DNA of 63,815 nt, the filler included, from Myxococcota bacterium (GTDB taxonomy: Bacteria > Myxococcota_C > UBA6777): NCBI GenBank assembly GCA_023150835.1. It is 4 parts of 4 records of this genome, joined end to end, with 100 filler letters (N's around TTAATTAATTAA, not from the genome) between each part and the next. Parts side by side here need not be neighbours in the genome. Positions count along the whole stretch, not along the records: positions 22,699 to 41,889 come from JAKLKB010000161.1; 3 more parts are not named here. One strand, 5' to 3'. Under the pieces are notes generated by a model that was given only the letters and a program-made list of their open reading frames with translations, was not told the DNA's origin and ran no database searches. Shown here one piece after another: positions 1 to 63,815 of this stretch. A program made the translations under genes and the position numbers. The first letter of the stretch is position 1. Each line of letters begins with the position of its first letter.

Positions 1-12
1 CGTGGTTTGGCG

Positions 13-762
13 TTAGCGGCGGGAAAAGCGGGGGGTGGGGATCTTGGGTGTGGGTGGTTTTTCGAGGTGAAATTGGTACCATTGATCGCCGTAATTCTTC
101 ATTTTCATCTGCTTGTTGTTTTGGAGTGCGACAAGGTTTTCGACGATCACGTTGTTGGCGGGGAGAGCCTTTTGTGCGCGCCCAAGGACTTCGATGGCGC
201 GATCGGTCTTTTTGATCTTGTTGAGGCAGTAGGCGTAGATATTCCAGAGCATATCTTCTTTTTTGTTGTAGCTGACGGCCTTTTCAAAGGCTTCTTCCAT
301 CTTTTCGGGTTTATGGCGTTTCATGTGGCAGATCGCGAGCATGGCTTGGGCGATCCAGTTCCTTGGGAAAGAGCGTTCGAGATAAGGCATGGCTTCTTTG
401 AAGTCGTCTTTGACGCTAAAGAGGATGATGCCGATCTGTGCGTCGATTTGGGCTTTGAGAAAGAATTGCCAACGGGCGAGGTCGTAGCCTGCTTTGAGTT
501 TTTCGACGGATTGATCGATGATCATATTGCGTCGGTCGGGGTTGCTGGCGATCTCGGGTCGGTTTTGAAGGGGTTCAAGGGTCTGAACAGCGTCGCGAAA
601 GAGGGCTTCGGTTTGTTTGGAGGTGCGGCGCACGAGGTAGAAGTAGGCCGCAACAAACCCGATCACAGCGGGGGGGAATGCTTGCCACCACACGTTGAGC
701 CAGAGATAAAACGGGACAAACAGAAAGATGCCCGCAACAAGAGAGAAGATTAAGTTGAGCAT
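13..762 (-). CDS. membrane-anchored TPR-like protein
   Basis: Two N-terminal hydrophobic segments followed by TPR-like helices (EAMPYLERS, EEAFEKAV, DRAIEVLGRAQKALP). ATG 762 chosen within ORF 13..792. Confidence 0.7.
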   Translation of the reverse strand: MLNLIFSLVAGIFLFVPFYLWLNVWWQAFPPAVIGFVAAYFYLVRRTSKQTEALFRDAVQTLEPLQNRPEIASNPDRRNMIIDQSVEKLKAGYDLARWQFFLKAQIDAQIGIILFSVKDDFKEAMPYLERSFPRNWIAQAMLAICHMKRHKPEKMEEAFEKAVSYNKKEDMLWNIYAYCLNKIKKTDRAIEVLGRAQKALPANNVIVENLVALQNNKQMKMKNYGDQWYQFHLEKPPTPKIPTPRFSRR

Positions 763-905
763 TCGGAGTGTGCCTCGTACGCAAAAACGCATAAGGAATA
801 AGGGTTTAGGAGAATCGTCTCCCTTCCAAAAAGGGGAGGGGGGGCGAAAAGAGAGTGTACCCTAATCTCGGCATAAGGCGTTGTCAAGCCTAGAAAGCAA
901 CGATG

Positions 906-2342
906 TTATTCGAACGGTGAAAGAATTTGGCGTGAGCGAGTATGGGGATCTTGTTGTGGGAGCGGAGGAGGCGGCAAGCGTCGGAAGGTCGTGGGTTGTG
1001 TGGTGGGTCGCGAAGGAAGCGTGTGGGTGTTGAGATGAGCGGTTTGTGTGGTAGGTGGGGTATCGAGCCGATGGGGTCGTGGCGGAGGAGGCGGAGCAAG
1101 CCGATGTTGTAGGCGTTGGAGCAGCCGTTGGAATCGTGCGCGAGCGATGCGATCTTGGGCGGAGCGATGGGCTTGTTGGGCGTGTTGGAGGGCTGCTTGG
1201 AGATCGCCGCGTTCTTCTTTGGCGAGGGCAAGGGTTTCGAGCATATAAGGGCGGAGGCTTGGGAGGTTGGTGTCGGTGGGCGGGGTGGCGGGCTGGAGTT
1301 GGAGTGCGCGGGTGGCGTATTGTTCGGCGCGTAGGGCATCTTGCGCAGAGACCTTGGGTTGGAGCAGCAAGGCGCGTGCGGTGTGATCGAGCAGTTCGGG
1401 GTCTTTGGGGGCGATGCGTAGGGCCTGTTCGTAGGCTTGCAAAGCGCGGGGATACAAGCGTTGATGCGTGTACACGTCGCCAAGCAACAGCCACATCTTC
1501 CATTGCGAAGCGAAGTATTTTTGCATATTTTGTTCGATACTTGCGATCTGATCGGACTTTTGGTGTCGCAGATAAAGTCGCAACGCAAGCTCGTAGGGCA
1601 AAGGCCACGGTGGGTCGGCTTGGATGGCGGCTTCGGCTTCTTGGATGGCTTGGGTGTGTTGTTCTTGGCGCAAGAGGCAAAAAGCCGTCTTGTAGCGCAG
1701 CATCGCACGTCGACGAGCGTGTTGTTTGGGGGGGTTGTTGGCTTGGATGGCTTGGTGGGCTTTGCGATAGGCTTGGATCGCTCGATCACAGCGGCCTTCT
1801 TGGAGTGCTTGATCGCCCGCTCGTTCTGCCGAAGCTCCCGGAGCAAACCAACGCTCCAACCAAGGCACATTGCGCACAAGATACGGATAGATCGCAAAGC
1901 CAAGAATGAAGACAAACAACAAGATCTGTAACCAAAGTTTGGGAGAGCGCGGTGTTGCCGTTGCCGCTGGAGGAAACGCAAATTCGTCTTCTTGGGCAGC
2001 CTGTTCGGGGCGTTGCGATTCTTTTGAAACAGCGGTCTGTTCGGTGCTTACGGCTTTTTCGGCACTTGTGACTGTTTTGGCCTTCGCCTCTTCCTTTTGT
2101 GGTGTAGTCTTGATCTTTTCGGAACCAGCGGACTTTGGTGTGATCTTGTTCTTTTCGGAACCAGCAGACTTTGGTGTGATCTTGTTCTTTTCGGAACCAG
2201 CAGATTTTTCAGGGATAATGGATTTGCTTTGGGTGGTGACTTTGCTTGGGGCGGTGGATTTTTTGGAAGGCGTTTTGTTGTTTTTCTTGGATGAGTTCAA
2301 TGGGTGGTCCTTTCTTGCGAGGCGGAGCGTATTGGAATGCAA
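906..2342 (-). CDS. TPR-repeat membrane protein with low-complexity N-terminus
   Basis: TM segment (LWLQILLFVFILGFAIYPYLV) and TPR motifs (ALQAYEQALRIAPKDP). Start uncertain. Confidence 0.7.
   Translation of the reverse strand: MHSNTLRLARKDHPLNSSKKNNKTPSKKSTAPSKVTTQSKSIIPEKSAGSEKNKITPKSAGSEKNKITPKSAGSEKIKTTPQKEEAKAKTVTSAEKAVSTEQTAVSKESQRPEQAAQEDEFAFPPAATATPRSPKLWLQILLFVFILGFAIYPYLVRNVPWLERWFAPGASAERAGDQALQEGRCDRAIQAYRKAHQAIQANNPPKQHARRRAMLRYKTAFCLLRQEQHTQAIQEAEAAIQADPPWPLPYELALRLYLRHQKSDQIASIEQNMQKYFASQWKMWLLLGDVYTHQRLYPRALQAYEQALRIAPKDPELLDHTARALLLQPKVSAQDALRAEQYATRALQLQPATPPTDTNLPSLRPYMLETLALAKEERGDLQAALQHAQQAHRSAQDRIARARFQRLLQRLQHRLAPPPPPRPHRLDTPPTTQTAHLNTHTLPSRPTTQPTTFRRLPPPPLPQQDPHTRSRQILSPFE
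2111..2205. repeat. 36-bp coding tandem repeat (PKSAGSEKNKIT), about 2.7 copies
   Basis: cttttcggaaccagc recurs at 2115, 2151 and 2187. Confidence 0.9.
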
Positions 2343-2452
2343 GCGGTATAGCTCAGATCCGCACGAAAGAAAATAGGAGCGACGTGGCGTGCAGAGGTGG
2401 GGCTTATGCTTGGAAAAAGGCGTGTTTTTGAAGAGAGGATGAAGAGGGGAGA

Positions 2453-5335
2453 TTAAGTGTAGTCTTCGATGGGTGGGCAGGTGCAGACGAGGTTGCGATC
2501 GCCGAAGGCGTCATCGATGCGGGAGACAGAGGGCCAGAACTTGTTGGAGCGAGTCCAAGGAGCGGGGTAGGCGGCTTGTTCGCGAGGATAGGGCCGATTC
2601 CATTCGGAGGACAGGATGACTTCGGCGGTGTGAGGGGCGTGTTTGAGGGGGTTGTTGTCTTTGGGGAGTTTGCCTTGTTCGATGGCGCGGATCTCTTCGC
2701 GGATGGAGATCATGGCGTCACAGAAGCGATCAAGTTCGGCTTTGGATTCGCTTTCGGTGGGTTCGATCATCAACGTCCCGGGGACAGGCCAAGACATGGT
2801 GGGTGCGTGGAAACCGTAGTCCATGAGGCGTTTTGCGATATCGACGGCTTCGATATCGGCGCTGATCTTGAGGGGGCGCAGATCGATGATAAACTCGTGA
2901 GCCACGAGATCTTGGTTGCCACGGAAGAGGACGTCGTAGTGTTGTTCGAGGCGTTTGGCCATGTAGTTGGCGTTGAGGATCGCCATCTGCGTGGCTTGTT
3001 TAAGGCCGTCGCTGCCCATCATGGCGATATACATCCAAGAGATGGGGAGGATGCTTGCGCTGCTGAAGGGGGCGGCTGCGATCGGGCCGATGGATTGGGC
3101 GGATGGGTTGGGTTGGTTGGGATGCCCGGGAAGGAAGGGGACAAGGTGAGGAGCGACACCGATCGGCCCCATGCCCGGGCCACCGCCGCCGTGAGGAATC
3201 GTGAACGTTTTGTGAAGGTTCAAATGGCAGACATCTGCGCCGATATCACCGGGTCGGCAGAGTCCGACTTGGGCGTTCATATTGGCACCATCCATGTAGA
3301 CTTGTCCGCCGTGTTGGTGGATCACGTCGCAGATCTCGCGGATGCCTTCTTCAAAGACGCCGTGTGTCGAGGGATAAGTGACCATGAGCGCGCCGAGTTT
3401 GGGGGCATACTTGGCGGCTTTGTCCTTGAGGTCGGCGATATCGATGTCACCGCGATCGTTGCAAGCGACGGGGACGACTTGAAAGCCCGCCATGACGGCG
3501 CTTGCGGGGTTGGTTCCGTGTGCGGAGACGGGGATCAAGCAGACATCGCGGTGGTGATCGCCTCGGCTGTGGTGGTAGGCGCGCAAGACCAAGAGTCCGG
3601 CATATTCGCCTTGGGAGCCAGCGTTGGGTTGAAAGGACATCGCTGCAAAGCCTGTGGCATCGGACAACCAGCGATCGAGGTCTTGGGTCAGCAGACTGTA
3701 TCCTTTGGTTTGCTCGGCAGGAGCGAAGGGATGGAGGTTGGAAAAGGCGGGCCATGTGACGGGGATCATCTCGCTGGTTGCGTTGAGTTTCATGGTGCAA
3801 GAGCCGAGCGGGATCATCGAAGTGGTCAAGGAAAGGTCGCGGCTTTGCAGGCGATACATATAACGCAACATCTCGTGTTCGTTGTGGTAGCTGTGGAAGA
3901 CTTCGTGATCAAGGTAGGACGAGGTGCGAGCGAGGGCTTCGGGATAGCGAGTGTCCATCTTCTCGGCAAGATCGGCAAGATCGAAGGGGAGCGTGGCATT
4001 TTTTGCGAAGATCCGCAAGAGTTGTCGAACTTCGTTGGTGCTGCTGCGCTCGTCAAGGGTGATCCCAAGGCTGGCATCGGCATAACGACGGAGGTTGATC
4101 TTTTGGGCTTGCGCAGCTTTGTAGAAGAGGTCGGTTTGATCGCCTGTGGGGATGCGCAAGGTGTCAAAAAACGGCGATCCATCGAGTGCAAAGCCAAGCT
4201 CTTTCAGGCCCAACGCAAGCAGCGAAGTCAGATCGTGGATGCGTTCTGCGATGGCGCGTAGTCCTTGGGGGCCGTGATACACAGCGTACATACTGGCCAT
4301 GACAGCGAGTAGAACTTGGGCTGTACAGATATTGCTGGTGGCTTTGTCGCGTCGGATATGTTGTTCGCGGGTTTGGAGTGCGAGGCGATAAGCTCTCTTT
4401 CCGCGTGCATCGCGTGAAACACCCACAAGGCGTCCGGGCATTTGACGGCGGTGTTCTTCTTGGGTGGAGAGGTACGCTGCATGAGGACCTCCAAAGCCCA
4501 TCGGCACACCGAAGCGTTGGGCAGAGCCGATCGCGATATCGGCTCCCATCTCACCGGGGGGACGCAACAGCGTCAAGGACAATAGATCGGCAGAGACGAT
4601 CGCCAATGCCTCGGCGGCATGGATCTCTTTGATGACTTCTGTGAGGTCTTGGATACGACCGTCGGTGGTGGGGTATTGCAACAAAACACCGCAAAGATCG
4701 CGCCCTGCGAGCTTGATGGTGTGGGGATCTTCGACATAGACCGTGATCCCAAGCGGCTCTGCGCGGGTTTGGATCACGGCGATGGTTTGGGGGTGTGCAT
4801 CCGAAGAGACGAGGAATCCGTGTTTTTTCTGCCGGTGGATGTTGTAAGCCATCGACATGGCTTCGGCGGCGGCGGTGGCTTCGTCAAGCAGGGACGAGTT
4901 CGCAAGCGGAAGGCCCGTTAGATCGGCGATCAGGGTTTGATAATTGATCAGGGCCTCAAGGCGTCCTTGGGCGATCTCGGCTTGGTAGGGCGTGTATTGT
5001 GTGTACCATCCCGGATTTTCAAGGATATTGCGCAGGATCACAGGCGGAGTGATGCAGTCGGTATAGCCTGTGCCGATCAAGGAACGGAAGATCTGGTTTT
5101 GGGCGGCGATCACCGCGATATCGTGTAGGGCTTGTTGTTCGCCACGAGAAGCGCCCACAGTGAGCGGTTGATGGGTGCGGATACTTTTGGGCACCGCGAC
5201 ATCGCTCAGCGCATCGAGGCTTTCAAAGCCGAGGGTTGTCAACATCGCTCGCTGATCGGCCTCGTTTGAGCCGAGATGGCGGGGGGCGAAGTGGTCTGTG
5301 GATTGGGATAGCTTCTCGTATCGGGATCTTGTCAT
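2453..5335 (-). CDS. gcvP: glycine dehydrogenase (decarboxylating), glycine cleavage P protein
   Basis: Motifs [40 protein letters not shown] and HLNLHKTF (PLP Lys). AAGGAG RBS upstream of ATG 5335. Confidence 0.98.
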
Positions 5336-5384
5336 GCTTTTTTTGCTCCTTTTCCCTTGCAGGACAACGCTTGGGATGCGACCG

Positions 5385-5412
5385 CAAGATACTCTTTCGC
5401 CTCTGGAACGCA
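5385..5412 (-). promoter_or_regulatory. possible sigma70 promoter for gcvP
   Basis: Minus strand reads TTGCGT-16 nt-TATCTT about 50 nt upstream of the ATG; coordinates approximate. Confidence 0.35.
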
Positions 5413-5570
5413 AGCCCTTTTTGCGGAAAACGCAGGAGAACTTTGGGCGGCTGTTTGGGGGCGAAGACAAGGCGACAGCAATCCATCACGAGCGCCGTAA
5501 GGGTCGGCCTGTGGGGCGCGATGACGGATCTGTGGGCCGTGAGGGCGGATCTGTGAGGGATGATTTGATT

Positions 5571-5648
5571 TGTGTGGCGACTCGGTTTGTGTGGCGACTC
5601 GGTTTGTGTGGCGACTCGGCTTGTGTGGCGACTCGGTTTGTGTGGCGA
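5571..5648. repeat. 17-bp intergenic tandem repeat (tgtgtggcgactcggtt), about 4.6 copies
   Basis: Units start at 5571, 5588, 5605, 5622 and 5639. Confidence 0.9.
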
Positions 5649-5661
5649 GGTGTGGTGGGGA

Positions 5662-6168
5662 TTAGCTGGCGTGGGCGAGGTGTTGGGCGCGGGGGAGGGT
5701 GGGGATCTCATCGAAGGATTGAAGGATGCGGAGTTGTCGGAGTACAGAGGACTGACGATTGCGGAGTTCTTCGAGGGTGATGGATTCGAGAACATCGCGG
5801 ATGGCTTGGGTGACGCGTTGTTGGAGTTCGTCGATCAAGAAGCGGTTTTTTTCGTCGTTGGGTTCGTGGAGTTTGGGTTCGTGTTCTTCAGATTCTTGAT
5901 CGCAAAGTGAATCGCCGAGCAGATCAAGGATCTCTTTGAGACGGATCTTGTGAGGAGCGCGTGCGAGACGATAGCCGCCGATCGGGCCGCGCATTCCACG
6001 CACGACACCTGCTTTGCGAAGCGGGATGAAGAGTTGTTCGAGGTACTTGAGGGAGATCTCTTGGCGTTCGGCGATCACGTGCAGTTTGAGGGGTTGCTTG
6101 TCTTCGTGGTGCATCGAGAGATCGACAAGGGCGCGGATCGCGTATTCTGCGCGGGTTGAGAACTTCAT
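5662..6168 (-). CDS. Rrf2-family transcriptional regulator (CymR/IscR-like, lacking the 3-Cys cluster motif)
   Basis: MKFSTRAEYAIRALVDL, ISLKYLEQL, RGPIGGYRLAR. Only one Cys. GAGGAG RBS. Confidence 0.93.
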   Translation of the reverse strand: MKFSTRAEYAIRALVDLSMHHEDKQPLKLHVIAERQEISLKYLEQLFIPLRKAGVVRGMRGPIGGYRLARAPHKIRLKEILDLLGDSLCDQESEEHEPKLHEPNDEKNRFLIDELQQRVTQAIRDVLESITLEELRNRQSSVLRQLRILQSFDEIPTLPRAQHLAHAS

Positions 6169-6325
6169 CGGAAACTCCTCTCAAGGTTCCATTGTTTCAA
6201 TCACAAATCCGCTTTGTTTGCCAGCATCTCTTGTTCCACGAAATATTTTTCAATCGAAAAGTTTGATTTGCATAAGATTTTCGATCGAATGGAAAAAGAT
6301 TCCCTAGTTTCATACTGGAAAAATA

Positions 6326-6356
6326 TGTTTCACTGAAACATATATACGTTTCAGTG
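6326..6356. promoter_or_regulatory. overlapping palindromes in the divergent Rrf2 / sigma54-activator intergenic region
   Basis: TGTTTCA-c-TGAAACA (6326-6340) and CACTGAAAC-8 nt-GTTTCAGTG (6331-6356) in an AT-rich tract. Confidence 0.5.
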
Positions 6357-6397
6357 GGCGGGGGAGGCGTTGCAAGGAGCGTAAGGAGGAAGCGAAG

Positions 6398-8125
6398 GTG
6401 GTATCAAAAAGCGAGGCGAAGTCGACGCATCGTGTGGAGGTGATGGATTCGGAGTTATCGCGTTTTGGGCAGGCGTTACGTCGGATATTGGGGACATTTG
6501 GTGCGGAAGAAGCCTTTCATGTGTTATCGGATCTGTTGCCTGAGGTGGGTGTGTTTGTGGTGGATGCGGAGCGTCGGGTCTGTTATTGGAGCAAGGGAGC
6601 GGAGAAGCTGTTGGGGTTTCAGGCAGAACAGGTGATGGGGCAGGACTGTTTGCGGGCGAATCGTTGTGCGAGTTGCGTGTCGGGTTGTGGGATCGCGGAG
6701 AAGGGTTGGGTCGAAGGCAGTCCGTTGACCTTGTACCATTCGGATGGTCGTCCGATCGCGTTGCGCAAGAGTGGTCGGGGCTTTTTCGATGGAGGAGGTC
6801 GGTTTTTGGGGGGGGTGGAGATCTTGTTTCCAGATCGTCAACCCGTACAGGACTATCCGCCGATCCCGCCCGATACAGTGAACTTTCATGGTTTATGGAG
6901 CCGTTCGCCTGCGATGCACCAAGCTTTTGAGATCGTGCGAAACGTCGGTCCTACCGACACAACGGTGTTGGTGCGAGGAGATAGTGGTACAGGCAAAGAG
7001 ATCATTGCACGCGCCTTACACGAGGAAAGCCATCGGGTCCATCGACAGTTTTTGGCGGTGAATTGCGCTGCGTTGACGCCGACGCTGTTGGAAAGCGAGT
7101 TGTTCGGTCACATCAAAGGCGCGTTTACAGGCGCGGTGCGAGATCATGCGGGCCTGTTTGCGCAAGCCGATGGGGGGACGTTGTTTTTGGACGAGATCGC
7201 CGAACTACCGCTATCTTTGCAGGCCAAGTTGTTGCGTGTCTTGCAAGAGCAGACCTTTGTTCCTGTGGGGGGCGTGGTGCCTGTCAAAGTGGATGTGCGG
7301 ATCGTGGCCGCGACGCATCGGTCGCTGCGGCATCTGGTGCAAGTGGGGGCCTTTCGAGAAGATCTAATGTATCGTCTGCGGGTGGTGCCGATCTATCTGC
7401 CACCGTTGCGCGAACGCCGCGAGGATATCGAGTTGTTGCTGTGGCAATTTATCAAGAAGCGGAATCAACAGGGGCGTCGGACGATCACGTCGATCTCGCC
7501 CGAAGCGATGCGCGCCATGTTGAACCACGATTGGCCGGGGAATGTGCGCGAGTTGCAAAACGTGGTGGATTATGCGTTTGCGGTAGGCCGAGGCGAAGAG
7601 TTTTTGTACGCAGAGTTACCTCCTGAATTCGATGCCGCTCGTGGTTTGGCCGTGATGGGTCGTTCTGTGCATCTGCCTTTGCCTGCTGGAGCGCATGCTG
7701 TTCTTGTGTCGGACGAGATGCCCCATACACCTGTCTCTTCGGCTTCTTTGCCCTTGCCCAATGCTTTGAGGCCGCCGTCCTCTTCGTCGAATCCGCATCT
7801 TTCAAACTCTTCGCTGCCGCCTCGTCTGCTTTCTCCGCCTGCTTCTTCGCCCTCTTTCCCGATATCGGGCGTCTCTGTAGGAGGTCGCTTGTTTTCGATG
7901 CCATCTACAACCGAGAGTGTATGTGCATTTCCTTCGGAACATCGGACTTTTTCAACGGAAGAGCGGCGGATGGAGATGATCTGGCCGGGTTGGGAAGGGA
8001 TGGAAGAGAAAGAGCGGATCGTTGCGGCTTTAGAGATCGCAGAAGGCCATTTGGAGCGCGCAGCGGAGATCATGGGGATGAGTCGCACGACTTTTTGGCG
8101 AAAGCGTCGTAAATACGGGCTTTGA
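6398..8125 (+). CDS. sigma54-dependent transcriptional activator (PAS-AAA+-Fis HTH)
   Basis: GDSGTGKE, ESELFGHIKGAFTGA, LFLDEI, WPGNVREL, C-terminal HTH (AAEIMGMSRTTFWRK) and N-terminal PAS. Confidence 0.95.
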   Translation: MVSKSEAKSTHRVEVMDSELSRFGQALRRILGTFGAEEAFHVLSDLLPEVGVFVVDAERRVCYWSKGAEKLLGFQAEQVMGQDCLRANRCASCVSGCGIAEKGWVEGSPLTLYHSDGRPIALRKSGRGFFDGGGRFLGGVEILFPDRQPVQDYPPIPPDTVNFHGLWSRSPAMHQAFEIVRNVGPTDTTVLVRGDSGTGKEIIARALHEESHRVHRQFLAVNCAALTPTLLESELFGHIKGAFTGAVRDHAGLFAQADGGTLFLDEIAELPLSLQAKLLRVLQEQTFVPVGGVVPVKVDVRIVAATHRSLRHLVQVGAFREDLMYRLRVVPIYLPPLRERREDIELLLWQFIKKRNQQGRRTITSISPEAMRAMLNHDWPGNVRELQNVVDYAFAVGRGEEFLYAELPPEFDAARGLAVMGRSVHLPLPAGAHAVLVSDEMPHTPVSSASLPLPNALRPPSSSSNPHLSNSSLPPRLLSPPASSPSFPISGVSVGGRLFSMPSTTESVCAFPSEHRTFSTEERRMEMIWPGWEGMEEKERIVAALEIAEGHLERAAEIMGMSRTTFWRKRRKYGL

Positions 8126-8146
8126 TCGATCTGTGTTGTGGTGTAA

Positions 8147-8258
8147 TACGAGATCCGCAGGGTGTGTGATCGCAAAACGTAGGGGCAGACAGGTGTGGCT
8201 GCCCAACAATCGGGCGTCTACACACTACCCTACGGGAACACATCACACGGGTATCGTG
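8147..8258 (+). mobile_element. MITE-like repeat family A copy
   Basis: TIRs tacgagatccg ... cgggtatcgtg, flanks TAA/TGA, internal GTAGGGGCAGAC-GGCTGCCC hairpin. Confidence 0.8.
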
Positions 8259-8312
8259 TGAGTCGTGAAACAGAGGTTTGGGCAAAAAGCGACCCAAACA
8301 GAAAGGCAAGCG

Positions 8313-9368
8313 ATGCTGGTACTCAATGAGAATCATCCTGCGCGGGCAGAGTTACAAAAACAAACTGTTGTGATCGATCCAGAAACAGCGCAACACGCGG
8401 ATATTCGGGCGTTGCGCCTCGGTGTCATCAACCTGATGCCTGTGATGAACGAGACCGAGAACGATATCTTGCGCTGCATCAGCCATTCGGTGTTGCAGAT
8501 CGAGCCGATCTGGATACGCAGCGCAACACGCGAACAATCGGGGCGTTATACCTCTCTTGAGCACGTGCAAAGCTTTTATCAGACCTTGGAAGAAGCGACC
8601 CGAGACCGGGGTTTGGATGGTTTGATCGTGACAGGTGCGCCGATCGAGCGCTTGGACTTTGAAGAGGTCGATTATTGGGATGAGTTGCGACAAGTGATGG
8701 ATTATGCCCAACGCCACGTCTATTGCACGATGTATCTGTGCTGGGCGGCGATGGCGGCGGCGTTTCATTTCTATCGCGTCCCCAAAGTGATGTATCCCGA
8801 AAAGCTGGCGGGTTTGTTTCGGTTGAAGAGTGTTTATGAGGACGATAATCCGTTTACGCGGGGGATGAATCCTGATGTGTCGATCTGTCAAAGCCGCTAT
8901 ACCGGCCTTGATTACGCGGCGATGCAACGCGAGATCTCCCAAGGGCGGATCTTGCCGCTGTTTGATTCGCAAGACATGGCCGAAGTTTTGGGCGGGCCGT
9001 TGGGGGTGACGGTGTTTGCTTCGTCGGATATGCGGGCCTTGTTTAATCTCGGTCATCTCGAATATCACGCCGCGACCATCGATCAAGAAGTCCAACGCGA
9101 TCTGCGAAAGGGTTTACATTACCCTGTTGAAAACTATTACCTCGATGCCATCGGGCGCACAGGCATCCCGCCGATGACATGGCGTGCGGATCGATCGTTG
9201 TTCTTTTCCAACTTCCTCAACGTCGCTTACGAACAGATGAATCGCCATCCCCACAAAAAGCACCGATCTTTCGTACTCCACCCCTCCTACTCCGAGGCGA
9301 ACTTCAAGTATCGCGCCGAAGATGCTGGACTCCCCACCCACGTCCCGATCCCTGTCAACGCTTTTTGA
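8313..9368 (+). CDS. metA: homoserine O-acyltransferase, MetA family (acetyltransferase-type)
   Basis: DIRALRLGVINLMP, DGLIVTGAPIE, YLCWAA (catalytic Cys), GHLEY. Confidence 0.9.
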   Translation: MLVLNENHPARAELQKQTVVIDPETAQHADIRALRLGVINLMPVMNETENDILRCISHSVLQIEPIWIRSATREQSGRYTSLEHVQSFYQTLEEATRDRGLDGLIVTGAPIERLDFEEVDYWDELRQVMDYAQRHVYCTMYLCWAAMAAAFHFYRVPKVMYPEKLAGLFRLKSVYEDDNPFTRGMNPDVSICQSRYTGLDYAAMQREISQGRILPLFDSQDMAEVLGGPLGVTVFASSDMRALFNLGHLEYHAATIDQEVQRDLRKGLHYPVENYYLDAIGRTGIPPMTWRADRSLFFSNFLNVAYEQMNRHPHKKHRSFVLHPSYSEANFKYRAEDAGLPTHVPIPVNAF

Positions 9369-9370
9369 GC

Positions 9371-9745
9371 TTACGGTTCTCGGCAGAGTTGGCGGATCAT
9401 CTTCCCTTCTTTTGTGTCGTCTCCAAGGCGGCGACTCCAACACTCTTCGATGCACTTGTCGGTGATCTTCGGAAGGTTGGATTCTTTGCCGTCTTCTTTG
9501 TACTGTTTGGTTTGGGTTTGGATGCAGTTTTGTTTGCAAGCATTGAGAAACAAGCGGCATTCATCGCTGGGTGATCTCGGCCATCCGTCTTTGTCGACGG
9601 GTTTGGCGATGGCGGGTGGAGCGGGTTTGTTGGCGATCCCAAGCCAGTTCCACGCTGCATAACTCGCGAAGAGGCTGCCGAGGCCGCCCGCGATGCCCAA
9701 AACGAATTTTAAGGTGAGTGTTTTGGCGTTCAGTTTTTCGTTCAT
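9371..9745 (-). CDS. small membrane-anchored Cys-rich hypothetical protein
   Basis: GGAGG RBS, one TM segment and six Cys in the C-terminal helical region. Confidence 0.7.
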   Translation of the reverse strand: MNEKLNAKTLTLKFVLGIAGGLGSLFASYAAWNWLGIANKPAPPAIAKPVDKDGWPRSPSDECRLFLNACKQNCIQTQTKQYKEDGKESNLPKITDKCIEECWSRRLGDDTKEGKMIRQLCREP

Positions 9746-9880
9746 CAAAAAGCCTCCGTCTATTCGAGGAAATTGCGCTTTCAGGCGTTGAGACACATCC
9801 AAGTTGAAGTGGTTATAGCAGGGGTTAGGGCAACAAGAATAGGACGGGTACGAAACCCGCCCGTCGTGTGGGTGGCGTAT

Positions 9881-9948
9881 GTAGGGGCAACCACAGGGCT
9901 ACAGCACATCGCGCCGGCGTTTTGATCGTACTTCTCTCGGATATCGTA
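9881..9948 (+). repeat. degenerate family A MITE half
   Basis: gtaggggcaacc ... cggatatcgta followed by TGA. Confidence 0.6.
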
Positions 9949-10097
9949 TGATTAAGGTGAAACCCTTGGAAGGGTTGTGCATCCAAAGGCCCAACCTTGG
10001 GATCGATCCAAGGTCGACCAGAGGGGCCTTCCAAAACAACCCGATCTTGCGACACTTTGGGGACATCCCCCAAACCCACGCGATGAGGAGAAAAAAC

Positions 10098-10592
10098 ATG
10101 GCGACCATTACACTCAAAGGCAATCCAATTCATACATCGGGCGATCTTCCTGCGGTGGGTTCGGCCTCACCGGACTTTACGTTGACCACAGCAGCTTTGC
10201 AAGATGTGTCTTTGGCGCATTATGCAGGCAAGCGAAAAGTGTTGAACATCTTTCCTAGCGTGGATACGCCCGTTTGTGCTTCTTCTGTACGCGCCTTTAA
10301 TGCCAAAGCAGCGGGCAAAGAGAATGTTGTGGTCTTGAATGTCTCCGCTGATCTGCCTTTTGCGATGAAGCGCTTTTGTGCTGCCGAAGGTCTCCAAGGC
10401 GTCGAAAGCCTGTCCTCGTTTCGCAGCGAATTTGCAAAGCGCTTTGGTTTGGAGATCACGGACGGACCGTTGGCAGGGCTTTGTTCGCGGGCGGTCTTGG
10501 TGTTGGATGAAAACAACAAAGTGATCCATGTAGAACAAGTCCCCGAGATCGCACAAGAACCCAACTACGACGCCGCTCTTGCTGCTCTTTAA
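10098..10592 (+). CDS. tpx: thiol peroxidase (atypical 2-Cys peroxiredoxin)
   Basis: FPSVDTPVC and [21 protein letters not shown]. Confidence 0.97.
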
Positions 10593-10690
10593 TCTGCACG
10601 CTCCCGAAGATGTCGGCGACCCAATGCAAGGCATCCTACGGAAGGTTTCGGGGCTTGGGCGGGGATATGACTCGATTTGAAAAAACGCCA

Positions 10691-10811
10691 AAAAAAGCCG
10701 CGTTCGCGACGCTTCAAGCGACATCTTTGTTGTTTTGAAAAACAGCGATCGTTTCGACAATACGGGGTCAAGGGGCGGCAGTCTATGGCGGGGTCTGGGG
10801 CAGCGCCCCAT
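10691..10811. repeat. mosaic repeat family B, modules C+D
   Basis: Reverse-complement similar to 13651-13775 and 63391-63512 (gccgcgttcgc..ttcaagcg..ttgaaaaac + ggggtcaagggg..ggggcagcgcccca). Confidence 0.7.
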
Positions 10812-10981
10812 CAAACAAAACCAACAATCCGTACCAACCGAGAGAAGAAAGAGCATCTTTTTTGCGATCACGGCATCTTTGTAGGAACAAGGATGTTGAG
10901 CGAGCGCCTGTTTGGTGCGAGGCACCAAGTGAGGGCGCGTTAGGAAACCACAGCGAAAGCATGTTGAGAAGGAGTTGTGTG

Positions 10982-12250
10982 ATGTTTGATGCGAAAGACT
11001 CTGGAAATCAGGAGGCGCAACGCAGCGCTCGTTACACAAACGGCTCGTCTCATCGTGCAAATACCAAGGAATATCCGCCATCCACCAACGGATATCCGCC
11101 ATCCACCAACGGATATCCGCCCTCTTTTGTTTTTGAAGCAGAAAACGCCGGCAGCACCGCTCGAAAAAAGGTCGCTGCTTCGTTGGCCTCTGCGATCGAT
11201 CGTGTGGTGAGCGAAACGTGGGAAGGATCGGGGCAAGCAAGTATGGCTCCGATGCCTGTGTTGGCCTTTGCTTCGGGCCGCGCTTATACGCAGCACACAG
11301 AACCTGCGGTGGCCGTTGAGTTGCGAGGTGTGACCAAGCGTTATGGTTCTTTGGTGGCCGTCGATCATCTGGATATGGCGATCCAGAGCGGTGAGATCTT
11401 TGGGATGTTGGGGCCAAATGGTGCGGGGAAGACCACGACCATCCAGATGTTGTGTGGTTTATTGAAGCCCGATGAAGGTGAGATATGGGTGCAAGGAGCG
11501 TGTTTGTCTTCTTCGCCCGATGCGCGCCGACACATCGGTGTTTGTCCCCAACAACTGGTGTTGTGGGAGAAGATGACGCCGTTGGAGCAGTTGGTGTTTT
11601 TGGCGTCGGCGTATGATATCCCTGAAAAGATCGCGCATACACGGGCCTTATTGATGTTAAAGGCGTTGGGCTTGTGGGAAAAGCGCGACACGCTGGCCAA
11701 ATATCTTTCGGGCGGGATGAAGCGGCGGTTGAATCTGCTGATGGCGTTGATCCATGAACCGTCGATCTTGGTGCTCGATGAGCCAGAGGCAGGTCTTGAT
11801 CCGCAAAGTCGGGTGTTGGTTCGAGAGTACGTGCGGGCTTGGGTTCGCGAAGGACAACGCACCGTGATCTTGACCAGTCACAACATGGATGAGGTCGAGC
11901 GTCTGGCCGATCGGGTGGCCGTGATGGATCGGGGGCAGTTGTTGTCGCTTGATACACCCGACCAATTGAAGCGTCAACATCAGCAGGGCGATCTGTTGGA
12001 GATCGAGATCGCCGATGCAGCCCAACCCCATCTCGAAGAAGCGCTGTTTGTCTTGCATCAGATCGCTTCGGAGGTCCGATGGGAAGGCACGATTGTTTCG
12101 ATGCGGATGGATTCTTTGGTCGAGCATCTCTCCTTGGTCTTGGGGGTTTTTCGGCGTTTTAAGATCGCGATCCACGCGGTGCGTACGCGACCTTCGACGC
12201 TGGAAGATGTCTTTATCTCCTTAACGGGTCGGGCTTTGCGCGACGAGTGA
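10982..12250 (+). CDS. ABC-2 type exporter ATP-binding subunit
   Basis: GPNGAGKTT, LSGGMKRR, LVLDEP, SH switch. N-terminal extension contains a 21-bp repeat (YPPSTNG). Start uncertain. Confidence 0.93.
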   Translation: MFDAKDSGNQEAQRSARYTNGSSHRANTKEYPPSTNGYPPSTNGYPPSFVFEAENAGSTARKKVAASLASAIDRVVSETWEGSGQASMAPMPVLAFASGRAYTQHTEPAVAVELRGVTKRYGSLVAVDHLDMAIQSGEIFGMLGPNGAGKTTTIQMLCGLLKPDEGEIWVQGACLSSSPDARRHIGVCPQQLVLWEKMTPLEQLVFLASAYDIPEKIAHTRALLMLKALGLWEKRDTLAKYLSGGMKRRLNLLMALIHEPSILVLDEPEAGLDPQSRVLVREYVRAWVREGQRTVILTSHNMDEVERLADRVAVMDRGQLLSLDTPDQLKRQHQQGDLLEIEIADAAQPHLEEALFVLHQIASEVRWEGTIVSMRMDSLVEHLSLVLGVFRRFKIAIHAVRTRPSTLEDVFISLTGRALRDE

Positions 12251-12307
12251 CACTCCCCTTATGAAGATGGGCGGGATTTTGGCGGTGGATGACGAAAGGG
12301 GCGATGG

Positions 12308-13474
12308 ATGCGGTTGTGGAGTGTGTTTCGCAAAAGTATTCGTGAACAATGGCGGGAGCCTTGGGGGTTGGCGCTGACGTTGGGAACCGCTCCGTTTTTT
12401 GTGTTGCTGTATTGGCTGTTTTTTGGCGGAACGACGCCTTTTGTGGTCTTGGTCTTTGAAGAAGGCCGCCCACCGCTCAAGACCGCTACCAAAGAAGAAG
12501 AAGTCTCCGCGGGAGGGCAGTTGGTGAAGCTGTTGGCTTCGCTGAAACGCCCGCGTGGTGGGGCTTTGATGAAGGCGAGTTTGGTGGAGGGGCTTGCAGA
12601 AGCCAAACAGCGACTGACGCGCAGACAAGCGGCGGCTTTGGTGGTGGTGCCTCGGGGATTTTTGCAAGCCTTGGCAGGAGCCGATGCCAACGCCAAGAAA
12701 CCAAAACTTCGGATAGTTGGGGACTTTACCGATCCGCAGTATGCGTCTGTGGCGGTGGTTTTGAATGCCGCGTTGCAGCGTTTTGTCCAAGAAGCGACCA
12801 ACACGATGATGCCTGTCGAGGTGGCGAAAGAAGCGATCGCTCGTTCCGATCAGCGGACGGAGTTTGAGAACTACGTCCCGGGTTTGCTGATCTTGTCGGT
12901 GGTGATGCTGATCTTTTCGGCGGCGATGACCATCACGTACGAGGTGGAGATGGGGACGTTACGACGTTTGCAGTTGTCCAATCTATCGGCCTTTTCGTTG
13001 TTGTTGGGGATCGCGCTGTCGCAGGTGTTGTTGGGGACGCTGTCGGTGTTGTTGACTTTTGGGATGGCGGCGATCTTGGGCTTTCGCAGCCAAGGCCCGC
13101 TGTGGGTGGCGATCTTGGTGGGGGCTGTGACAAGCTTGTCGATTATGGGCGTGGCGATGATCGTGGCGTCTTTTGCGCGGACGGTCACGGAAGCCTTCTT
13201 GTTATCGAACTTTCCGCTATTTTTGCTGATGTTCTTTTCGGGGGCGATCCGACCGATCCCCAAAGTGCCGCTGGGGGTGATCGGGGGGCGAGAGATCGGG
13301 TTGTACGACCTTTTACAGCCCACGCATGCGGTGGTGGCGCTCAATAAAGTGCTGACTTTTGGCGCGTCCTTGCGGGATGTGGTCTTTGAGGTGATTGCGG
13401 TGCTGGTGTTGGCGGTGCTGTACTTTGGGGTGGGGGTTGCGTTGTTTCATCTGCGTCGGATGCGTATTGCCTGA
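12308..13474 (+). CDS. ABC-2 type exporter permease
   Basis: 1+5 TM topology with an extracytoplasmic loop, EVEMGTLRRL motif, adjacent to the ATPase. Confidence 0.93.
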   Translation: MRLWSVFRKSIREQWREPWGLALTLGTAPFFVLLYWLFFGGTTPFVVLVFEEGRPPLKTATKEEEVSAGGQLVKLLASLKRPRGGALMKASLVEGLAEAKQRLTRRQAAALVVVPRGFLQALAGADANAKKPKLRIVGDFTDPQYASVAVVLNAALQRFVQEATNTMMPVEVAKEAIARSDQRTEFENYVPGLLILSVVMLIFSAAMTITYEVEMGTLRRLQLSNLSAFSLLLGIALSQVLLGTLSVLLTFGMAAILGFRSQGPLWVAILVGAVTSLSIMGVAMIVASFARTVTEAFLLSNFPLFLLMFFSGAIRPIPKVPLGVIGGREIGLYDLLQPTHAVVALNKVLTFGASLRDVVFEVIAVLVLAVLYFGVGVALFHLRRMRIA

Positions 13475-13496
13475 ATGCCTCATCGTGTTTTATTTT

Positions 13497-13775
13497 TGTG
13501 GGGTTCCACCCCATAGGCGTTAGGTTAAGCGCTTGTTGGCCCCCCCCACCCCAGCCCTCCCCCGTGAACAGGGGAGGGAGCGAAAGTCGGAAGCAGCGGG
13601 GATTTTGTTTTTTCATGACGCACGCTGTTTGCACGAGACGCAGACGCTCGTATGGGGTTCCACCCCACACCCCGCAAGGGACCGATGGCCCCTTGACCCC
13701 GCGTTGGCGGGACGCGGCTAGGTTTTTCAAACAAACAGCGGCACCGCTTGAAGTGGCACGAACACGGGGTTTTTT
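13497..13775 (+). repeat. mosaic repeat family B copy
   Basis: Hairpins ggggttccacccc and ccctcccccgtgaacaggggaggg, plus core gcgaaagtcggaagc..ttcatgacgcacgctg..cagacgct shared with 15990-16141, 41780-41889, 53280-53413 and 63250-63400. Confidence 0.9.
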
Positions 13776-13907
13776 GCTCGCTGTTTTTTTCGGAGGGATC
13801 TCGGCGGATTCGTGGGGCGTTTGGATGGATTGTGTGAGCGTATGAGATCTCTGCGGAGCTGTGGGGCGTTTGGATGACTTGGATGACTTGTGTGAGCGTG
13901 AAGGGAG

Positions 13908-14498
13908 GTGCCGATGTCTGTGTATCCGTCTTTTGTGGAATATCAACGGCTTTTGCATACGCGTCTTTTGGAGTTGACTCCGCCGCTTTGCGCGTATCTT
14001 CGGGCATTACGGGAGCGCCCGTTTCATCCCGAGGTGGATCTTTTGCAATTTGAGATGATGCACGAAGATGCTGCGGAGGTATTTCCGATCTTTTTGTTGA
14101 CGAAACGCCGATGTGACGGGGTGGATCGTTATTGTTCGGGCCAGTCATACGATTATCGGCGGGAGTGGTTTGAAGATCGAGAGCGGTCGGATGTGTTTTC
14201 AGGGTTTGAGCGGTTGTTGCAAGAGCCGCTGATGGTGGGCGAGCTGGTGCGATATTTTCACCTTGAGCACGAAGAGACCGCTCCCGACGAAGATTACGAT
14301 GAGATGATCGAGCGATGCGATATCTATTTCTTTGAAGCGGTGGGGCCTTGGTTTTATGCGTTGTGGAAACAAGAGATCGGTGCGGATCTGCCCATCTCAT
14401 CGTATTTTTTGCAGATGGGCGATGATGCGGGTGGGAACGTCTTTGATCTGCGTACACAGCAAGAGATCCCTTGGGAACAGATGTACAAACAAGAGTGA
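13908..14498 (+). CDS. acidic hypothetical protein
   Basis: 196-aa protein-like ORF after a GGGAGG RBS; no recognised motif. Confidence 0.65.
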   Translation: MPMSVYPSFVEYQRLLHTRLLELTPPLCAYLRALRERPFHPEVDLLQFEMMHEDAAEVFPIFLLTKRRCDGVDRYCSGQSYDYRREWFEDRERSDVFSGFERLLQEPLMVGELVRYFHLEHEETAPDEDYDEMIERCDIYFFEAVGPWFYALWKQEIGADLPISSYFLQMGDDAGGNVFDLRTQQEIPWEQMYKQE

Positions 14499-14555
14499 TC
14501 AAGCGGATCTGGGGCGCTCGTCTTAACTTTGCCCTAGGATCAAAGCTCAAAGGAT

Positions 14556-15341
14556 TCAGTCGTTTGTGTGGGTCGGATCTTCTGGAGGGTGGGGCGTGGA
14601 GAGGTTGGGATCGTCGATGGGTTGGGTGGGGGTTTCTTCGCCTCGGCGTCGGCGGACGGTTGGGCGCACTCGATCGGCGAGTTCTCGGAGTCCTGCGATG
14701 CGGTAAAGACCCTCAAGAGCAGAGGCCGTTCCTTGATAGACGTCCCCCCATCGTTCCAGAACACGGTCGCGTTCGATGAGAGCGTCTTGGAGTTCGCGTT
14801 GCTCTCGTTTGACGTCTTCGACGCCTCTTTCCAGTCGTTCAGCTTTTTGCAAAAGAAACTTGCCCAAGGCGTGTGGGTGAACTTCTTGACCGAAAGCGTC
14901 TGTGTAGGTCTCTGCTGCATCACAGAGCAAAGTTCCTGTGTGTTTGAGGGTATTCGCGAGTTGGTGGGGCGTGTCTACTTGCGTTGTGGGAATGCCGTAT
15001 TTTTTGAGCAGGTCTTGTTTGTGGGGGATGCTGCGGAGCCGATAGGCGGCGTTGTTGAGAGCTTCTTGCCCCTCGATGGTGGCTTGATCGCGCTCTTGAC
15101 GGTATCCATCGTCGTCTGCTTGTTCTTTCACGTAGGCCATCTCAAGCTGTTCGAGTGCCTTTGTTTGCGCATCCAAAGCTGTTGCAAGCGCGCCTAAAAA
15201 CTGAGATATCTGTGCGGCACTTAACCCGTGAAGCGTTGAAGCTAGAATGTCCGCAACTTTGGTTTTATGGACCTGAACTGAACTCACAACATGAAGGCTG
15301 TTTTTCTTTTGACTTTCGACGCGAGCGCTCATCTGTGCCAT
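14556..15341 (-). CDS. helical/coiled-coil hypothetical protein
   Basis: ATG 15341 with a GAGG RBS; helical composition; basic ADRVRPTVRRRRG tail. Confidence 0.7.
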   Translation of the reverse strand: MAQMSARVESQKKNSLHVVSSVQVHKTKVADILASTLHGLSAAQISQFLGALATALDAQTKALEQLEMAYVKEQADDDGYRQERDQATIEGQEALNNAAYRLRSIPHKQDLLKKYGIPTTQVDTPHQLANTLKHTGTLLCDAAETYTDAFGQEVHPHALGKFLLQKAERLERGVEDVKREQRELQDALIERDRVLERWGDVYQGTASALEGLYRIAGLRELADRVRPTVRRRRGEETPTQPIDDPNLSTPHPPEDPTHTND

Positions 15342-15851
15342 CGGCTTTGCCTCTGTGGGGGGTGATGGTGCGGTGCAAAAGTCACTTGAAACTTCACCGC
15401 ATCTTGTTTTGTTCGATTTCGCAAGTCCTATTTCAACAACAAACGCAGTATACCACCCACATCGCAAAATGCAAAAGGGCCAAAAGGGTTTCGCGGTTTT
15501 GTGGGGCTGCGGTCCACAAAACAGATCCACAAGCCATTCGTTTGGGAACAAGATATCGTGCGTTTGGAGGGTCTGTCGGCGCGTGGGAAACGCAGCCCGA
15601 ATACAAGCCGAGCCTTTTTTGCAAAGGGAAGGCTGATCGATGCTGGAGAAGATCAGTGGTGAGCGGAAGTGGACGTTGTTCTGGATCGGAAAATGCGTTT
15701 TCCAAGCGCAGCAATGTCGGGATGAACCTGTTTTGTGTTTTGCTTTGTTGGTGTCCTTGGGAAAGCTTGTTGGGGGCGCGTGGATGTGTTTCCCGTGTTG
15801 TGATGCTTTTTTGTGAAGGGGAGGTTTGGGTTTGCGCAGCCATAGGATATC

Positions 15852-16141
15852 CCCGTGCGGGGTGTGGGGTGGAACCCCATAGGCGTTAGGTGAAGGTGGA
15901 AACACCGGATAGTCTAGCCTGATCGCCTTTTCTTTTGCTCGCCCCCCCCCCCTCAATCCCCCCGTGAACGGGGGGAAGTTGGAACGGGCAGCGTCTGCGT
16001 CTCGTGCAAACAGCGTGCGTCATGAAAAAACAAAATCCCCGCTGCTTCCGACTTTCGCTCCCTCCCCTGTTCACGGGGGAGGGGCTGGGGTGGGGGGGCC
16101 AACAAGCGCTTAACCTAGCGCGTATGGGGTGGAACCCCACA
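15852..16141 (-). repeat. mosaic repeat family B copy (inverted relative to the 13497 copy)
   Basis: 15990-16141 is a near-exact reverse complement of 13497-13648. Confidence 0.9.
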
Positions 16142-16218
16142 ACGTCTATCGGAGGGCGGGTTTGTGTCCCAGCGTATCTGGACTACGTGATGGCGCGGTG
16201 AAGCGGCGTCCCGCAAAC

Positions 16219-17790
16219 CTATCGGGGGGCGGGTTTGTGGGGGAGCGTAGGATGAGAGGTGGGGGTGGATATCTCGAAGATCTTGGTGTTGGAGTCGGCG
16301 TAAACTTCTTTGACGAGTGGATCGAGGGAGAGTTGTTGGGCGAGTGGCGCGTCGCCAGCGGCGGCAAACAACACGACATAGCGAGCGCGAAAGAGGGTGC
16401 GGATCCACCGAGCGGGATCGTGCGAGCGTCCTTGGTTAATGGTCTGATAATCTTGAAACAGCCGAGGCTTCCATCCAGCAAGGAACAGCGGGCTGAGACC
16501 TGCGATGTAGTGGTTGTGTGTGTTGTGGAAGAAGAGGTAAGAAAAGCCAGCCCAATCGGTATGGTAGACGATCGCGCCTGCGGGGGTGTTGGCTTTGAGC
16601 CAACGGGAAGCGTCTTGGGCGATATCGGAGCGGATCTCGAAAGCGTATCGGTGGAGGTCTTGGTGCTTTTTGACGCCAAACCACAGAAACGAAAGACACA
16701 AAAGGCCCAGACACAGCACAACGATTCGGGCCTTGGCTTTGGAAGCCAAGAAGGGCAGGGACTCCGCATTCCACCGCTGCACGACGGTGGCGTCAAACAG
16801 GCGCGCTCCAAGCAACACAGCAAACGCGACTCCATATTCTAACATCCGCTCCGCACGCAAAGAGACCGCCCATAGCGCCAACGCCCCCACAAGCAAGACG
16901 CCGATATCACGAGGCCAATGCTTTCTTTGCGAAAGCAATACAAGAGGCAACACAAGGCCAAGCAAAAAGGCAGGGTAATTTCTTTGCCAAAGTAGAGCGA
17001 GTGTGGTTCCGCGCCACTCGGGGATCAGCGGGATATCGGCGAGGTGCTGGCTTGGGAAGGCCGAAGAGAAATGAAACGCAAAAAAGGAAAAGGTGTCTGG
17101 TGCAAAAGGATGCAGCGCCAAACCAAAGAAGATCCCGCCTGTCGTGTAAAGCAGCGGGCGCCATTCCCACACACCTTCTTGCCACCGTCCCCAAGCCACC
17201 GCGACCATCGCCATCGGTACAAGCGCGATGGCGGTTTGATAAGTCCAGATGTAGGCAAAAGCCACCCCAAACAACAGACGGTGATGCTTTCGCTCCAAGC
17301 ACCACAAAGCCAACAACAAAAAGATCAAAGACAACGATATCGAGCGCGGCATCGAGATACGGAACAGAAAGAAATCCGACGCCAACAACAGCACGATCCC
17401 ATACACCCATGCAAAGCGCACGCGATGGGCGATCAGGTAAAGTACACAAGCGGAAAGGGCGATCGTTCCGAAGAAAACCGCAGAGAGCTTCATCCCAAAG
17501 AGCAGATCGCCTCCCGCAAACGGCATCAAGAGCAGATGGTAAAGAAAGTGATGATCGGCCCAAGTGTCCTTTGCGATGGAGAATTGCATCCACGGGAAAT
17601 CTGTAAACAGGCCTTTTTGTCGATAAAGCCAAGCGTATCGGATGTGATACATACCGTCGACGGAGTGTAGCGTGTGGTGCGAAAAAAGATGCACAGACAA
17701 GACGATGGCGTTGAGGATGGTGATGCCGATCAATCCGAGAAATGCTTGACTTCGAGAGAGGGCGGTGTTGTGTTGGTGGAGGTGTGTCAT
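16219..17790 (-). CDS. polytopic membrane protein, GT-C-fold glycosyltransferase-like
   Basis: Acidic residue after TM1 (SVDGMYH), about 11 TM segments and a soluble C-terminal domain (WLKANTPAGAIVY). Confidence 0.7.
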   Translation of the reverse strand: MTHLHQHNTALSRSQAFLGLIGITILNAIVLSVHLFSHHTLHSVDGMYHIRYAWLYRQKGLFTDFPWMQFSIAKDTWADHHFLYHLLLMPFAGGDLLFGMKLSAVFFGTIALSACVLYLIAHRVRFAWVYGIVLLLASDFFLFRISMPRSISLSLIFLLLALWCLERKHHRLLFGVAFAYIWTYQTAIALVPMAMVAVAWGRWQEGVWEWRPLLYTTGGIFFGLALHPFAPDTFSFFAFHFSSAFPSQHLADIPLIPEWRGTTLALLWQRNYPAFLLGLVLPLVLLSQRKHWPRDIGVLLVGALALWAVSLRAERMLEYGVAFAVLLGARLFDATVVQRWNAESLPFLASKAKARIVVLCLGLLCLSFLWFGVKKHQDLHRYAFEIRSDIAQDASRWLKANTPAGAIVYHTDWAGFSYLFFHNTHNHYIAGLSPLFLAGWKPRLFQDYQTINQGRSHDPARWIRTLFRARYVVLFAAAGDAPLAQQLSLDPLVKEVYADSNTKIFEISTPTSHPTLPHKPAPR

Positions 17791-17874
17791 GTGCGTATGA
17801 GCCGTCGTGATGGATGGAGAGCCGATGCAGATGGCCACGAGGTTGGCTTGTGCTTGCCAAGGGGTTGGCTTGTG

Positions 17875-18007
17875 ATCGCGAGGACCAGCCGTGAGGATGT
17901 AGGCTCGTCAAGGCGTGCATGATCGAGGACTAGCCGTGATGGTGAGGGATTGTCAAGGCGTGCATGATCGAGGACTAGCCGTGATGGCGAGGGATTGTCA
18001 AGGCGTG
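17875..18007. repeat. 45-bp tandem repeat (about 3 copies) between divergent genes
   Basis: gaggac(t/c)agccgtga..gtcaaggcgtg recurs with period 45. Confidence 0.85.
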
Positions 18008-18014
18008 GTGTTCT

Positions 18015-20366
18015 GTGGTGTCGAACGATCGGGGTGTTTGGATGAGTGATTGGTTTGTGTGGTTGTGTCGTCGAGGGCGGGGATATGGGGGATGGTGGAG
18101 TGGGGTGTTGTTGGTGTGTCTGTGTTGGGTGGGGTATGGGCAGCTTTTGCGTGAGGGCCATGTGCCGTATTCGCGTTATTCGGATGATATCGCGCACAAT
18201 ATCGCGACTTCTTATGTGTTGTATGAGGCGCGTCGAAGGGGAGGATCGGCTCCGTTGTGGCGGAGTGATCAGCTTGTGGGCGGGGTGGCGATGACGCAAC
18301 CTCAAGCGTTGTACACGTATCCGCTGCGTGTGTTTTCTTGGTGGGTGCATCCTGCGCGGTGGGTGGGGTGGGCGTATTGGTTGGAGATGTTGGCGGTGGC
18401 AGGGGTGTTTTGGTGGCTGGGTGGTACGTTGGGGCTGTCGGTGGGGGGGCGTCTGGTAATGGCGGTGGGTGCGCTGTTTCAGATGAAATTTATTTTGGCG
18501 ATCTATGCGGGCTGGTTGGCTGCACTGCCGGGATATGTGTGGACACCGTTGTTGTTTGGGGTGGTGTTTCGGGCGTTACAACAGCCTGATCGGACGAGTG
18601 CTTTGTGGATGGCGGGGGTGGGTGGGCTGTGTTTGCATGCAGGGCACCTTCAGAGCTTGTATTACACGACGTTGTTGTTGTGTTTGTATTTGTGCGTTTG
18701 TGGGGTGGATTGGTGGCGGAAGAAGGCGTGGGCAGAAGCAGGGCGGGTCATTGGGAGTCTTGGAGCGGGGGCGATCTTGGCGGTGGCGATGTCGGCGTAT
18801 TTGATCGTGCCGTTGTTGTTGGAGTCATCGCTGTCTTCGCGGGTGGGTTTGTCGTATCAGGAGTTTTTGGCGGATCACGCGCTCGAATGGCGTCATCTGT
18901 GGACCTTGTTTTTTCCCGAAGCGTTGGGAACACCGTTGCGTGGGACGTATCCGAAGGTCGAGCTGTGGGAAGATCTGGCTTATTTTGGTATTGTTCCGTT
19001 GTTTTTGGCGGTGGTTGGGGCGATATGGGGTTGGCGGCGGCGATTTGTGGGGTTTTTGGTGATCAGCTTTTGTGGGTTGTGGGTGTTGGCGCAAGATAGT
19101 GTGTTATTGCGTTTTTTTTATGATTACATCCCGGGGTTTCGGTTGTTTCGTGCGCCTGCGCGGATGCTTTTTTTGGTGAGTGCGTTGGGGCTGATGTTGG
19201 CGGGGGTGGGGTGGGATGTGTTGGCTTCGTGGCTGACGGAGAAAGGGAAGATGCGTTGGGTGTGGATCGGTTGTGCGGGCCTGTTGTGTGGGATGACGGT
19301 CGAAGGAGCGTGGTACAGCCGACGTTATGTGACGACGCGGCCTTGGGCTGAGGTCTTTCCAAAGGCAGACTACCAAGTCTTTCTCGCAAAGCAGCAGAAG
19401 CCGTTTCGGGTGCTTCCGATGGGGCGATCGACGCTGAATTCGGGGTGGGCGGCGTGGATGGGATTGGAAGTGATCACAGGGTATGAGCCTTACAACTACC
19501 GCCATTATCAGCAGCTCGTTTCGCTGTTGTTGGACGGGCGTGTGCGCCCGAGGGTGGGGGTGGTGTGGACGGATGTGGATCGGATCGCACGTCCTGATGT
19601 GTTGGATCTGTTGAATGTGCGCTATGTGCTTTCTCCTATGGCGATCCAACTCCCCTCAGACAGTTCTTTTTGGCCAGTCGCGCAGTTCGAGCAGCAGCCT
19701 TTTTTTGTGCCGTATGGCGGTATGCGATATGGCGAGATGCTGATCTACGAAAATCGGCGGATGTTCGGGCGTATCCAACATCCTCGACAAGTGGTGGTCG
19801 TGCAAACGGAGGCAGAGATGATCCGTTGGGTCGAGAGCCGCCGCTTGCATGATCTGGCGGTGGTGTTGGACAGGTCTCCCAAGATACTTGGGGCGACGGC
19901 AAAGGCGGTGGAGCGTCCTACGCGGAAGACGGTGTTGTTTGGGGCGACGACAAAGGCGGAGGGGCGTTCTGCGTCGAAGGCGGAGGGGCGTTCGGTGCCG
20001 AAAGTGGTGTTGCTTGGGGCGACGACAAAGGCGGAGGGGCGTTCGGTGCCGAAAGTGGTTTCGCGGATCGTTTCATGGAAGGCGGGGAAGATCGAAGTGT
20101 GGATCCGTAGCGAAGGACGGCGGTTTGTGCGCGTGAGCGAGGTATGGCATCCGGGATGGCGTGCGGTGTCGGATGGTCGGGCGATTCCGCTATTTCGTAC
20201 GGATCTGAGTTTGCTTGGATTTTGGGTGGATGCAGGAGAGTATCGGGTTTCGCTGGTGTTTCAACCGTTGGCTTGGTCTTGGGCGTTGGGCGTGAGTGGT
20301 TTGGCGGGGCTGTTGTGGTTGGGGCTGTGTGTGGGGTGGCGGCGAAGAGATCGCGCTTTTGCGTGA
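18015..20366 (+). CDS. YfhO-family membrane protein (GT-C-like)
   Basis: PLW..GG..YP motif, many TM segments, FRAPAR, LDLLNVRYV, SEVWHPGWRAVSDG and a C-terminal TM. Internal repeat GATTKAEGRSVPKVV. Confidence 0.85.
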   Translation: MVSNDRGVWMSDWFVWLCRRGRGYGGWWSGVLLVCLCWVGYGQLLREGHVPYSRYSDDIAHNIATSYVLYEARRRGGSAPLWRSDQLVGGVAMTQPQALYTYPLRVFSWWVHPARWVGWAYWLEMLAVAGVFWWLGGTLGLSVGGRLVMAVGALFQMKFILAIYAGWLAALPGYVWTPLLFGVVFRALQQPDRTSALWMAGVGGLCLHAGHLQSLYYTTLLLCLYLCVCGVDWWRKKAWAEAGRVIGSLGAGAILAVAMSAYLIVPLLLESSLSSRVGLSYQEFLADHALEWRHLWTLFFPEALGTPLRGTYPKVELWEDLAYFGIVPLFLAVVGAIWGWRRRFVGFLVISFCGLWVLAQDSVLLRFFYDYIPGFRLFRAPARMLFLVSALGLMLAGVGWDVLASWLTEKGKMRWVWIGCAGLLCGMTVEGAWYSRRYVTTRPWAEVFPKADYQVFLAKQQKPFRVLPMGRSTLNSGWAAWMGLEVITGYEPYNYRHYQQLVSLLLDGRVRPRVGVVWTDVDRIARPDVLDLLNVRYVLSPMAIQLPSDSSFWPVAQFEQQPFFVPYGGMRYGEMLIYENRRMFGRIQHPRQVVVVQTEAEMIRWVESRRLHDLAVVLDRSPKILGATAKAVERPTRKTVLFGATTKAEGRSASKAEGRSVPKVVLLGATTKAEGRSVPKVVSRIVSWKAGKIEVWIRSEGRRFVRVSEVWHPGWRAVSDGRAIPLFRTDLSLLGFWVDAGEYRVSLVFQPLAWSWALGVSGLAGLLWLGLCVGWRRRDRAFA

Positions 20367-20400
20367 TGTGTATGGGGTGGCGGCGAAGAGATCGCGCTTT
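20326..20400. repeat. 34-bp direct duplication of the YfhO 3' end
   Basis: tgtgt(g/a)tggggtggcggcgaagagatcgcgcttt at 20326-20359 and 20367-20400. Confidence 0.9.
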
Positions 20401-20417
20401 CAGAAAACAATCCCGTT

Positions 20418-20714
20418 GTGTTGATCGGCCCGAATGCTTCGGGGAAGTCAACCTATCTCGAAGTCCTCGATCTTCTCTCTTCTGCGGCCAACGGCTTTTT
20501 TGGGGAGGCTCTGCAAAGAAGAGGAGGGTTTCGATCGGTTTATTCGGCGTATGAAACGTCGCCCCAAAGTGATGATCGAGATGTTTCTGTGTGCGTTCAC
20601 GCAGTTTCCTCGCGTTCCGAGTGTCTCGTTGTTGTCGCGGTTGCCCGATCTTGTTCATATCGCTCAGGAGATCAATCGTTTGAGCGAAGTGTCTTGAGGG
20701 ACTCGGAAATCTAA
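20418..20714 (+). pseudogene. remnant of an AAA_21/AbiEii-like ATPase (Walker A only)
   Basis: VLIGPNASGKSTYLEVLDLL..ALQRRGGFRSV, then loses protein-like character. No Walker B. Confidence 0.65.
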
Positions 20715-21658
20715 CGAAGGCGGCGAAAGTGGAGCTTGAGTTGTCGAACGCGGTCGCAGCGAAGGGTGAGTAAGACGCGGCGAACGAAAGGCAAGTGTTC
20801 GAGAGAAGAGAAGCTGCATGAGCCGATGGTTTCTTCGGATGTTCCGTCGTGGTCGAGGATCCGCAGCCCAAGGGGTTCGCGCCCTGTAAGATAAAGGCGG
20901 GTGGTGGCATTCCATTGAGGGCGGTGGGTATTGCGAAGGATCGGGGTTTTGAATTCGTGGGAGCCGATGCGCAAGTACACGTAGGGATCGGGCTTTCCGT
21001 TCATGATATCCCACGACTTGCCATCGGGATTGTGGAGGGGGATCTCGGCGCTGCGGATCGTCACTTCGTAGAGGCCGGCACGCAAGCCTCTGGGTCGGTG
21101 GGCGCGGGGGTTGGGGACAAACAACAAAGTTAGCGCGTACACCTGACCGATCTGCAACGTCCAAGTTCCCCCTTGTTCGAGGATATGCGGCGGGATAGGG
21201 ATATCGTCGCGCTGTCCGATCAGATCATCGCGTTGCAGATCGGTATCCCAGATCGAAGCAGACAAACGAACGCCCCGATGCAAGGCGATCGATTCGGTGG
21301 TTCCCCACTCTGGAAGCAGCGAGTCTGAGATCTTGTGCGTGCGGATCACAAGGCCATTGGAAAAACGCAACAGAGCGTAGGCATCGGGAAGGCTCGTTCC
21401 TTCGAGAGCGTTGTGATGGCGTAGGACGCTGCGCCATCGGTCAATCGGCGTTTTTTGGAGTGTCTCGGTCAGTTTAAGCCGTTGTGTTCGGCCTCCCAAA
21501 CAAAAGTCCCAACACCCGCCATCTGCTTTGTTCGGCAAGATATGAGCACCAACGACCACCACGCGATATTCCATCGGTTGGGCCGCAACCTCAGTGGAGA
21601 TCACAAACAGCAAGCTGTAGAACAAAAGGCCAAGGTGAAAAACAACGGTATCTCGCAT
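20711..21658 (-). CDS. secreted protein with two C2-like domains
   Basis: Signal peptide (..VAA-Q). Two copies of DG..WD...PD(A/P)Y...T......P.W...I.D.D....IG. Confidence 0.75.
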   Translation of the reverse strand: MRDTVVFHLGLLFYSLLFVISTEVAAQPMEYRVVVVGAHILPNKADGGCWDFCLGGRTQRLKLTETLQKTPIDRWRSVLRHHNALEGTSLPDAYALLRFSNGLVIRTHKISDSLLPEWGTTESIALHRGVRLSASIWDTDLQRDDLIGQRDDIPIPPHILEQGGTWTLQIGQVYALTLLFVPNPRAHRPRGLRAGLYEVTIRSAEIPLHNPDGKSWDIMNGKPDPYVYLRIGSHEFKTPILRNTHRPQWNATTRLYLTGREPLGLRILDHDGTSEETIGSCSFSSLEHLPFVRRVLLTLRCDRVRQLKLHFRRLR

Positions 21659-21692
21659 TTGCGTCTCGCATCGGTTTGGGTGGCGTTTCGTG

Positions 21693-22547
21693 TTAGGGGG
21701 AGCGGCGGTGGAAGTTGTATCGGACGTCTTTGACGCGAAGGCGTGTGTAGACGAAGGGGCCTGTTTTGAGGCTCCATGCGACTTCGACCTGTGTGGGGAT
21801 CTGGATGCCTTGAAAGGCTTTGTAGTGGCTGGCGTCACCGAACCAATGGCGTTGTTGGTTGGCATCACGAAAGCGCAAGCCATCGACGCGAGTGAGTTGC
21901 CCTTTTGGATCGACGTGGAGGGTGAGATCGGCGCTGGCGTATTTTCCGAGGAAGGTGAGTTTTGCGCGCTGGTGATCGATCGGTTTCCAGCGTAGATGGG
22001 GATTTTGTAGGAAAGAAGTGGGGAACCACATCATCTCGGCGAGGTAGCGCATGAGTGCGCCTTGATCGATATCAGGCCCCTTGGCATCGGCGATATCAAA
22101 GGAAGAGAGCAGACGAATCCACATGGAGCCGCGCCCATCGCGGTAATGATCGCGTGCATCGAGCCAAAACAAGGTCGAAGCCTGCGCACGGGCAACCCAC
22201 AAAAAGGCGGGTGGATCGATGCTAAAGTATTGGAGGGCCGTCAGCGGCATCCAAGCTTGGTGAGGGTCGGTGCGGATTACGCCTTGTTGCGTCAGGTAGA
22301 CGCTTTCGATCAACGGTGTGCCTTCAGGGATCGCGTAGCGCAGATAACGTTGGATCGGCGGTGGCAACGAAGTGAGCATTGAAGCATGAAAACGCCCTTG
22401 AATCGGCCTGATCTGGTTGATAAAGCTGTGCGTTTCGCGGTTGATCTGGCTTTGGTGCTGCGCGTTGCCCCACGTGATCCAAGTGGCCAAGATCCCCAAA
22501 CACACAAGAACAAAAAGCACAAGCACAAGCACAATGCGTTTCCACAT
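21693..22547 (-). CDS. membrane-anchored DUF6920/DUF6544-like protein
   Basis: N-terminal TM, LPPPIQRYLRYA, ALMRYLAEMMWFPT. Confidence 0.75.
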   Translation of the reverse strand: MWKRIVLVLVLFVLVCLGILATWITWGNAQHQSQINRETHSFINQIRPIQGRFHASMLTSLPPPIQRYLRYAIPEGTPLIESVYLTQQGVIRTDPHQAWMPLTALQYFSIDPPAFLWVARAQASTLFWLDARDHYRDGRGSMWIRLLSSFDIADAKGPDIDQGALMRYLAEMMWFPTSFLQNPHLRWKPIDHQRAKLTFLGKYASADLTLHVDPKGQLTRVDGLRFRDANQQRHWFGDASHYKAFQGIQIPTQVEVAWSLKTGPFVYTRLRVKDVRYNFHRRSP

Positions 22548-22573
22548 CCGAATACTCCAGTCGGGTCTAGTGC

Positions 22574-22598
22574 GTAGACGCTCTATTCTTGGGCAGCC
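22574..22598 (-). repeat. family A REP fragment at contig end
   Basis: gtagacgctctattcttgggcagcc matches the family A core. Confidence 0.7.
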
Positions 22599-22698
22599 NN
22601 NNNNNNNNNNNNNNNNNNNNNNNNNNNNNNNNNNNNNNNNNNTTAATTAATTAANNNNNNNNNNNNNNNNNNNNNNNNNNNNNNNNNNNNNNNNNNNN
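22599..22698. other. artificial contig linker
   Basis: N44-TTAATTAATTAA-N44 (stops in all frames). Confidence 0.98.
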
Positions 22699-22837
22699 CG
22701 AACTGAGGCGGCATTCGAGGGTCTCTACATGCTCTCTATCGTTTACTAACAACTTGGCTTGCGCCACTTCCTCTGTTGTCGTCTGGTCAACCGGACTTGC
22801 CGAAACAAGCCCGCCCCTTTAGGGGTGGGTCATTGAC
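22699..22837 (-). ncRNA. 5' part of HEARO/omegaRNA (IscB-type IS200/IS605 element), truncated by the gap
   Basis: Minus strand GTCAATGACCCACCCCTAAAGGGGCGGGCTTG-tttcgg-CAAGTCCGGTTGACCAGAC ... ACCCTCGAATGCCGCCTCAGTTCG, matching the recalled HEARO layout. Confidence 0.85.
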
Positions 22838-22915
22838 CAAATACCTCCCAAAGCGCGTCGGATGGGGAAGTTGCGTCATACAACCGCCACCGTGAGACGG
22901 CGCGATCTTGTGATG

Positions 22916-24106
22916 CTAAGGCGCTGTGTGGTACAGCACGGTCGCACGACTGCGTTGTACTGGGGCGTTGGGGTGCGGGATCTGTTGAAAACTGGTTTTG
23001 GGTTTGTCAGTGTTCTCGGCTTTTTCAGGAGCGACTCCAACGCGAGTAGCAAAGAAGATCACCGACAAGACAAGCAATCCACCGCCGGCCCCTACGATGC
23101 CATAGCCGATGCGTTCTTCGCCGGCGTGTTGGTTCCATTTGTTGGTGAGGTCTCGTTGGCTGAGGCTATGCGAATCAGGAGCATTCGCTTGGGTTTTAAC
23201 GGACTGAAAGCCCGAATTGGCACCCGCAAGCAACACAGCCCCTGTCACACCGGCGGCAACACCAAGAGCCAACAACGTCCATCCCGGCCAACTTTTGACC
23301 CAAGGTCGTTCGCCGACTTCGGTCGGACCCGAAGCGCCTTGAACGAGGACCACCGAGAGACTCTCGGCTTGTTCGGGAGAGACACTGACTTGGCGATTGA
23401 CTGATTGGTAGCCGGGGTATTTGATCTGCACAACATGCGAGCCGATGGGGATCTTGAGGTTTTCAAGCGGTGTTTTACCCCAAGAACGACCGTCGATCTC
23501 GACATCCGCGCCGCTTGGGGTGCTGGTGACGGAAAGCTGGCCTGTGACGGGCTGCAAGGTAAAGGTCATCCGCAGTTCTGCACCACCGACAACGTTGATC
23601 CCTTGGACGATCTTGGCGTGGTTGGGGTGAGAGAGCTCGATCTTGTGTTCACCTGCATCCAAGGGCAATGGACGAAGCGGCGCGGTTCCCACGACTTTGC
23701 CGTTGATCGATACGGTGGCTCCAGAGGGCGAGATCAACAGGTTGAGTGTGCCTTTGGAAAGCGTTGTTTTGAGAAAAGCGATCTTGCTTTCAAAGCGGGC
23801 TTTGAGGACGGCGGGGGGATTTTCGTTGATCCCACGCTCGGAGGCTTGGAGGGCTTCACGATAACGCTTAAGCGCCTCAAGACATTTGACGATGGCGAAG
23901 GTGATCTTTGGATTGGCCCAGAGTGTGTGCGCTTGGGTGTAAAGGCCGAGAGCCTTTTCGTAGTCTCCTTTGTCGTAGGCGACAGCGGCATCGGCGCTCA
24001 GTTTGACGACTTTTTTGGCGTCCTCTTCGGAGGGGTTGTTTTGGGCCAAGACAGGGAAAGCCCCAAACAGAAAACATCCCAACACAAAAGAAATTACATA
24101 CTTCAA
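22916..24106 (-). CDS. secreted TPR + tandem PEGA domain protein with C-terminal hydrophobic segments
   Basis: Signal peptide; PSGATVSING..GTAPL and STPSGADVEIDG..GKTPL. Confidence 0.9.
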   Translation of the reverse strand: MKYVISFVLGCFLFGAFPVLAQNNPSEEDAKKVVKLSADAAVAYDKGDYEKALGLYTQAHTLWANPKITFAIVKCLEALKRYREALQASERGINENPPAVLKARFESKIAFLKTTLSKGTLNLLISPSGATVSINGKVVGTAPLRPLPLDAGEHKIELSHPNHAKIVQGINVVGGAELRMTFTLQPVTGQLSVTSTPSGADVEIDGRSWGKTPLENLKIPIGSHVVQIKYPGYQSVNRQVSVSPEQAESLSVVLVQGASGPTEVGERPWVKSWPGWTLLALGVAAGVTGAVLLAGANSGFQSVKTQANAPDSHSLSQRDLTNKWNQHAGEERIGYGIVGAGGGLLVLSVIFFATRVGVAPEKAENTDKPKTSFQQIPHPNAPVQRSRATVLYHTAP

Positions 24107-24126
24107 GGTCTCGTTCCTCCCGTAGT

Positions 24127-26115
24127 TTAAGGGACTTCGATGTTGATTTCGCGCAGTCGAACATTGTAAGATTTACGATTCGCTTTCGCAGGGATGACGA
24201 GTTTTGCAGAAAAGAAACCACCGCGCTTGATCTGCAAAGTCATGGGCTGATGGTTCGGCTTCTTGACAGTCAAGGGAGTTTTGCCAAGGGCTTCTCCGTC
24301 AGTTCCAAGCACCGTTGCTCCAGACGGAGAAGACGTCACACGAATCTCGGTATAGCGAGACTTTTTGCGCGGAAACTTTCGAGGATGGCTCCGAACTGTC
24401 GGAGGTACGGGCCGATCTTCGACTTCGCGGTGCGGGGGGGTAGGACGATCGGTGGTCTCGCGGCGCGGGGTGGGTTCTGTGCGGCGTTCTGGGGTGGGTT
24501 CTGTGCGGCGTTCTGGGGTGGGTTCTGTGCGGCGTTCTGGGGTGGTATTGCGTTGCGCAGGAGCAGCGCCACGCTGCGCAGGATTGGGCGTGTTGGGCGT
24601 GGCATCACGGGGGTTTGTGGGTGCATGAGCCGAAGCTACAGTTGTTCCTTTGGTGGGCTGGTCTGGTTTGGTCGAAGAAAACCACCAGACGCCAAGCAAC
24701 AACACGGGGATCGCCAAAAAGATCGAGGCTTTGCCATAAACGCTGCCAAAGAATCCGCTGCGTTGGGGGCTAAAGGTGGTGCTACCGCTGAAGCTATTGC
24801 TTTTGAGTTCGTTTTCGATGGACTTGAGTTGTTCGAATACTTCTTCGGCGGTGGGACGGCGTTTTGGGTCTTGTGCAGTCATGCGTTCATACAACGAACG
24901 CAGCGTTGGTGGGATCTCCAGATTTTTCGGTAGATGAACGCCTTTTCCTGTGATGCGGCTGATGCGCACCATATCTTGAGAAGCATCCCCAAAGGGTTTT
25001 TCGCCTGTGAGCATATAATACAAGATCAGACCGATCGAGAAGATATCCGCAGGATACGAGACTTCTTTGGGAGAAGTGATCTGTTCGGGAGCCATATAAC
25101 GCGGCGTCCCCAGAACGACGCCTTGGCGTGTGAGATCGGATTCTTCGGGCCCGTCAGCAAATTTGACCACACCAAAGTCAAAGATCTTCACAAAGTCGTC
25201 ATGACCTTTGAGGTGCAACAACATAATGTTAGAAGGCTTGAGATCACGGTGGATCAGGCCGCTGGCGTGGGCTTCCATCAACGATTGCGCGATCTGTTTG
25301 GTGATATGGACGGCGCGCTCGGTGTCAAAGGCTTCGCCTTTTTTAAGGATCTGGTTGAGGTTGGTGCCTTCGACAAACTCCATCACAAGGTAGGGTTCGC
25401 CCCATTGGCTGACGTTGTAGTCGTAGACACGGACGGTATGGGGACTCGACAGCAGCGTCGATGCCTTGGCTTCGCGCACGAAACGGCGGCGTGATTCTTC
25501 GTTGCTGAGGGTGCCGGGGGCGATCACTTTGATGGCAACTTGTTTTCCGAGCTTGGTATGGGCGGCTCCGTACACGATACCCATGCCGCCTTCGGCGATC
25601 TTGTGAGTGATGCGATATTTGTTGTCGAGAACAGAGCCGACGCTCGTAAACGCGGGGCGTTTGTTTTCGAGAGGCAGATCCACTTCGGAAGCGTCTTCAA
25701 AGCGTTGGATGCGGTTAAAGATCGAATCATCATTGGGGGGTCGAAGGCCGCTCAAGCTATTGATCGACATCGACATCGAAGAATCGCTGCTTGGGGGAGG
25801 CGAAAAGTCTTCGGGGTTGGAAGACAGAGAAGCCGACTCGTCTTCGAGTTCTTTGAGATCGGCAAGGTGGTTGGGTTTCGATGAAGACGAGCGAAACTCC
25901 ACAGGCAAAATGTCGGGTGGGGCATCGCTGTTTTGGTTGTCTTTCCACGCAGCGATGGAGTCTTTGGTGTTCATGGATGGCGTGGATGCTCCGTTGGTTG
26001 GGGGAGAGGCGGCGTTCTCCGCAGAAGAAGACAGCGCGGTACGCTCAGCAGCCTCTTCGCTGGATGGACTGACTTCGCTTTTGATTTGGTTTGCTTTGCC
26101 TTCTTTTTCGTTCAT
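24127..26115 (-). CDS. membrane Ser/Thr protein kinase with C-terminal PEGA domain
   Basis: AEGGMG, VAIK, HRDLKPSN, DFG, GTPRYMAPE, TM, PTPERRTE repeats and SSPSGATV..GKTPL. Confidence 0.95.
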   Translation of the reverse strand: MNEKEGKANQIKSEVSPSSEEAAERTALSSSAENAASPPTNGASTPSMNTKDSIAAWKDNQNSDAPPDILPVEFRSSSSKPNHLADLKELEDESASLSSNPEDFSPPPSSDSSMSMSINSLSGLRPPNDDSIFNRIQRFEDASEVDLPLENKRPAFTSVGSVLDNKYRITHKIAEGGMGIVYGAAHTKLGKQVAIKVIAPGTLSNEESRRRFVREAKASTLLSSPHTVRVYDYNVSQWGEPYLVMEFVEGTNLNQILKKGEAFDTERAVHITKQIAQSLMEAHASGLIHRDLKPSNIMLLHLKGHDDFVKIFDFGVVKFADGPEESDLTRQGVVLGTPRYMAPEQITSPKEVSYPADIFSIGLILYYMLTGEKPFGDASQDMVRISRITGKGVHLPKNLEIPPTLRSLYERMTAQDPKRRPTAEEVFEQLKSIENELKSNSFSGSTTFSPQRSGFFGSVYGKASIFLAIPVLLLGVWWFSSTKPDQPTKGTTVASAHAPTNPRDATPNTPNPAQRGAAPAQRNTTPERRTEPTPERRTEPTPERRTEPTPRRETTDRPTPPHREVEDRPVPPTVRSHPRKFPRKKSRYTEIRVTSSPSGATVLGTDGEALGKTPLTVKKPNHQPMTLQIKRGGFFSAKLVIPAKANRKSYNVRLREINIEVP

Positions 26116-26443
26116 CGCAGATGCCTTTTGTGATGGGCGTGGAGTCCGAGCAAGACCGAATCCTCGGGTTCCTATCGCAACATGCCTTGTCGCATCCCTC
26201 GCATTGTATTCTCAAACTGTGATGCGGGTCAACAATACCGTTTCAACAGTCTGCTTGTTTGCATGATGCTTCTTCCCCAAAGAAAATAAAACCGACCACC
26301 ACAAACGGCTGCGTATTTTTGGATGAAAAGCCTATTTTTTATTTCAAATAGGTTATTTTATTTCAATTGGGTTCAGGGAGTAAAAGAAAAAACAATGTAA
26401 AGGAAAAATAGCTGAGGCGGGGATAGAAAAAACATAAGATCTT

Positions 26444-28141
26444 TCAGGCAGGAAGAAGCCAATCAAGCAGCTTAAAGACGATCGCCAACAGCAGCAAACC
26501 GTGCAAGCCGACAAACAGCGCATACGCCAAACGAGGCGAGCGATCAATAAAGTGAAGCACCGAAAAAACAGTACGTTTCATCAGCGTGGTCGGGCATTGG
26601 ATGGGGAAATAACCGCTATGGATTTTTGCAAGAGCGTCCAACATCTCTTTGGCCGACTGAAAGCGTTCCTCGGGGTGCTTGCGCATCCCCTTTGAGAGGA
26701 AATGCGCCACTTCGATCGGGGTGTTGGGCTGTGCTGGATGGCGCAGGACAAACACCGAACGCGGTTCTTCTTTGGCGACGGCAAAAAGGATCTCAAAGAG
26801 GCTTTCTTTGTTGCCGAGATAGTGTTGAAGGGAAAGGAATTCGTAGAAGACCACGCACAAGCTGTACAGATCGCTGCGTGTATCGATGCGATCGTTGAGT
26901 CCAAGCGCTTGCTCGGGGGACATATACATCGGCGTGCCGATCAATCGGTTGTTTTGGGTTTGGAGATGTAGCTGTTCGGAAAGATGCTTGCGATCTTGTT
27001 CGAGCGCATGGGCAAGTTCATCCATTGAGTCAGATGTCGCCGATGTCGCCGATGTCGCCGATGTCTGCGATGTCTGCGATGTCTGCGATGCCTGCGATGC
27101 CTGCGATGCCTGCGATGCCTGCGATGTCTGCGATGTCTGCGATGTCTGCGATGTCTGCGATGCCTGCGATGTCTGCGATACCTGCGCTGCTTGTGATGTT
27201 AAGGATGCTGTGTTCGATGGGGCGGACGAGTTGATGCGTTTGGCGATGCCCCAGTCCATGACAAGGACTTCAAAGTGGGGGCCGATCATGATGTTGGCGG
27301 GTTTGAGGTCACGGTGCAAGATGCCCTGAGCATGGGCAAAATCGATGGCTTTGAGGATATCGATCAAGATCTGGAGGCGTTGCGTGAGCGGAAAACGGGC
27401 ATGATAGGCGGGATCGCCCGAACGGAGTTTGTCGATGATATCTTCGAGGGTTTCGCCTTGGACGTACTTCATCACAAAGTAGTAGCATCCGTCTTTATCG
27501 AGGCCGACATCGTGGATTGGGACGATATTTGGATGTTCCAATTGTCCGACGATACGGACTTCTTCGGCAAAGCGAACGACGGGTGCGGTGGTGTGGAGTT
27601 CGGACTTTAGGCGCTTGATCGCGACCATGCGTTGGATGTCTTTGTCGAAGGCGAGGTCGACTTCTCCCATCGCGCCGCTGCCAAGCGAACGCTTGCTTTG
27701 GTAGCGTTCTTGTCCGTCGATCACCAGTTGAGGCGCTGCTGAATCAGACGACTTTTGTAAGCGCGGAAGGATGGTGGTTCGGAGTCCTTGTAGTCGGATC
27801 TGCTGTAGTTCTACCGAAGATGTACGGATGCCAAGACTGTAAATTCCCGAGGGTGCGGGAGATCGCGTTGCCAAGGAAAGATCGCCTTCGCTGTCGAAAG
27901 GGGAGTGAGATTGGCTCGTTGCCCTTGCATCGTCTGCGAAGGTTCTCTCAGCCTCGGCAGACAGGGCATTTGCAGCCTCGGCAGACAGGGCGTTTGCGGA
28001 GTCGCAAGCAAGGACATTTGCAGAGTCGGCAAAGAGGTAGGCAAAGGGATCAAGGGCGGGGTTGTCGTCAAGGGAAGTCGCAAAACCGAGGGCAGGAGAC
28101 CCCAAAGATGCGGTCTGTTGGGCGGATTCTTGTTTGGTCAT
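26444..28141 (-). CDS. Ser/Thr protein kinase with low-complexity insert and C-terminal TM
   Basis: GSGAMG, VAIK, HRDLKPAN, DWG, GTPMYMSPE. Confidence 0.93.
   Translation of the reverse strand: MTKQESAQQTASLGSPALGFATSLDDNPALDPFAYLFADSANVLACDSANALSAEAANALSAEAERTFADDARATSQSHSPFDSEGDLSLATRSPAPSGIYSLGIRTSSVELQQIRLQGLRTTILPRLQKSSDSAAPQLVIDGQERYQSKRSLGSGAMGEVDLAFDKDIQRMVAIKRLKSELHTTAPVVRFAEEVRIVGQLEHPNIVPIHDVGLDKDGCYYFVMKYVQGETLEDIIDKLRSGDPAYHARFPLTQRLQILIDILKAIDFAHAQGILHRDLKPANIMIGPHFEVLVMDWGIAKRINSSAPSNTASLTSQAAQVSQTSQASQTSQTSQTSQTSQASQASQASQASQTSQTSQTSATSATSATSDSMDELAHALEQDRKHLSEQLHLQTQNNRLIGTPMYMSPEQALGLNDRIDTRSDLYSLCVVFYEFLSLQHYLGNKESLFEILFAVAKEEPRSVFVLRHPAQPNTPIEVAHFLSKGMRKHPEERFQSAKEMLDALAKIHSGYFPIQCPTTLMKRTVFSVLHFIDRSPRLAYALFVGLHGLLLLAIVFKLLDWLLPA
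27033..27179. repeat. 9-bp coding microsatellite (SQT/SQA/SAT)
   Basis: gatg(t/c)ctgc and gatgtcgcc units. Confidence 0.95.
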
Positions 28142-28248
28142 TACGCACTCCCGACAACAAAAGAAAGAAGGTATCGGAAAACGTACCTAAGATGCACAAA
28201 ACACGAATCCGTTGCTGCTCGGAAAAAGATAGCCGTGAAATTGTTGCA

Positions 28249-28620
28249 AAAAAGCCGTGTTCGCAGCACTTCAAGCGGCAGGGATATTTGTTTGAGAAAC
28301 GAACACTCAGAGGGTGTTTGCGAAAAAGGTTTGCTATGGAGAGAAGGTGGTTGGATCCGCGATGTTCTGACCCCTCACTTCTTGGGCAGCCACAGGGGGC
28401 TGCCCCTACGTTTTACGATAACTCAACGAGCGGATCTCGTATAAGAGGGTGTCTAAAGCAGCGATATCTGTTGGAAGCGTACACATACGGGAGCGATCCG
28501 TAGCCAAAAAAGCCGTGTTCGCAAGCGTTCAAGCGAGAGAGCTGTTGGCTTTGAAAAACGCTGGCTAGACTATTCGGTGTTTCCACCTTAACAAGGCGCG
28601 TATGGGGTAGCCCCCCCCAC
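28249..28620. repeat. repeat cluster: two module-C copies, a family A half (28380-28441) and a family B fragment
   Basis: aaaagccgtgttcgca..ttcaagcg at 28249 and 28506; gggcagccacagggggctgcccctac..cggatctcgta-TAA; tttccaccttaacaaggcgcgtatgggg. Confidence 0.8.
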
Positions 28621-28650
28621 AACACAAGCCCAACTGCGCTCGGTAGAAGC

Positions 28651-29724
28651 TCAAAAACCGTTAACAGGTACACGCAACTGGAGATCGGCGTATGGCAAAG
28701 AAAACGGCTTGACTTTCCATTGCCTGAGGCGCCAACACAAACACCAGTACAGCTTTGCGTTGGCTTTGATGTGGGCGGGGCTGGTATGGCGGCGGATACC
28801 GACCTTGCCATCGGGGTACAAGCGCAAAGCAAGAGATAACGCCCCCAATGACGATGGGAATTGCAGCTTACGAAAACACGGAACCAAGCGCTTTTTGTGT
28901 TCTTCGATCTGCTTTCCGATCTCGATCGCTCCTGCAAGATCCGTCATCCCCCATTCGGCAGGGATCGAGAGCCAACCTTTCTTACGCGAGATTTGATGCA
29001 ACAAGGATCGTAAAGCACCGATATGCCGATCGATAGAGCGTCCACGCGGTTGTTCAAACAATTGCCCGTCACGAAACAGCACCCACTCGCCTTTGTGAAC
29101 CGCTGCAAACGTAGCCTCTTCGGGTGTTTTCATTGCACGCAACAAGAAGCGATCGTGAGGCCCCCAAAAAGAAACCTGCACCAACGATCGCTCTGGATCG
29201 AAACCCAAAGACCCGCTACAACGGTCCTCTTCACGTTCCGCATGACCCGCTCCACCACCCGATCGGTTTTTTTGAGATCCCTTTACGAGCGCGGGTTTGT
29301 TTTTTGCTGTGTCTGCCTTGGCTGACGGTGCTTCTTCACGACAGCGCGTTTTTTGCAGCCCCCAAAAAGCCCCCAACACCGCGTGGATCTCTTTGGTATC
29401 GATCAGCATCACTTCCGTCTCTTGTTCCTTTGGTTGGCGCGACACCCACCACTCTTTACCCTGCCTTATGATCGTAAAGATCTGCTGCGCTTTGCCTTGC
29501 CCCCAAACCACTTGTATCCGTTGCGTCCCCTCCAGATCCACACGCAAGGTTCCTGCTTGATGAGAAGAAACTTGCGGAAGCAAGGCCAGAACCGAAGTCC
29601 GCAACAGCTCTGCCTTCGACAATCGCGGCAAAGAGGGTTCAGGCGCGATACTTGGCTGGCACCCCAACAACAACAACCCCATCCCACACAAACCTCGTAT
29701 CATCCGAGACTTCGCTTTGCGCAT
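28651..29724 (-). CDS. lipoprotein, C-terminal AgmX/PglI (TonB-C-like) domain possible
   Basis: Lipobox LLLLGC; C-terminal LVPCF..G.LSL.L.L.PDGKV...C......WK...P. Confidence 0.65.
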   Translation of the reverse strand: MRKAKSRMIRGLCGMGLLLLGCQPSIAPEPSLPRLSKAELLRTSVLALLPQVSSHQAGTLRVDLEGTQRIQVVWGQGKAQQIFTIIRQGKEWWVSRQPKEQETEVMLIDTKEIHAVLGAFWGLQKTRCREEAPSAKADTAKNKPALVKGSQKNRSGGGAGHAEREEDRCSGSLGFDPERSLVQVSFWGPHDRFLLRAMKTPEEATFAAVHKGEWVLFRDGQLFEQPRGRSIDRHIGALRSLLHQISRKKGWLSIPAEWGMTDLAGAIEIGKQIEEHKKRLVPCFRKLQFPSSLGALSLALRLYPDGKVGIRRHTSPAHIKANAKLYWCLCWRLRQWKVKPFSLPYADLQLRVPVNGF

Positions 29725-29976
29725 CTTGCTTGCTCCCTACTCTTGACAAAACACTCGCCGACCCATTCCTGAACCTGCTATCCACAACTTCTTTTTCAAC
29801 AAAACACCCGTCCATTCGGGCCTTTCCCACCCTACCACGCCCACACACAAAGGCAAAAAATCCTCCTCACGTTGCCAAAAAGGCCAACGCTCCGCCATAC
29901 TCGCTGCGTTCCAAAGAGATGCGGCGAACATCAAGGGTTCGTTGCTTCAAACCACCGATACACAAGGGCTTTGCTT

Positions 29977-30822
29977 ATGCCGATGTCGCTCGTCTTGTGG
30001 CTTTCCGAACAGATATCACTTCTCAAACAACTCCCCCGCACAGGTTGGTTGCATCGCGGTGTGCCACAACCTGAATCCGTTGCATCCCACAGTTACGGCG
30101 TGATCTTTTGGACATGGTGGTTGGTGTATCGCGCTCAACAACGCGGGGTATCGCCTTTGCCTGACCTCCAAACAGCCCTATTGCTCGCCCTGTTGCACGA
30201 TCTCCCCGAAGCTGGAACGGGTGACTTGGTGCCTCGCCAACGCCGCCTGCTTTTTGGTGATGACAAAAACACCCGAAACAACGCCATCCGCACCGCCGAA
30301 GCCCGCTTTTGGCAAGAAGCGCCCTCCCCTCCAAATTCTCCACCCATCCCCACCCACCCACTCTCCCTTTCCGAACAAGATGCCCACTCAGCCGCTTCGG
30401 AATCTTCACGCTCTCCCATCTCCGAGCAAGATGCCCACTCGACCGCTTCGGAATCTTCACGCTCTCCCATCTCCGAGCAAGATGCCCACTCGACCGCTTC
30501 GGAATCTTCACGCTCTCCCATCTCCGAGCAAGATGCCTACTCGACCGCTTCGGAATCTTCACGCTCTCCCACCCTCGAACGCGATCTCGCTCAATTCATC
30601 GACAACGCCCACCAACGCTGGCAAACACTTCAAAACACCGAAACACCCGAGTCTCGCATCGTCAAACAAGCCGACAAATTGGATTGCTTGCTCCAAGCCT
30701 TGTTCTACTACCAAAAAGGCTACCCCCAAGCCCAAGACTTCGCCCGTTTGATCGATGACGCCGCTGGAGACGACGACGAACTCCGCACACAACTCCACCA
30801 AGCTTGGCATCACTCCCTCTAG
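29977..30822 (+). CDS. HD-domain hydrolase (YfbR/HDDC2-like 5'-deoxynucleotidase) with repeat insert
   Basis: LKQLPRTGW, ESVASHS, LLHDLPEA.TGD, VKQADKLD. Confidence 0.88.
   Translation: MPMSLVLWLSEQISLLKQLPRTGWLHRGVPQPESVASHSYGVIFWTWWLVYRAQQRGVSPLPDLQTALLLALLHDLPEAGTGDLVPRQRRLLFGDDKNTRNNAIRTAEARFWQEAPSPPNSPPIPTHPLSLSEQDAHSAASESSRSPISEQDAHSTASESSRSPISEQDAHSTASESSRSPISEQDAYSTASESSRSPTLERDLAQFIDNAHQRWQTLQNTETPESRIVKQADKLDCLLQALFYYQKGYPQAQDFARLIDDAAGDDDELRTQLHQAWHHSL
30370..30571. repeat. 51-bp coding tandem repeat x4 (SEQDAHSTASESSRSPI)
   Basis: Units start at 30370, 30421, 30472 and 30523. Confidence 0.95.
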
Positions 30823-30825
30823 CCC

Positions 30826-31176
30826 CGCCTCTTCCGTCTCTTCCGTCTCTTCCGTCTCTTCCGTCTCTTCCGTCTCTTCCGTCTCTTCCGTCTCTTCTGT
30901 CTCTTCTGTCTCTTCCGTCTCTTCTGTCTCTTCTGTCTCTTCCGTCTCTTCCGTCTCTTCCGCCTCTTCCGCCTCTTCCGCCTCTTCCGTCTCTTCCGCC
31001 TCTTCCGTCTCTTCCGTCTCTTCCGTCTCTTCCGTCTCTTCCGCCTCTTTCGTCTCTTTCGTCTCTTCCGTCTCTTCCGTCTCTTCCGTCTCTTCCGTCT
31101 CTTCCGTCTCTTCCGTCTCTTCCGCCTCTTTCGTCTCTTTCGTCTCTTCTTTCCGTGTTTTCCGTGTTTTCCGTGG
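30826..31176. repeat. about 350-bp intergenic 9-bp microsatellite (tcttccgtc)n
   Basis: Directly visible; ends in ttccgtgtt variants. Confidence 0.97.
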
Positions 31177-31311
31177 ACTCTTCTTGTGGATCAAAGACGC
31201 TTTGGGATATCCTGCGAGGTGTATGCGTCCAACCTACCGTTTTCTCCCCAACAAGCCCGCATACGCTGTTGTCCCCAAACCTGCGCTTGGTACGGCGCGA
31301 AGGAGGTTCTT

Positions 31312-32112
31312 TTGAGTCGCCTTACAACTGTTTCCTTGGTGTTTGCTACGTTTCTTTTGGCTCCTTCTGCGTGGGGATGGGATTATCGCCCGGATCCACG
31401 CGATCCACAAAATTGCATGATGCGTTGCCGTCAAGCCTGCCAAACCCACTACACCCGCCAATGTCAAACACGCACCGTTTGGCGTACCGAGTGCCGTGAC
31501 TACGTCAATTGGCAGACCCAATGCCGCGATTACACCCGTTGGCAGACCCAATGCCGTGATTACACCACGTGGCAAACACAATGCCGCAACTACCGCACTC
31601 TCCAAACGCGATGCGCCCAATATCCCGCCGTCCGCCAACGCTGCCTTCGGATCGGTTGGCACACCGCCTTTTGCCGCAACTATCACCATATGCGTACACA
31701 ATGCCGCGAGTACGTCACCCTTCAACGTCGCTGCACACAAGTCCCGCAACAAAGCCGCCGCTGCGCCAGCGTACCCCAACGCTATCAACATTGCACTCGC
31801 GTCCCCCAACGCCACCGCCGCTGCGCCAACGTACCCCAACAACAACAGATCTGCTTTAACGTCCCCAAAACCTACTGCAACAACCAGTGCCAAACCCGTT
31901 GCCAACAACCCGCTCCCCCTCCCGTCTCTCCCGCCCCCGCCATCCACCCACGATGCGCCAAATTCTACCACCGTTGGCAAAGATACCGCCACCGCTACGT
32001 CGACTCGGGACACCCCAAACATCGCCGCAAAGCCAAGAAAAACAAACGTCGCTACTTCCGCTGCCTTGAATGGGTGCGCAACAACCCCAACGACGAAGGC
32101 GACGATTTTTAA
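31312..32112 (+). CDS. secreted Cys-ladder repeat protein
   Basis: AGGAGG at 31301 then TTG 31312; signal peptide (..APSAWG); Cys every 10 residues. Confidence 0.8.
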   Translation: MSRLTTVSLVFATFLLAPSAWGWDYRPDPRDPQNCMMRCRQACQTHYTRQCQTRTVWRTECRDYVNWQTQCRDYTRWQTQCRDYTTWQTQCRNYRTLQTRCAQYPAVRQRCLRIGWHTAFCRNYHHMRTQCREYVTLQRRCTQVPQQSRRCASVPQRYQHCTRVPQRHRRCANVPQQQQICFNVPKTYCNNQCQTRCQQPAPPPVSPAPAIHPRCAKFYHRWQRYRHRYVDSGHPKHRRKAKKNKRRYFRCLEWVRNNPNDEGDDF

Positions 32113-32246
32113 TCTCCAAAAACCCCACCAAAATCGATCTGAATCTTTGCACCCTCCTTCCGTCTGAGTAGCCGCTGGCCTTCATCCTTGACCCCCCCCC
32201 ACGCATCGGCCACACCCTATCCCCTACACATAAAGGAGACTCATCC

Positions 32247-33236
32247 ATGCACAAGATATCTTCGGTTGCCCTCTTTGTCGGACTTACAGCACTTTGCGTA
32301 TCCGATGCCTACGCACAACAGTTCAACCCACCCCGCCCTTCGACGAACATCAACGTGCGCCGTGTCGCCCAACAAGCCCAAAACTACCGTTCCGAAGCAA
32401 ACCGCCTTGATTCGACCTGCAACAGCACCCAACGCATCGCCAATCGATACCAACAAGACGCCCGTCGCTTCGCCTTATCCGCACAACGAACGCCCAAAGT
32501 CCGCGCCCACTACAAACGCCTCGAAGTCCAAAGCTACCAACTCGCTCAACGCTATCAACGCTTGCTCACCGTCTGCCGCCAACAACAAGTCCGACTCCGC
32601 CAAGCCGCCTCACAGATCACCCAAAGACCCAATCTCGTCCCCCAAAAAGAACGAGAGATCGGCAACACTCGCCGCCACTTCGACGAACAACTGCGCCAAG
32701 CCTTCCAACAACGCAACCAGTTCACCCAGATCTCCCGCTCGACGCTCGATCAAATCCAACGCGAAACCACGCGTGGTTTCCATATCCCCGGCTCTCCCAT
32801 CCCCTCATCTCGCCAACCTGCACCCCGCCCCGGTACTCCCCCTAGCCACACAGGTTTCGGCAAGCCTTCCTCCCCAAACACCGGCATCCGCGCCGTCAAG
32901 ATCGAAAGCTTCTCGATCTCTCGCCTTGATATCAACGCACCTTCCTCTTATCAAAGCCGACTCAGTGGTCAGATCCGCAGCCAAGAAAGCGTGCTGCGCC
33001 GCTGTTATCAAAACGAATTAAGCGCCCTAAAATCCGCGACATCGGGTCAGTTTGCCTTTTCCTTCCAACTCCGACCCGACGGACGCACCACCTCCAACCG
33101 TATCGTGCGTTGGCCCTCCGAAAGCTTCCGCGCTGCTGTCTGTATGCGCAATATCCTCAACAACACCACCTTCCCACTCCCCCCCAATAGCGCCGTCGTG
33201 GTCGGCATGGAGATCTTCGTCCGTACATCCAACTAA
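32247..33236 (+). CDS. secreted coiled-coil protein with C-terminal AgmX/PglI-like domain
   Basis: AAGGAG RBS, signal peptide (AYA-Q), LRRCYQNEL..SGQFAFSFQLRPDG..CMRNIL...FP.P. Confidence 0.8.
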   Translation: MHKISSVALFVGLTALCVSDAYAQQFNPPRPSTNINVRRVAQQAQNYRSEANRLDSTCNSTQRIANRYQQDARRFALSAQRTPKVRAHYKRLEVQSYQLAQRYQRLLTVCRQQQVRLRQAASQITQRPNLVPQKEREIGNTRRHFDEQLRQAFQQRNQFTQISRSTLDQIQRETTRGFHIPGSPIPSSRQPAPRPGTPPSHTGFGKPSSPNTGIRAVKIESFSISRLDINAPSSYQSRLSGQIRSQESVLRRCYQNELSALKSATSGQFAFSFQLRPDGRTTSNRIVRWPSESFRAAVCMRNILNNTTFPLPPNSAVVVGMEIFVRTSN

Positions 33237-33349
33237 TACGATATCCGAGTGATCTGTGATCGAAGGAGAGCGCGTAGACGCCCGATTGTTGGGCAGCCAC
33301 ACCTGTCTGCCCCTACATTTTTACGATCACGCAACGGGCGGATCTCGCA
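33237..33349 (-). mobile_element. MITE-like repeat family A copy
   Basis: TAA-tacgatatccg ... cggatctcgca-TAA; abuts the upstream stop codon. Confidence 0.85.
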
Positions 33350-33437
33350 TAAGTTCTGCGATCGAAAAAATCATCGCTTTTGCGGTGTGGGGAGGCATCC
33401 CCGGACAGTTCGATAGGATCGGACAGTTCGGTCGGTT

Positions 33438-35078
33438 TTAAGAGGTGGGGAAGGATTGTTTGTAGGTTTTGTCGAGCAACACTTTTTCGTTGTCGGCCTG
33501 AATGAATTCGACGCGGACTTCATCCTTGATGGGATCGAACGTCAAGAAGGTTGCGGTGTTTTCACCATGAAAGAAATCGAATTGTTTGGCGGGGGCCAAG
33601 AGGTCGCGGTTTTCGGGCTGGGCTTGGTACACTCCCCACAAGACGCTGGAGTTTCCGCCCGGTCCCGCCAAGATCTCCCATGTCCCGTTCATCGGACCTG
33701 ACGTATCCACCCGTGTCACCGCGCCCACATGAAAGTCACCGCTGACAAACCACACGTTGCGGATCTTGTTTTGCACGATATGATCAAACAACGCTTTTCG
33801 TTGAGTCTTGTAACCTTCCCATCGATCCGCCGCCATCACATCCCAAAGATCGGGGAAATCTGTGATCGGAACGGAGTTCAGCAGCACCTTGAAGTGACAA
33901 GGGCTTTTTTGAATGCCCTCTTTCAACCAAGCAAACTGCGCAGCCCCCATATACACCGCATTGTCCGTCCCGTACGTCGTGATATCCCGTTCGGTGCGGC
34001 AGTCCAACAAGAAGATCTCCGCCACGTCGCCCCAACGGTAGCTCCGCCACAAACGCTTGTTGTCTGCGGGATCTTGGGCCACATGCTCAAAATAAGCCGC
34101 ACGCGCCGTATCAAAAAAGATCGGCGTTTTTCCTTTGTAAAGCTCGTTGTTGTCGGTGTATTCGTGATCATCCCACACCGCATACGTGCCTGTACTCGAA
34201 AAAATCTCTGGATAACCCGGCAATTTCAACGTCCGACGCCACTTTGCGCGAAACTCTTCTTTGGTGTTGGCCCCATCGTTGTAAGACATATCGCCGAGGT
34301 GACAAAAGATATCGGCTTTGCGCTTCGCCATGATGTTGAGCGCAGGGAAGCTTTGATATTTTCCTGCATTCGTGCAAGCGGTGGCGGCCATCACAAGGGG
34401 CTGCAAACAACCTTCTGGAAAAGCTGTGCGAAAACGCCCGATCCGTGTGCGATCCGAAAAAGCATCGCTTGTGCCCGAAAAAAACGCATAAAAGTATTCT
34501 TGGTTGGGGACGAGATCTTTGACCGCTTGATGGAGATACCCTTCTTTCGGGGTCACACTTTGCTCAAAGACCAGCCACACCGAACCTGCTTTTTGGGAGG
34601 CTCGCCACACCCGCAGCGTCCGAGGTTGATCATCGCCTGCAAAGGTCCACAGCAGCGCCCCTTGCATCGTCACGCTGCCCGCTTGCACACCAAAAATGTA
34701 TCGTGCGTTGTCTTCTTTGATGGTCTCTGGAGCGAAGCTGATCTCTTTGGCCTTGTCTTGGGTCGGATCGGTCTTGCACTTGGCTTGGGCTTGGCGGATG
34801 CGTTCTTCTTCGAGGCGGCGCTTTTCTTCTTCTTCTTTGCGCTTGACGTCTTCGGGATTGACGCACGCCACCCCCAAAGACAACGCCACCGCAGAAGCCG
34901 CGCCCATCCTCAAAAAGTCCCGCCGACTCAGATCTCGCCGCTCACTTTCCGTTTCCCTTCTGGCACCCTCCACCAACGCCTCTTCGGGATTTGTTGGGTT
35001 TGATGCGAGCGATTCATGCGCATTCGCAGGCATTTTCGCCACGCTCTTGTTTTTGCGATTGTTTTTTTTCTCAGCCAT
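33438..35078 (-). CDS. phoD: alkaline phosphatase D family, Tat-exported lipoprotein
   Basis: SRRDFLR Tat motif, LGVAC lipobox, HLGDMSY.D, WDDHE, LLDCR, SGDFH. Confidence 0.9.
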   Translation of the reverse strand: MAEKKNNRKNKSVAKMPANAHESLASNPTNPEEALVEGARRETESERRDLSRRDFLRMGAASAVALSLGVACVNPEDVKRKEEEEKRRLEEERIRQAQAKCKTDPTQDKAKEISFAPETIKEDNARYIFGVQAGSVTMQGALLWTFAGDDQPRTLRVWRASQKAGSVWLVFEQSVTPKEGYLHQAVKDLVPNQEYFYAFFSGTSDAFSDRTRIGRFRTAFPEGCLQPLVMAATACTNAGKYQSFPALNIMAKRKADIFCHLGDMSYNDGANTKEEFRAKWRRTLKLPGYPEIFSSTGTYAVWDDHEYTDNNELYKGKTPIFFDTARAAYFEHVAQDPADNKRLWRSYRWGDVAEIFLLDCRTERDITTYGTDNAVYMGAAQFAWLKEGIQKSPCHFKVLLNSVPITDFPDLWDVMAADRWEGYKTQRKALFDHIVQNKIRNVWFVSGDFHVGAVTRVDTSGPMNGTWEILAGPGGNSSVLWGVYQAQPENRDLLAPAKQFDFFHGENTATFLTFDPIKDEVRVEFIQADNEKVLLDKTYKQSFPTS

Positions 35079-35162
35079 CAACTTCTCCCCTTGCAAACAA
35101 GCGACATCCGCCGCTTCAAACCAAAAGCATAAACTTGTGCGGTGAGGGATGCAACAAAGGCA

Positions 35163-36230
35163 CTAATCTTTTTCGTTTTTACTGCGGGATCGAAGCTGCA
35201 AACGGCCCGCAGGTGACATCCTGATCTGCCCCGAGTTAAAGCGCGGCATCCGCTTTGGATCGCAGTTTGGGCCAAAGCCTTCGGCGCTAAAGTTGTACTC
35301 CAAGGACCCCCGTAAATCTTGTTTTTTGGCGACGATGCGCAAACGATGCTCGCCTGCTCGCGAAGGGGAGCAGTAAGACAACAGATAAAACTTTCCAGCA
35401 GAAGACTCGATGTATTGGGCGATCTGCTCAAAGGCAGCCTTGATCGAGGCGAGATCTTCGGCTTTGATATAGCCCGTTCGACCGATGCGTGCGAGGTGAG
35501 CTTCGGATATCTCGGGTCCCATGCCGATCGCAAAGATGTTGAGATTGGAACCGGAGACAGCGCGCAACATCTCTTCTTCCGTCACACGGTGAGCGCGATC
35601 TGTTCCGTCGGAAAACACCACCAACGTCCCAAAGCGCAACGGCTGCTTGGCGCGGCTGATCTGTTTGTTGAGTTCGTCGATCGCATTGAGCACAGCCCCG
35701 TTGAGGTTGGTCGATGGATCACGCGGTTTGCGCCGACTGAGCGAGCGCACACCGCTCAATGCAGCCCCTCGACTGGCTGTAAAACTCACACCACGCACAA
35801 GCTCTTTGGCTCCATCAAATCCAAAGATCCCGATCTTGTGCTCGTTGGACATCCGCTCGATAAACGCAGACGCCGCACTTCCCAGCTTTTCCGACGCCCC
35901 CGACTCCGTGATACTCGCCGAAAGATCCAACAGCAACAACACATAATGCGCCACCGCAACTTGCGGGTTGAGGATCGTTTGTTTGCTTTCATAAGGTGAG
36001 ATCAACTGATCGTCTTCGTAGATATCAAAGGATTTTTCGTCGAGCTTTGCCACAGGTTGTTGGTTGGTCGTCTCTACTGAAAAATACAACGCGACGTTGC
36101 TCGGCTTTTCGACACTTGCGTTGTGCAACTCCAGACGCAAGCTCACACAGGCACTCATCGCCAAGCACATCCCCAATCCCAACCACCATCGGCCCATCTT
36201 CCGCTGTCTTCGCAAGGCTTGCTTTGCCAT
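35163..36230 (-). CDS. VWA-domain lipoprotein
   Basis: LAMSAC lipobox; MIDAS DLSAS, STNL, VVFSDG. Confidence 0.88.
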   Translation of the reverse strand: MAKQALRRQRKMGRWWLGLGMCLAMSACVSLRLELHNASVEKPSNVALYFSVETTNQQPVAKLDEKSFDIYEDDQLISPYESKQTILNPQVAVAHYVLLLLDLSASITESGASEKLGSAASAFIERMSNEHKIGIFGFDGAKELVRGVSFTASRGAALSGVRSLSRRKPRDPSTNLNGAVLNAIDELNKQISRAKQPLRFGTLVVFSDGTDRAHRVTEEEMLRAVSGSNLNIFAIGMGPEISEAHLARIGRTGYIKAEDLASIKAAFEQIAQYIESSAGKFYLLSYCSPSRAGEHRLRIVAKKQDLRGSLEYNFSAEGFGPNCDPKRMPRFNSGQIRMSPAGRLQLRSRSKNEKD

Positions 36231-36469
36231 CTCTCGCACCTTTCTCTTCGTCTTCCACATCAGCGCGCCAACACAGGCGGCGCGATCACAGCGCCTTCGT
36301 CAAACAAACCTCATCCCGCTGCCAAACAAGCCCATCCACTCGATGTTTTCGTCTTTGTTGTATCGGACCAAGGCAGAGAACGCCTTGTCAACATACACGA
36401 TCCGCTTGCGTTTGCGTAAGCTCCACACAAAAAAGCAGGGCGCGATCTTGGAGATCGTTGATCTTTGCC

Positions 36470-36498
36470 TTGACGAATCTGTATGACGCTGGTACATT
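36470..36498 (+). promoter_or_regulatory. sigma70 promoter upstream of rpsR
   Basis: TTGACG-17 nt-TACATT with an extended -10 TG. Confidence 0.65.
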
Positions 36499-36621
36499 TG
36501 CGAGCCTTGCGCTGAGGGAGTTCTCTATGCTCTCCCAAGTCAATTTAACTTTTTTCAATGGAATCAACCCATTGTCACACATTCAACGAGAACATCTCTA
36601 CGATCCAAACAAGGAGAGACC

Positions 36622-36921
36622 ATGACCAACGAAAGAATGATGGAAGAAGAACAAGACGATATGGACGATGAGCGTGGTGGACGGGGTGGCTTTTCATCCC
36701 GCGCCCCCGGGATGCGTCGTGGTGGTTTCCGCAAACGCGTCCGCCGTATCCGTGGCCCCATCGATTACAAAGATGTTGAATTCTTGTCCCAATTTATTAC
36801 CGACCAAGGCAAGATCATGCCCCGCCGCCTCACCCGCGTCTCGGCCAAAGATCAACGCACCATCTGCGCAGCCATCAAACGCGCCCGCATGATCGGCCTT
36901 CTCCCCTACGCACGCCGCTAG
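36622..36921 (+). CDS. rpsR: 30S ribosomal protein S18 (no Zn ligands)
   Basis: [45 protein letters not shown]. Confidence 0.96.
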
Positions 36922-37050
36922 TCTCCCCCCAAACTGCCGCCGTAAAGAAAAAGGCCCTCGCCGCCTTCTCCTCTACGCACACCGCGAATCTCCCTCTCCC
37001 ACCACACGACCGACTCTCCTCCCTCTGCCATGCCACTCGATCCACATCCG

Positions 37051-37368
37051 CATCCACAACATCCGTAATCGAGCGATTTCGGGCCAACCTCCCCTACAGG
37101 TGGTGGCATTTCGCATCCACAACATCCGTAATCGAGCGATTTCGGGCCAACCTCCCCTACAAGTGGTAGCATTTCGCATCCACGACATCCGCAATCGAGC
37201 GATTTCGGGCCAACCTCCCCTACAGGTGGTAGCATTTCGCATCCACGACATCCGCAATCGAGCGATTTCGGGCCAACCTCCCCTACAGGTGGTGGCATTT
37301 CGCATCCACGACATCCGCAATCGAGCGATTTCGGGCCAACCTCCCCTACAGGTGGTGGCATTTCGCAT
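37051..37368. repeat. 63-bp intergenic tandem repeat x5
   Basis: Units at 37051, 37114, 37177, 37240 and 37303 differ only by a few substitutions. Confidence 0.97.
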
Positions 37369-37424
37369 ACGTGGTGTGTGGGAGTGAGCCGATTTCGGGC
37401 CTGTGGTCTTCACACGGCGATGCG

Positions 37425-39278
37425 TCAGCGTGGTGAGGGAGGGGAGAGTTTTGGATCGCGGAGGCGTTTGAGCAAGATCAGGGTGCAATCGTCTTGGGCA
37501 GGGAGAGGACCACGAAAGCGGGCGGCGGAGAGGAAGACTTGGGCGAGGATCGCTTCGGCGGGGAGTTGGTGATAGGCTTGGAGGAGAGCCTCAAGCCGTT
37601 CGATGTCGAACTGGTGGCCCGTCTGATCGGCAGTTTCGGTGATACCGTCGGTGTAAAGCAAGAGACAATCGTGAGGAAGAAGCTCGCCTTCGGCGTCTTG
37701 GTAGTGGGGTTTGAGTCTTGCCCAACGGCTCATACCGAGGGGGGAACCTTTGGCTTTGAGGCGTTGCACGCGATTTGTTTCGGCGTGAAGATGCAGCAGA
37801 GGCTCGTGGCCGGCGCTGGCAAATACAAACTGTCCGCTGTGCATATCAAGGATCACGAGCAGCATCGTGACAAACATACGGGGGAGCATATCTTCGGAGA
37901 CGAGTTGATTGACTTGTTGGAGGACTTGGGCGGGAGAAGAAGCAGATTGAAGCGAGGCGCGCAGGACGCTCCGAGTCATCGCCATGATCAGCCCCGAAGA
38001 CACGCCATGCCCCGACACATCGGCCACCACCAAAGCGATCCGATGCTCATCAAGCATCAGATAATCGAAGTAATCTCCACCGACTTGTTCCATCGCCATG
38101 CTTTCGCCGACCAATTGGAAGTTCAAAAGCTGCGGGATCTCCTTGGGAAACAGAGAGCGTTGGATCTGTTGGGCGAGACGGATATCTTGTTCAAAGCGTT
38201 CTTTTTCAAGGGCGATCTGCAACAGGCGGGCATTTTCGATCGCAGAAGCGGCTTGGTTGGCAAAAGCGGTGAAAAAGTCGAGATCTTGTTTGGTAAAGCT
38301 CGAAGAGGTCGGGCGATGGCTGTCTGCATACAAGACCCCCAAGACACCGTTGGCGGTCTTTAAGGGGGTGCAGATACAGGTGCGGATCGCTTGGCCGAGA
38401 ACGCTGCGCGCTCCATCAAGCCAGTCTTCGCGCTGTGCGTCTTGGGTCAGGACGGCCTTTTCATCGCGCAAGACACGCGCAACGATCGTCGAACTGAGTG
38501 CCACAGAGTCCGTCGGTCCGTTGCGATCGCGGAAAGCAGACCAATGAAAGGCGTTGCTTCGGGACTCCGCTTGTGCATAACGTTCGGCAGCTTCGGAAGG
38601 TGGGATCTGTGGGGCGAGGATCAACAACGCCGCACGATCGATCTCCATCGTATCGAAGAGCAGTTCCAAGACATGCTGGACTTTTTTCTCGATGGCCTCG
38701 GGCTTTGAGAGCGATTTGCTCACAGCAAGCAAGATCTCTAACATCCGCTCTTGGGGCGAACGTGTATCCGCCGAAACACGCGGTGGAACGGGAACACCCG
38801 GACGCGACAGAGAAGCCGATGGCATCGGCCCGATCGCGCCCCATCGCGTGCTGCCGATCAAGGTTCGTACATCATCCGTCAAAGGGCGAACGTCTTGACT
38901 CGCCAAGACGATCGCCCCACCACTCGCACTATCCGAGGATCTTGGAGAGGGCGCGCTCGGGGCGCTTGTTTGTGGCGACAAGGTTGTCAGTCCGATCCGA
39001 TCGCCATGTTTGAGTGTGGCTTCTTGGGCAGGCAGATCATTCACCCGCACATTGCCCTCCAAGGTCCGTAAGCACACCTCGCCCTCTTGCACACGCAACT
39101 CAAGATGTCTTGGCGCGATCCCTTCAAACGGCAAGACGATATCGTTTGTCTCGGCCTGCCCCACCGACACGATCGCACTTTCAAGTCGAAAGACGCGCCC
39201 CGCAAACGGGCCATGCTCCGCCAAAAGGCGCGTCATCGGGCGTCCGTCTGGGCCACGTTGCTGAATGAATACAAACAT
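37425..39278 (-). CDS. FHA-GAF-SpoIIE (PP2C) Ser/Thr phosphatase
   Basis: FHA-like N-terminus, GAF (GVLYAD), VGGDYFD, ADVSGHG, YTDGITE, DDCT. Confidence 0.93.
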   Translation of the reverse strand: MFVFIQQRGPDGRPMTRLLAEHGPFAGRVFRLESAIVSVGQAETNDIVLPFEGIAPRHLELRVQEGEVCLRTLEGNVRVNDLPAQEATLKHGDRIGLTTLSPQTSAPSAPSPRSSDSASGGAIVLASQDVRPLTDDVRTLIGSTRWGAIGPMPSASLSRPGVPVPPRVSADTRSPQERMLEILLAVSKSLSKPEAIEKKVQHVLELLFDTMEIDRAALLILAPQIPPSEAAERYAQAESRSNAFHWSAFRDRNGPTDSVALSSTIVARVLRDEKAVLTQDAQREDWLDGARSVLGQAIRTCICTPLKTANGVLGVLYADSHRPTSSSFTKQDLDFFTAFANQAASAIENARLLQIALEKERFEQDIRLAQQIQRSLFPKEIPQLLNFQLVGESMAMEQVGGDYFDYLMLDEHRIALVVADVSGHGVSSGLIMAMTRSVLRASLQSASSPAQVLQQVNQLVSEDMLPRMFVTMLLVILDMHSGQFVFASAGHEPLLHLHAETNRVQRLKAKGSPLGMSRWARLKPHYQDAEGELLPHDCLLLYTDGITETADQTGHQFDIERLEALLQAYHQLPAEAILAQVFLSAARFRGPLPAQDDCTLILLKRLRDPKLSPPSPR

Positions 39279-39374
39279 CGGACTGTCCTTGATGGAGTGG
39301 CGCAGTACGCCAAGCAAAAACCACAACGCCCACGAACAACCGCAGCTTCGAGAGACAAAGCCACATCCCGCCTG

Positions 39375-41504
39375 CTAAAAGGGCGTGCCGTCGGCCTTGG
39401 TCCCGGGCGAATAGGCCCCCACAGCGCCCGTCATCGTGCTGTGTTGTGTGCAGGTTGCGGGGGTGAGATCAGGGGAGCGGTTCACCGATTGATCATTTGC
39501 ACCGTTGCAAGGGGCTGCGGCGGTGTAGGCAAAGGAATCGATCGTGATCCCTGTGGCGTTTTGGAGGTTCACCGTAGCCCCGCTGTTGGACAAGACGAGT
39601 GCGATGCTGGCGACGTAGACAAGGGCGTTTCCAAAGTTGGAATGTGGCATCCCTGTGTTGACTTGGGGGTCAGCCGCCATCCCGCCGCTAAAGATTACGA
39701 TGGCTTTGCCGCTCGCCATAGCGAGTCCTTTGGGGAAGGTGTGTTTGAGCGTTGTACCCACAAGCAGTTTGACGCCCGATAGATCGAGCGTTTTTCCGCT
39801 GACATTCACGATCTCCACAAACTCATCTTGTGTGGAACTGATCGTACCGTCTTTGTTGACATCGCTGGTGGTCGAAGGATCGGCCAAGACTTCGTTGATC
39901 AGGATATCGCCCGCAGCAGGGAGAGCACCGACGGGTTCGGGGGTCACTTCGGGTTGGGGTTCAGGCTGAGGTTCGTTTCCACCGTCTGCGGGCGGCTCAG
40001 CGATCGGCTCGGCGATCGGCTCGGGATCAGGATCGGAAAACAAGCGGCCATCGATCCGCGTCCCGGGTGAAAACAACGTACCGCTGGCGACCTCGGAATG
40101 TTTCGCACAGGCCCCCTTGGTTTCGGGGAAAAGCGTCACCGATTGATTGATATCATCGCCCACATTGCAGGAGGTCGATGCACCGTAAGCAAAAGAGGCG
40201 ATCGAAGTTCCTGTGCCATCCTTCAAAGCGATCACCGCACCACCGTTGGTCAAAGGAATCGATGCGGTAAAGACCATCGCTCCGCTGAATTTGGGGTGCG
40301 GCATCCCTGTATTGATCTGGTTATCGCCCACCATCCCGCCGCCAAAGATCACCACAACGCCACGTGGCTCGATCGCGATCCCCGCAGGGAAAGTAAACTT
40401 ATCACTACCACTCACGGTCAACACAATGCCCGATAAATCGAGCTTTTGTGCAGAGATGTTCACGATCTCCACAAATTCGTCTTGGGTCGCGCTGGTTGTG
40501 CCGTCTTTGTTGGCGTCTCCTGTTGTGCCTGTGGGAGGATCGAACAGGACTTCGTTGATCACAAGATCGCCCGCTGCTGGTTTCGGAAGCAGCGGTTGTT
40601 CCGAAGAAGGCTCGCCACCATCCGTCATCTCAGAGCTGGTCTCGACTGGAGGATCTTTAAACAACGTACCGTCTGCGCGGGTGCCCGGGGAAAACAACAA
40701 GCCCGACGAAGAAGCGCGGGTGTGACGAGTGCAAAGACCTGCGGGCGCTTCGGGAGAGCGGGTCAACGATTGGTTGACCGCAGTTCCACTCAAACAGTCG
40801 CCTTGACCGTACGCAAAGGTGTCTAGCTCCTGCCCGTTTGCATCAAACAGCCCCAACGTTCGGGGATCTGTCACCAACCCCGATGAGGCGCGATAGACCA
40901 ACGCACCGCTGAACTTTGAATGGCCTTTGCCTGTGCCGACTTCGTTATCGCCTGTCATTCCGCCACCAAAGATCACAAGGGCTGTCCGTGCAGGAAGCAC
41001 CGCCGACGGAAGTGTAAACAGAACAGCATCGTTGACCTTCAACACAACGCCCGTCACATCGAGCGATTTGTCTGTGTGGTTGACGATCTCAACGAAGTCA
41101 TCTTGGGTGGCATCGCGCTTTCCGTCTTTGTTGGCGTCGCCTGCGAGATCATCGGGCGGATCGAACAAGACTTCGTTGATGAACAGATCGCCTTTGACGG
41201 GTTTGTCGGCGGTCGGGGTCTCGGGCGTAGGTTCGGGTAGCACGCCCTCGGGCAAAGGCTCGGTCGGCGTCGTCTCGCTACCTGTTCCGTCTGTGTTGGG
41301 CTCGATCGGTGGGATATCGGGATTGTTGGTCTCGCTGCCATCGGGCTTTGTGTCCACAACACACTTGCCTTCAATACAAACTTGCCCACCCGCGCAATCC
41401 AACGCTGTACGACAGGTCGGGCCACACCCCACCCCATACAAAAGCCAACCCACCACCCCCAAGATCCCCACAACAGAAAACACACGCGACTGCAAACGAG
41501 ACAT
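39375..41504 (-). CDS. lipoprotein with three lamin-tail-like domains
   Basis: Lipobox GVGC, a Cys knot, and three repeats GD..INEVL.DP..D.NKDG....QD.FVEIVN..SPGT..DG. Confidence 0.88.
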   Translation of the reverse strand: MSRLQSRVFSVVGILGVVGWLLYGVGCGPTCRTALDCAGGQVCIEGKCVVDTKPDGSETNNPDIPPIEPNTDGTGSETTPTEPLPEGVLPEPTPETPTADKPVKGDLFINEVLFDPPDDLAGDANKDGKRDATQDDFVEIVNHTDKSLDVTGVVLKVNDAVLFTLPSAVLPARTALVIFGGGMTGDNEVGTGKGHSKFSGALVYRASSGLVTDPRTLGLFDANGQELDTFAYGQGDCLSGTAVNQSLTRSPEAPAGLCTRHTRASSSGLLFSPGTRADGTLFKDPPVETSSEMTDGGEPSSEQPLLPKPAAGDLVINEVLFDPPTGTTGDANKDGTTSATQDEFVEIVNISAQKLDLSGIVLTVSGSDKFTFPAGIAIEPRGVVVIFGGGMVGDNQINTGMPHPKFSGAMVFTASIPLTNGGAVIALKDGTGTSIASFAYGASTSCNVGDDINQSVTLFPETKGACAKHSEVASGTLFSPGTRIDGRLFSDPDPEPIAEPIAEPPADGGNEPQPEPQPEVTPEPVGALPAAGDILINEVLADPSTTSDVNKDGTISSTQDEFVEIVNVSGKTLDLSGVKLLVGTTLKHTFPKGLAMASGKAIVIFSGGMAADPQVNTGMPHSNFGNALVYVASIALVLSNSGATVNLQNATGITIDSFAYTAAAPCNGANDQSVNRSPDLTPATCTQHSTMTGAVGAYSPGTKADGTPF

Positions 41505-41706
41505 CCTTGCCGGTTTCTCAACACACAAGACGATTCCAAGATTCTTTCCTGTGAGGCCCTCACCGCCGCGCAAAGCTGAGAAACCGCCTCCTTCCTTGAT
41601 CTTTACGGAGCGACAAAAAGCCCCTAGATACGGGCTGTTGTTTCAGTCTCCAACCATACAGCGCACCGCATCTTCGGTCAAGGCGTATCCAATCAGATAG
41701 GAGTAA

Positions 41707-41889
41707 TACGAAATCCGCCCATCGCGTGATCAAACGATGTAGGGGCGCTGCCCCATACGCGCCTTGTGAAGCGGAGGAAAGCCCCCCACCCCGCCCTCCC
41801 CCGTGAACAGGGGAGGGAGCGAAAGTCGGAAGCCTCGGGGATTTTGTTTTTTCATGACGCACGCTGTATGCACGAAATGCAGACGCTGC
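41707..41889 (+). repeat. family A left end fused to family B, truncated at contig end
   Basis: TAA-tacgaaatccg..gtaggggc followed by the family B core. Confidence 0.85.
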
Positions 41890-41989
41890 NNNNNNNNNNN
41901 NNNNNNNNNNNNNNNNNNNNNNNNNNNNNNNNNTTAATTAATTAANNNNNNNNNNNNNNNNNNNNNNNNNNNNNNNNNNNNNNNNNNNN
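41890..41989. other. artificial contig linker
   Basis: N44-TTAATTAATTAA-N44. Confidence 0.98.
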
Positions 41990-42370
41990 CATTGAAGTCT
42001 TCGGCTTGTAGAGTGGGGCGAAACAAGGCATCGACGGCTTTGTTGCGAAAGAAGTCAACGGTAAGATACATGGGTTTGGACACAAAGCCTAAAGCGTTGA
42101 GAATCATTGCCTTTGTGGCCTCTCCGACCGTCACTTTGCGTAATGGATTCGGAAAAAAGGCATCGATCTGTTCGACAAGCTGTATTTGCTCACAAATACC
42201 TGCGACAAGTCCGAGGTGATCGAGGTTTTTTGTTTGCATATTCATGAGAGCGCTCCTTTGTTTCGGCCAAAACAAACCAAAGCGCAACTCTATCTCGCTC
42301 CTTGCTTTTTGCCAACCCAAACGCCGGCCTCTTATTCCTAATACTTCAAATGTTCAGTGCGGAAGGTGGG
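41990..42370 (-). mobile_element. IS1634-family element, left end and 5' transposase fragment (CDS 42245 to <41990)
   Basis: KNLDHLGLVAGIC..IDA..VTVGEATKAMILNALGF (DUF4277-like); terminal CCCACCTTCCGCA at about 42370; AAGGAG RBS. Confidence 0.88.
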
Positions 42371-44040
42371 GTATACAAATAGATAACCAACAAAAAGCAT
42401 CCCAGCCACAGCCAAGAGAAGTCTTTTGATTCGAACGAATTACAGCTACTGCATCCTGAAGGGATGGCTGTTTCGGGCGATTTTTCTTGCTGCTGCGTGT
42501 CTTGGGCAGGGGCTTCGAGGGCAGATTCGACAAGGGAATCTGCGGTCGGTTCGGCGTTTTCGGACGTAGTGGGTTCGGGATGGATGGTCTCGGCCTCGTC
42601 GGAGGTTGTAGGGCGTTCAGGAGTGGTGTCTCCGCTGCCTTCGATGGTTGCGGGTTCTTCGGGATGCGTGGTCTCGGAGGCGTCGGGTGTGTTGACCTCG
42701 GGATCGTCGGGCGTGGTTTCGGAGATCGTTTCGGTGGGAAGGGGGTTTTCGTTGGTGGGTTGTTCTTTGGGCGGAGTGCTAGAAGTGGGGGGGTGTACGC
42801 GGGAAGTATCGCAGGGAAGGTTGGGTTGGGTGGCTCCGGGGGAGGAGTGGTTGGTTCGTGGTTGGCCGCAAAAGTCGTCTGGGACGGATGTTGTAGGAGC
42901 TTGTGCGGTGGGCGGCAGTCCTGTGATATCGAAGTTGAGCGCGAGTGGATCGACAAACCAAGCCTTCCATTGGGCGTCTGTGACGCCTGTGTGGTTGTGC
43001 TGTTGTGTGAGCGTTGCGCTGTCTCGGGCGCGCAATCCTCCGCTCAAGACGTTGTAGCGGACATCGGCGTCGGATGAGGCAAAGCGGATGTCGATGCCCG
43101 TCGTTTGGAAGAAAAGGTTGTGGTAGATGCGCGTGTTTTTTCCTTTGTTGACGTAGAGTCCGACGTCTGCGGGGCAACGCACCACGATATTGTTGCGTAC
43201 GAGGGCGTTTTGGTGTTCGGGGGTGCATGTTCCGTCTTCGCAGATGCTGTCGGGGCTTGTGCCGCCACCGCCGATCGATAGGCCAAGCCGGATAAAGCCT
43301 GTGTGGTTGCGCTCGCATTGGATCAAGTTGCGCTCGATCAGCCCGTCGCGTGAGTTGCCTTTGAGAAAAGCAGCATAAGAGATGTTGTTGCCCTGTGCTT
43401 TGGCGAAGTCGTAGATAAAGTTGGCGCGGAGGATCCAGCGTCTTCCGCCAACAACATCGATCGGGGTGACGGGATTGCTGGTTTGGCGGGGAGTGGTGTT
43501 GTAGATCGTGTTGCCTTCGATCAGCACGTCGTCAGGGAATTTTCGGGGGGTGCCATCGCCGTTGCTTTTGATATGGGCGTTGTAGTTCCAAAGGGTATTG
43601 TTGGCGATCACCACACCATCGGCGTCCCCCGCGAGGTGGAAGGCGTGTTCGCAAGCAGAGTGTTGCGCACAGATCCCTTCGATGCGTAGGCCCTCAAAGC
43701 GCCATCCTGCACCTGAGACTTTGAAGCCTTCGAGCGCATCAAAACGGATATGGGCGCCTGCTTTGGAGGCAGGGCGAACAGTAATCGGGTTTTGACGAGC
43801 GTTGGTGGTGCAGTTGAGGTTGGTGTTGACGGTGTATACGCCATCTTCGAGGACGATGGTATCGCCCGGGGCCGCTTGTTGGAGTGCAGTACGCAGTCCT
43901 GCAACATCGCTGACCCGCCGCTCGGCTGCAAGGGCATGGTGTGAGAAAACCAACCACACGAACAACAAACATCCACCGATGCGGTATCTCATCCGATTTT
44001 TCTCCAAAGGGGGTGACTTGTGGAAAAAGGCGTACTTCAT
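42346..44040 (-). CDS. secreted right-handed beta-helix protein (polysaccharide-lyase-like) with MYXO-CTERM-like tail
   Basis: Signal peptide, ALQQAAPGDTIVLEDGVY, beta-helix Asn repeats, E/P/T linker, GCSSC + TM. Confidence 0.85.
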   Translation of the reverse strand: MKYAFFHKSPPLEKNRMRYRIGGCLLFVWLVFSHHALAAERRVSDVAGLRTALQQAAPGDTIVLEDGVYTVNTNLNCTTNARQNPITVRPASKAGAHIRFDALEGFKVSGAGWRFEGLRIEGICAQHSACEHAFHLAGDADGVVIANNTLWNYNAHIKSNGDGTPRKFPDDVLIEGNTIYNTTPRQTSNPVTPIDVVGGRRWILRANFIYDFAKAQGNNISYAAFLKGNSRDGLIERNLIQCERNHTGFIRLGLSIGGGGTSPDSICEDGTCTPEHQNALVRNNIVVRCPADVGLYVNKGKNTRIYHNLFFQTTGIDIRFASSDADVRYNVLSGGLRARDSATLTQQHNHTGVTDAQWKAWFVDPLALNFDITGLPPTAQAPTTSVPDDFCGQPRTNHSSPGATQPNLPCDTSRVHPPTSSTPPKEQPTNENPLPTETISETTPDDPEVNTPDASETTHPEEPATIEGSGDTTPERPTTSDEAETIHPEPTTSENAEPTADSLVESALEAPAQDTQQQEKSPETAIPSGCSSCNSFESKDFSWLWLGCFLLVIYLYTPPSALNI

Positions 44041-44717
44041 GTTTTTTCGTTTGATGGCGGAGACTGCGGAGGTTGCGGGGCCTCGATCGAGGGGGGGAGT
44101 CCTGCAAAGATACGGCGCAAAAAGCTCTCCAGTTCTTTCGAGGAGAAAGGCTTACTAAGACAGGGGATCTCGGCAGCAGATCGAGCCGTGTGTTCGTCCA
44201 TGTAGCCGGACATAAAGGCCACAGGAAGGGAGGGCAGGTGTTGTTTGACCCACGAAAGCAAGAAGAGACCGCCCCCTTGGGGCATGACCATATCGGAAAG
44301 CAGCAGGGCGGGGGTGGTTTCGGGGGCGGGGTGTGTGAGGGTGTGTTGAAGGTGCGCGAGGGCTTGTTCGGTGTTGTTTGCGGAGAGAGTGCGAAAGCCC
44401 ATGCGCTTGAGGAAATGGAGCAGCAGCGCAAGCAGATCAGGATTGTCTTCTGCGACGAGGATGAGCCGATTCGCGCCGAACGAAGGGCGTTCTTCGGATG
44501 GCGGGTGGACTGTTGAAGCAGAAGGAGGCGTTTTGGAGGAATCGGAAGGCGCGGTGAGAAAGGCTTGTTGTTGTTGCATCGCGGCTTGTCGTTGCGTATC
44601 CAGCCACGAGGCAGGATAGGTGCGTTGTTGTGCGGCGTCCAAAAGGCACCTCGCTGCTGATCGAATCCGCTTGGCGGAAGGTTCGTGGAGCTTTCGGTAG
44701 TGCGCGGAATATAGCAC
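44037..44717 (-). CDS. response-regulator receiver-domain protein
   Basis: ILVAEDN, LLLSDMVMP, FMSGY, LSKPF. Start uncertain. Confidence 0.85.
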   Translation of the reverse strand: MLYSAHYRKLHEPSAKRIRSAARCLLDAAQQRTYPASWLDTQRQAAMQQQQAFLTAPSDSSKTPPSASTVHPPSEERPSFGANRLILVAEDNPDLLALLLHFLKRMGFRTLSANNTEQALAHLQHTLTHPAPETTPALLLSDMVMPQGGGLFLLSWVKQHLPSLPVAFMSGYMDEHTARSAAEIPCLSKPFSSKELESFLRRIFAGLPPSIEAPQPPQSPPSNEKT

Positions 44718-44781
44718 AGGCCAAGCAATCGGGGCGAGAGGGCATCTTGTGTTCAGGTCTCACGACATCGTTGTTTGTATC

Positions 44782-46362
44782 TCAGGGAGCGTGAGCGGAG
44801 AAGTCTGAGAATCGCGCAGCTTGGCGTTGGCGTTTTCGATAGAAGTCGCGCAGATCGAGCAGAAGCAGCAAACACAGAGGGAGAAACTCAACAAGCAGGA
44901 TCGCCGCAGGGAGCGCCCACTGACCGTCGATCTGTTTGAAGGAGCGGACGAGATGAGAGAGCGGGATCAACGCGAAGCATCCGAAAAGAAAGCGCGTCGG
45001 CCCGATCACCAACCAAGGCGCAAGCCAAAGCAGATACCAAGGATAAAGCGTGGGCGTGAAAAGCATATACACCGCCATCGGTAGAAACAGACGCCATCGC
45101 AGCGGGATGTGCAGAAAGGCCGATGAGATGGACGCCAGCAACACCACACTCGACAAGATCAAGCGGTTGGCTTCTTGGATCAGCCAGATATCGAGCAGCG
45201 TGTAAAAAGGGCCGTTAAAGTACCAATGACGGGAATAGACGCCCATCTGCTTGAGCAGGCTTCCCCATTCTTGGATGTAGGGAAGCATGATCAAAAGTCC
45301 CGTCAGTAGGGCGGTAGCGAGCATCCGCCAGCCTTGCCGCCAGCGCAGCCACACAAAAAGCACAGGCACCCAAAAGATCGGCAAAGGCTTGATCAAGATC
45401 GTCATTGCCAGCAGCACTCCCACCGCGATACCGCGTTTCGAGGCCGCAGCAAACAAGATCCCCAACAAAAAAGGCATGGCCAAGGCGTCAAGATGCGCAT
45501 CAAGGCTGATCTCCAAGATCGGCAACGGGCACCAAAGATAAAGCAACAAGCCCCCCGCTGCTTTGCCTCGGAGTTGCAACCAGTGCAGCATCAACAAGCA
45601 AGCCACCCCCTCACACAATCCGAGTAAGACCTTCCATCCAACAAAGCCTTGGGGTTGGAGAAGATAAGCGCCCGTAAAAACCGCTTGGGCGACGGGTGGA
45701 TAGACGGTCGGCATCTTGGGATGGTTGATAAAGGGGTGGATCAGGGTGTCGCGCAAGTGCATCAAATAAGGAGAGTTCGGAGGCTCCTCGTAGGGATTGA
45801 GTCCGTGCGCTTGGACTTTTCCATCCCACAAGTACCGATACGCATCGTCAGACATCGACGGATCATGCGGCCAAAGCAAGAGGCGAGACAGGATCGCAAG
45901 GCCCACCAACGCCCACCACATCCGACATTTGGGGAGTTGGCGCGCCCACGCCACAAACGGCAAGTACAGCGCAAACAACAACAAAGACCAACGAACGTGG
46001 TTTTCTGCGTTGGGCGGATCGAGCAGCGGAAGAAAGAAAAAGGCTCCATACATCGCGGTGCTTGCGATGGCCAACCACAATAAAACAACATATTTCCAGT
46101 TTGAAGATCCCCTATCCTCCGATGATCTTGATTGATGTAATATTGAAGAAATCGATAGTGCCGATGATTGGGATGATTCGGATGATTGGGATGATTCGGA
46201 TGATTCGGATGATTCGGATGATTCGGATGATTGGGATGATTCGGATGATTCGGATGATTCGGATGATTGGGATGATTCGGATGATTGGGATGATTCGGAT
46301 GATCGGGGATGTGTGATCTGTTCGGAGGGAGCAGGTGGTTCGGAAGAAATAGACGGGATCAT
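44782..46362 (-). CDS. GT87/DUF2029-like membrane glycosyltransferase
   Basis: SDDAYRYLWDG, NPY..PP, TVYPP, H.D, YPWY. ATGA overlap with the upstream gene. Confidence 0.85.
   Translation of the reverse strand: MIPSISSEPPAPSEQITHPRSSESSQSSESSQSSESSESSESSQSSESSESSESSESSQSSESSQSSALSISSILHQSRSSEDRGSSNWKYVVLLWLAIASTAMYGAFFFLPLLDPPNAENHVRWSLLLFALYLPFVAWARQLPKCRMWWALVGLAILSRLLLWPHDPSMSDDAYRYLWDGKVQAHGLNPYEEPPNSPYLMHLRDTLIHPFINHPKMPTVYPPVAQAVFTGAYLLQPQGFVGWKVLLGLCEGVACLLMLHWLQLRGKAAGGLLLYLWCPLPILEISLDAHLDALAMPFLLGILFAAASKRGIAVGVLLAMTILIKPLPIFWVPVLFVWLRWRQGWRMLATALLTGLLIMLPYIQEWGSLLKQMGVYSRHWYFNGPFYTLLDIWLIQEANRLILSSVVLLASISSAFLHIPLRWRLFLPMAVYMLFTPTLYPWYLLWLAPWLVIGPTRFLFGCFALIPLSHLVRSFKQIDGQWALPAAILLVEFLPLCLLLLLDLRDFYRKRQRQAARFSDFSAHAP
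46163..46303. repeat. 9-bp coding microsatellite (SSE/SSQ)
   Basis: gatgatt(c/g)g units. Confidence 0.95.
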
Positions 46363-47453
46363 AGGCAGTTTAGGCGCCCGGGAGATCCGCTCTCTTTGTC
46401 TTGCCAAGAGCCGTTGTCGCAGCGTTCGCGGGATCTTCCTGTGCTAGGCCAGTTTCCGCCGGAAGCGACGTTGGGATCAGCACGGGTGAGTTCTTTGGCT
46501 CCGTCGAGCAGTACAACGGTATCGCCTGAGGAAAGATTGCTTGAAAAGAGCGTTGTTCCGCCTTCTTTGACGGTGAAGACAGCAGCTGATGTGGGGATTT
46601 GATAGGGATTTCCGACCATATCGTAATCAGGTTCAACGATCACCGCGAAGCCTCTGGGTTTGATCAAAGGACAAGAGCCTGCCTTGATGGGGGCGAGTAG
46701 CCGGCCTCCGCTGCCAGCTTTTCCGACGGAAAGGCCGCACAGATCGAGATCTTCGGAGTTGGAGGCATTTTGGATCTCGACGTATTCGCCATTTGGAACG
46801 GAAGGGCTGGCCATGACTTCGATGATCTGGGGGTCACCTGATCGGGGCGGAGCGACGGTGGTGCGGAAGGTAAATACTTTGGTTTCGCCTGTGCGATAAG
46901 AAGCGATATCACCGCGCCAGATGTCGTTTTGGTCAGGGCAAGTGTTGAGTGGGCGAGAGCCTGTGTAGCGGGGATCGCCTTGAGCGATCGGGCGGAGTTC
47001 ATCGCGCAAGCCGCGCACCATCACCAGATCATACAGTTCTTCGCCAGCGAGGGGGTTGTTGGGAGTTACTGTCACGACGGTGCGTTTTTTACCGCCTTCT
47101 TCGATGGTTTCGGCTTTCACAGTGAGGTCTGTGAGAAAAGGGATGCGCGAGTCGGCAACGGGCGGGGCTTCCATATCACGGATAAAGTTGTAGTCGGCTT
47201 GGCCCCGCACAAGGAAAAAGAATTCTTTTGTCAGAGTGGTGGGCTGCATGACTTTGGAGAAGGTGATGCGAAAGTTTTGCTTGATATCGACGACGGGCTT
47301 GGTCGCAGGGTCAGGATCGACCGCGAGGACGCAAGGCGGGTTTTCGAGTCCGACCGTCTCAGGCGGAGCGCAGGAGATCGAGAGCAACAGCCCCAACAGA
47401 CCGAGGGTTGCGCTGCTCAAAAGTCTCCGTATGCTCGTCCTTGTGTGGATCAT
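46359..47453 (-). CDS. lipoprotein with Ig-like and lamin-tail-like domains
   Basis: AGGAGG RBS, lipobox SISC, ITFSKVMQP (Ig-like), IIEVMASP..GEYVEIQN..GSPG. Confidence 0.8.
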   Translation of the reverse strand: MIHTRTSIRRLLSSATLGLLGLLLSISCAPPETVGLENPPCVLAVDPDPATKPVVDIKQNFRITFSKVMQPTTLTKEFFFLVRGQADYNFIRDMEAPPVADSRIPFLTDLTVKAETIEEGGKKRTVVTVTPNNPLAGEELYDLVMVRGLRDELRPIAQGDPRYTGSRPLNTCPDQNDIWRGDIASYRTGETKVFTFRTTVAPPRSGDPQIIEVMASPSVPNGEYVEIQNASNSEDLDLCGLSVGKAGSGGRLLAPIKAGSCPLIKPRGFAVIVEPDYDMVGNPYQIPTSAAVFTVKEGGTTLFSSNLSSGDTVVLLDGAKELTRADPNVASGGNWPSTGRSRERCDNGSWQDKESGSPGRLNCL

Positions 47454-47469
47454 TTGTGCCTCCTGTGGC

Positions 47470-48129
47470 TCATTTATACGGATCTTGGCCAGCTTCACGC
47501 AACATTTTGGAGAAGGCTCCGCCCGTAAGCGCGTCCAGATCGGCGCTCAATTCTTGGAGGCGTAGGCGTTGACGCAAATAAGCGAGTAGATTGGAGGGGC
47601 GATTGACAAGCAGGTCGATTTGAAGGCGTCGGCGTTCAAAGTAGAGCTTGGTGATCTCTTTGAGGACGTCGGTGCGCAGTTCGACCAATCGGCGAAGTTC
47701 GCGGTAGACGGTGATCTCGTTGCGGTTAAAGATCAGGTCATCAAGACGCCATGTTGCGCGAAATTCGAGGCGGTGGTCAAGGTCGGTGGATTGGGTGGTG
47801 AGGATGGGGGAGTTGAGCGTGGGGAAGGAGGTGGCGCGGTCATCATCCGTGTTGTAGTTGTAGCGGACACGGAATTCGGGCAACCATCCCGAGTGACGGG
47901 CGCGGCTGACGAGTCCACCGATGCGATCTTGGTTGACGAGAGCGTACTGAAGGCCCGCTTTGTGGAGTTGGCGGACGGTAGGTTCTTTGCTGAACTTGCG
48001 CAAAAGAGCGGTGGCTTTGCGCTCCATCTCAGGATCGACTTGGGCGCGGATAGGCAAAGAAGGGAGTCCACAAAGCAGGGCCAACAGGGCGGATAGGCCG
48101 AGCCAAGCCAAGCGTCGTTTGTGTTGCAT
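47470..48129 (-). CDS. secreted protein resembling a single TolC/OEP repeat
   Basis: Signal peptide; WLPEFRVRY, ATWRLDDLIF, ITKLYFERRRLQ, LDALTGG. Confidence 0.7.
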   Translation of the reverse strand: MQHKRRLAWLGLSALLALLCGLPSLPIRAQVDPEMERKATALLRKFSKEPTVRQLHKAGLQYALVNQDRIGGLVSRARHSGWLPEFRVRYNYNTDDDRATSFPTLNSPILTTQSTDLDHRLEFRATWRLDDLIFNRNEITVYRELRRLVELRTDVLKEITKLYFERRRLQIDLLVNRPSNLLAYLRQRLRLQELSADLDALTGGAFSKMLREAGQDPYK

Positions 48130-48212
48130 GAAAACACCTCTGGGTTGCGTGTCGATGAAAAGGGTGTGTCTCTCGATCCTATTGGGAGACTTCGATGTTT
48201 CTGGGACTTGGG

Positions 48213-50105
48213 TCATTTTCTTTTTTTGCGGGACATACGCTGCGCACGGATAACGCCGGGTTCAAACATACCGCCTGTGAGGCCGTCGATGTGAGAAGTG
48301 ATCTCGCTGAGTTTGAAGCGAAGGCGAAGGTAGCGAGAGAATTGTTTGTCGCGAAAGCGGAGCAGTTGGTATTGGAGGCGACGGCGTGCGTAAAATAAGC
48401 GAATAACGCGGGTCATCAGGCGATCGCGGATGCGGCGAAGCCGCCGGAGTTCGGTGATAAGGGCTGTTTCGCGTTGATCATGGATCAACTGGCCGAGGTG
48501 CCATGTGGCGGTTCCCTCGAAGAAAAACGCTCGGCCTTCGTTGCTTTGGATCGGGATCGGATTGCGAAAGGGGGCAAAGTCTTGGTCGTAGTCGTGTGTG
48601 ATCAACAGGCGGAAGCGGAACTCGGGCAACAGGGCGCGTGCGCGGAAACGGTCGTGGTGTGCGGTGAGTGGCGTGCGTAGGTGCATAAAGCGAAGGGCGG
48701 AAAGTACGACGCTCCAGATGGAGGGCTCACGTTTGAGATAGCGTTCAAACCGAGCGAGTTGGGCGCGTGTGACGTGTCCAAGGATCGATTTGGACCAGCG
48801 CATCACGCCGTATTCGGTCGCGGCCCAGATATCGTTGGGGTCGGTGGGCGAGACGGAGAGAAAACGGATCACGTTGCTGAGCATCCCATCGCGCAACAAG
48901 CGGAAGCTTTTTCCGCCATTGCGGGACAAGAAAACACCGCGATCGTTGAGCAGATACACGCTGAGAGGCGAAGCCAGCGAAGAAGTGATGTAGGTGATCT
49001 GGCGATCGCCGATGCCTTGGGCTTCGAGTGTGCGGAAGCGCATATCTTGGCCCTTGCGTACGGAGGTGTACAATCCGCCGCCTGTACCGACGATCACGCG
49101 CACAGGACGGGTGGGTAAGATCGCAAGAGAAGTGATTCGGCGCGGACCTGCGGGCAGAGTCAGCGGTTCGGTGAAGGTTTTTCCGTCATCGCGGGACACA
49201 AACAGAGCGCGGTTGGTGGCGACGTAGAGAATGGTGGGCTTGCGCGGATGAAAGCGGATCTCTCGGATATTCATACGGCGAAGTTTTCCGTAGATCAGGC
49301 GAAACGTGTTGCCTCCATCGATCGAGTACCACAGGCCATTTTGGGTGCCGAGCCAGATCTTGTTGTGATCGCGTGGATCGAATTCGGCGGAGAGGATATC
49401 GCCTTCGCCCGGGCGTCTTCCACGAAAGATGCTGCGAAATGTTTTGCCAAAGTCATCCGACAAAAACGCCCCGCCATCGGTTGCTGCGAGGATGCGTTGT
49501 GGTTTGTGCGTGGAGATCACGACGCGCCGAATAAAACGGCGCAAACGGCCTTGGACTTGACGGCGGCGACTGCGTTGGGTTTGGGCGACTTGGTCTTCGG
49601 CTTCTTCTTCGGCTTCGCGCTCCAGTTCGCTTTCGCGTTCGCGAGCGTAGGTTTCGCCATATTGGGAGGCAAGGTCTTCGATCTTTTCTTCGAGCAGGCG
49701 CTCTTTGATCTCGCTGACGCGTTGTTGTTGTGTCACTTGCTGCGCAGAAGCTGTGCGGTTGGTTCCTTGGAAACGAACCAGAGCCTTCCACCGCAACCCC
49801 CCATCATCCGAGCGATACAGCAATCCATCGGCCCCCGCATAGATTCGAGACGGTTTGGTCGGATCGACGGCGACTGTGCTAATAAGCAGCGAATACAAAC
49901 CATCCGACAGATCGTCCCAAGCGTACTCGATGGTGGTTTTTTTGGCGTTTTTGGAAGAGTCCGCGTCCTCGTCTTGTGCGGACTTGTCGGCTTGGGCTTG
50001 TGCAGGCCAAAGCCAAACGAACACCCACAAACCAAGCATCCACCGCCCTTTGTGGCAATCTATTTTCCATCCATTCTTTGCGCCCACACTCACACCTGAC
50101 TCCAC
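48213..50105 (-). CDS. BNR/Asp-box beta-propeller protein with C-terminal OEP-like domain
   Basis: Repeated S.D.G.(T/S)(W/F) motifs; C-terminus paralogous to 47470..48129. Start uncertain. Confidence 0.8.
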   Translation of the reverse strand: MESGVSVGAKNGWKIDCHKGRWMLGLWVFVWLWPAQAQADKSAQDEDADSSKNAKKTTIEYAWDDLSDGLYSLLISTVAVDPTKPSRIYAGADGLLYRSDDGGLRWKALVRFQGTNRTASAQQVTQQQRVSEIKERLLEEKIEDLASQYGETYARERESELEREAEEEAEDQVAQTQRSRRRQVQGRLRRFIRRVVISTHKPQRILAATDGGAFLSDDFGKTFRSIFRGRRPGEGDILSAEFDPRDHNKIWLGTQNGLWYSIDGGNTFRLIYGKLRRMNIREIRFHPRKPTILYVATNRALFVSRDDGKTFTEPLTLPAGPRRITSLAILPTRPVRVIVGTGGGLYTSVRKGQDMRFRTLEAQGIGDRQITYITSSLASPLSVYLLNDRGVFLSRNGGKSFRLLRDGMLSNVIRFLSVSPTDPNDIWAATEYGVMRWSKSILGHVTRAQLARFERYLKREPSIWSVVLSALRFMHLRTPLTAHHDRFRARALLPEFRFRLLITHDYDQDFAPFRNPIPIQSNEGRAFFFEGTATWHLGQLIHDQRETALITELRRLRRIRDRLMTRVIRLFYARRRLQYQLLRFRDKQFSRYLRLRFKLSEITSHIDGLTGGMFEPGVIRAQRMSRKKRK

Positions 50106-50478
50106 ACAACCGCTGTTCTCTATTGCTTTTGGGCAACCGCTGCTCTCTGCGCTTTTTGGCGTCGCATCCCATCTTCGGGGCCGAAATCCTCGACAGCATG
50201 ACCGCCTCGCCTCTTTGTGTCAACGCCTAGTATGGTCTCGATGTGCTCATCTTGCTCTAACGATGGGCGGTTTAGAACTTTTTTCGCTCACTTTAGAGTG
50301 TTGTTGGTCCGCACGCAAAGGATGCTCTTGAGGTGGAAAGGCTTTTGTGTATGATGCCGCCCCTTCCCAAAGGGGAGGGCGATCAAAGCGAATCGTTTGA
50401 TTGGTTTAAGTCATCTTGAACAGAGTCGGCGCGCTGCAACGTGGCGTGGTAAAGAGGGAGCGAAAGAGGTTGACGACG

Positions 50479-51516
50479 ATGATCACAGAAGCGCAAAACA
50501 AGTCCACTGAGGCACAAAGCCAAGAAAGGCTTTTGCAGCGAGGTCTTTCGCTTTCTAAGGAGTCTTTCCTCGCAGAAGTGGAAGCGCGTTTACGCAAAGC
50601 ATTGGAGGGAGGTTTTTCGGCTCCGATGCAAGAAGCCAGCGTGTTGCTCGAAGCCGCACGCCATCTTTGTTTGGAAGGGGGAGGCAAGCGTGTTCGCCCC
50701 CGTCTTGTGGGGATGTTTGGCGAAGCTCTTGGCGCACCCGAAGAGGCTTTGGCTGATATCGCTGTGGCAGGTGAACTGATCCATGCCGCGAGCCTGTTGC
50801 ATGACGATGTGGTGGACGAAGGCACCCTGCGCCGAGGGCGACCGACAGCGCGCAGTTTGTGGGACAACAAAGTCTCCGTATTATCGGGCGACATGGTGTT
50901 GTCGTTGGCTTTCCTACAAGTGAAACGCTATCCGCCGATGATTACCGAACGTGCGGTTGAATTGGTCGCAAGCATGAGCCGAGCAGCGATGATGGAGATT
51001 GTTGCATGTGGTCGCCCCGAGATGAGCATCGAGGCATGGTGGGGGATCGCGATGGGCAAGACGGGAGCGCTATTCGGTTGGTGTGGCGAAGCGGTCGCCC
51101 TCTTGATGAATCAAACCGACGCCATCGCAAACCTGCGAGACTGTGGCCTCCGTCTGGGCGTAGCGTTTCAAATGGCCGATGATCTCAAGGATCTACGCGG
51201 CGATGATCCCAAAGATCGCTTTGCCGATATCCGCAATCGCAATCCTTCTTTTTGTTTGTTGACCGCTTCCGAACGCTCGCCTGCTTTTCGTCAGGCGCTC
51301 TCCTTGGCGTGGTCCAAAGAACGCCTTGAGGAGCCTCAGATCCAGCAGCTTGGCGAATCTGTCTTGGCCTTGGGGATCGCAGAACACACTTACCAAGCGC
51401 TTTGCCGAGAAGTGGATCTCGCGATGGCTGCGCTTGGCCCTTATCTCTACGCACCCGGAGGACGAGATATCGCGGCGTGGGGAGAATGGCTATGCAAGGG
51501 ATTACGGCAGGCGTGA
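50479..51516 (+). CDS. polyprenyl diphosphate synthase
   Basis: GGKRVRP, LLHDDVVD..RRG, KTG.LF, FQMADDLKD. Confidence 0.93.
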   Translation: MITEAQNKSTEAQSQERLLQRGLSLSKESFLAEVEARLRKALEGGFSAPMQEASVLLEAARHLCLEGGGKRVRPRLVGMFGEALGAPEEALADIAVAGELIHAASLLHDDVVDEGTLRRGRPTARSLWDNKVSVLSGDMVLSLAFLQVKRYPPMITERAVELVASMSRAAMMEIVACGRPEMSIEAWWGIAMGKTGALFGWCGEAVALLMNQTDAIANLRDCGLRLGVAFQMADDLKDLRGDDPKDRFADIRNRNPSFCLLTASERSPAFRQALSLAWSKERLEEPQIQQLGESVLALGIAEHTYQALCREVDLAMAALGPYLYAPGGRDIAAWGEWLCKGLRQA

Positions 51517-51534
51517 CGGGTGGTCTGTTGGTGT

Positions 51535-51714
51535 ATCCAAACGGCATACAACCGACGCACCAAGGCGAAACAACGCACCGCCTATCGGATGGTTGTGCTG
51601 GCAAACGGCATACAACCAACGCACCAAGGCGAAACAACGCACCGCCTATCGGATGGTTGTGCTGGCATCCAAACGGCATACAACCGACGCACCAAGGCGA
51701 AACAGCGCACCGCC
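51535..51714. repeat. 64/68-bp tandem repeat (about 2.7 copies)
   Basis: aaacggcatacaacc at 51539, 51603 and 51671. Confidence 0.9.
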
Positions 51715-51783
51715 AACCCTACGCCGTTTTCAAAACACAACGCAACACAAGACGCTCGGCTCTGCACACAAGGACACAAGATC

Positions 51784-52437
51784 ATGACCGAACATACAAC
51801 CGATTCGCAAGACGATCATTTCTCTCCGACCGAAGCGCAATCTTCGGCAAAACCGCTTGCGCCTTGGGAACACAAAGCCATCGATGCGGTGGGAGATGTG
51901 ATCGATTTTTGGGGATTTAAGCGCAACCACGGGCGTGTTTGGGCTTTGCTTTATTTGCGCGGTGAGGCTCTTTCGGCGGTCGAGATCCAAGAGATCCTCG
52001 AACTCTCGAAGGGAGCAGTCTCCATGATCACTCGAGAGTTGGAGCAATGGAATGTGATCCGACGGGTTCGGTTGCCCAAAACCTCCTCTTGGCATTTTGC
52101 CGCAGAGACCGACTTGATGCACATGATCAGTCGTGTGATCCGCGAGCGCGAGTCGGGCGTGATCCATCGCGTTAAACAAGATCTCCAACAGGCTGAGGTA
52201 TCCGCACGTAGCGATCAACACACGCCTCCCGAAGTGATGGATCGCGTTGAGCGCATGAGCACACTCGCTTCCTTGATCGAACACGCCGTACATATCTTCC
52301 TCAACACGGCCCATCTTGATCTGGTCAACCTGTTGAGTGTTCTTCCTTACGCTTTCCCTCGCTCGGAAGACCCCGAAGATCCGAACAATACAGACTCCCC
52401 ACCTGATCGTCTCCTCCCCGAACAAACCACCACCTAA
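51784..52437 (+). CDS. GbsR/MarR-family transcriptional regulator
   Basis: FWGFKRNHGRVWALLYL..LSA.EI...LELSKGAVSM..REL..W. Confidence 0.88.
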   Translation: MTEHTTDSQDDHFSPTEAQSSAKPLAPWEHKAIDAVGDVIDFWGFKRNHGRVWALLYLRGEALSAVEIQEILELSKGAVSMITRELEQWNVIRRVRLPKTSSWHFAAETDLMHMISRVIRERESGVIHRVKQDLQQAEVSARSDQHTPPEVMDRVERMSTLASLIEHAVHIFLNTAHLDLVNLLSVLPYAFPRSEDPEDPNNTDSPPDRLLPEQTTT

Positions 52438-52551
52438 TACGATATCCGTGTGATGCACATAGCAAACGAGACCACGCAGATGCCCGATTCTTGGGCAGCC
52501 ACACCTGTCTGCTCCTACCTCTTTACGATAACGCAACCGACGGATTTCGTA
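52438..52551 (-). mobile_element. MITE-like repeat family A copy
   Basis: TAA-tacgatatccg ... cggatttcgta-TGA; abuts the stop codon. Confidence 0.85.
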
Positions 52552-52611
52552 TGACCCATCCCCGCCCCGACGCGATGGATCGAAGCGTCGGTTTGCTTGC
52601 AGGCTGCCCGT

Positions 52612-53070
52612 TTATTCTTGCTCGGGGGGGGTTAGGCTCAAACCAAGGAGGGTTTCGAGTCGATGGCGCAGCACCATATAGATTCCTTTGGCCCCTTCAA
52701 AAAAGATCACAAATTGCCGCCCTCGCGCTTCGGTATCGTCCACAAAAGAGAAGTAATGGCATTTGACTGAGAGGTATTCGCTTTGTCCTGCAGCTCTGGT
52801 GCGCTCTTCGGTGGGCAGATCCCCTCGATAACTCAGGCAAAGTTCAACCTCGCTGTCTTCGCCTGTCGCCATCAGCTTTTGATAATCTGCGCGTTTGAGC
52901 GCGATCTGGTCTTTGCCGTAGTGGACGCCTGCGATCTTGGTCAAGTTGATCGCGAGATGGCCCTGCATACCAAAGAGTTCCCCTGCATTGGCGGGTGGAA
53001 ACAGCCGTGCTGCGTGTAAGTTGTTATAGACGACAAAGATGTGTGGATTGGGCGGGATATGGATGTACAT
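52612..53070 (-). CDS. hypothetical protein
   Basis: AAGGAG RBS; 152-aa globular-looking ORF. Confidence 0.7.
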   Translation of the reverse strand: MYIHIPPNPHIFVVYNNLHAARLFPPANAGELFGMQGHLAINLTKIAGVHYGKDQIALKRADYQKLMATGEDSEVELCLSYRGDLPTEERTRAAGQSEYLSVKCHYFSFVDDTEARGRQFVIFFEGAKGIYMVLRHRLETLLGLSLTPPEQE

Positions 53071-53169
53071 GATCGAAACGGCTCCTTTGTGTTTCTGCGA
53101 TCGTGAGGGGTGGCAACCGTTGCGAATTGTGTTTGTTTCTGCCCAAAAGTCAACCCGATCGGCGCTTCG

Positions 53170-53469
53170 TACGCAATCCGCCCAGATCTCGATCGTCAAA
53201 ATGTAGGGGCGTCCCCCATACGCGCCTTGTTAATGTGGAAACCTCGTAGAGTCGGTCTTGATCGCCTTTTTTTTTCCCCCCCTCAATCCCCCCGTGAACG
53301 GGGGGAAGTTGGAACGGGCAGCGTCTGCATTTGGTGCATACAGCGTGCGTCATGAAAAAACAAAATCCCCGAGGCTTCCGACTTTCGCTCCCTCCCCTGT
53401 TCACGGGGGAGGGCCAAGAATCGGGCGTCTACGCACTCTCCTTCGCTCACGCATTACTCGGATATCGTA
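53170..53469 (+). mobile_element. family A MITE with family B nested inside
   Basis: TIRs tacgcaatccg and cggatatcgta enclose about 200 bp of family B sequence. Confidence 0.8.
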
Positions 53470-54456
53470 TCCAACCACAAACGCGATGCGGTTATTGGCG
53501 AGATACCATGCCCGCCCGTCGGGGTATTTCTCGCCTTCTTCGTAGCCTGCATCGATCCAATAACGCACGGGCTTTTTGGGGCCTTGGTAGGCGAGTAGAT
53601 CGGCGAGAAACTGCGCACCATTTTCACGAAACGAGTTGGACACACAACCCGCAGCACCGAAGATCTGGGGATAATTCCAAGAAAGATAGATCGAGATGAT
53701 GCCGCCAAAGGACGAACCCATCACCGTCGTATAGGCCGATTGATGGAGGGTTCGGTAATGGTGATCGATGTAGGGTTTGAGGTGTTCGACGATCCACTTG
53801 CTGTACTGGGCTTTTTTGTCGGCAGCTAACGTCCCAACATACTCGATCGACCTTGTGGGGCCTGTGTTGTAGATCCCCACAACGATCGCAGGATCGATCA
53901 GATCTTCGGTGAGTAGGGCGTCGAGCGCCTCGTCTACTTTCCACTCCATTCCAAAAGAAAAATGGATCGACGGTGTCGCCCATGACACGGGCTTTTTGAA
54001 GTGCAACGCCAGCGGTCGGCGTGGTGGAGCTTCGGGCGATATCTCTGGAGTGGATTCGCTCGGAGGTTCAGGCGATATCTCTGGAGGAAGCTCCACAAGG
54101 GTATCTGGGCGAGCGTGTTCGGGATCGCCCTCTTTGGGGGGATGGGTTGGCTCGGAGAGGTTCGTCTCTTGGTTTGTTTCTTGGGGCGATGCGTCCATCT
54201 CCGATTCGTGTGGAGGTGCTTCGCTCGGAGACTCGGAGGCGTCGGAAGGTTGAAAAGATTCTGTGAGGGCGATCTCTACGGTAGGTTCGGCAAGTTCGGT
54301 GGGGGGAGAGAGCGTATCGCAGCCACCGGCACTCCATCCCAATACCAGCAGAAAAAAGCTGTAGAGCAGCAAGCCCTTGGTTCGGGAAAAAGCGCCGGAA
54401 AAAAGGATGGAGGACGTGTGTTTCGTTTGCCGCATCGTACGTTCCATTCGTTTCAT
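53470..54456 (-). pseudogene. disrupted alpha/beta-hydrolase (putative esterase) lipoprotein
   Basis: Lipobox AGGC and MGSSFGG nucleophile elbow. The N-terminal half of the hydrolase is missing and the 3' end runs into the MITE. Confidence 0.7.
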
Positions 54457-54581
54457 CTCATTTCAACGGAAGCTCCTTGCTTTTGGGGGGGAGCCTCTTT
54501 CTTTTGAAGGCTTATCGTCTATTTTTGGACAGGGTTGTTTGGGTCGCGTTTTCTTTGGATGTTTGTGAGGGCGTTTTCGTG

Positions 54582-57101
54582 ATGGAGAAGCAAAAAAACA
54601 AGAGGCAAGGGTGGTATCGTGGCTTTTTCTTTAGCTTTTTCACAAGTTTGTGGCTTGCGTTCTTGGCCTGTGGTGATGTCCCTGTGTTGCAGCCCACGAA
54701 ATTCTTTTGCAACAACACCACAGCCTGCGATACGGGCTACGTATGCCAAGGCAATGTCTGCGTCTTGGCCAGTCGGATCGAAGGAAACAGTCACACAGAA
54801 GGGACCACCGAAGGGACCACAGAGATCCCGACCGAAAAGACCACAGAGATCCCGACCGAAGGGACCACAGAGATCCCGACCGAAGCGGGCGAACCAAGCG
54901 GACCCGAAGAAACGGTTCCACCCGATTCAACCGAACCCAACCCGCAAGAAGGCTCCATCGAAGAGTCCGCACCCATCGAGCCAATCGCTGATTCGACCAT
55001 CGAGCCGACCGCTGAGCCTACAGCGGAACCAACCGCCGAACCCGCCGACGAAGCGACCGCTGAGTCCGTCGACGAGCCGACCGCTGAGCCTACCGCTGAG
55101 TCCGTCGACGAGCCGACCGCTGAGCCAACCGCTGAGCCTGTATCCGACGGGAGTTCTCCAGAACCCTCCCAAGAAGTCGGACCTGACACTTGTGTTGGAC
55201 CAAGCGGCCAAAAGTGCTGTCAGAAAGCAGACGATTGCACAAGTCTTGGGCCGGGCGCGTACTGCGCACTAAACGGTTATTGCTACGCCAAAGATAAATG
55301 CACGAACTCTGATCCAAAAACTTGTCCCACGTTAGGAGATGTTTGCAAAAAAGACGGGAAGTGCGGTGATTGTGCAAACGACGGCGAGTGCGGAACAGGC
55401 GGAAAGTGCAGTCTTCAGAAACGCTGCTTTTATGATCCATGTACGAGCCCCGCTGATTGTCCGACAGGTATGGTCTGTCAGCAAAGCCGTTGTGTGGCGC
55501 TGTTGAAAAGGGATTCGTCGAATAACGTGGTGGGATGGGGAGACGGGGCCGTTGCGAAAGATTGTATGGAGTACCGCTATCCGCCCGCAGGGTACGAGGC
55601 TGCAACGCAGGACGGCGTGTACCAGATCCTCGACAAAGCAGATCAGCATTGGGTGTCCTGCAATATGACCTACGCAGGCGGCGGATGGACGTTGACCATG
55701 AAGATCCAGAAAACAGGTTCGACATTTGATTACGATTCGCCCAAATGGGAGGACGATAAGTTGGTGTCTGCAACTCCGCAATCAAACGACGCTCTGTTGG
55801 ACGGGACAGACGCGAAACTGCGCAGCTACACCAAAGTCGGAGTCAAGCAGATCATGCTCCAGATGCAGACAGAGCCCGACGTATCGGCATCTCCTGCCAC
55901 CGAGCGCAGAAGAGCCATCTTGACGCTCGATCAAAGCAAGCCTTCTTTGATGGAGGTCATGAAAGCGCCAACGCCAGCGCTATCGGTGGGTGGCGGATTG
56001 GAGCGCCAAAACTGGCGTGCGTTGATCGGTGGTTCGGAGGTGTATTCGTACCCGTGTGCGGAGGGTCTTAAAAAAACCAAAGGAGCGAATCTCAAGATCC
56101 GCATGGGTTTGATTTCTTCGGACGCGGTGGCTTGTACTGCAAACTTCTCGGTTCTGGGTGTGGGAGCAAAGTACGATGCCGCCGCACACGCCATTTTTGG
56201 GGCTGGTTTTTGGCGGGGAGGGAGTCGATCGATCGTTGAAAATGTGTATGCGTATCTGTGGGTACGGGCTTTTCCTGCTTCCACACAACCACTCGTGACG
56301 ACAAGCAACGCCTTGGCCTATGGCTCCAACCAGTTCGCCAAAAGCTGTCTTGAGTATCGGACGCCACCCGCCGTCAGCGAGATCAGCGGTGAATACTGGT
56401 TGGCGGGTCCAGCAGGTTCCTATCGGACTTATTGTGATATGACCAAACATGGCGGAGGATGGACGCTTGCGCTCAAAATCAACGGGAAAGAATCTGCCTT
56501 TGCGTTTGATAACGCGGCGGCTTGGGTCAATGGTGTTCCTTCAATCAACGTAAACCAAGGTCACTCGCCTTCGACCCAAGGCAGTTTTTCACTCGCAAGC
56601 TACACCAGCCTTGCTCCACAGCAGATCATGCTGGAACAAACGGTGTTGGACATGTCGTCTGGCACGAAAGATTCGACGCTGACGAGCCTTGTGGTGCATC
56701 TCGACAATCCGAACAGCGAACCCTTGTCAAAAGTGTTTGTTTCGCCAAATCCAGCAGCGTTGCGCTTTGCGTATTCGCTCGGTGCGATGGCGTGGATGGA
56801 GTGGTTTCCCAATCCGATGGCAAAACTCCATAAAAACTGCGTCCTCGAAGGGTTTTCAAAAGAGCAATCTTGGACAACAGATATCTTCAAAAACGCAAAA
56901 GTGCGGATCGGGGCGGTCGGCCAAGAAGAGGATTGCGCAGCCCAGCCAAAAGAGACGCTTTCATGGATCGGCCTTGGCGGAACAGGAACGGCGTGCAGTA
57001 TCAACAGTAGCTGGATTGCGGGAGCTTCTTCGGGGGATTGCGGGGTGTTTGCGAGCAAGAAGCTAGATATCGTCTCCCAGACGAATCTATATCTGCGCTG
57101 A
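54582..57101 (+). CDS. surface lipoprotein with Cys-rich repeats and two fibrinogen-like domains
   Basis: FLAC lipobox, EPTA linker, SCNMTYAGGGWTL and YCDMTKHGGGWTL. Confidence 0.88.
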   Translation: MEKQKNKRQGWYRGFFFSFFTSLWLAFLACGDVPVLQPTKFFCNNTTACDTGYVCQGNVCVLASRIEGNSHTEGTTEGTTEIPTEKTTEIPTEGTTEIPTEAGEPSGPEETVPPDSTEPNPQEGSIEESAPIEPIADSTIEPTAEPTAEPTAEPADEATAESVDEPTAEPTAESVDEPTAEPTAEPVSDGSSPEPSQEVGPDTCVGPSGQKCCQKADDCTSLGPGAYCALNGYCYAKDKCTNSDPKTCPTLGDVCKKDGKCGDCANDGECGTGGKCSLQKRCFYDPCTSPADCPTGMVCQQSRCVALLKRDSSNNVVGWGDGAVAKDCMEYRYPPAGYEAATQDGVYQILDKADQHWVSCNMTYAGGGWTLTMKIQKTGSTFDYDSPKWEDDKLVSATPQSNDALLDGTDAKLRSYTKVGVKQIMLQMQTEPDVSASPATERRRAILTLDQSKPSLMEVMKAPTPALSVGGGLERQNWRALIGGSEVYSYPCAEGLKKTKGANLKIRMGLISSDAVACTANFSVLGVGAKYDAAAHAIFGAGFWRGGSRSIVENVYAYLWVRAFPASTQPLVTTSNALAYGSNQFAKSCLEYRTPPAVSEISGEYWLAGPAGSYRTYCDMTKHGGGWTLALKINGKESAFAFDNAAAWVNGVPSINVNQGHSPSTQGSFSLASYTSLAPQQIMLEQTVLDMSSGTKDSTLTSLVVHLDNPNSEPLSKVFVSPNPAALRFAYSLGAMAWMEWFPNPMAKLHKNCVLEGFSKEQSWTTDIFKNAKVRIGAVGQEEDCAAQPKETLSWIGLGGTGTACSINSSWIAGASSGDCGVFASKKLDIVSQTNLYLR

Positions 57102-57253
57102 GCAGCGCGGTGGGGGCGATCGTCGAAGGGTGGCTGTAGACGCCCTGTTGTTGGGCAGCCACAGCTTACAGGGGTACAAAATGCGCGCATCACGCAGAGG
57201 ATGCCGAAAAGAAGAGTCCACGGACAACGACCAACGGGAGTTGCGCGCTTCGC

Positions 57254-57338
57254 AAAGCACGGAAAGCACGGAAAGCACGGAAAGCACGGAAAGCACGGAA
57301 AGCACGGAAAGCACGGAAAGCACGGAAAGCACGGAAAG
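57254..57338. repeat. 9-bp microsatellite (aaagcacgg) x9
   Basis: Directly visible. Confidence 0.97.
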
Positions 57339-57499
57339 TATGGCGACGGGGTGATCGTCACACGATTTGTACCCTGTGGTTTGGGGGCGACGGCAAGTAC
57401 CCCTGTCAGATTACCCCCTCTGGACGGGCTTTACAGAGGATGTGTACGAGTGTTAGGCATCTGTGGCTGCCCAACAGCAGGGCGTTGGCCTTTTGAACC

Positions 57500-57716
57500 G
57501 AAAACGATAGGTTTAGGGATGAGGAGAAGCGTAAACGAATCGAAAACGATAGGTTTAGGGATGAGGAGAAGCGTAAACGAATCGAAAACGATAGGTTTAG
57601 GGATGAGGAGAAGCGTAAACGAATCGAAAACGATAGGTTTAGGGATGAGGAGAAGCGTAAACGAATCGAAGATGAGGAGAAGCGTAAACGAATCGAAAAC
57701 GATAGATTTAGGGATA
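57500..57716. repeat. 42-bp tandem repeat (4 full plus partial copies)
   Basis: gaaaacgataggtttagggatgaggagaagcgtaaacgaatc with period 42. Confidence 0.95.
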
Positions 57717-57766
57717 TCGCATGATATGCAGGAACACACACCCGAAAAAACGGATGGGAGGAAGAG

Positions 57767-59704
57767 ATGGAGAAGAAAGCGTTGATGGAAGAGTTGGAGC
57801 AGTTGGGGAAGTTGTACCAATCGGGGGTGTTTTCACAGGCGGAGTTTGAAGCGCAACGAGCGGAGTTGTTGGAGCAATTGCGGGTGTTGCGCAGTGGGCA
57901 GACGCCGATGCCGTCGAAGGGTGGTGGAAGTGGACTCAGCCAAGTCCACGGTGCGGATGTATTGGCCACAGGCTTTGTGGGAGGGCAAGGGCAGGCGGGA
58001 TTTGTGGGAGGGCAAGGGCAAACGGGGCTGGGTGTGGGCCGAGTGGTGGGGGAGCGTTATCGGTTGGTGCGGATGTTGGGGCGAGGTGGGATGGGCGAGG
58101 TGTGGTTGGCCGAAGACATCCGCTTGGGTCGGGCGTTTGCGCTGAAGTTTCTGTCCGATGCGTTGGTGGGATCATCGGAAGCGTTGGGGCGGATGCACCG
58201 AGAATATGAAGTGCTGGAAAAGCTGACGCATCCGCATATTGTGCGGGTGTTCGATATGGATCAGGACAAAGACAGCGGGCGCTGGTATCTGCGGATGGAG
58301 TATGTGGAAGGCGAAGACTTGGGGAAAAAGATCGCGGTGGTGGCGCAACAAGCCAAACGACCGTTGTTTGGGATGGATGTGATGGTGGGTTGGTTAGGGC
58401 AGCTAGTGGAGGCTTTGGATTACGCCCATCAGCAGGGGATCTTGCACCGCGATATCAAGCCCGCAAATTTGATGTTGACGACCGAACCGCAGCGATTGAA
58501 AGTGATGGATTTTGGGATAGCGCGTGTGGTCAGCGGAACGCATACGACCCAACACACCGCGATGATGGGATCGATGTACTACGCCGCACCAGAGCTTTTG
58601 CGCGGTCAAGCGGCGACCCCAGCGGCGGATATCTATTCGTTTGGTGTGTTGGTGTACGAGATGTTGACGGGGGAACCGCCGATGGGACATTTCGAGAAGC
58701 CGTCTTTGGTGGTGGATGGGCTTTCGGTAGAGGTGGATCGACCGCTGCTGGGGATGTTATCGCCAAACCCGACAAAACGGGGGGGCTCGTTGCGAGAGGC
58801 GTGGTCGCCGTTGCGGGATGCGCTGCTTGGAAAATCGGCAACGGTGGTTGCGCCACCCCAGCCCGCGCCAGCATCGCCAAAGATCGAGGTGATCGCACCG
58901 CCACCGCCACCGAAGATCGCGGAACCATCGGCAGGAGAGCGGCGGGTGTTTCGGGTGGGCGGGGCGGATCTTGCGATGCGCTGGATCCCTGCGGGGCGCT
59001 TCCTCATGGGCGCAGGAGCCGATGACAAGGAGGCCAATGACTACGAAAAACCGCAGCACGAAGTGACAATCACACGGGGATTTTGGATGGGGGAGGTGCC
59101 CGTCACACAGGGCCAATACCAAGCGATCACGGGCCATAATCCATCGCATTTCAAAGCGGTGGGTTTGGATGCGCCTGTGGAGCAGGTGAATTGGCATGAA
59201 GCAGCAGCGTTTGCAAACAAGTTGTCTGCGTTGGAGGGGCTGTCGGCTTGTTTTGTGGGTAGTGGCGAACAGATGGAAGGAGTGGGAAACAAGAGCGGCC
59301 ATTACGTCGGGTGTAAGGGGTGGCGTTTACCGACGGAGGCGGAGTGGGAATATGCTTGTCGTGCGGGTGCGACAACGCCGCGTTATGGAGAGTTAGACGA
59401 GATCGCGTGGTATGGGAAGAACAGCGGCAGCACAACGCATGCTGTGGGGCAAAAACAAGCCAATGCGTGGGGGCTACACGATACGCTGGGCAATGTCTGG
59501 GAGTGGTGCTATGACTGGTTTGGTGGTTATTCGGCCCAAGCAGCTACAGACCTTGTTGGAGCAGCTACAGGCACGAACCGCGTGGTACGGGGTGGCGGTT
59601 GGCACTACCACGCTAACAGCGTGCGGGCGGCGCGGCGTTACTACGGCACGCCGACGTACCGCAACTACAACATCGGTTTCCGTGTCGTCAGGTCGAGCCC
59701 CTAA
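57767..59704 (+). CDS. SHOCT - Ser/Thr kinase - FGE-sulfatase (CLec-fold) protein
   Basis: ELEQLGKLYQSGVFSQAEFEAQRAELL; GRGGMG, HRDIKPAN, DFG, APE; RLPTEAEWEYACRAG, GNVWEWC, RGGGW, GFR. Confidence 0.95.
   Translation: MEKKALMEELEQLGKLYQSGVFSQAEFEAQRAELLEQLRVLRSGQTPMPSKGGGSGLSQVHGADVLATGFVGGQGQAGFVGGQGQTGLGVGRVVGERYRLVRMLGRGGMGEVWLAEDIRLGRAFALKFLSDALVGSSEALGRMHREYEVLEKLTHPHIVRVFDMDQDKDSGRWYLRMEYVEGEDLGKKIAVVAQQAKRPLFGMDVMVGWLGQLVEALDYAHQQGILHRDIKPANLMLTTEPQRLKVMDFGIARVVSGTHTTQHTAMMGSMYYAAPELLRGQAATPAADIYSFGVLVYEMLTGEPPMGHFEKPSLVVDGLSVEVDRPLLGMLSPNPTKRGGSLREAWSPLRDALLGKSATVVAPPQPAPASPKIEVIAPPPPPKIAEPSAGERRVFRVGGADLAMRWIPAGRFLMGAGADDKEANDYEKPQHEVTITRGFWMGEVPVTQGQYQAITGHNPSHFKAVGLDAPVEQVNWHEAAAFANKLSALEGLSACFVGSGEQMEGVGNKSGHYVGCKGWRLPTEAEWEYACRAGATTPRYGELDEIAWYGKNSGSTTHAVGQKQANAWGLHDTLGNVWEWCYDWFGGYSAQAATDLVGAATGTNRVVRGGGWHYHANSVRAARRYYGTPTYRNYNIGFRVVRSSP
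59576..59704 (+). other. putative DGR variable region
   Basis: 13 NNC codons at the canonical AAC-derived positions of the CLec C-terminus; hairpin at 59741-59754. Confidence 0.65.
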
Positions 59705-59892
59705 TTACCGTTTTCCGTTTTACCGTTTTACCGTTTGCGGCCCGATTTATCGGGGTTGAAAGAGGGGGGCGCTTCGTGAACGAATGTGTTGTCCGTCGAC
59801 AGTGCAGTCGTGTGTGCAGTATAGAGTGCGGCGGGTTCTGATGGGCGTGGCGCTTCAGGACGCAAGGCAGCGAGCTCCGCCGCGCCGCGTCG

Positions 59893-59992
59893 NNNNNNNN
59901 NNNNNNNNNNNNNNNNNNNNNNNNNNNNNNNNNNNNTTAATTAATTAANNNNNNNNNNNNNNNNNNNNNNNNNNNNNNNNNNNNNNNNNNNN
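59893..59992. other. artificial contig linker
   Basis: N44-TTAATTAATTAA-N44. Confidence 0.98.
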
Positions 59993-60988
59993 CCCCAACC
60001 CCTCACCCTCAACATCCGCGCCCATCTCCCCAACGCCCAAGGGACCCTTTCGCTCCAACTCCCCACAGGATGGGCCGCACCCCCCTCACAGATATCTCTC
60101 CATCTCCCCCAAACCAACTCCCTCCAAACACACACCTTCTTGATCACTCCCCCCAAACAACCAACTCAAACAACCACCCCCTCCGCTGCGCTGTTTGCCA
60201 TCCCCGTCTTGCACTCCCAAGCACGCTCTTTCTCATGGGCTGAAACCCAACTTCACTATCCTCACATCCCCGCCATGACCGTACTCCAACCCGCCTCCGT
60301 CCGCCTTGTCCCTCTCCAACTCCACCTCCCCCAAGGCTCCTTTGCCTACATCCAAGGCTCCGGCGATCGCATCCCTGAAGCCCTCCAACAGATCGGCCTC
60401 CCCCTCCGTGTCCTCACCGACAAAGAGATCATCACCGCCGATCTCTCCCGCTTTCGCAGCATCCTGATCGGCATCCGCGCCTTTAACGCCAACACCACCC
60501 TTCAATCCCACAAGCAACGCCTCTGGGACTACGTCGCCCAAGGCGGAACTCTGATCGTCCAATACACAGCCGTCCAGTGGTGGCGGCCCTTCCAGATCGC
60601 TGTCGCTCCGTTTCCTCTCACCATCGGACGCCAACGCATCACCCAAGAAGACGCACCCGTCACCCTCCTCAACCCTCAACATCCCCTCTTTCAAACGCCC
60701 CATCCCATCGGCCCACAAGACTTTCACGGCTGGACTCAAGAACGCGGACTCTACTTCGCTTCCGCATGGCATCAAACCGCGATTCCTCTTCTTCGCATGG
60801 CTGATCCCAATGAACCTCCCCAAGATGGCGCACTTCTCTTAGGGCATCACGGAAAAGGCGCTTATCTTTACACAGGACTTTCTTTCTTTCGACAGCTCCC
60901 TGCGGGGGTTCCCGGGGCGTACCGACTGCTGCTCAACCTCCTCGCCTACACGCCTTCCCCCGCCTCCCCACCCACAAGGACACCCTAA
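59993..60988 (+). CDS. 3' part of a PIG-L/LmbE-like deacetylase fusion protein (GATase-like C-terminal domain)
   Basis: YIQGSGD.IPEAL.QIG, IGIRAFN, GGTLIVQY, GWTQERGLYF, FFRQLPAGVPGAYRLL.N. 5'-truncated by the gap. Confidence 0.82.
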   Translation, partial: PQPLTLNIRAHLPNAQGTLSLQLPTGWAAPPSQISLHLPQTNSLQTHTFLITPPKQPTQTTTPSAALFAIPVLHSQARSFSWAETQLHYPHIPAMTVLQPASVRLVPLQLHLPQGSFAYIQGSGDRIPEALQQIGLPLRVLTDKEIITADLSRFRSILIGIRAFNANTTLQSHKQRLWDYVAQGGTLIVQYTAVQWWRPFQIAVAPFPLTIGRQRITQEDAPVTLLNPQHPLFQTPHPIGPQDFHGWTQERGLYFASAWHQTAIPLLRMADPNEPPQDGALLLGHHGKGAYLYTGLSFFRQLPAGVPGAYRLLLNLLAYTPSPASPPTRTP

Positions 60989-61140
60989 TGCGCCCAACCA
61001 ACCACGATCCCCGTCGGCCCGAACTCGACGAAACACCTCCCCTGCTCGGCACATGGAACCGCATCTACCTCGTCGTGATCGCCGCGCTTGTTGCCCAGAT
61101 CCTCCTCTATGCTTGGCTGACTTGGCAATTTTCCCCATAA
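60988..61140 (+). CDS. 50-aa single-TM protein upstream of the symporter (absent from the ORF track)
   Basis: TAATG coupling; MRPTNHDPRRPELDETPPLLGTWNRIYLVVIAALVAQILLYAWLTWQFSP. Confidence 0.8.
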   Translation: MRPTNHDPRRPELDETPPLLGTWNRIYLVVIAALVAQILLYAWLTWQFSP

Positions 61141-61259
61141 GACGATATCCGAAAGATGTATGCGAAACGTCGCAACGATTTGCTGTAGCAGTCCTGTTCT
61201 TGGGCAGCCACAGGGGGCTGCCCCTACATCTTTCGCTCTCACAAAGGGCGGATTTCGCA
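61141..61259 (-). mobile_element. MITE-like repeat family A copy
   Basis: TAA-gacgatatccg ... cggatttcgca-TAA; abuts the stop codon. Confidence 0.8.
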
Positions 61260-61293
61260 TAATCCGCCCTTTTTCCCTACGGAGTGATCGCAC

Positions 61294-62988
61294 ATGACCC
61301 AACTGGATTGGCTTGTTCTGCTCGCAACCACCGCTGCGATCGTCTTGTATGGATGGTGGAAAACGCGTGGGCAACAAGATATGAACTCTTATTTGCGCGG
61401 TGGAAATGAACTCAAATGGCCGACCATCGGCCTTTCCATCATGGCAACCCAAGCCAGCGCCATCACCTTCCTCTCCACCCCGGGGCAAGCCTACGAAGAC
61501 GGTATGCGCTTTGTCCAATTCTATTTCGGCCTTCCTTTCGCCATGATCGTCATCTCGATCTTTATCGTCCCCATCTACTACAAACTCAACGTCTTTACCG
61601 CTTACGAATATCTCGAACGCCGCTTTGACCTCAAAATGCGCTTCCTTGGCGCTTTTCTCTTCTTAATCCAACGCGGCCTTGCTGCCGGCATCACCATCTA
61701 CGCGCCTGCGATCATCCTCGCCTCCGTCATGGGCTGGCCGCTTCACACCACCAACCTCGTCATCGGGGCCGTCGTTATCCTTTACACCGTCTCAGGCGGC
61801 ACAAAGGCTGTTAGCCAAACTCAAAAACAACAGATGATCGTGATCATGGTCGGGATGTTTGTCGCCGCCTTGATCATCGTCTATCGCTTGCCACCCAACG
61901 TCTCTCTTGGCGATGCCACCGCCCTCGCGGGTGCGCTTGGACGCATGAATGTCCTTGACTTTGGCTTCGATCTCAACAACCGCTATACCTTTTGGTCGGG
62001 ACTCACAGGCGGATTTTTTCTTGCGCTCTCCTACTTTGGAACCGATCAATCCCAAGTCCAACGCTACCTCTCTGGCCGCTCCGTCACCGAAAGCCGACTC
62101 GGTCTGCTCTTCAACGGCATCCTCAAGATCCCTATGCAGTTCACGATCTTGTACATCGGCGTCCTTGTCTTCGTCTTCTATCTCTTCGTCAAACCCCCGA
62201 TCTTCTTTAACACCCCTGCCCTCCGTAGCCTCCAAAACACCCCTCATGCCGCCCAATTAAACGATCTGCAACGCCGTTATGACCTCGCTTTCGCCAAACA
62301 AAAAACCGCCGCAGACGCCTTCGTCAAAGCCCGTCAAAGCGGCGACCTCGCACGCATCCAAGCCACCAAACGCGCCTTCCAACAAAGCGCCCTACACACC
62401 GACGCTCTGCGCAAAAGTACGCGACTTCTGATCTACGACAAACACCCTCAAGCGAAAAAGTCCAAAGAAGCCGATTACATCTTTATCTACTTTGTCATCC
62501 ACATGCTTCCTGCTGGCATCGTCGGCTTATTGATCGCTGTCATCTTATTCGCCGCCATGAGTTCGACCGCCAGCGAACTCAATGCCCTTGGAACCACCAC
62601 CGTGGTCGACTTTTACCGCCGCAGCATCCGCCCCAACGAAACCGATCGACACTATGTCTTTGTCTCCAAAGCCTTTACCGTCTTTTGGGGACTCGTGGCT
62701 CTTTCTTTTGCTTCCTTTGCCTCGCTGCTCGACAACTTGATCGAAGCCGTCAATATCCTCGGTTCCATTTTCTATGGAACGATCCTCGGCATTTTTCTTG
62801 TCGCCTTTTTCCTCAAACGCATCGGCAGCAACGCCACCTTCATCGCCGCCCTCATCGCCCAAGCTACCGTACTTTTTCTCTACTTTACATCCAGCCTTGG
62901 CTTCCTTTGGTACAACGTCGTCGGTTGTGCCATCGTCGTCTTCTTTGCCCTTCTGCTCAAGCCGATCGACAAACCCTCCAACGCCTAG
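61294..62988 (+). CDS. sodium:solute symporter (SSS family)
   Basis: ATQASAITFLSTPG, TAYEYLERRF, GTDQSQVQRYL, AAMSS; about 13 TM segments. Confidence 0.95.
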   Translation: MTQLDWLVLLATTAAIVLYGWWKTRGQQDMNSYLRGGNELKWPTIGLSIMATQASAITFLSTPGQAYEDGMRFVQFYFGLPFAMIVISIFIVPIYYKLNVFTAYEYLERRFDLKMRFLGAFLFLIQRGLAAGITIYAPAIILASVMGWPLHTTNLVIGAVVILYTVSGGTKAVSQTQKQQMIVIMVGMFVAALIIVYRLPPNVSLGDATALAGALGRMNVLDFGFDLNNRYTFWSGLTGGFFLALSYFGTDQSQVQRYLSGRSVTESRLGLLFNGILKIPMQFTILYIGVLVFVFYLFVKPPIFFNTPALRSLQNTPHAAQLNDLQRRYDLAFAKQKTAADAFVKARQSGDLARIQATKRAFQQSALHTDALRKSTRLLIYDKHPQAKKSKEADYIFIYFVIHMLPAGIVGLLIAVILFAAMSSTASELNALGTTTVVDFYRRSIRPNETDRHYVFVSKAFTVFWGLVALSFASFASLLDNLIEAVNILGSIFYGTILGIFLVAFFLKRIGSNATFIAALIAQATVLFLYFTSSLGFLWYNVVGCAIVVFFALLLKPIDKPSNA

Positions 62989-63065
62989 AACCCTTGTATT
63001 TGTACCGTTCTGCAAGGCTGTTTCGGGCTCAAGCCGATCGACAAACCCTCCAACGCCTAGAACCC
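62955..63065. repeat. 39-bp direct repeat of the symporter 3' end, separated by 33 bp
   Basis: gctcaagccgatcgacaaaccctccaacgcctagaaccc at 62955-62993 and 63027-63065. Confidence 0.92.
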
Positions 63066-63131
63066 CCACACAGATCCACAACCCATCGGATTTCAGATGA
63101 TATCGATAGGACTTGCGCGGTTGCTCTGTTT

Positions 63132-63553
63132 TGTGGGGCGCTGCCCCATACGCGCCTTGTTAAGGTGGAAACACCGGATAGTCTAGCCTGATCGCCGTTT
63201 CTTTTTCTACCCCACCCCTCAATCCCCCCGGCCAACGGGGGGAAGTTGGAACGGGCAGCGTCTGCGTCTCGTGCAAACAGCGTGCGTCATGAAAAAACAA
63301 AATCCCCGCTGCTTCCGACTTTCGCTCCCTCCCCTGTTCACGGTCTTTGGCCTCGGTGGGGGGGCCAACAAGCGCTTAACCTAACGCCTATGGGGCGCTG
63401 CCCCACACCCCGCAAGGGAGCTCCGCTCCCTTGACCCCGTGCTGGCGAAGAGAACATCGTTTTTCACACAAACAACGTTCTCGCTTGAACGGGTGCGAAC
63501 ACGGGTTTTTTGACGACGTTCTCGCTTGAACGAGTGCGAACACGGGTTTTTTG
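63132..63553 (-). repeat. longest mosaic repeat family B copy (all modules)
   Basis: Matches 15886-16141 and 53205-53413, and in reverse 10691-10811. Confidence 0.9.
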
Positions 63554-63567
63554 ATCCGACTGCGTCA

Positions 63568-63815
63568 TACGAAATCCGCCCGTTGTATGATCGTAAAGAT
63601 GTAGGGGCAGCCCCCCGTGGCTGCCCTATTACAGGGCTTCTACGCACTCTCCTTCGATCACATATCGCTCGGATATCGTATCTACGAAATCCGCCCGTTG
63701 TATGATCGTAAAGATGTAGGGGCAGCCCCCCGTGGCTGCCCTATTACAGGGCTTCTACGCACTCTCCTTCGATCACATATCGCTCGGATATCGTATCTAC
63801 GAAATCCGCCCGTTG
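63568..63815 (+). mobile_element. head-to-tail tandem family A copies (period 115)
   Basis: tacgaaatccg at 63568, 63683 and 63798. Confidence 0.9.

Follow-up and report, generated by a model that had tools for sequence, protein, structure and literature searches.

The gene at 31312-32112 on the plus strand of the window, by which we mean the whole stretch of 63,815 nucleotides that was analysed, encodes a 266-residue protein with 22 cysteines, 20 of which form an exactly mirror-symmetric array. We consider it rather probable that the product is a Sec-exported basic protein that folds into a helical hairpin rod held together by nested disulfides and that binds polyanions. No protein of this architecture was found in our sequence, structure or literature searches. 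The features of the gene, its product and its downstream neighbour are the following:

31300-31306, plus strand: ribosome-binding site AAGGAGG, with a TTG start 5 nt downstream.
31312-32112, plus strand: coding sequence including the stop codon, encoding the Cys-ladder protein of 266 aa.
31312-31377, plus strand: predicted Sec-type signal peptide, residues 1-22 (n-region with Arg, hydrophobic core, A-W-G motif of the A-x-G type; cleavage site predicted from sequence).
31378-31413, plus strand: N-terminal lead of the mature chain, WDYRPDPRDPQN, short and kept in the window-type ortholog L012.
31414-31644, plus strand: N arm, C35-C111, with 10 Cys separated by gaps of 3, 3, 7 and six 9s; decad consensus C-[KR]-[DNT]-Y-T-x-W-x-T-[QR]-C.
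31645-31671, plus strand: apex loop LRIGWHTAF between C111 and C121, with R-[ILV]-G-W conserved among relatives.
31672-31902, plus strand: C arm, C121-C197, with 10 Cys separated by gaps of six 9s, 7, 3 and 3; decad consensus C-x-[RK]-[VY]-P-x-x-Y-x-[RK]-C.
31903-31953, plus strand: Pro-rich linker, QQPAPPPVSPAPAIHPR, 5 aa longer in L001.
31954-32064, plus strand: predicted basic helix-turn-helix, C215-C251, of net charge +14, with 35 residues between two Cys that are presumably joined in a single staple.
32065-32109, plus strand: acidic C-terminal tail, LEWVRNNPNDEGDDF, net charge -4.
32247-33236, plus strand: downstream co-oriented gene of 329 aa, given for context; one RNA-library contig covers both genes.

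The ribosome-binding site and the TTG start recur in the same layout in L001 and L004. Compared with its ortholog in L001, to which it is 93% identical, the window gene shows 37 synonymous and 13 non-synonymous codon differences, and the nucleotide differences fall on codon positions 1, 2 and 3 in the proportion 11/4/39. Together with a dN/dS of 0.026/0.257 = 0.10, this distribution indicates that purifying selection acts on the reading frame and that the gene is real. Contigs from RNA libraries (two runs of one sample) span the gene at 31237-33263 and 31295-33263; their depth is about 55-58 over the gene pair and 0-2.8 in the upstream bins 28806-30941, values which, like absent cover, cannot rank genes against one another. 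A tandem repeat at 30825-31149 would itself break RNA assemblies upstream of the gene. Rfam and tRNA scans of the gene region gave no match, and promoter and terminator scans around the gene stayed at background level.

The cysteines occupy residues 35, 39, 43, 51, every tenth residue from 61 to 181, then 189, 193, 197, 215 and 251. The gaps between them are 3, 3, 7, thirteen 9s, 7, 3 and 3, followed by 17 and 35, and the centre of the palindrome is the tenth of the first 19 gaps, C111-LRIGWHTAF-C121. A sequence-only reading of this DNA had proposed a secreted protein with 20 Cys in exactly palindromic spacing around this centre, with different repeat motifs in the two arms, a Pro linker and a basic two-Cys segment; all of these are present in the translation of 31312-32112, export being predicted from the signal peptide. 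The run of thirteen 9s is a simple tandem array with a period of 10 residues (30 nt in the DNA), and its palindromic character is for that reason trivial. The non-trivial information on symmetry lies in the mirrored 3,3,7 / 7,3,3 ends, in the odd number of 9-gaps, which makes the number of Cys even, in the arm-specific motifs and in the behaviour of homologs. No second CX9C array was found within the 64-kb window.

The features outside the arms are also shared with relatives. Signal peptides with A-x-A-type sites are present in every family member read, at the matching place as AWA in L001, ANA in L002, AQA in P0005 and AKA in P0017. The R-[ILV]-G-W apex motif is common to L001, L003, L009, L012, L019, L020 and L021, and the CX35C spacing of the basic segment is kept in gene 1 of L003, in L012 and in the L003 paralog. 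Acidic ends recur as poly-D in L003, GGGDEDDD in L012, NEEF in L019 and DEEF in L020. The isoelectric points computed for five members range from 9.8 to 11.1, with about 10 for the window protein.

The view that the protein belongs to no known family held up in searches of Pfam, NCBIfam and PDB sequences, none of which gave a family match; in Pfam the window protein was without any match at E up to 10. A phmmer search against 1.84 billion representatives gave a list of 15 proteins with E <= 0.001, of which four (P0002, P0004, P0005 and P0006) were accepted. P0003 and P0007-P0016 proved on reading to be unrelated low-complexity repeat proteins and were dropped as relatives. Word-indexed profile searches added P0017 alone, and the "longer" search came back empty, a result of little weight. 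Since paralogs later found in genomes had been missed by the protein-library searches, "rare" describes the protein in those libraries only. A metagenome scan returned copies of known loci only (L004, 98.9% identical to L001, and L005, identical to L003). Related sequences are present in all five of the five genomes of one small phylum-level group, with several paralogs in each. On these sequence comparisons the proteins constitute an undescribed family, found here solely in a small group of uncultured relatives of Myxococcota. We define it by a signal peptide, two arms of CX9C decads with equal numbers of Cys, Y(+3) and W(+6) in the N-arm decads, P(+4) and Y(+7) in the C-arm decads, and an apex that is either R-[ILV]-G-W or a 4-Cys knot. 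The window protein shows every one of these features, and they are common to members across all five genomes. The source habitat is wastewater sludge and the bacterium is uncultured.

Symmetric gain and loss of cysteines in homologs had been set beforehand as a test of the mirror pairing. Of 21 modules drawn from 15 genes or proteins, 19 have equal numbers of Cys in the two arms, in the combinations 4+4, 7+7, 8+8, 10+10, 11+11 and 12+12. The run of 9-gaps was odd (9, 13, 15 or 19) in each of the 12 modules with a simple apex, so decads change in pairs. Irregular gaps are mirrored as well: L003 has the gaps 3,7,12,9x4 | 9 | 9x4,15,7,3, where 12 lies opposite 15, and in P0005 an N-arm gap of 12 faces a C-arm gap of 11, both at the seventh step from the centre. 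The L003 paralog carries a minimal module, 3,3,7,10,7,3,3, and in two-module proteins the second module is a plain array of nineteen 9-gaps with unspecialised ends. Asymmetric numbers, which the sequence-only reading had named as grounds for refutation, do occur in P0004 and P0017 (8+4+7 Cys, an odd total); in both, a two-module gene seems to have lost the stretch between its near-identical centres, by deletion or by a collapse in the assembly. In P0005 the Cys counts of the arms agree, yet at its open end 3,3,7 faces 9,9,9.

Decads that would face each other in the mirror register also co-vary. Among 38 facing segments of the first set, Pro is confined to the N arm in five and to the C arm in 27, is never shared by both and is missing from six. 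For the 31 rungs with 9/9 gaps, N+6=W coincides with C+4=P in 21, neither is present in nine and one is a mismatch, whereas a register shifted by one or two rungs gives 8-9 W/P mismatches. Between orthologs, the Pro of rung 1 has swapped arms, lying in the N-arm decad of P0017 and in the facing C-arm decad of L002. The paralogs found later repeated the pattern: among their 42 rungs Pro is confined to the N arm in five and to the C arm in 32, is shared by both in one (a rung of the L003 paralog) and is missing from four; P at +4 in both arms was seen in 0 of 34, and W at N+6 stands opposite P at C+4 in 16 of 16. All these rung counts come from related sequences and are phylogenetically non-independent. 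Given the mirror rule, the mirrored irregular gaps and the rule of Trp opposite Pro and never two Pro, the nested pairing of two antiparallel arms from C1-C20 to C10-C11, as the sequence-only reading had put it, is well supported by the comparison of sequences.

That reading had taken the arms for beta strands and had called for structure prediction. The AlphaFold2 model of the window protein (alignment with seven family sequences, mean pLDDT 73.1, pTM 0.38) places a hairpin turn at the centre of the palindrome, residues 115-118, as expected, but with helices instead of strands on both sides (32-114 and 119-198). The pLDDT block means are 83-88 for residues 71-150; the C arm consists of shorter helices with breaks (pLDDT 67-87), residues 202-207 of the linker are below 50, and the basic segment forms helices 216-232 and 235-257 (pLDDT 83-91), as had been anticipated for that segment. 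The model of the L003 homolog (alignment with six family sequences, mean pLDDT 74.5, pTM 0.38) again turns at 115-118, its basic two-Cys region reaches a pLDDT of 94-95, and its helix breaks at 61-64 and 167-168 are the places of the mirrored 12/15 inserts. Neither model contains a strand, and the pLDDT of the arms is 83-91 at best. A Foldseek search of the model against the PDB gave no match at E <= 0.001 (best E 0.96). Wide VIA-align searches returned generic helical hairpins as best matches, at noise level (Z <=7.1 and 7.0); the best of them aligned on residues ~77-153 (Z up to 7.1) or ~73-156 around the apex (Z 6.1-7.1), and no family was assigned from these matches. From the geometry, a period of 10 residues (3.33 residues per turn) is incompatible with straight helices and requires kinks such as those modelled. 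On these models the arms are most likely alpha-helical, and the beta-hairpin class is weakened by the two all-helical runs and by the helix-like period of the C arm. The composition leans slightly to beta, against the helical models, so that alpha is the more probable of two structural classes.

The same nested ladder built of beta strands, a two-stranded antiparallel ribbon of about 25 nm with Cys and the W/P pairs on one, non-hydrogen-bonded face and Y/Y on the other, is in our judgement unlikely but to be taken seriously. The Cys-to-Cys distances within the arms are all even (4, 8, 10), which fits a strand too; positions N+6/C+4 and N+3/C+7 face each other exactly in in-register antiparallel pairing, and Pro at an even position should be tolerable at a non-hydrogen-bonded site. 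Chou-Fasman averages of the arms (Pb 1.02-1.11 vs Pa 0.89-0.99) lean weakly to beta, the arms containing much Thr, Tyr, Trp and Val but little Ala, Leu and Glu, with Pro in 26 of 36 C-arm decads. The hydrophobic moment is divided: in the N arms it is strong at 180 degrees and equally so at 108 degrees, whereas in the C arms it peaks at 108 degrees and not at 180. Among antimicrobial peptides there are small beta-hairpins with two disulfides, according to the accessible part of PMC13001179, while literature searches gave no two-stranded ribbon this long. On a strand, the CX12C gaps of L003 and P0005 would switch the exposed face, the decads of the L003 paralog are helix-favouring (Glu, Lys, Met, Leu) and lack Trp, and strands were absent from AlphaFold2 runs on two different members, which gave helices with pLDDT up to 88-91.

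The remaining explanations question the disulfide ladder itself. Helical copper storage proteins lined with Cys are known, and a hairpin or a dimeric four-helix bundle whose Cys are thiolate ligands could bind or store Cu(I), Zn or Cd outside the cytoplasm, with Cys pairs at 10 levels; same-level pairs of the two arms would likewise give mirror symmetry, His is abundant, with 11 among the 244 mature residues, and the habitat is wastewater sludge. We regard this as improbable, given that Sec-type signal peptides imply unfolded export to an oxidising compartment, that one Cys every 10 residues is far sparser than in metal-storage bundles, that no member read is adjoined by metal-handling genes and that Pfam and NCBIfam gave no metal-binding match. 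Even less probable in our view is a predominantly intermolecular role, in which basic repeats would polymerise into an insoluble cross-linked coat or matrix, as in keratin-associated or spore-coat proteins, and mirror pairing would be incidental or partial. A high Cys content in a repetitive and very basic protein, several paralogs per genome and the odd Cys count of P0004 and P0017, which leaves a free thiol, would suit it; random linking, on the other hand, needs neither equal arms (19/21) nor mirrored gaps nor rung co-variation, and the two arms carry different, complementary motifs. The least probable case, and a very doubtful one, is that there is no hairpin, the chain forming a solenoid or stack or local disulfides between neighbours, with the palindrome a side effect of tandem repetition between similar end caps. 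Thirteen 9-gaps are indeed a simple period-10 array, and the second modules have no special ends. Against this, the N and C halves differ in motif in every array and switch exactly at the centre, the R-[ILV]-G-W apex is conserved, 9-gaps come in odd numbers throughout, the rules of W/P pairing and Pro exclusion need the mirror register and degrade on shifting, and the sole turn of the AlphaFold2 models lies at the centre.

In the nested-disulfide helical hairpin that we prefer, the mature chain, once exported and oxidised, would fold back at the R-I-G-W apex and bring arms C35-C111 and C121-C197 together antiparallel and in register. Ten predicted nested disulfides (C1-C20, C2-C19 ... C10-C11) would then zip the arms into a rigid rod of segmented alpha-helices ~11-12 nm long, in effect a giant alpha-hairpinin (CX3C) or twin-CX9C helix-loop-helix, in which the N-arm Trp (+6) of each rung would stand opposite the C-arm Pro (+4). 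Both the helical class and the disulfides are predictions. Beyond the Pro-rich linker, a second, small basic helical hairpin with one disulfide (CX35C) would lead to the acidic tail. The surface of the rod would be covered by Arg, Lys, Gln, Tyr and Trp, and we infer that it probably attaches to polyanionic surfaces (for example LPS, exopolysaccharide, extracellular DNA or the envelopes of prey), where it would act either as a cationic antimicrobial or as a stable element for scaffolding or adhesion. For the family as a whole the picture would be that of modular disulfide-zipper rods with 4 to 12 nested cystines per module and one or two modules per chain, which change length by mirror pairs of decads, carry Trp on Pro in each rung, and are secreted and expressed in multiple copies throughout the lineage as very stable polycationic spacers, adhesive scaffolds or weapons; we hold this wider proposal to be evenly poised between right and wrong.

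Neighbouring genes point to no conserved partner among the members read, whose neighbourhoods differ. The window gene had been described as co-oriented with an AgmX/PglI-like gene (we take AgmX to be GltJ and PglI to be GltG). That gene is real and co-oriented, but its domain match to NF033768 (30.6 bits, E 2.8e-7, residues 242-322) is below the NCBIfam cut-off of 40 bits, and the pairing, found again behind the ortholog in L001, is absent behind the window-type gene of G002, which is followed by an HNH-like ORF. It is plausible that the downstream protein is distantly related to the TonB-CTD-like domains that GltG and GltJ carry, as these are presented in the accessible part of PMC11761067. 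The sole neighbour common to the window, G001 and G002 is an upstream HD-domain gene. An acyl-CoA dehydrogenase and a gamma-glutamyltranspeptidase adjoin the L002 gene, and a FecR-like protein and Cys-rich secreted proteins adjoin that of L003.

If the ladder is real, it would be by far the longest disulfide-stapled hairpin that we found described, with 10 cystines per module and, in a relative, as many as 12 per arm, versus two or three in the small peptides and domains built on that principle. Helix stapling by CX3C and CX9C motifs would then reach beyond the mitochondrial intermembrane space and plant defence peptides into bacteria, which would scale up the stapled hairpin by tandem repeats in an oxidising extracytoplasmic compartment. 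As the arms must change together, the family would offer a natural experiment in coupled repeat evolution, and its rods could serve as a template for very stable proteins of programmable length. It would also be a conspicuous secreted family, with RNA-library contigs, in a wastewater lineage without a cultured member.

Several known systems resemble the proposed rod in part. The overall shape of the window model is that of the AcrA, MacA, EmrA and HlyD adaptors, of ROP and of designed helical hairpins, whereas these hairpins have heptad hydrophobic cores and no cystines, share no sequence similarity with the window protein and match it with Z <8, a level common for helical models. Beta-hairpin antimicrobial peptides (tachyplesin, gomesin, protegrin and the theta-defensin cystine ladder) are cationic, rich in Arg and aromatic residues and have nested disulfides, as far as the accessible part of PMC13001179 describes them. 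These counterparts of the beta-strand reading are beta structures of 17-21 residues with 2-3 disulfides; the window protein has 244 mature residues and is predicted to be helical.

Twin CX9C (CHCH) and twin CX3C (small Tim) proteins have antiparallel helices joined by parallel disulfides and fold oxidatively in the periplasm-like intermembrane space, according to the portions of PMC4571295 and PMC2064014 available to us, and CHCH-type proteins and the AlphaFold2 models presented here are both helix-loop-helix. They are eukaryotic proteins of 7-14 kDa with one motif per helix and two disulfides, unlike the window protein with its thirteen CX9C steps, six per arm and one at the apex, and a CX7C and two CX3C in each arm. 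The Trp/Pro rungs of the window family do not appear in the available portions of the CHCH descriptions, and Pfam gave no CHCH or Tim10 match among seven members scanned, nor any for the window protein at E up to 10.

The closest resemblance in design is to the alpha-hairpinins of plants, for which no sequence relationship to the window protein is detectable. Their 4C motif, XnC1X3C2XnC3X3C4Xn, pairs C1-C4 and C2-C3 (PMC7191063, available in part), and a 6C motif, CX3CX3C-X4-20-CX3CX3C, is given in the accessible part of PMC11591084. As far as these sources describe alpha-hairpinins, both groups are secreted and cationic, and their two antiparallel arms with nested disulfides are what is proposed for the window protein. 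In the latter the six outermost Cys are spaced CX3CX3C ... CX3CX3C, exactly as in the 6C motif, except that 149 residues and 14 Cys intervene instead of 4-20 residues. Alpha-hairpinins have ~26-51 residues and 2-3 disulfides and are often cut from vicilin-like or multi-module precursors, whereas the bacterial protein has 244 mature residues behind a Sec signal peptide, with 10 predicted disulfides per module, and chains of its relatives comprise one or two modules. In size, an alpha-hairpinin is approached by the minimal module of the L003 paralog.

Translation of window positions 31312-32112 (+) yielded a protein of 266 residues with 22 cysteines. The first 20 are separated by gaps of 3, 3, 7, thirteen 9s and 7, 3, 3 residues around the centre C111-LRIGWHTAF-C121, so that the palindromic spacing described in the sequence-only reading was recovered with the same gaps and centre; the last two cysteines follow gaps of 17 and 35 residues. 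The gene starts with TTG, with AAGGAGG located 5 nt upstream, and by eye residues 1-22 resemble a Sec signal peptide with A-W-G at its end. The mature chain of 244 residues (41 Arg, 31 Gln, 22 Cys, 20 Thr and 18 Pro) has a pI of ~10, with net charges of +10 and +13 in the two arms, +14 in the tail hairpin and -4 in the acidic end. Since the run of 9-residue gaps is a 30-nt tandem array, this part of the palindrome is trivial; the information lies in the mirroring of the ends, in the 9-residue gaps being odd in number and in the switch of the motif of the 10-residue Cys repeat (decad) at the centre. In five proteins the consensus is C-[KR]-[DNT]-Y-T-x-W-x-T-[QR]-C for the N-arm decads (31) and C-x-[RK]-[VY]-P-x-x-Y-x-[RK]-C for those of the C arm (36). 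Acidic C-terminal tails recur in the family, often ending in [DE][DE]F (GDDF in the window, 32065-32109; NEEF in locus L019 and DEEF in L020), and loci L003 and L012 encode poly-Asp C-termini; such a tail may serve in sorting, in masking or in cation binding.

The Cys-ladder gene is real. It has a 93%-identical ortholog at a syntenic locus (L001) of a MAG titled 'Myxococcota bacterium', from which it differs by 37 synonymous and 13 non-synonymous codons, with 11/4/39 differences at the three codon positions and dN/dS of 0.026/0.257. Because of this comparison, made in this frame, the long ORFs in the other frames and on the opposite strand are by-products. Nearly the whole stretch is present in public sequencing runs: with a possible source study set aside, the 16 rows containing at least half of its words belong to five studies, whose runs are labelled as activated sludge, wastewater or aquatic or carry no label. 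Among these rows are four metatranscriptome runs, all from one sample, two of which contain a single contig (31237-33263 or 31295-33263) spanning the Cys-ladder gene and the next gene, a positive hint of transcription and no proof.

Further features lie around the gene and elsewhere in the window:
29872-30822 (+), HD-domain gene, HD_3 / YfbR-like protein
8179-8206 (-), dispersed repeat
28382-28409 (+), dispersed repeat
33289-33316 (+), dispersed repeat
52491-52518 (+), dispersed repeat
61200-61227 (+), dispersed repeat
63601-63628 (-), dispersed repeat
63716-63743 (-), dispersed repeat

The spacer that separates the HD-domain gene from the Cys-ladder gene carries 36 repeats of a 9-bp unit, CCGTCTCTT (30825-31149, and 31150-31175); the orthologous L001 spacer is ~220 nt shorter and has no such array. 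Loose ends of RNA-library contigs fall at 31179. The HD-domain gene itself contains a 51-bp unit repeated 4.2 times with 96% identity (30361-30571), encoding a Ser/Glu/Asp-rich insert, most of which is missing from the L001 ortholog of only 232 aa. In the dispersed intergenic repeat, present in 7 copies vs 0 expected, a GC-rich inverted core (TTGGGCAGCCAC-N6-CTGCCCCTAC) precedes a conserved tail of ~35 nt. RNA-library contigs at these repeats reach a summed depth of ~550 and show numerous joints and loose ends. At the copies at 28382 and 33289, neither Rfam (window 28000-34000) nor a tRNA scan of the whole window gave a match; candidate identities of the repeat are a REP-like element, a terminator and a small RNA.

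The Cys-ladder protein matched no NCBIfam family, seven members had no Pfam match even at E <= 10, and a PDB sequence search found nothing relevant. Large protein libraries contributed a handful of relatives, two of which are a 'hypothetical protein' at NCBI from Myxococcales or Myxococcota MAGs. A genome scan found three family loci in species-representative genomes, and a regex scan of the loci revealed a paralog that had escaped notice, 7 kb away from the L003 gene. When the genomes that contain the loci were searched whole, each yielded 2 or 3 family genes, and all 5 genomes of the group labelled 'phylum of G001' (5 in all) had matches. In total, 15 genes or proteins comprising 21 hairpin modules were read.

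Cysteine gaps (residues) or counts in family members
Window and L001: 3,3,7,9x13,7,3,3
Window-type gene of genome G002 (L012): 3,3,7,9x15,7,3,3
L003 gene 1: 3,7,12,9x4 / 9 / 9x4,15,7,3
L003 paralog: 3,3,7,10,7,3,3, then 6, then 9x19
G003 C36, G004 C81, G004 C62 and G005 C481: 3,3,7,9x13 or 9x15,7,3,3, linker 6-19, 9x19
L002 module 1: 3,3,7,9x4 / 5,3,12,5,5 / 9x4,7,3,3; then 6 before module 2
L002 module 2: 9x6 / 5,3,12,5,5 / 9x6
L011 and L018: 7 + 4 + 7 Cys, 3,3 at each end
Protein P0005: 12 + 4 + 12 Cys

These patterns point to a clear rule, namely that repeats evolve in mirror pairs. Both arms have equal numbers of cysteines in 19 of the 21 modules, and in modules with a simple apex (central gap) the number of 9-residue gaps is odd without exception (9, 13, 15 or 19); therefore, both arms changed by equal numbers of decads. 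The arm symmetry of homologs that the sequence-only reading had named as a check held for these 19 modules and failed in two proteins, P0004 and P0017, which have 8+4+7 = 19 Cys. P0004 equals L002 with the N arm taken from module 1 and the C arm from module 2, and the two centres of L002 are identical at 248 of 255 nt, which makes recombinational deletion or short-read assembly collapse a plausible origin of the 8+4+7 proteins. P0005 departs from strict mirroring in that its counts are equal, yet 3,3,7 faces 9,9,9 at the open end.

If the cysteines pair in mirror fashion, N-arm decad position +k faces C-arm position +(10-k), and in this register the conserved positions coincide, Y(+3) opposite Y(+7) and W(+6) opposite P(+4). 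In a first set of six modules, not one of the 38 facing segments had Pro in both arms; 5 had it in the N arm only, 27 in the C arm only, and 6 lacked it altogether. Among the 31 rungs (pairs of facing decads) with 9/9 gaps, 21 had both W and P, 9 had neither and 1 was a mismatch, as against 8-9 mismatches when the register was shifted by one or two rungs. P0005 has lost both W and P from one internal rung, and the Pro of rung 1 is in the N arm in P0017 and in the C arm in L002. Seven modules found later served as an out-of-sample test. Of their 42 rungs, 5 had Pro only in the N arm, 32 only in the C arm, 1 in both arms and 4 in neither arm; P(+4) never occupied both arms (0/34), and W(+6) was always opposite P(+4) (16/16). 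Just two C-arm decads of the divergent L003 paralog lack P(+4), and they lie opposite the two N-arm decads, again the only ones, that carry it. Since many rungs are orthologs of one another, the counts of both sets lack phylogenetic independence. The pattern is nevertheless difficult to account for unless the two arms are adjacent, with antiparallel orientation and matching register.

The sequence-only reading had assigned the arms to a beta-hairpin. Structure prediction leaned against this class: AlphaFold2, run on family alignments of 7 rows for the window protein and 6 for the L003 homolog, gave models with helical arms in both cases. The window model (mean pLDDT 73.1; block means 83-88 for residues 71-150 and 67-77 for 151-200) has helices at 32-114 and 119-198 joined by a turn at 115-118, a disordered Pro linker and a C-terminal helix-turn-helix at 216-257 (pLDDT 83-91). 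The L003 model gives the same picture, with the turn likewise at 115-118 and helix breaks at 61-64 and 167-168, which coincide with the two gaps that mirror each other, of 12 and 15 residues. With the models as queries, structural searches returned nothing but generic helical hairpins with the apex at their centre, all at noise level.

Helices are also favoured by the C-arm hydrophobic moment at 108 degrees and by the spacings CX3C and CX9C, which excerpts of PMC7191063, PMC11591084, PMC4571295 and PMC2064014 present as classic for disulfide-stapled helix-loop-helix folds. Against helices, Chou-Fasman averages lean beta, Pro occurs in 26 of the 36 C-arm decads, the N-arm moment at 180 degrees is equally strong, and straight helices cannot hold a 10-residue period; the N-arm helices of the window model are broken at or beside Cys71, Cys81, Cys91 and Cys101. 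Weighing these points and the models, we consider helical arms roughly three times as likely as beta arms.

The product is exported, Cys-patterned, basic, repeat-built and under selection, and its arms co-vary. Oxidation outside the cytoplasm would form ten nested cystines in the arms, and one further predicted cystine would staple the C-terminal basic hairpin (CX35C), a spacing kept in L003 gene 1, L012 and the L003 paralog. The resulting rigid rod would resist proteases and heat, measure ~11-12 nm if helical and expose Arg, Lys, Gln, Tyr and Trp over its surface, which most plausibly would bind envelope or floc-matrix polyanions. The rod could serve as a scaffold or adhesive, or as a cationic antimicrobial; both roles would fit, and we make no choice between them.

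Gene context is no help in this choice. The AgmX/PglI-like neighbour reported earlier stands as a match downstream to the AgmX/PglI C-terminal domain, under the same RNA-library contig as the Cys-ladder gene, but its score is sub-threshold and the gene is absent after the G002 window-type gene. There, an ORF leaving the locus (L012 2639-3289 (+), G002 C23), with an HNH-like Cys/His motif, directly follows the family member and takes the position that the AgmX/PglI-like gene has in the window. The neighbours of other members are unrelated. The L003 member is flanked by secreted Cys-rich proteins without a Pfam family (9311-9898 (+) and 11009-12514 (+)), one of 195 aa and the other of 501 aa with repeated C...C..GY.C units, and a FecR-domain protein lies upstream. 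Signalling and eukaryote-like domains abound in the neighbourhood of the Cys-ladder gene, at window positions 20711-21883 (-), 22916-24106 (-), 24127-28141 (-) and 39375-41573 (-); two Ser/Thr kinases, a three-lamin-tail-domain protein, a C2-domain protein and a PEGA/TPR protein are encoded there.

A search of titles, abstracts and full texts of one literature library found no bacterial protein with such a ladder, and we rate the family as undescribed, lineage-restricted and multi-copy, and its number of predicted nested cystines as unprecedented. Stapling of antiparallel arms through nested disulfides at CX3C or CX9C is a known principle, described for plant alpha-hairpinins in excerpts of PMC7191063 and PMC11591084 and for mitochondrial twin-CX9C and twin-CX3C proteins in excerpts of PMC4571295 and PMC2064014. 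Those proteins always have two or three cystines; the Cys-ladder protein has no sequence match to them, its motif lengths are out of their range, and it differs from them in kingdom and architecture. An antimicrobial role would resemble that of alpha-hairpinins and beta-hairpin peptides, and structurally the Cys-ladder protein plausibly works like the alpha-hairpinins and the twin-CX9C and twin-CX3C proteins.

Follow-up and report, generated by a model that had tools for sequence, protein, structure and literature searches.

The 3′ end of a Ser/Thr kinase gene in the 63,815-nt stretch of DNA analysed here (the window) very probably carries the variable repeat (VR) of a diversity-generating retroelement (DGR). 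The VR extends over 59576–59690 on the plus strand, starting at the first AAC codon that varies and ending with the GTCGTCA at which homology with the template repeat (TR) stops. Its limits were set from an excess of NNC codons, from alignment with the VR copies and the TR of a sister metagenome-assembled genome (G001), and from comparison with a related protein, P0146. The end of the VR lies 14 nt from the end of the stop codon, and the repeat falls inside a C-type-lectin (CLec) fold of the formylglycine-generating-enzyme (FGE) type at the 3′ end of the gene.

The kinase gene and its variable block

The target gene (57767–59704, plus strand, stop codon included) was characterized by ORF, Pfam and hydropathy analysis and encodes a cytosolic Ser/Thr kinase of 645 residues that ends in an FGE/CLec domain, the architecture that an earlier note on this DNA had read from it. 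The Hanks-type kinase domain (residues 98–309; 58058–58693, plus strand) matches Pfam Pkinase PF00069 with an E-value of 3.9e-49 and retains all of its motifs, GRGGMG at 105, ALK at 125, HRD at 227, DFG at 248 and APE at 274. The FGE-sulfatase-type CLec domain (residues 404–642; 58976–59692, plus strand) matches PF03781 with an E-value of 2.3e-49. Residues 8–35 (57788–57871, plus strand) form a SHOCT-like N-terminal helix (PF09851, E 1.6e-5); the score of 24.9 bits is below the Pfam gathering cut-off of 27, and PF09851 is precomputed for several close homologs. This helix may conceivably act as an oligomerization element of the kinase. The earlier note also took the protein to be soluble, and no membrane helix is predicted in the 645 residues, with hydropathy of at most 1.16 in every 19-residue segment. 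The protein is a soluble Hanks-type Ser/Thr kinase, and the rewritten domain most likely determines its binding, be it of a ligand or of a substrate/partner.

The block of 36 codons at 59576–59683 comprises the last sense codons preceding GTC GTC. NNC codons account for 18 of the 36 (50%), compared with 15.9% of the other 603 codons of the gene, 49% of which end in G; the block of NNC codons noted earlier, in a gene said to favour G/T-ending codons otherwise, is thus borne out. In the two-fold families the bias is complete: 13 codons for Asn, His, Tyr, Phe and AGY in the block end in C and none in T, versus 38 ending in C and 62 in T outside it (Asn, His, Tyr, Asp, Phe, Cys and AGY). In a sliding window of 36 codons the NNC fraction has a mean of 0.176 (sd 0.094) and reaches its gene-wide maximum, 0.556, at 59594. 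Wherever the TR ORF of P0146 has Asn, at 13 positions in all, the window gene has an NNC codon, in agreement with the 13 NNC codons that the earlier note had placed at template AAC positions. Its codon string is in frame in the ORF, but the first AAC is at 59576 rather than 59570, since 59570–59575 reads GGC ACG, also in frame. The window VR shows two departures from the family consensus at non-A sites, CGG for CGT at 59590 and GCT for GCC at 59614.

The divergence from homologs is concentrated in the same block. Eight homologs share 93, 89, 83, 83, 77, 70, 68 and 68% identity with the window protein outside the block; within its 38 residues the values are, in the same order, 63, 57, 61, 63, 66, 53, 61 and 42%. 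For the closest, the ortholog P0001, the values are 93.1% outside and 63.2% inside. Within codons the pattern is inverted as well, with the block changed at positions 1–2 instead of position 3. Between the window gene and its paralog on G001 contig C311, differences at codon positions 1/2/3 are 19/18/45 over 225 codons outside the block and 12/6/5 over the 36 codons inside; for the copy on C424 they are 41/27/103 over 487 codons outside and 10/9/10 inside. By these comparisons, changes have saturated the block in orthologs as in paralogs, which is how a DGR variable repeat behaves. Counting kinase/FGE copies with the same VR scaffold gives at least seven VR-bearing copies in the lineage. At E ≤ 1e-100 the gene family was found only in G001 among the five genomes of its GTDB phylum, and a scan of viral contigs with the VR scaffold pattern gave no match. 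VR lengths are unequal among the G001 paralogs (that of C311 has one extra codon), so one TR cannot serve all copies.

Template repeats, cassettes and the 3′ flank

The earlier note staked the DGR reading on a template repeat in this genome or its relatives, and TRs with adenine-biased differences from the VRs do occur in relatives, on G001 contig C506 and in P0146 and P0121. Both proteins contain an Asn-rich block, which is the TR. P0146 is annotated in NCBI as 'HRDC domain-containing protein [Myxococcota bacterium]'; within this one annotated ORF, the TR is preceded by an HRDC domain (Pfam, E 2.3e-17). Both elements of P0146 are intact, as is the P0121 TR. The gap between HRDC and TR in P0146 is about 140 codons, leaving no room for a reverse transcriptase (RT) there. 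With residue classes inferred from the G001 TR DNA and not from P0146's own coding DNA, 12 of 19 N/K/S/Q/T/I residues and none of the 19 others differ between the window block and the P0146 TR ORF. The other homologs behave in the same manner: P0001 differs at 16/19 and 0/19, P0022 at 15/19 and 0/19, P0004 at 12/19 and 0/19, and P0003 at 14/19 and 1/19, respectively.

In G001, a non-coding TR copy lies at 444–546 of contig C506 (locus L079). Compared with seven VR copies, this TR is mismatched at 115 of 217 adenines and at 63 of 504 other bases (odds ratio 7.9, p 5e-29). Against the window VR, where a decayed TR from another genome is being compared, 14/31 A sites and 8/72 non-A sites are mismatched. 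The G001 TR has suffered damage: a deletion has removed its 5′ part and fused the HRDC start to it, it shows differences at non-A sites (TAT CGC versus CGG/CAG CGT), and it falls 3 nt short of the length of most VRs. At C506 the HRDC gene is lost by deletion, and at C177 it has an in-frame TGA. G001, the only close genome compared, is incomplete and fragmented and comes from another species. When C506 was used as a query against 30 genomes, two matched, G001 itself and G015, the latter with a single 47-nt match (E 8.6e-4).

The G001 contigs also place the cassette relative to the gene. Contig C314 holds the ortholog of the kinase gene (residues 1–601, 87% identity) and breaks off 4 nt short of the first codon that varies. 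Contig C506 begins 12 nt past the stop, and its positions 1–174 correspond to the post-gene spacer of the window (59716–59892, plus strand) with 92.7% identity over 177 nt by blastn. From there the G001 spacer continues for 270 nt more to the TR remnant, which is about 440 nt downstream of the orthologous gene. On this synteny, a TR in the window's genome would sit about 265 nt past the contig end. As noted before, the contig ends about 190 bp past the stop (at 59892, 188 nt after it); assembly spacer follows at 59893–59992 (unstranded), with N runs around TTAATTAATTAA, and then another contig.

Two short elements in the flank, both described in the earlier note, are present. Directly after the stop, TTACCGTT is repeated in tandem (59705–59736, plus strand; TRF period 8, 4.1 copies), and this repeat is part of a 3′ flank common to several G001 paralogs (C440, C515 and C409). 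The hairpin CCCGA-TTTA-TCGGG (59741–59754, plus strand) begins 37 nt after the stop and has a stem of only 5 bp. The stem is kept in the orthologous C506 flank with the loop ACAA, and perfect stems of at least 5 bp are absent from four of six G001 paralog flanks. A role as DGR target-site cruciform is possible, its presence being the one point in favor.

More distant cassettes show the usual gene content. On contig C901 of G003, a genome of the same GTDB phylum, a canonical cassette comprises HRDC, an Avd-like gene, an RT with IGNLTSQ and YMDD motifs, and a TR. The GGTGGTTAYGGCTGCC element after the TR is common to this cassette and the G001 one. No cognate VR of the G003 TR was found in G003's own assembly. 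A metagenome scan with a TR-derived motif gave ten loci, all of which hold Asn-rich TR-like copies on other nucleotide scaffolds and none of which comes from this lineage; one of them (L124) has the order HRDC, RT, TR.

Established DGR biology suggests a retrohoming mechanism for the kinase gene. A TR with AAC at the variable codons would be transcribed, a DGR RT would copy the transcript with adenine-specific errors, and the cDNA would replace the 3′ end of the kinase gene. About 19 residues on the ligand-binding face of the FGE-type CLec domain would be rewritten in this way, with scaffold residues untouched. The cassette would be of the HRDC-accessory type and, as in the sister genome, would presumably lie directly downstream of the kinase gene.

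Two explanations dispense with a retroelement. The NNC pattern could be a chance or compositional effect at the gene end, for which the small size of the block (36 codons) is the sole argument. We regard this as refuted for practical purposes by the codon choice, the TR comparison and the restriction of homolog divergence to the block: the NNC peak is about 4 sd over the mean as well as the maximum of the gene, C and T are chosen 13:0 inside and 38:62 outside, and the same positions vary in all relatives. Alternatively, the protein could be an ordinary kinase-FGE fusion with a C-terminal loop that evolves fast by diversifying selection or by gene conversion between paralogs. Such fusions are very common (4661 proteins at E ≤ 0.001 among 8000 scored candidates), and gene conversion does occur, given paralogs with identical flanks such as C311, whose 56 nt before the VR are common to paralogs. 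However, this explanation accounts neither for a third-position C that is fixed while positions 1 and 2 are free, nor for non-coding copies of Asn codons beside an HRDC gene, nor for 0/19 changes at residues of non-A codons, and we consider it very improbable.

Reverse transcriptases and present activity

Searches of the window for TR, RT, HRDC and Avd found none, consistent with the earlier note, and the VR searched against the window matched only itself. A DGR RT query gave no match in G001, an incomplete assembly, where PF00078 detects only a tandem retron-type RT. This tandem double RT of about 721 residues is conserved in all five genomes of the small phylum. A search with the G003 RT protein gave no match on the relatives' contigs (10855, 876812, 189925, 834427, 786555, 1164144, 251042 and 77264 nt) among the best 120 of 311, and RTs could be on other contigs. 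One further candidate, the RT on G004 contig C83, proved to be a group II intron RT and was rejected as a DGR RT.

The kinase gene was found in part in 20 of the 24 listed sequencing runs from 11 studies, and contigs from four runs of four studies were compared with the window at 85% likeness. Each of the four runs contains several variants of 59543–59700; most have the paralog-type flank (TAG TTGCGG, 59704–59709), and differences are also common upstream. In run X1, two 158-nt contigs cover the same span, one with 0 and the other with 23 letters that differ. With such flanks and upstream differences the variants are confounded with paralogs, and they are neutral on DGR activity.

The earlier note's view of a DGR-diversified tail stands for the VR signature and for the differences from relatives' TRs at A-codons, but not for a running system, as the G001 cassette is a remnant without a DGR RT. 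That the element is still active in the window's organism has, at best, an even chance; the estimate is held there because that cassette is decayed. Comparable weight, a little short of a half share, goes to a fossil VR: a DGR wrote the block in an ancestor and is now dead, with its RT lost and its TR decaying, so that the specificity is fixed and the paralogs are a frozen repertoire. Both the PF00078 and the DGR RT searches of G001, the loss of its HRDC gene at C506 and C177, the truncation and non-A mutations of its TR, the two non-A departures at 59590 and 59614 of the window VR, and the lack of clean within-population VR variation in the contigs of the four runs all point in this direction. 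On the other side, the contrast in P0001 between the block and the rest of the protein indicates rewriting after the lineages split, the intact TRs of P0146 and P0121 and the intact HRDC of P0146 speak against general decay, and G001 is fragmentary and represents another species. A more unusual arrangement would take the intact TR/HRDC loci, the VR-bearing kinase/FGE copies and the lack of a canonical DGR RT together: either rewriting occurs in trans by another RT, the tandem retron-type enzyme being one candidate, or a germline-like repertoire of DGR-written cytosolic receptor kinases is used after RT loss. We consider this very improbable.

Comparison with known systems

The best PDB match by sequence is TvpA (2Y3C; E 8.9e-39, domain residues 9–256), Treponema denticola variable protein 1, a DGR variable protein. 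Like the window protein, it has a CLec fold of FGE type and a C-terminal VR. The 294-residue TvpA chain aligns to the FGE/CLec domain only, and the window protein adds the kinase and the SHOCT-like helix. HRDC is a known DGR accessory class, and the Treponema DGR is named as representing the cassettes that contain it (PMC5758913). FGEs (PDB 2Q17, 6MUJ and 1Y1E) belong to PF03781 and, by sequence, to the same fold family, but match the window domain much more weakly (about 1e-18 to 1e-13). In the 2Q17 alignment, the part of that chain with the two Cys (the pair following the RGGS motif) is set against the variable 'hyh' residues, with a gap of 3 residues, and the last 43 residues of the window protein contain no Cys. 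As the Cys pair is absent, the protein is not a catalytic formylglycine-generating enzyme.

The DGR of Bordetella phage BPP-1 (Mtd, TR, Avd and Brt) follows the same logic: a CLec fold encoded at the 3′ end of its target is rewritten from TR to VR with adenine specificity (PMC3240598). Its target is a phage tail fibre and its accessory protein is Avd, whereas the window target is a cellular kinase with an accessory of HRDC type. The BPP-1 DGR has an IMH and a strong GC hairpin. These have no clear counterpart in the window, where the 5-bp stem after the stop is the only candidate.

A multicellular purple sulfur bacterium likewise has kinase domains among its DGR targets (PMC10907252). Our literature search returned no report of DGR-targeted kinases in Myxococcota, and examples may be present in the supplementary data of large DGR surveys. 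The relatives display stages of cassette decay, from HRDC and TR intact in one to a deletion remnant in another, and may offer a natural series for what becomes of a hypervariable signalling protein after the loss of its mutator; for the window's genome, the expected TR site just beyond the contig end is concrete.

The closest parallel is found in cyanobacteria, where, among multidomain DGR targets, kinase-CLec proteins are described as the most common kind (Vallota-Eastman et al. 2020, PMC7517822). According to that account, they share with the window protein a Hanks-type kinase, a C-terminal CLec and a VR at the 3′ end; most are predicted to be cytosolic, and there are many paralogs per genome, with some targets away from the cassette (PMC7517822). 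The present case differs in its lineage, uncultured sludge bacteria titled Myxococcota in NCBI records (a GTDB phylum with five genomes in the collection searched), in the SHOCT-like N-terminus, in the cassette remnant directly downstream of the kinase gene in G001, and in the RT, which was not found in G001 or, among the best 120 of 311 matches, on the relatives' contigs. If our reading is correct, the kinase-CLec DGR design known from cyanobacteria extends, as a multi-copy family, to this lineage of activated sludge.

The kinase gene and its C-terminal codon block

The third of the window's contigs (41990-59892, 17,903 nt) carries the kinase gene at its end. The four contigs are joined by N/TTAATTAATTAA spacers, with N runs around TTAATTAATTAA at 22599-22698, 41890-41989 and 59893-59992, and adjacency across the joins is not genomic. 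The open reading frame (57767-59704, + strand) encodes 645 residues, with Pfam matches to Pkinase at residues 98-309 (E 3.9e-49) and to FGE-sulfatase at residues 404-642 (E 2.3e-49). The kinase has the full motif set of Gly-rich loop, ALK, HRD, DFG and APE. Mean hydropathy stays at or below 1.16 in every 19-residue stretch, so that no membrane helix is predicted and a cytosolic location is expected, in agreement with the soluble kinase of the earlier note. That note also had the protein oligomerised through SHOCT. An N-terminal match is present at residues 8-35, but its 24.9 bits fall under the 27-bit Pfam cut-off, and SHOCT oligomerisation is not established.

The codons first quoted for the C-terminal block are in frame, but they start at 59576, with GGC ACG at 59570-59575. 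Between 59576 and 59683, 18 of 36 codons are NNC, versus 15.9% of the other 603, of which 49% end in G. Two-fold C/T families have 13 C-ending and no T-ending codons in the block; in the rest of the gene the numbers are 38 and 62. The NNC fraction in 36-codon windows reaches its gene-wide peak at the block, 0.556 versus a mean of 0.176 (sd 0.094). The codon counts, the 13:0 choice and this peak agree in confirming the NNC-rich block, and together they rule out chance. The hairpin (5-bp stem, 59741-59754) and the TTACCGTT repeat (59705-59736) described after the stop are both real. Nothing similar to a template repeat (TR), reverse transcriptase (RT), HRDC or Avd was found within the window, which upholds the reported absence of RT and TR.

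Several features surround the gene. Directly 5' of it, an 874-aa ORF (54477-57101) has Thr/Glu/Pro-rich repeats and many Cys, its sole domain match being a faint one to fibrinogen-C (E 2.9e-6). Perfect tandem repeats lie just 5' of the kinase gene at 57254-57338 and 57495-57697: AAAGCACGG repeated 9.4 times, plus a 42-nt unit repeated 4.2 times followed by a 27-nt unit repeated twice. A different 42-nt array with the same GAATCGAAAACG start precedes an HRDC pseudogene start on contig C177 of G001, a sister MAG titled Myxococcota bacterium. The kinase gene has a strong strand-linked base bias, with 38% G against 20.5% C on its coding strand and 49% G-ending codons, and the symporter gene of the next contig (61294-62988, +) reads C/T-rich. 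As contigs are arbitrarily oriented, a large replication-strand skew may lie behind this. At the window end (63555-63815), a ~125-nt direct repeat (…tacgaaatccgcccgttgtatgatcgtaaagatgtaggggcagcc…) stands in two tandem copies.

Variation in homologs and in the sister genome

The protein search scored 8000 candidates, 4661 of them with E ≤ 0.001, and the best full-length homologs are 90, 85, 80 and 74% identical to the window protein. In a 16-sequence alignment of the last 38 residues the scaffold is conserved and particular positions vary freely. For eight homologs, identity outside the block runs from 93.1% down to 68.0%, while inside the 38-residue block it is 63, 57, 61, 63, 66, 53, 61 and 42%. 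Because in-block identity stays near 60% whatever the identity outside, the variable sites are saturated even in the closest pair. At the DNA level the usual codon-position pattern is inverted inside the block. Against the G001 copy on C311, differences at positions 1/2/3 number 19/18/45 over 225 codons outside the block and 12/6/5 over 36 codons inside; for the copy on C424 they are 41/27/103 over 487 codons and 10/9/10 over 36.

A scan of species-representative genomes gave 55 loci, five of them in G001. DNA of the variable repeat (VR; 59576-59690 in the window) is present there in at least seven copies of 76-85% identity (C311, C440, C293, C515, C424, C409 and C506), and contigs C314 and C34 both end right before a VR. 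C314 holds the ortholog of the window gene (residues 1-601, 87% identity) and breaks off at the counterpart of window 59572, 4 nt short of the first variable codon. The first base of C506 corresponds to 59716, and this contig shares 92.7% identity with 59716-59892. With both contig ends matching the window in this way, the orthologous locus is C314, an unassembled VR and C506.

Between gene and TR on C506 sits a ~125-nt dispersed repeat (264-390 of locus L079; also window 10691-10810 and 63391-63511), with initially 513 candidates in G001; it may cause the assembly breaks here. Two copies are irregular: C409:5921-6033 (L063) is a lone 3' gene fragment of only the last ~38 codons, with a diversified VR and normal stop and flank, and C440:13573-14659 has residues 21-284 joined straight to the end of the VR. 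Both belong to the paralogs and are either gene remnants or assembly chimeras. On C311 (1091-1381, L081), 3' of another VR-bearing paralog, the flanks of the C506 TR (216-343 and 572-723) adjoin each other directly, with no TR between them. It follows that one duplication took in both gene and cassette flank, with loss or gain of the TR afterwards.

Template repeats and reverse transcriptases in relatives

At 444-546 of the C506 locus there is a copy of the block that is not at the end of any FGE gene. In this TR the variable positions hold Asn codons, and VR homology ends at GTCGTCA. Its mismatches with seven VR copies affect 115 of 217 adenines, against 63 of 504 other bases (odds ratio 7.9, p 5e-29). 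It is damaged: the 5' end is fused to the HRDC gene start codon (ATGAAGG joined to GAAACGTGG), TAT CGC stands in place of the VR CGG/CAG CGT, and it has one codon less than most VRs. A second HRDC start in G001, on C177, has an in-frame TGA.

With the translation of the C506 TR region as query, the protein collection yielded intact TRs. Two proteins of the same 90% cluster carry one, P0121 (80 aa, on an 876,812-nt NCBI contig) and P0146 (376 aa, annotated 'HRDC domain-containing protein [Myxococcota bacterium]'). In P0146, Pfam matches HRDC at 88-151 (E 2.3e-17), and the end of the reading frame runs through the TR. In an ungapped comparison with the 38-residue TR block of P0146, with adenine-bearing codon classes taken from the G001 TR DNA and not from P0146's own, the window differs at 12 of 19 N/K/S/Q/T/I residues and at none of the 19 others. 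The closest ortholog, P0001, gives 16/19 and 0/19, and the homologs P0004, P0022 and P0003 give 12/19 and 0/19, 15/19 and 0/19, and 14/19 and 1/19; left out were P0002, P0007 and P0021 (indels, out of register) and P0009 and P0013 (too short). The window has an NNC codon at each of the 13 positions that are Asn in the P0146 TR.

The only PF00078 match in G001 is a 721-aa ORF with two tandem RT domains in one frame (C386, L078 8020-10185), which scores as retron St85 family (308 bits, cut-off 235). A ~720-aa tandem-RT ORF occurs in 5/5 genomes of this GTDB phylum (G001:C386, G002:C17, G003:C709, G004:C35 and G005:C7), the phylum having only five genomes in the searched collection. The RT of a metagenome cassette (L124) of a diversity-generating retroelement (DGR) gave zero matches in G001. 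In G003, a 2.3-kb contig (C901, L146 1-2280) carries a canonical cassette of HRDC, Avd-like ORF and RT (IGNLTSQ, YMDD), then the TR, and a GGTGGTTAYGGCTGCC element lies 3' of the TR both here and in G001. The contig includes masked N stretches, and no VR cognate to its TR turned up in G003. As a weak test, the N-terminus of this RT was compared with the protein collection; none of the best 120 of 311 matches is on relatives' contigs. The HRDC-to-TR gap in P0146 is only ~140 codons, too short for the RT to lie there. It follows from these searches that the lineage's own RT is still unseen.

DGR interpretation, possible present activity and known systems

Comparison with relatives supports the proposed DGR-diversified C-terminus, and it is very probable, judging from these sequences, that the VR was written by a DGR. 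Most likely the block is a DGR VR at the tip of an FGE-type C-type-lectin (CLec) domain on a cytosolic Ser/Thr kinase, and the gene belongs to a multi-copy family, its cassette being of the HRDC type. Because the G001 cassette lies immediately downstream, the TR is placed ~455 nt past the stop, ~265 nt past the end of the window contig. By established DGR biology (PMC3240598), TR RNA would be reverse transcribed with adenine-specific errors, and the VR would then be replaced by the error-bearing copy. The variable face may set the ligand or partner choice of the kinase.

That the DGR is presently active in this organism has, in our estimate, slightly less than an even chance. The 93%-identical ortholog P0001 differs from the window at 14 of 38 block residues and some relatives keep TR and HRDC intact, which points to recent activity; the state of the G001 cassette, however, points to decay. 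Part of the kinase gene is contained in 20 of 24 listed sequencing runs, from 11 studies, mostly activated sludge, and contigs of four runs (four studies) have several variants across 59543-59700. These mostly have a paralog-type 3' flank, upstream differences are also frequent, and they speak neither for nor against present activity. Both the currently running adaptive system and the label 'myxobacterium' of the earlier note are not established.

The FGE-type domain of the window protein is not a catalytic FGE. In sequence it is far closer to TvpA (2Y3C), a DGR variable protein (E 8.9e-39), than to true FGEs (~1e-18), and where the 2Q17 chain has its Cys-bearing active-site segment, the aligned part of the window protein is the variable stretch, which is without Cys. 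A literature search, paper supplements aside, found no report of DGR-targeted kinases in Myxococcota. A survey (PMC5758913) describes kinase domain composition and remote targets among DGRs and counts HRDC cassettes in 14 of 372 DGRs, with 11 architectures, and Pkinase domains are among the DGR targets of Thiohalocapsa PB-PSB1 (PMC10907252). In cyanobacteria, kinase-CLec proteins are described as the commonest multidomain DGR targets, mostly cytosolic and with many remote paralogs (PMC7517822). Kinase-CLec targets of DGRs are already known, and the window kinase adds a further case.
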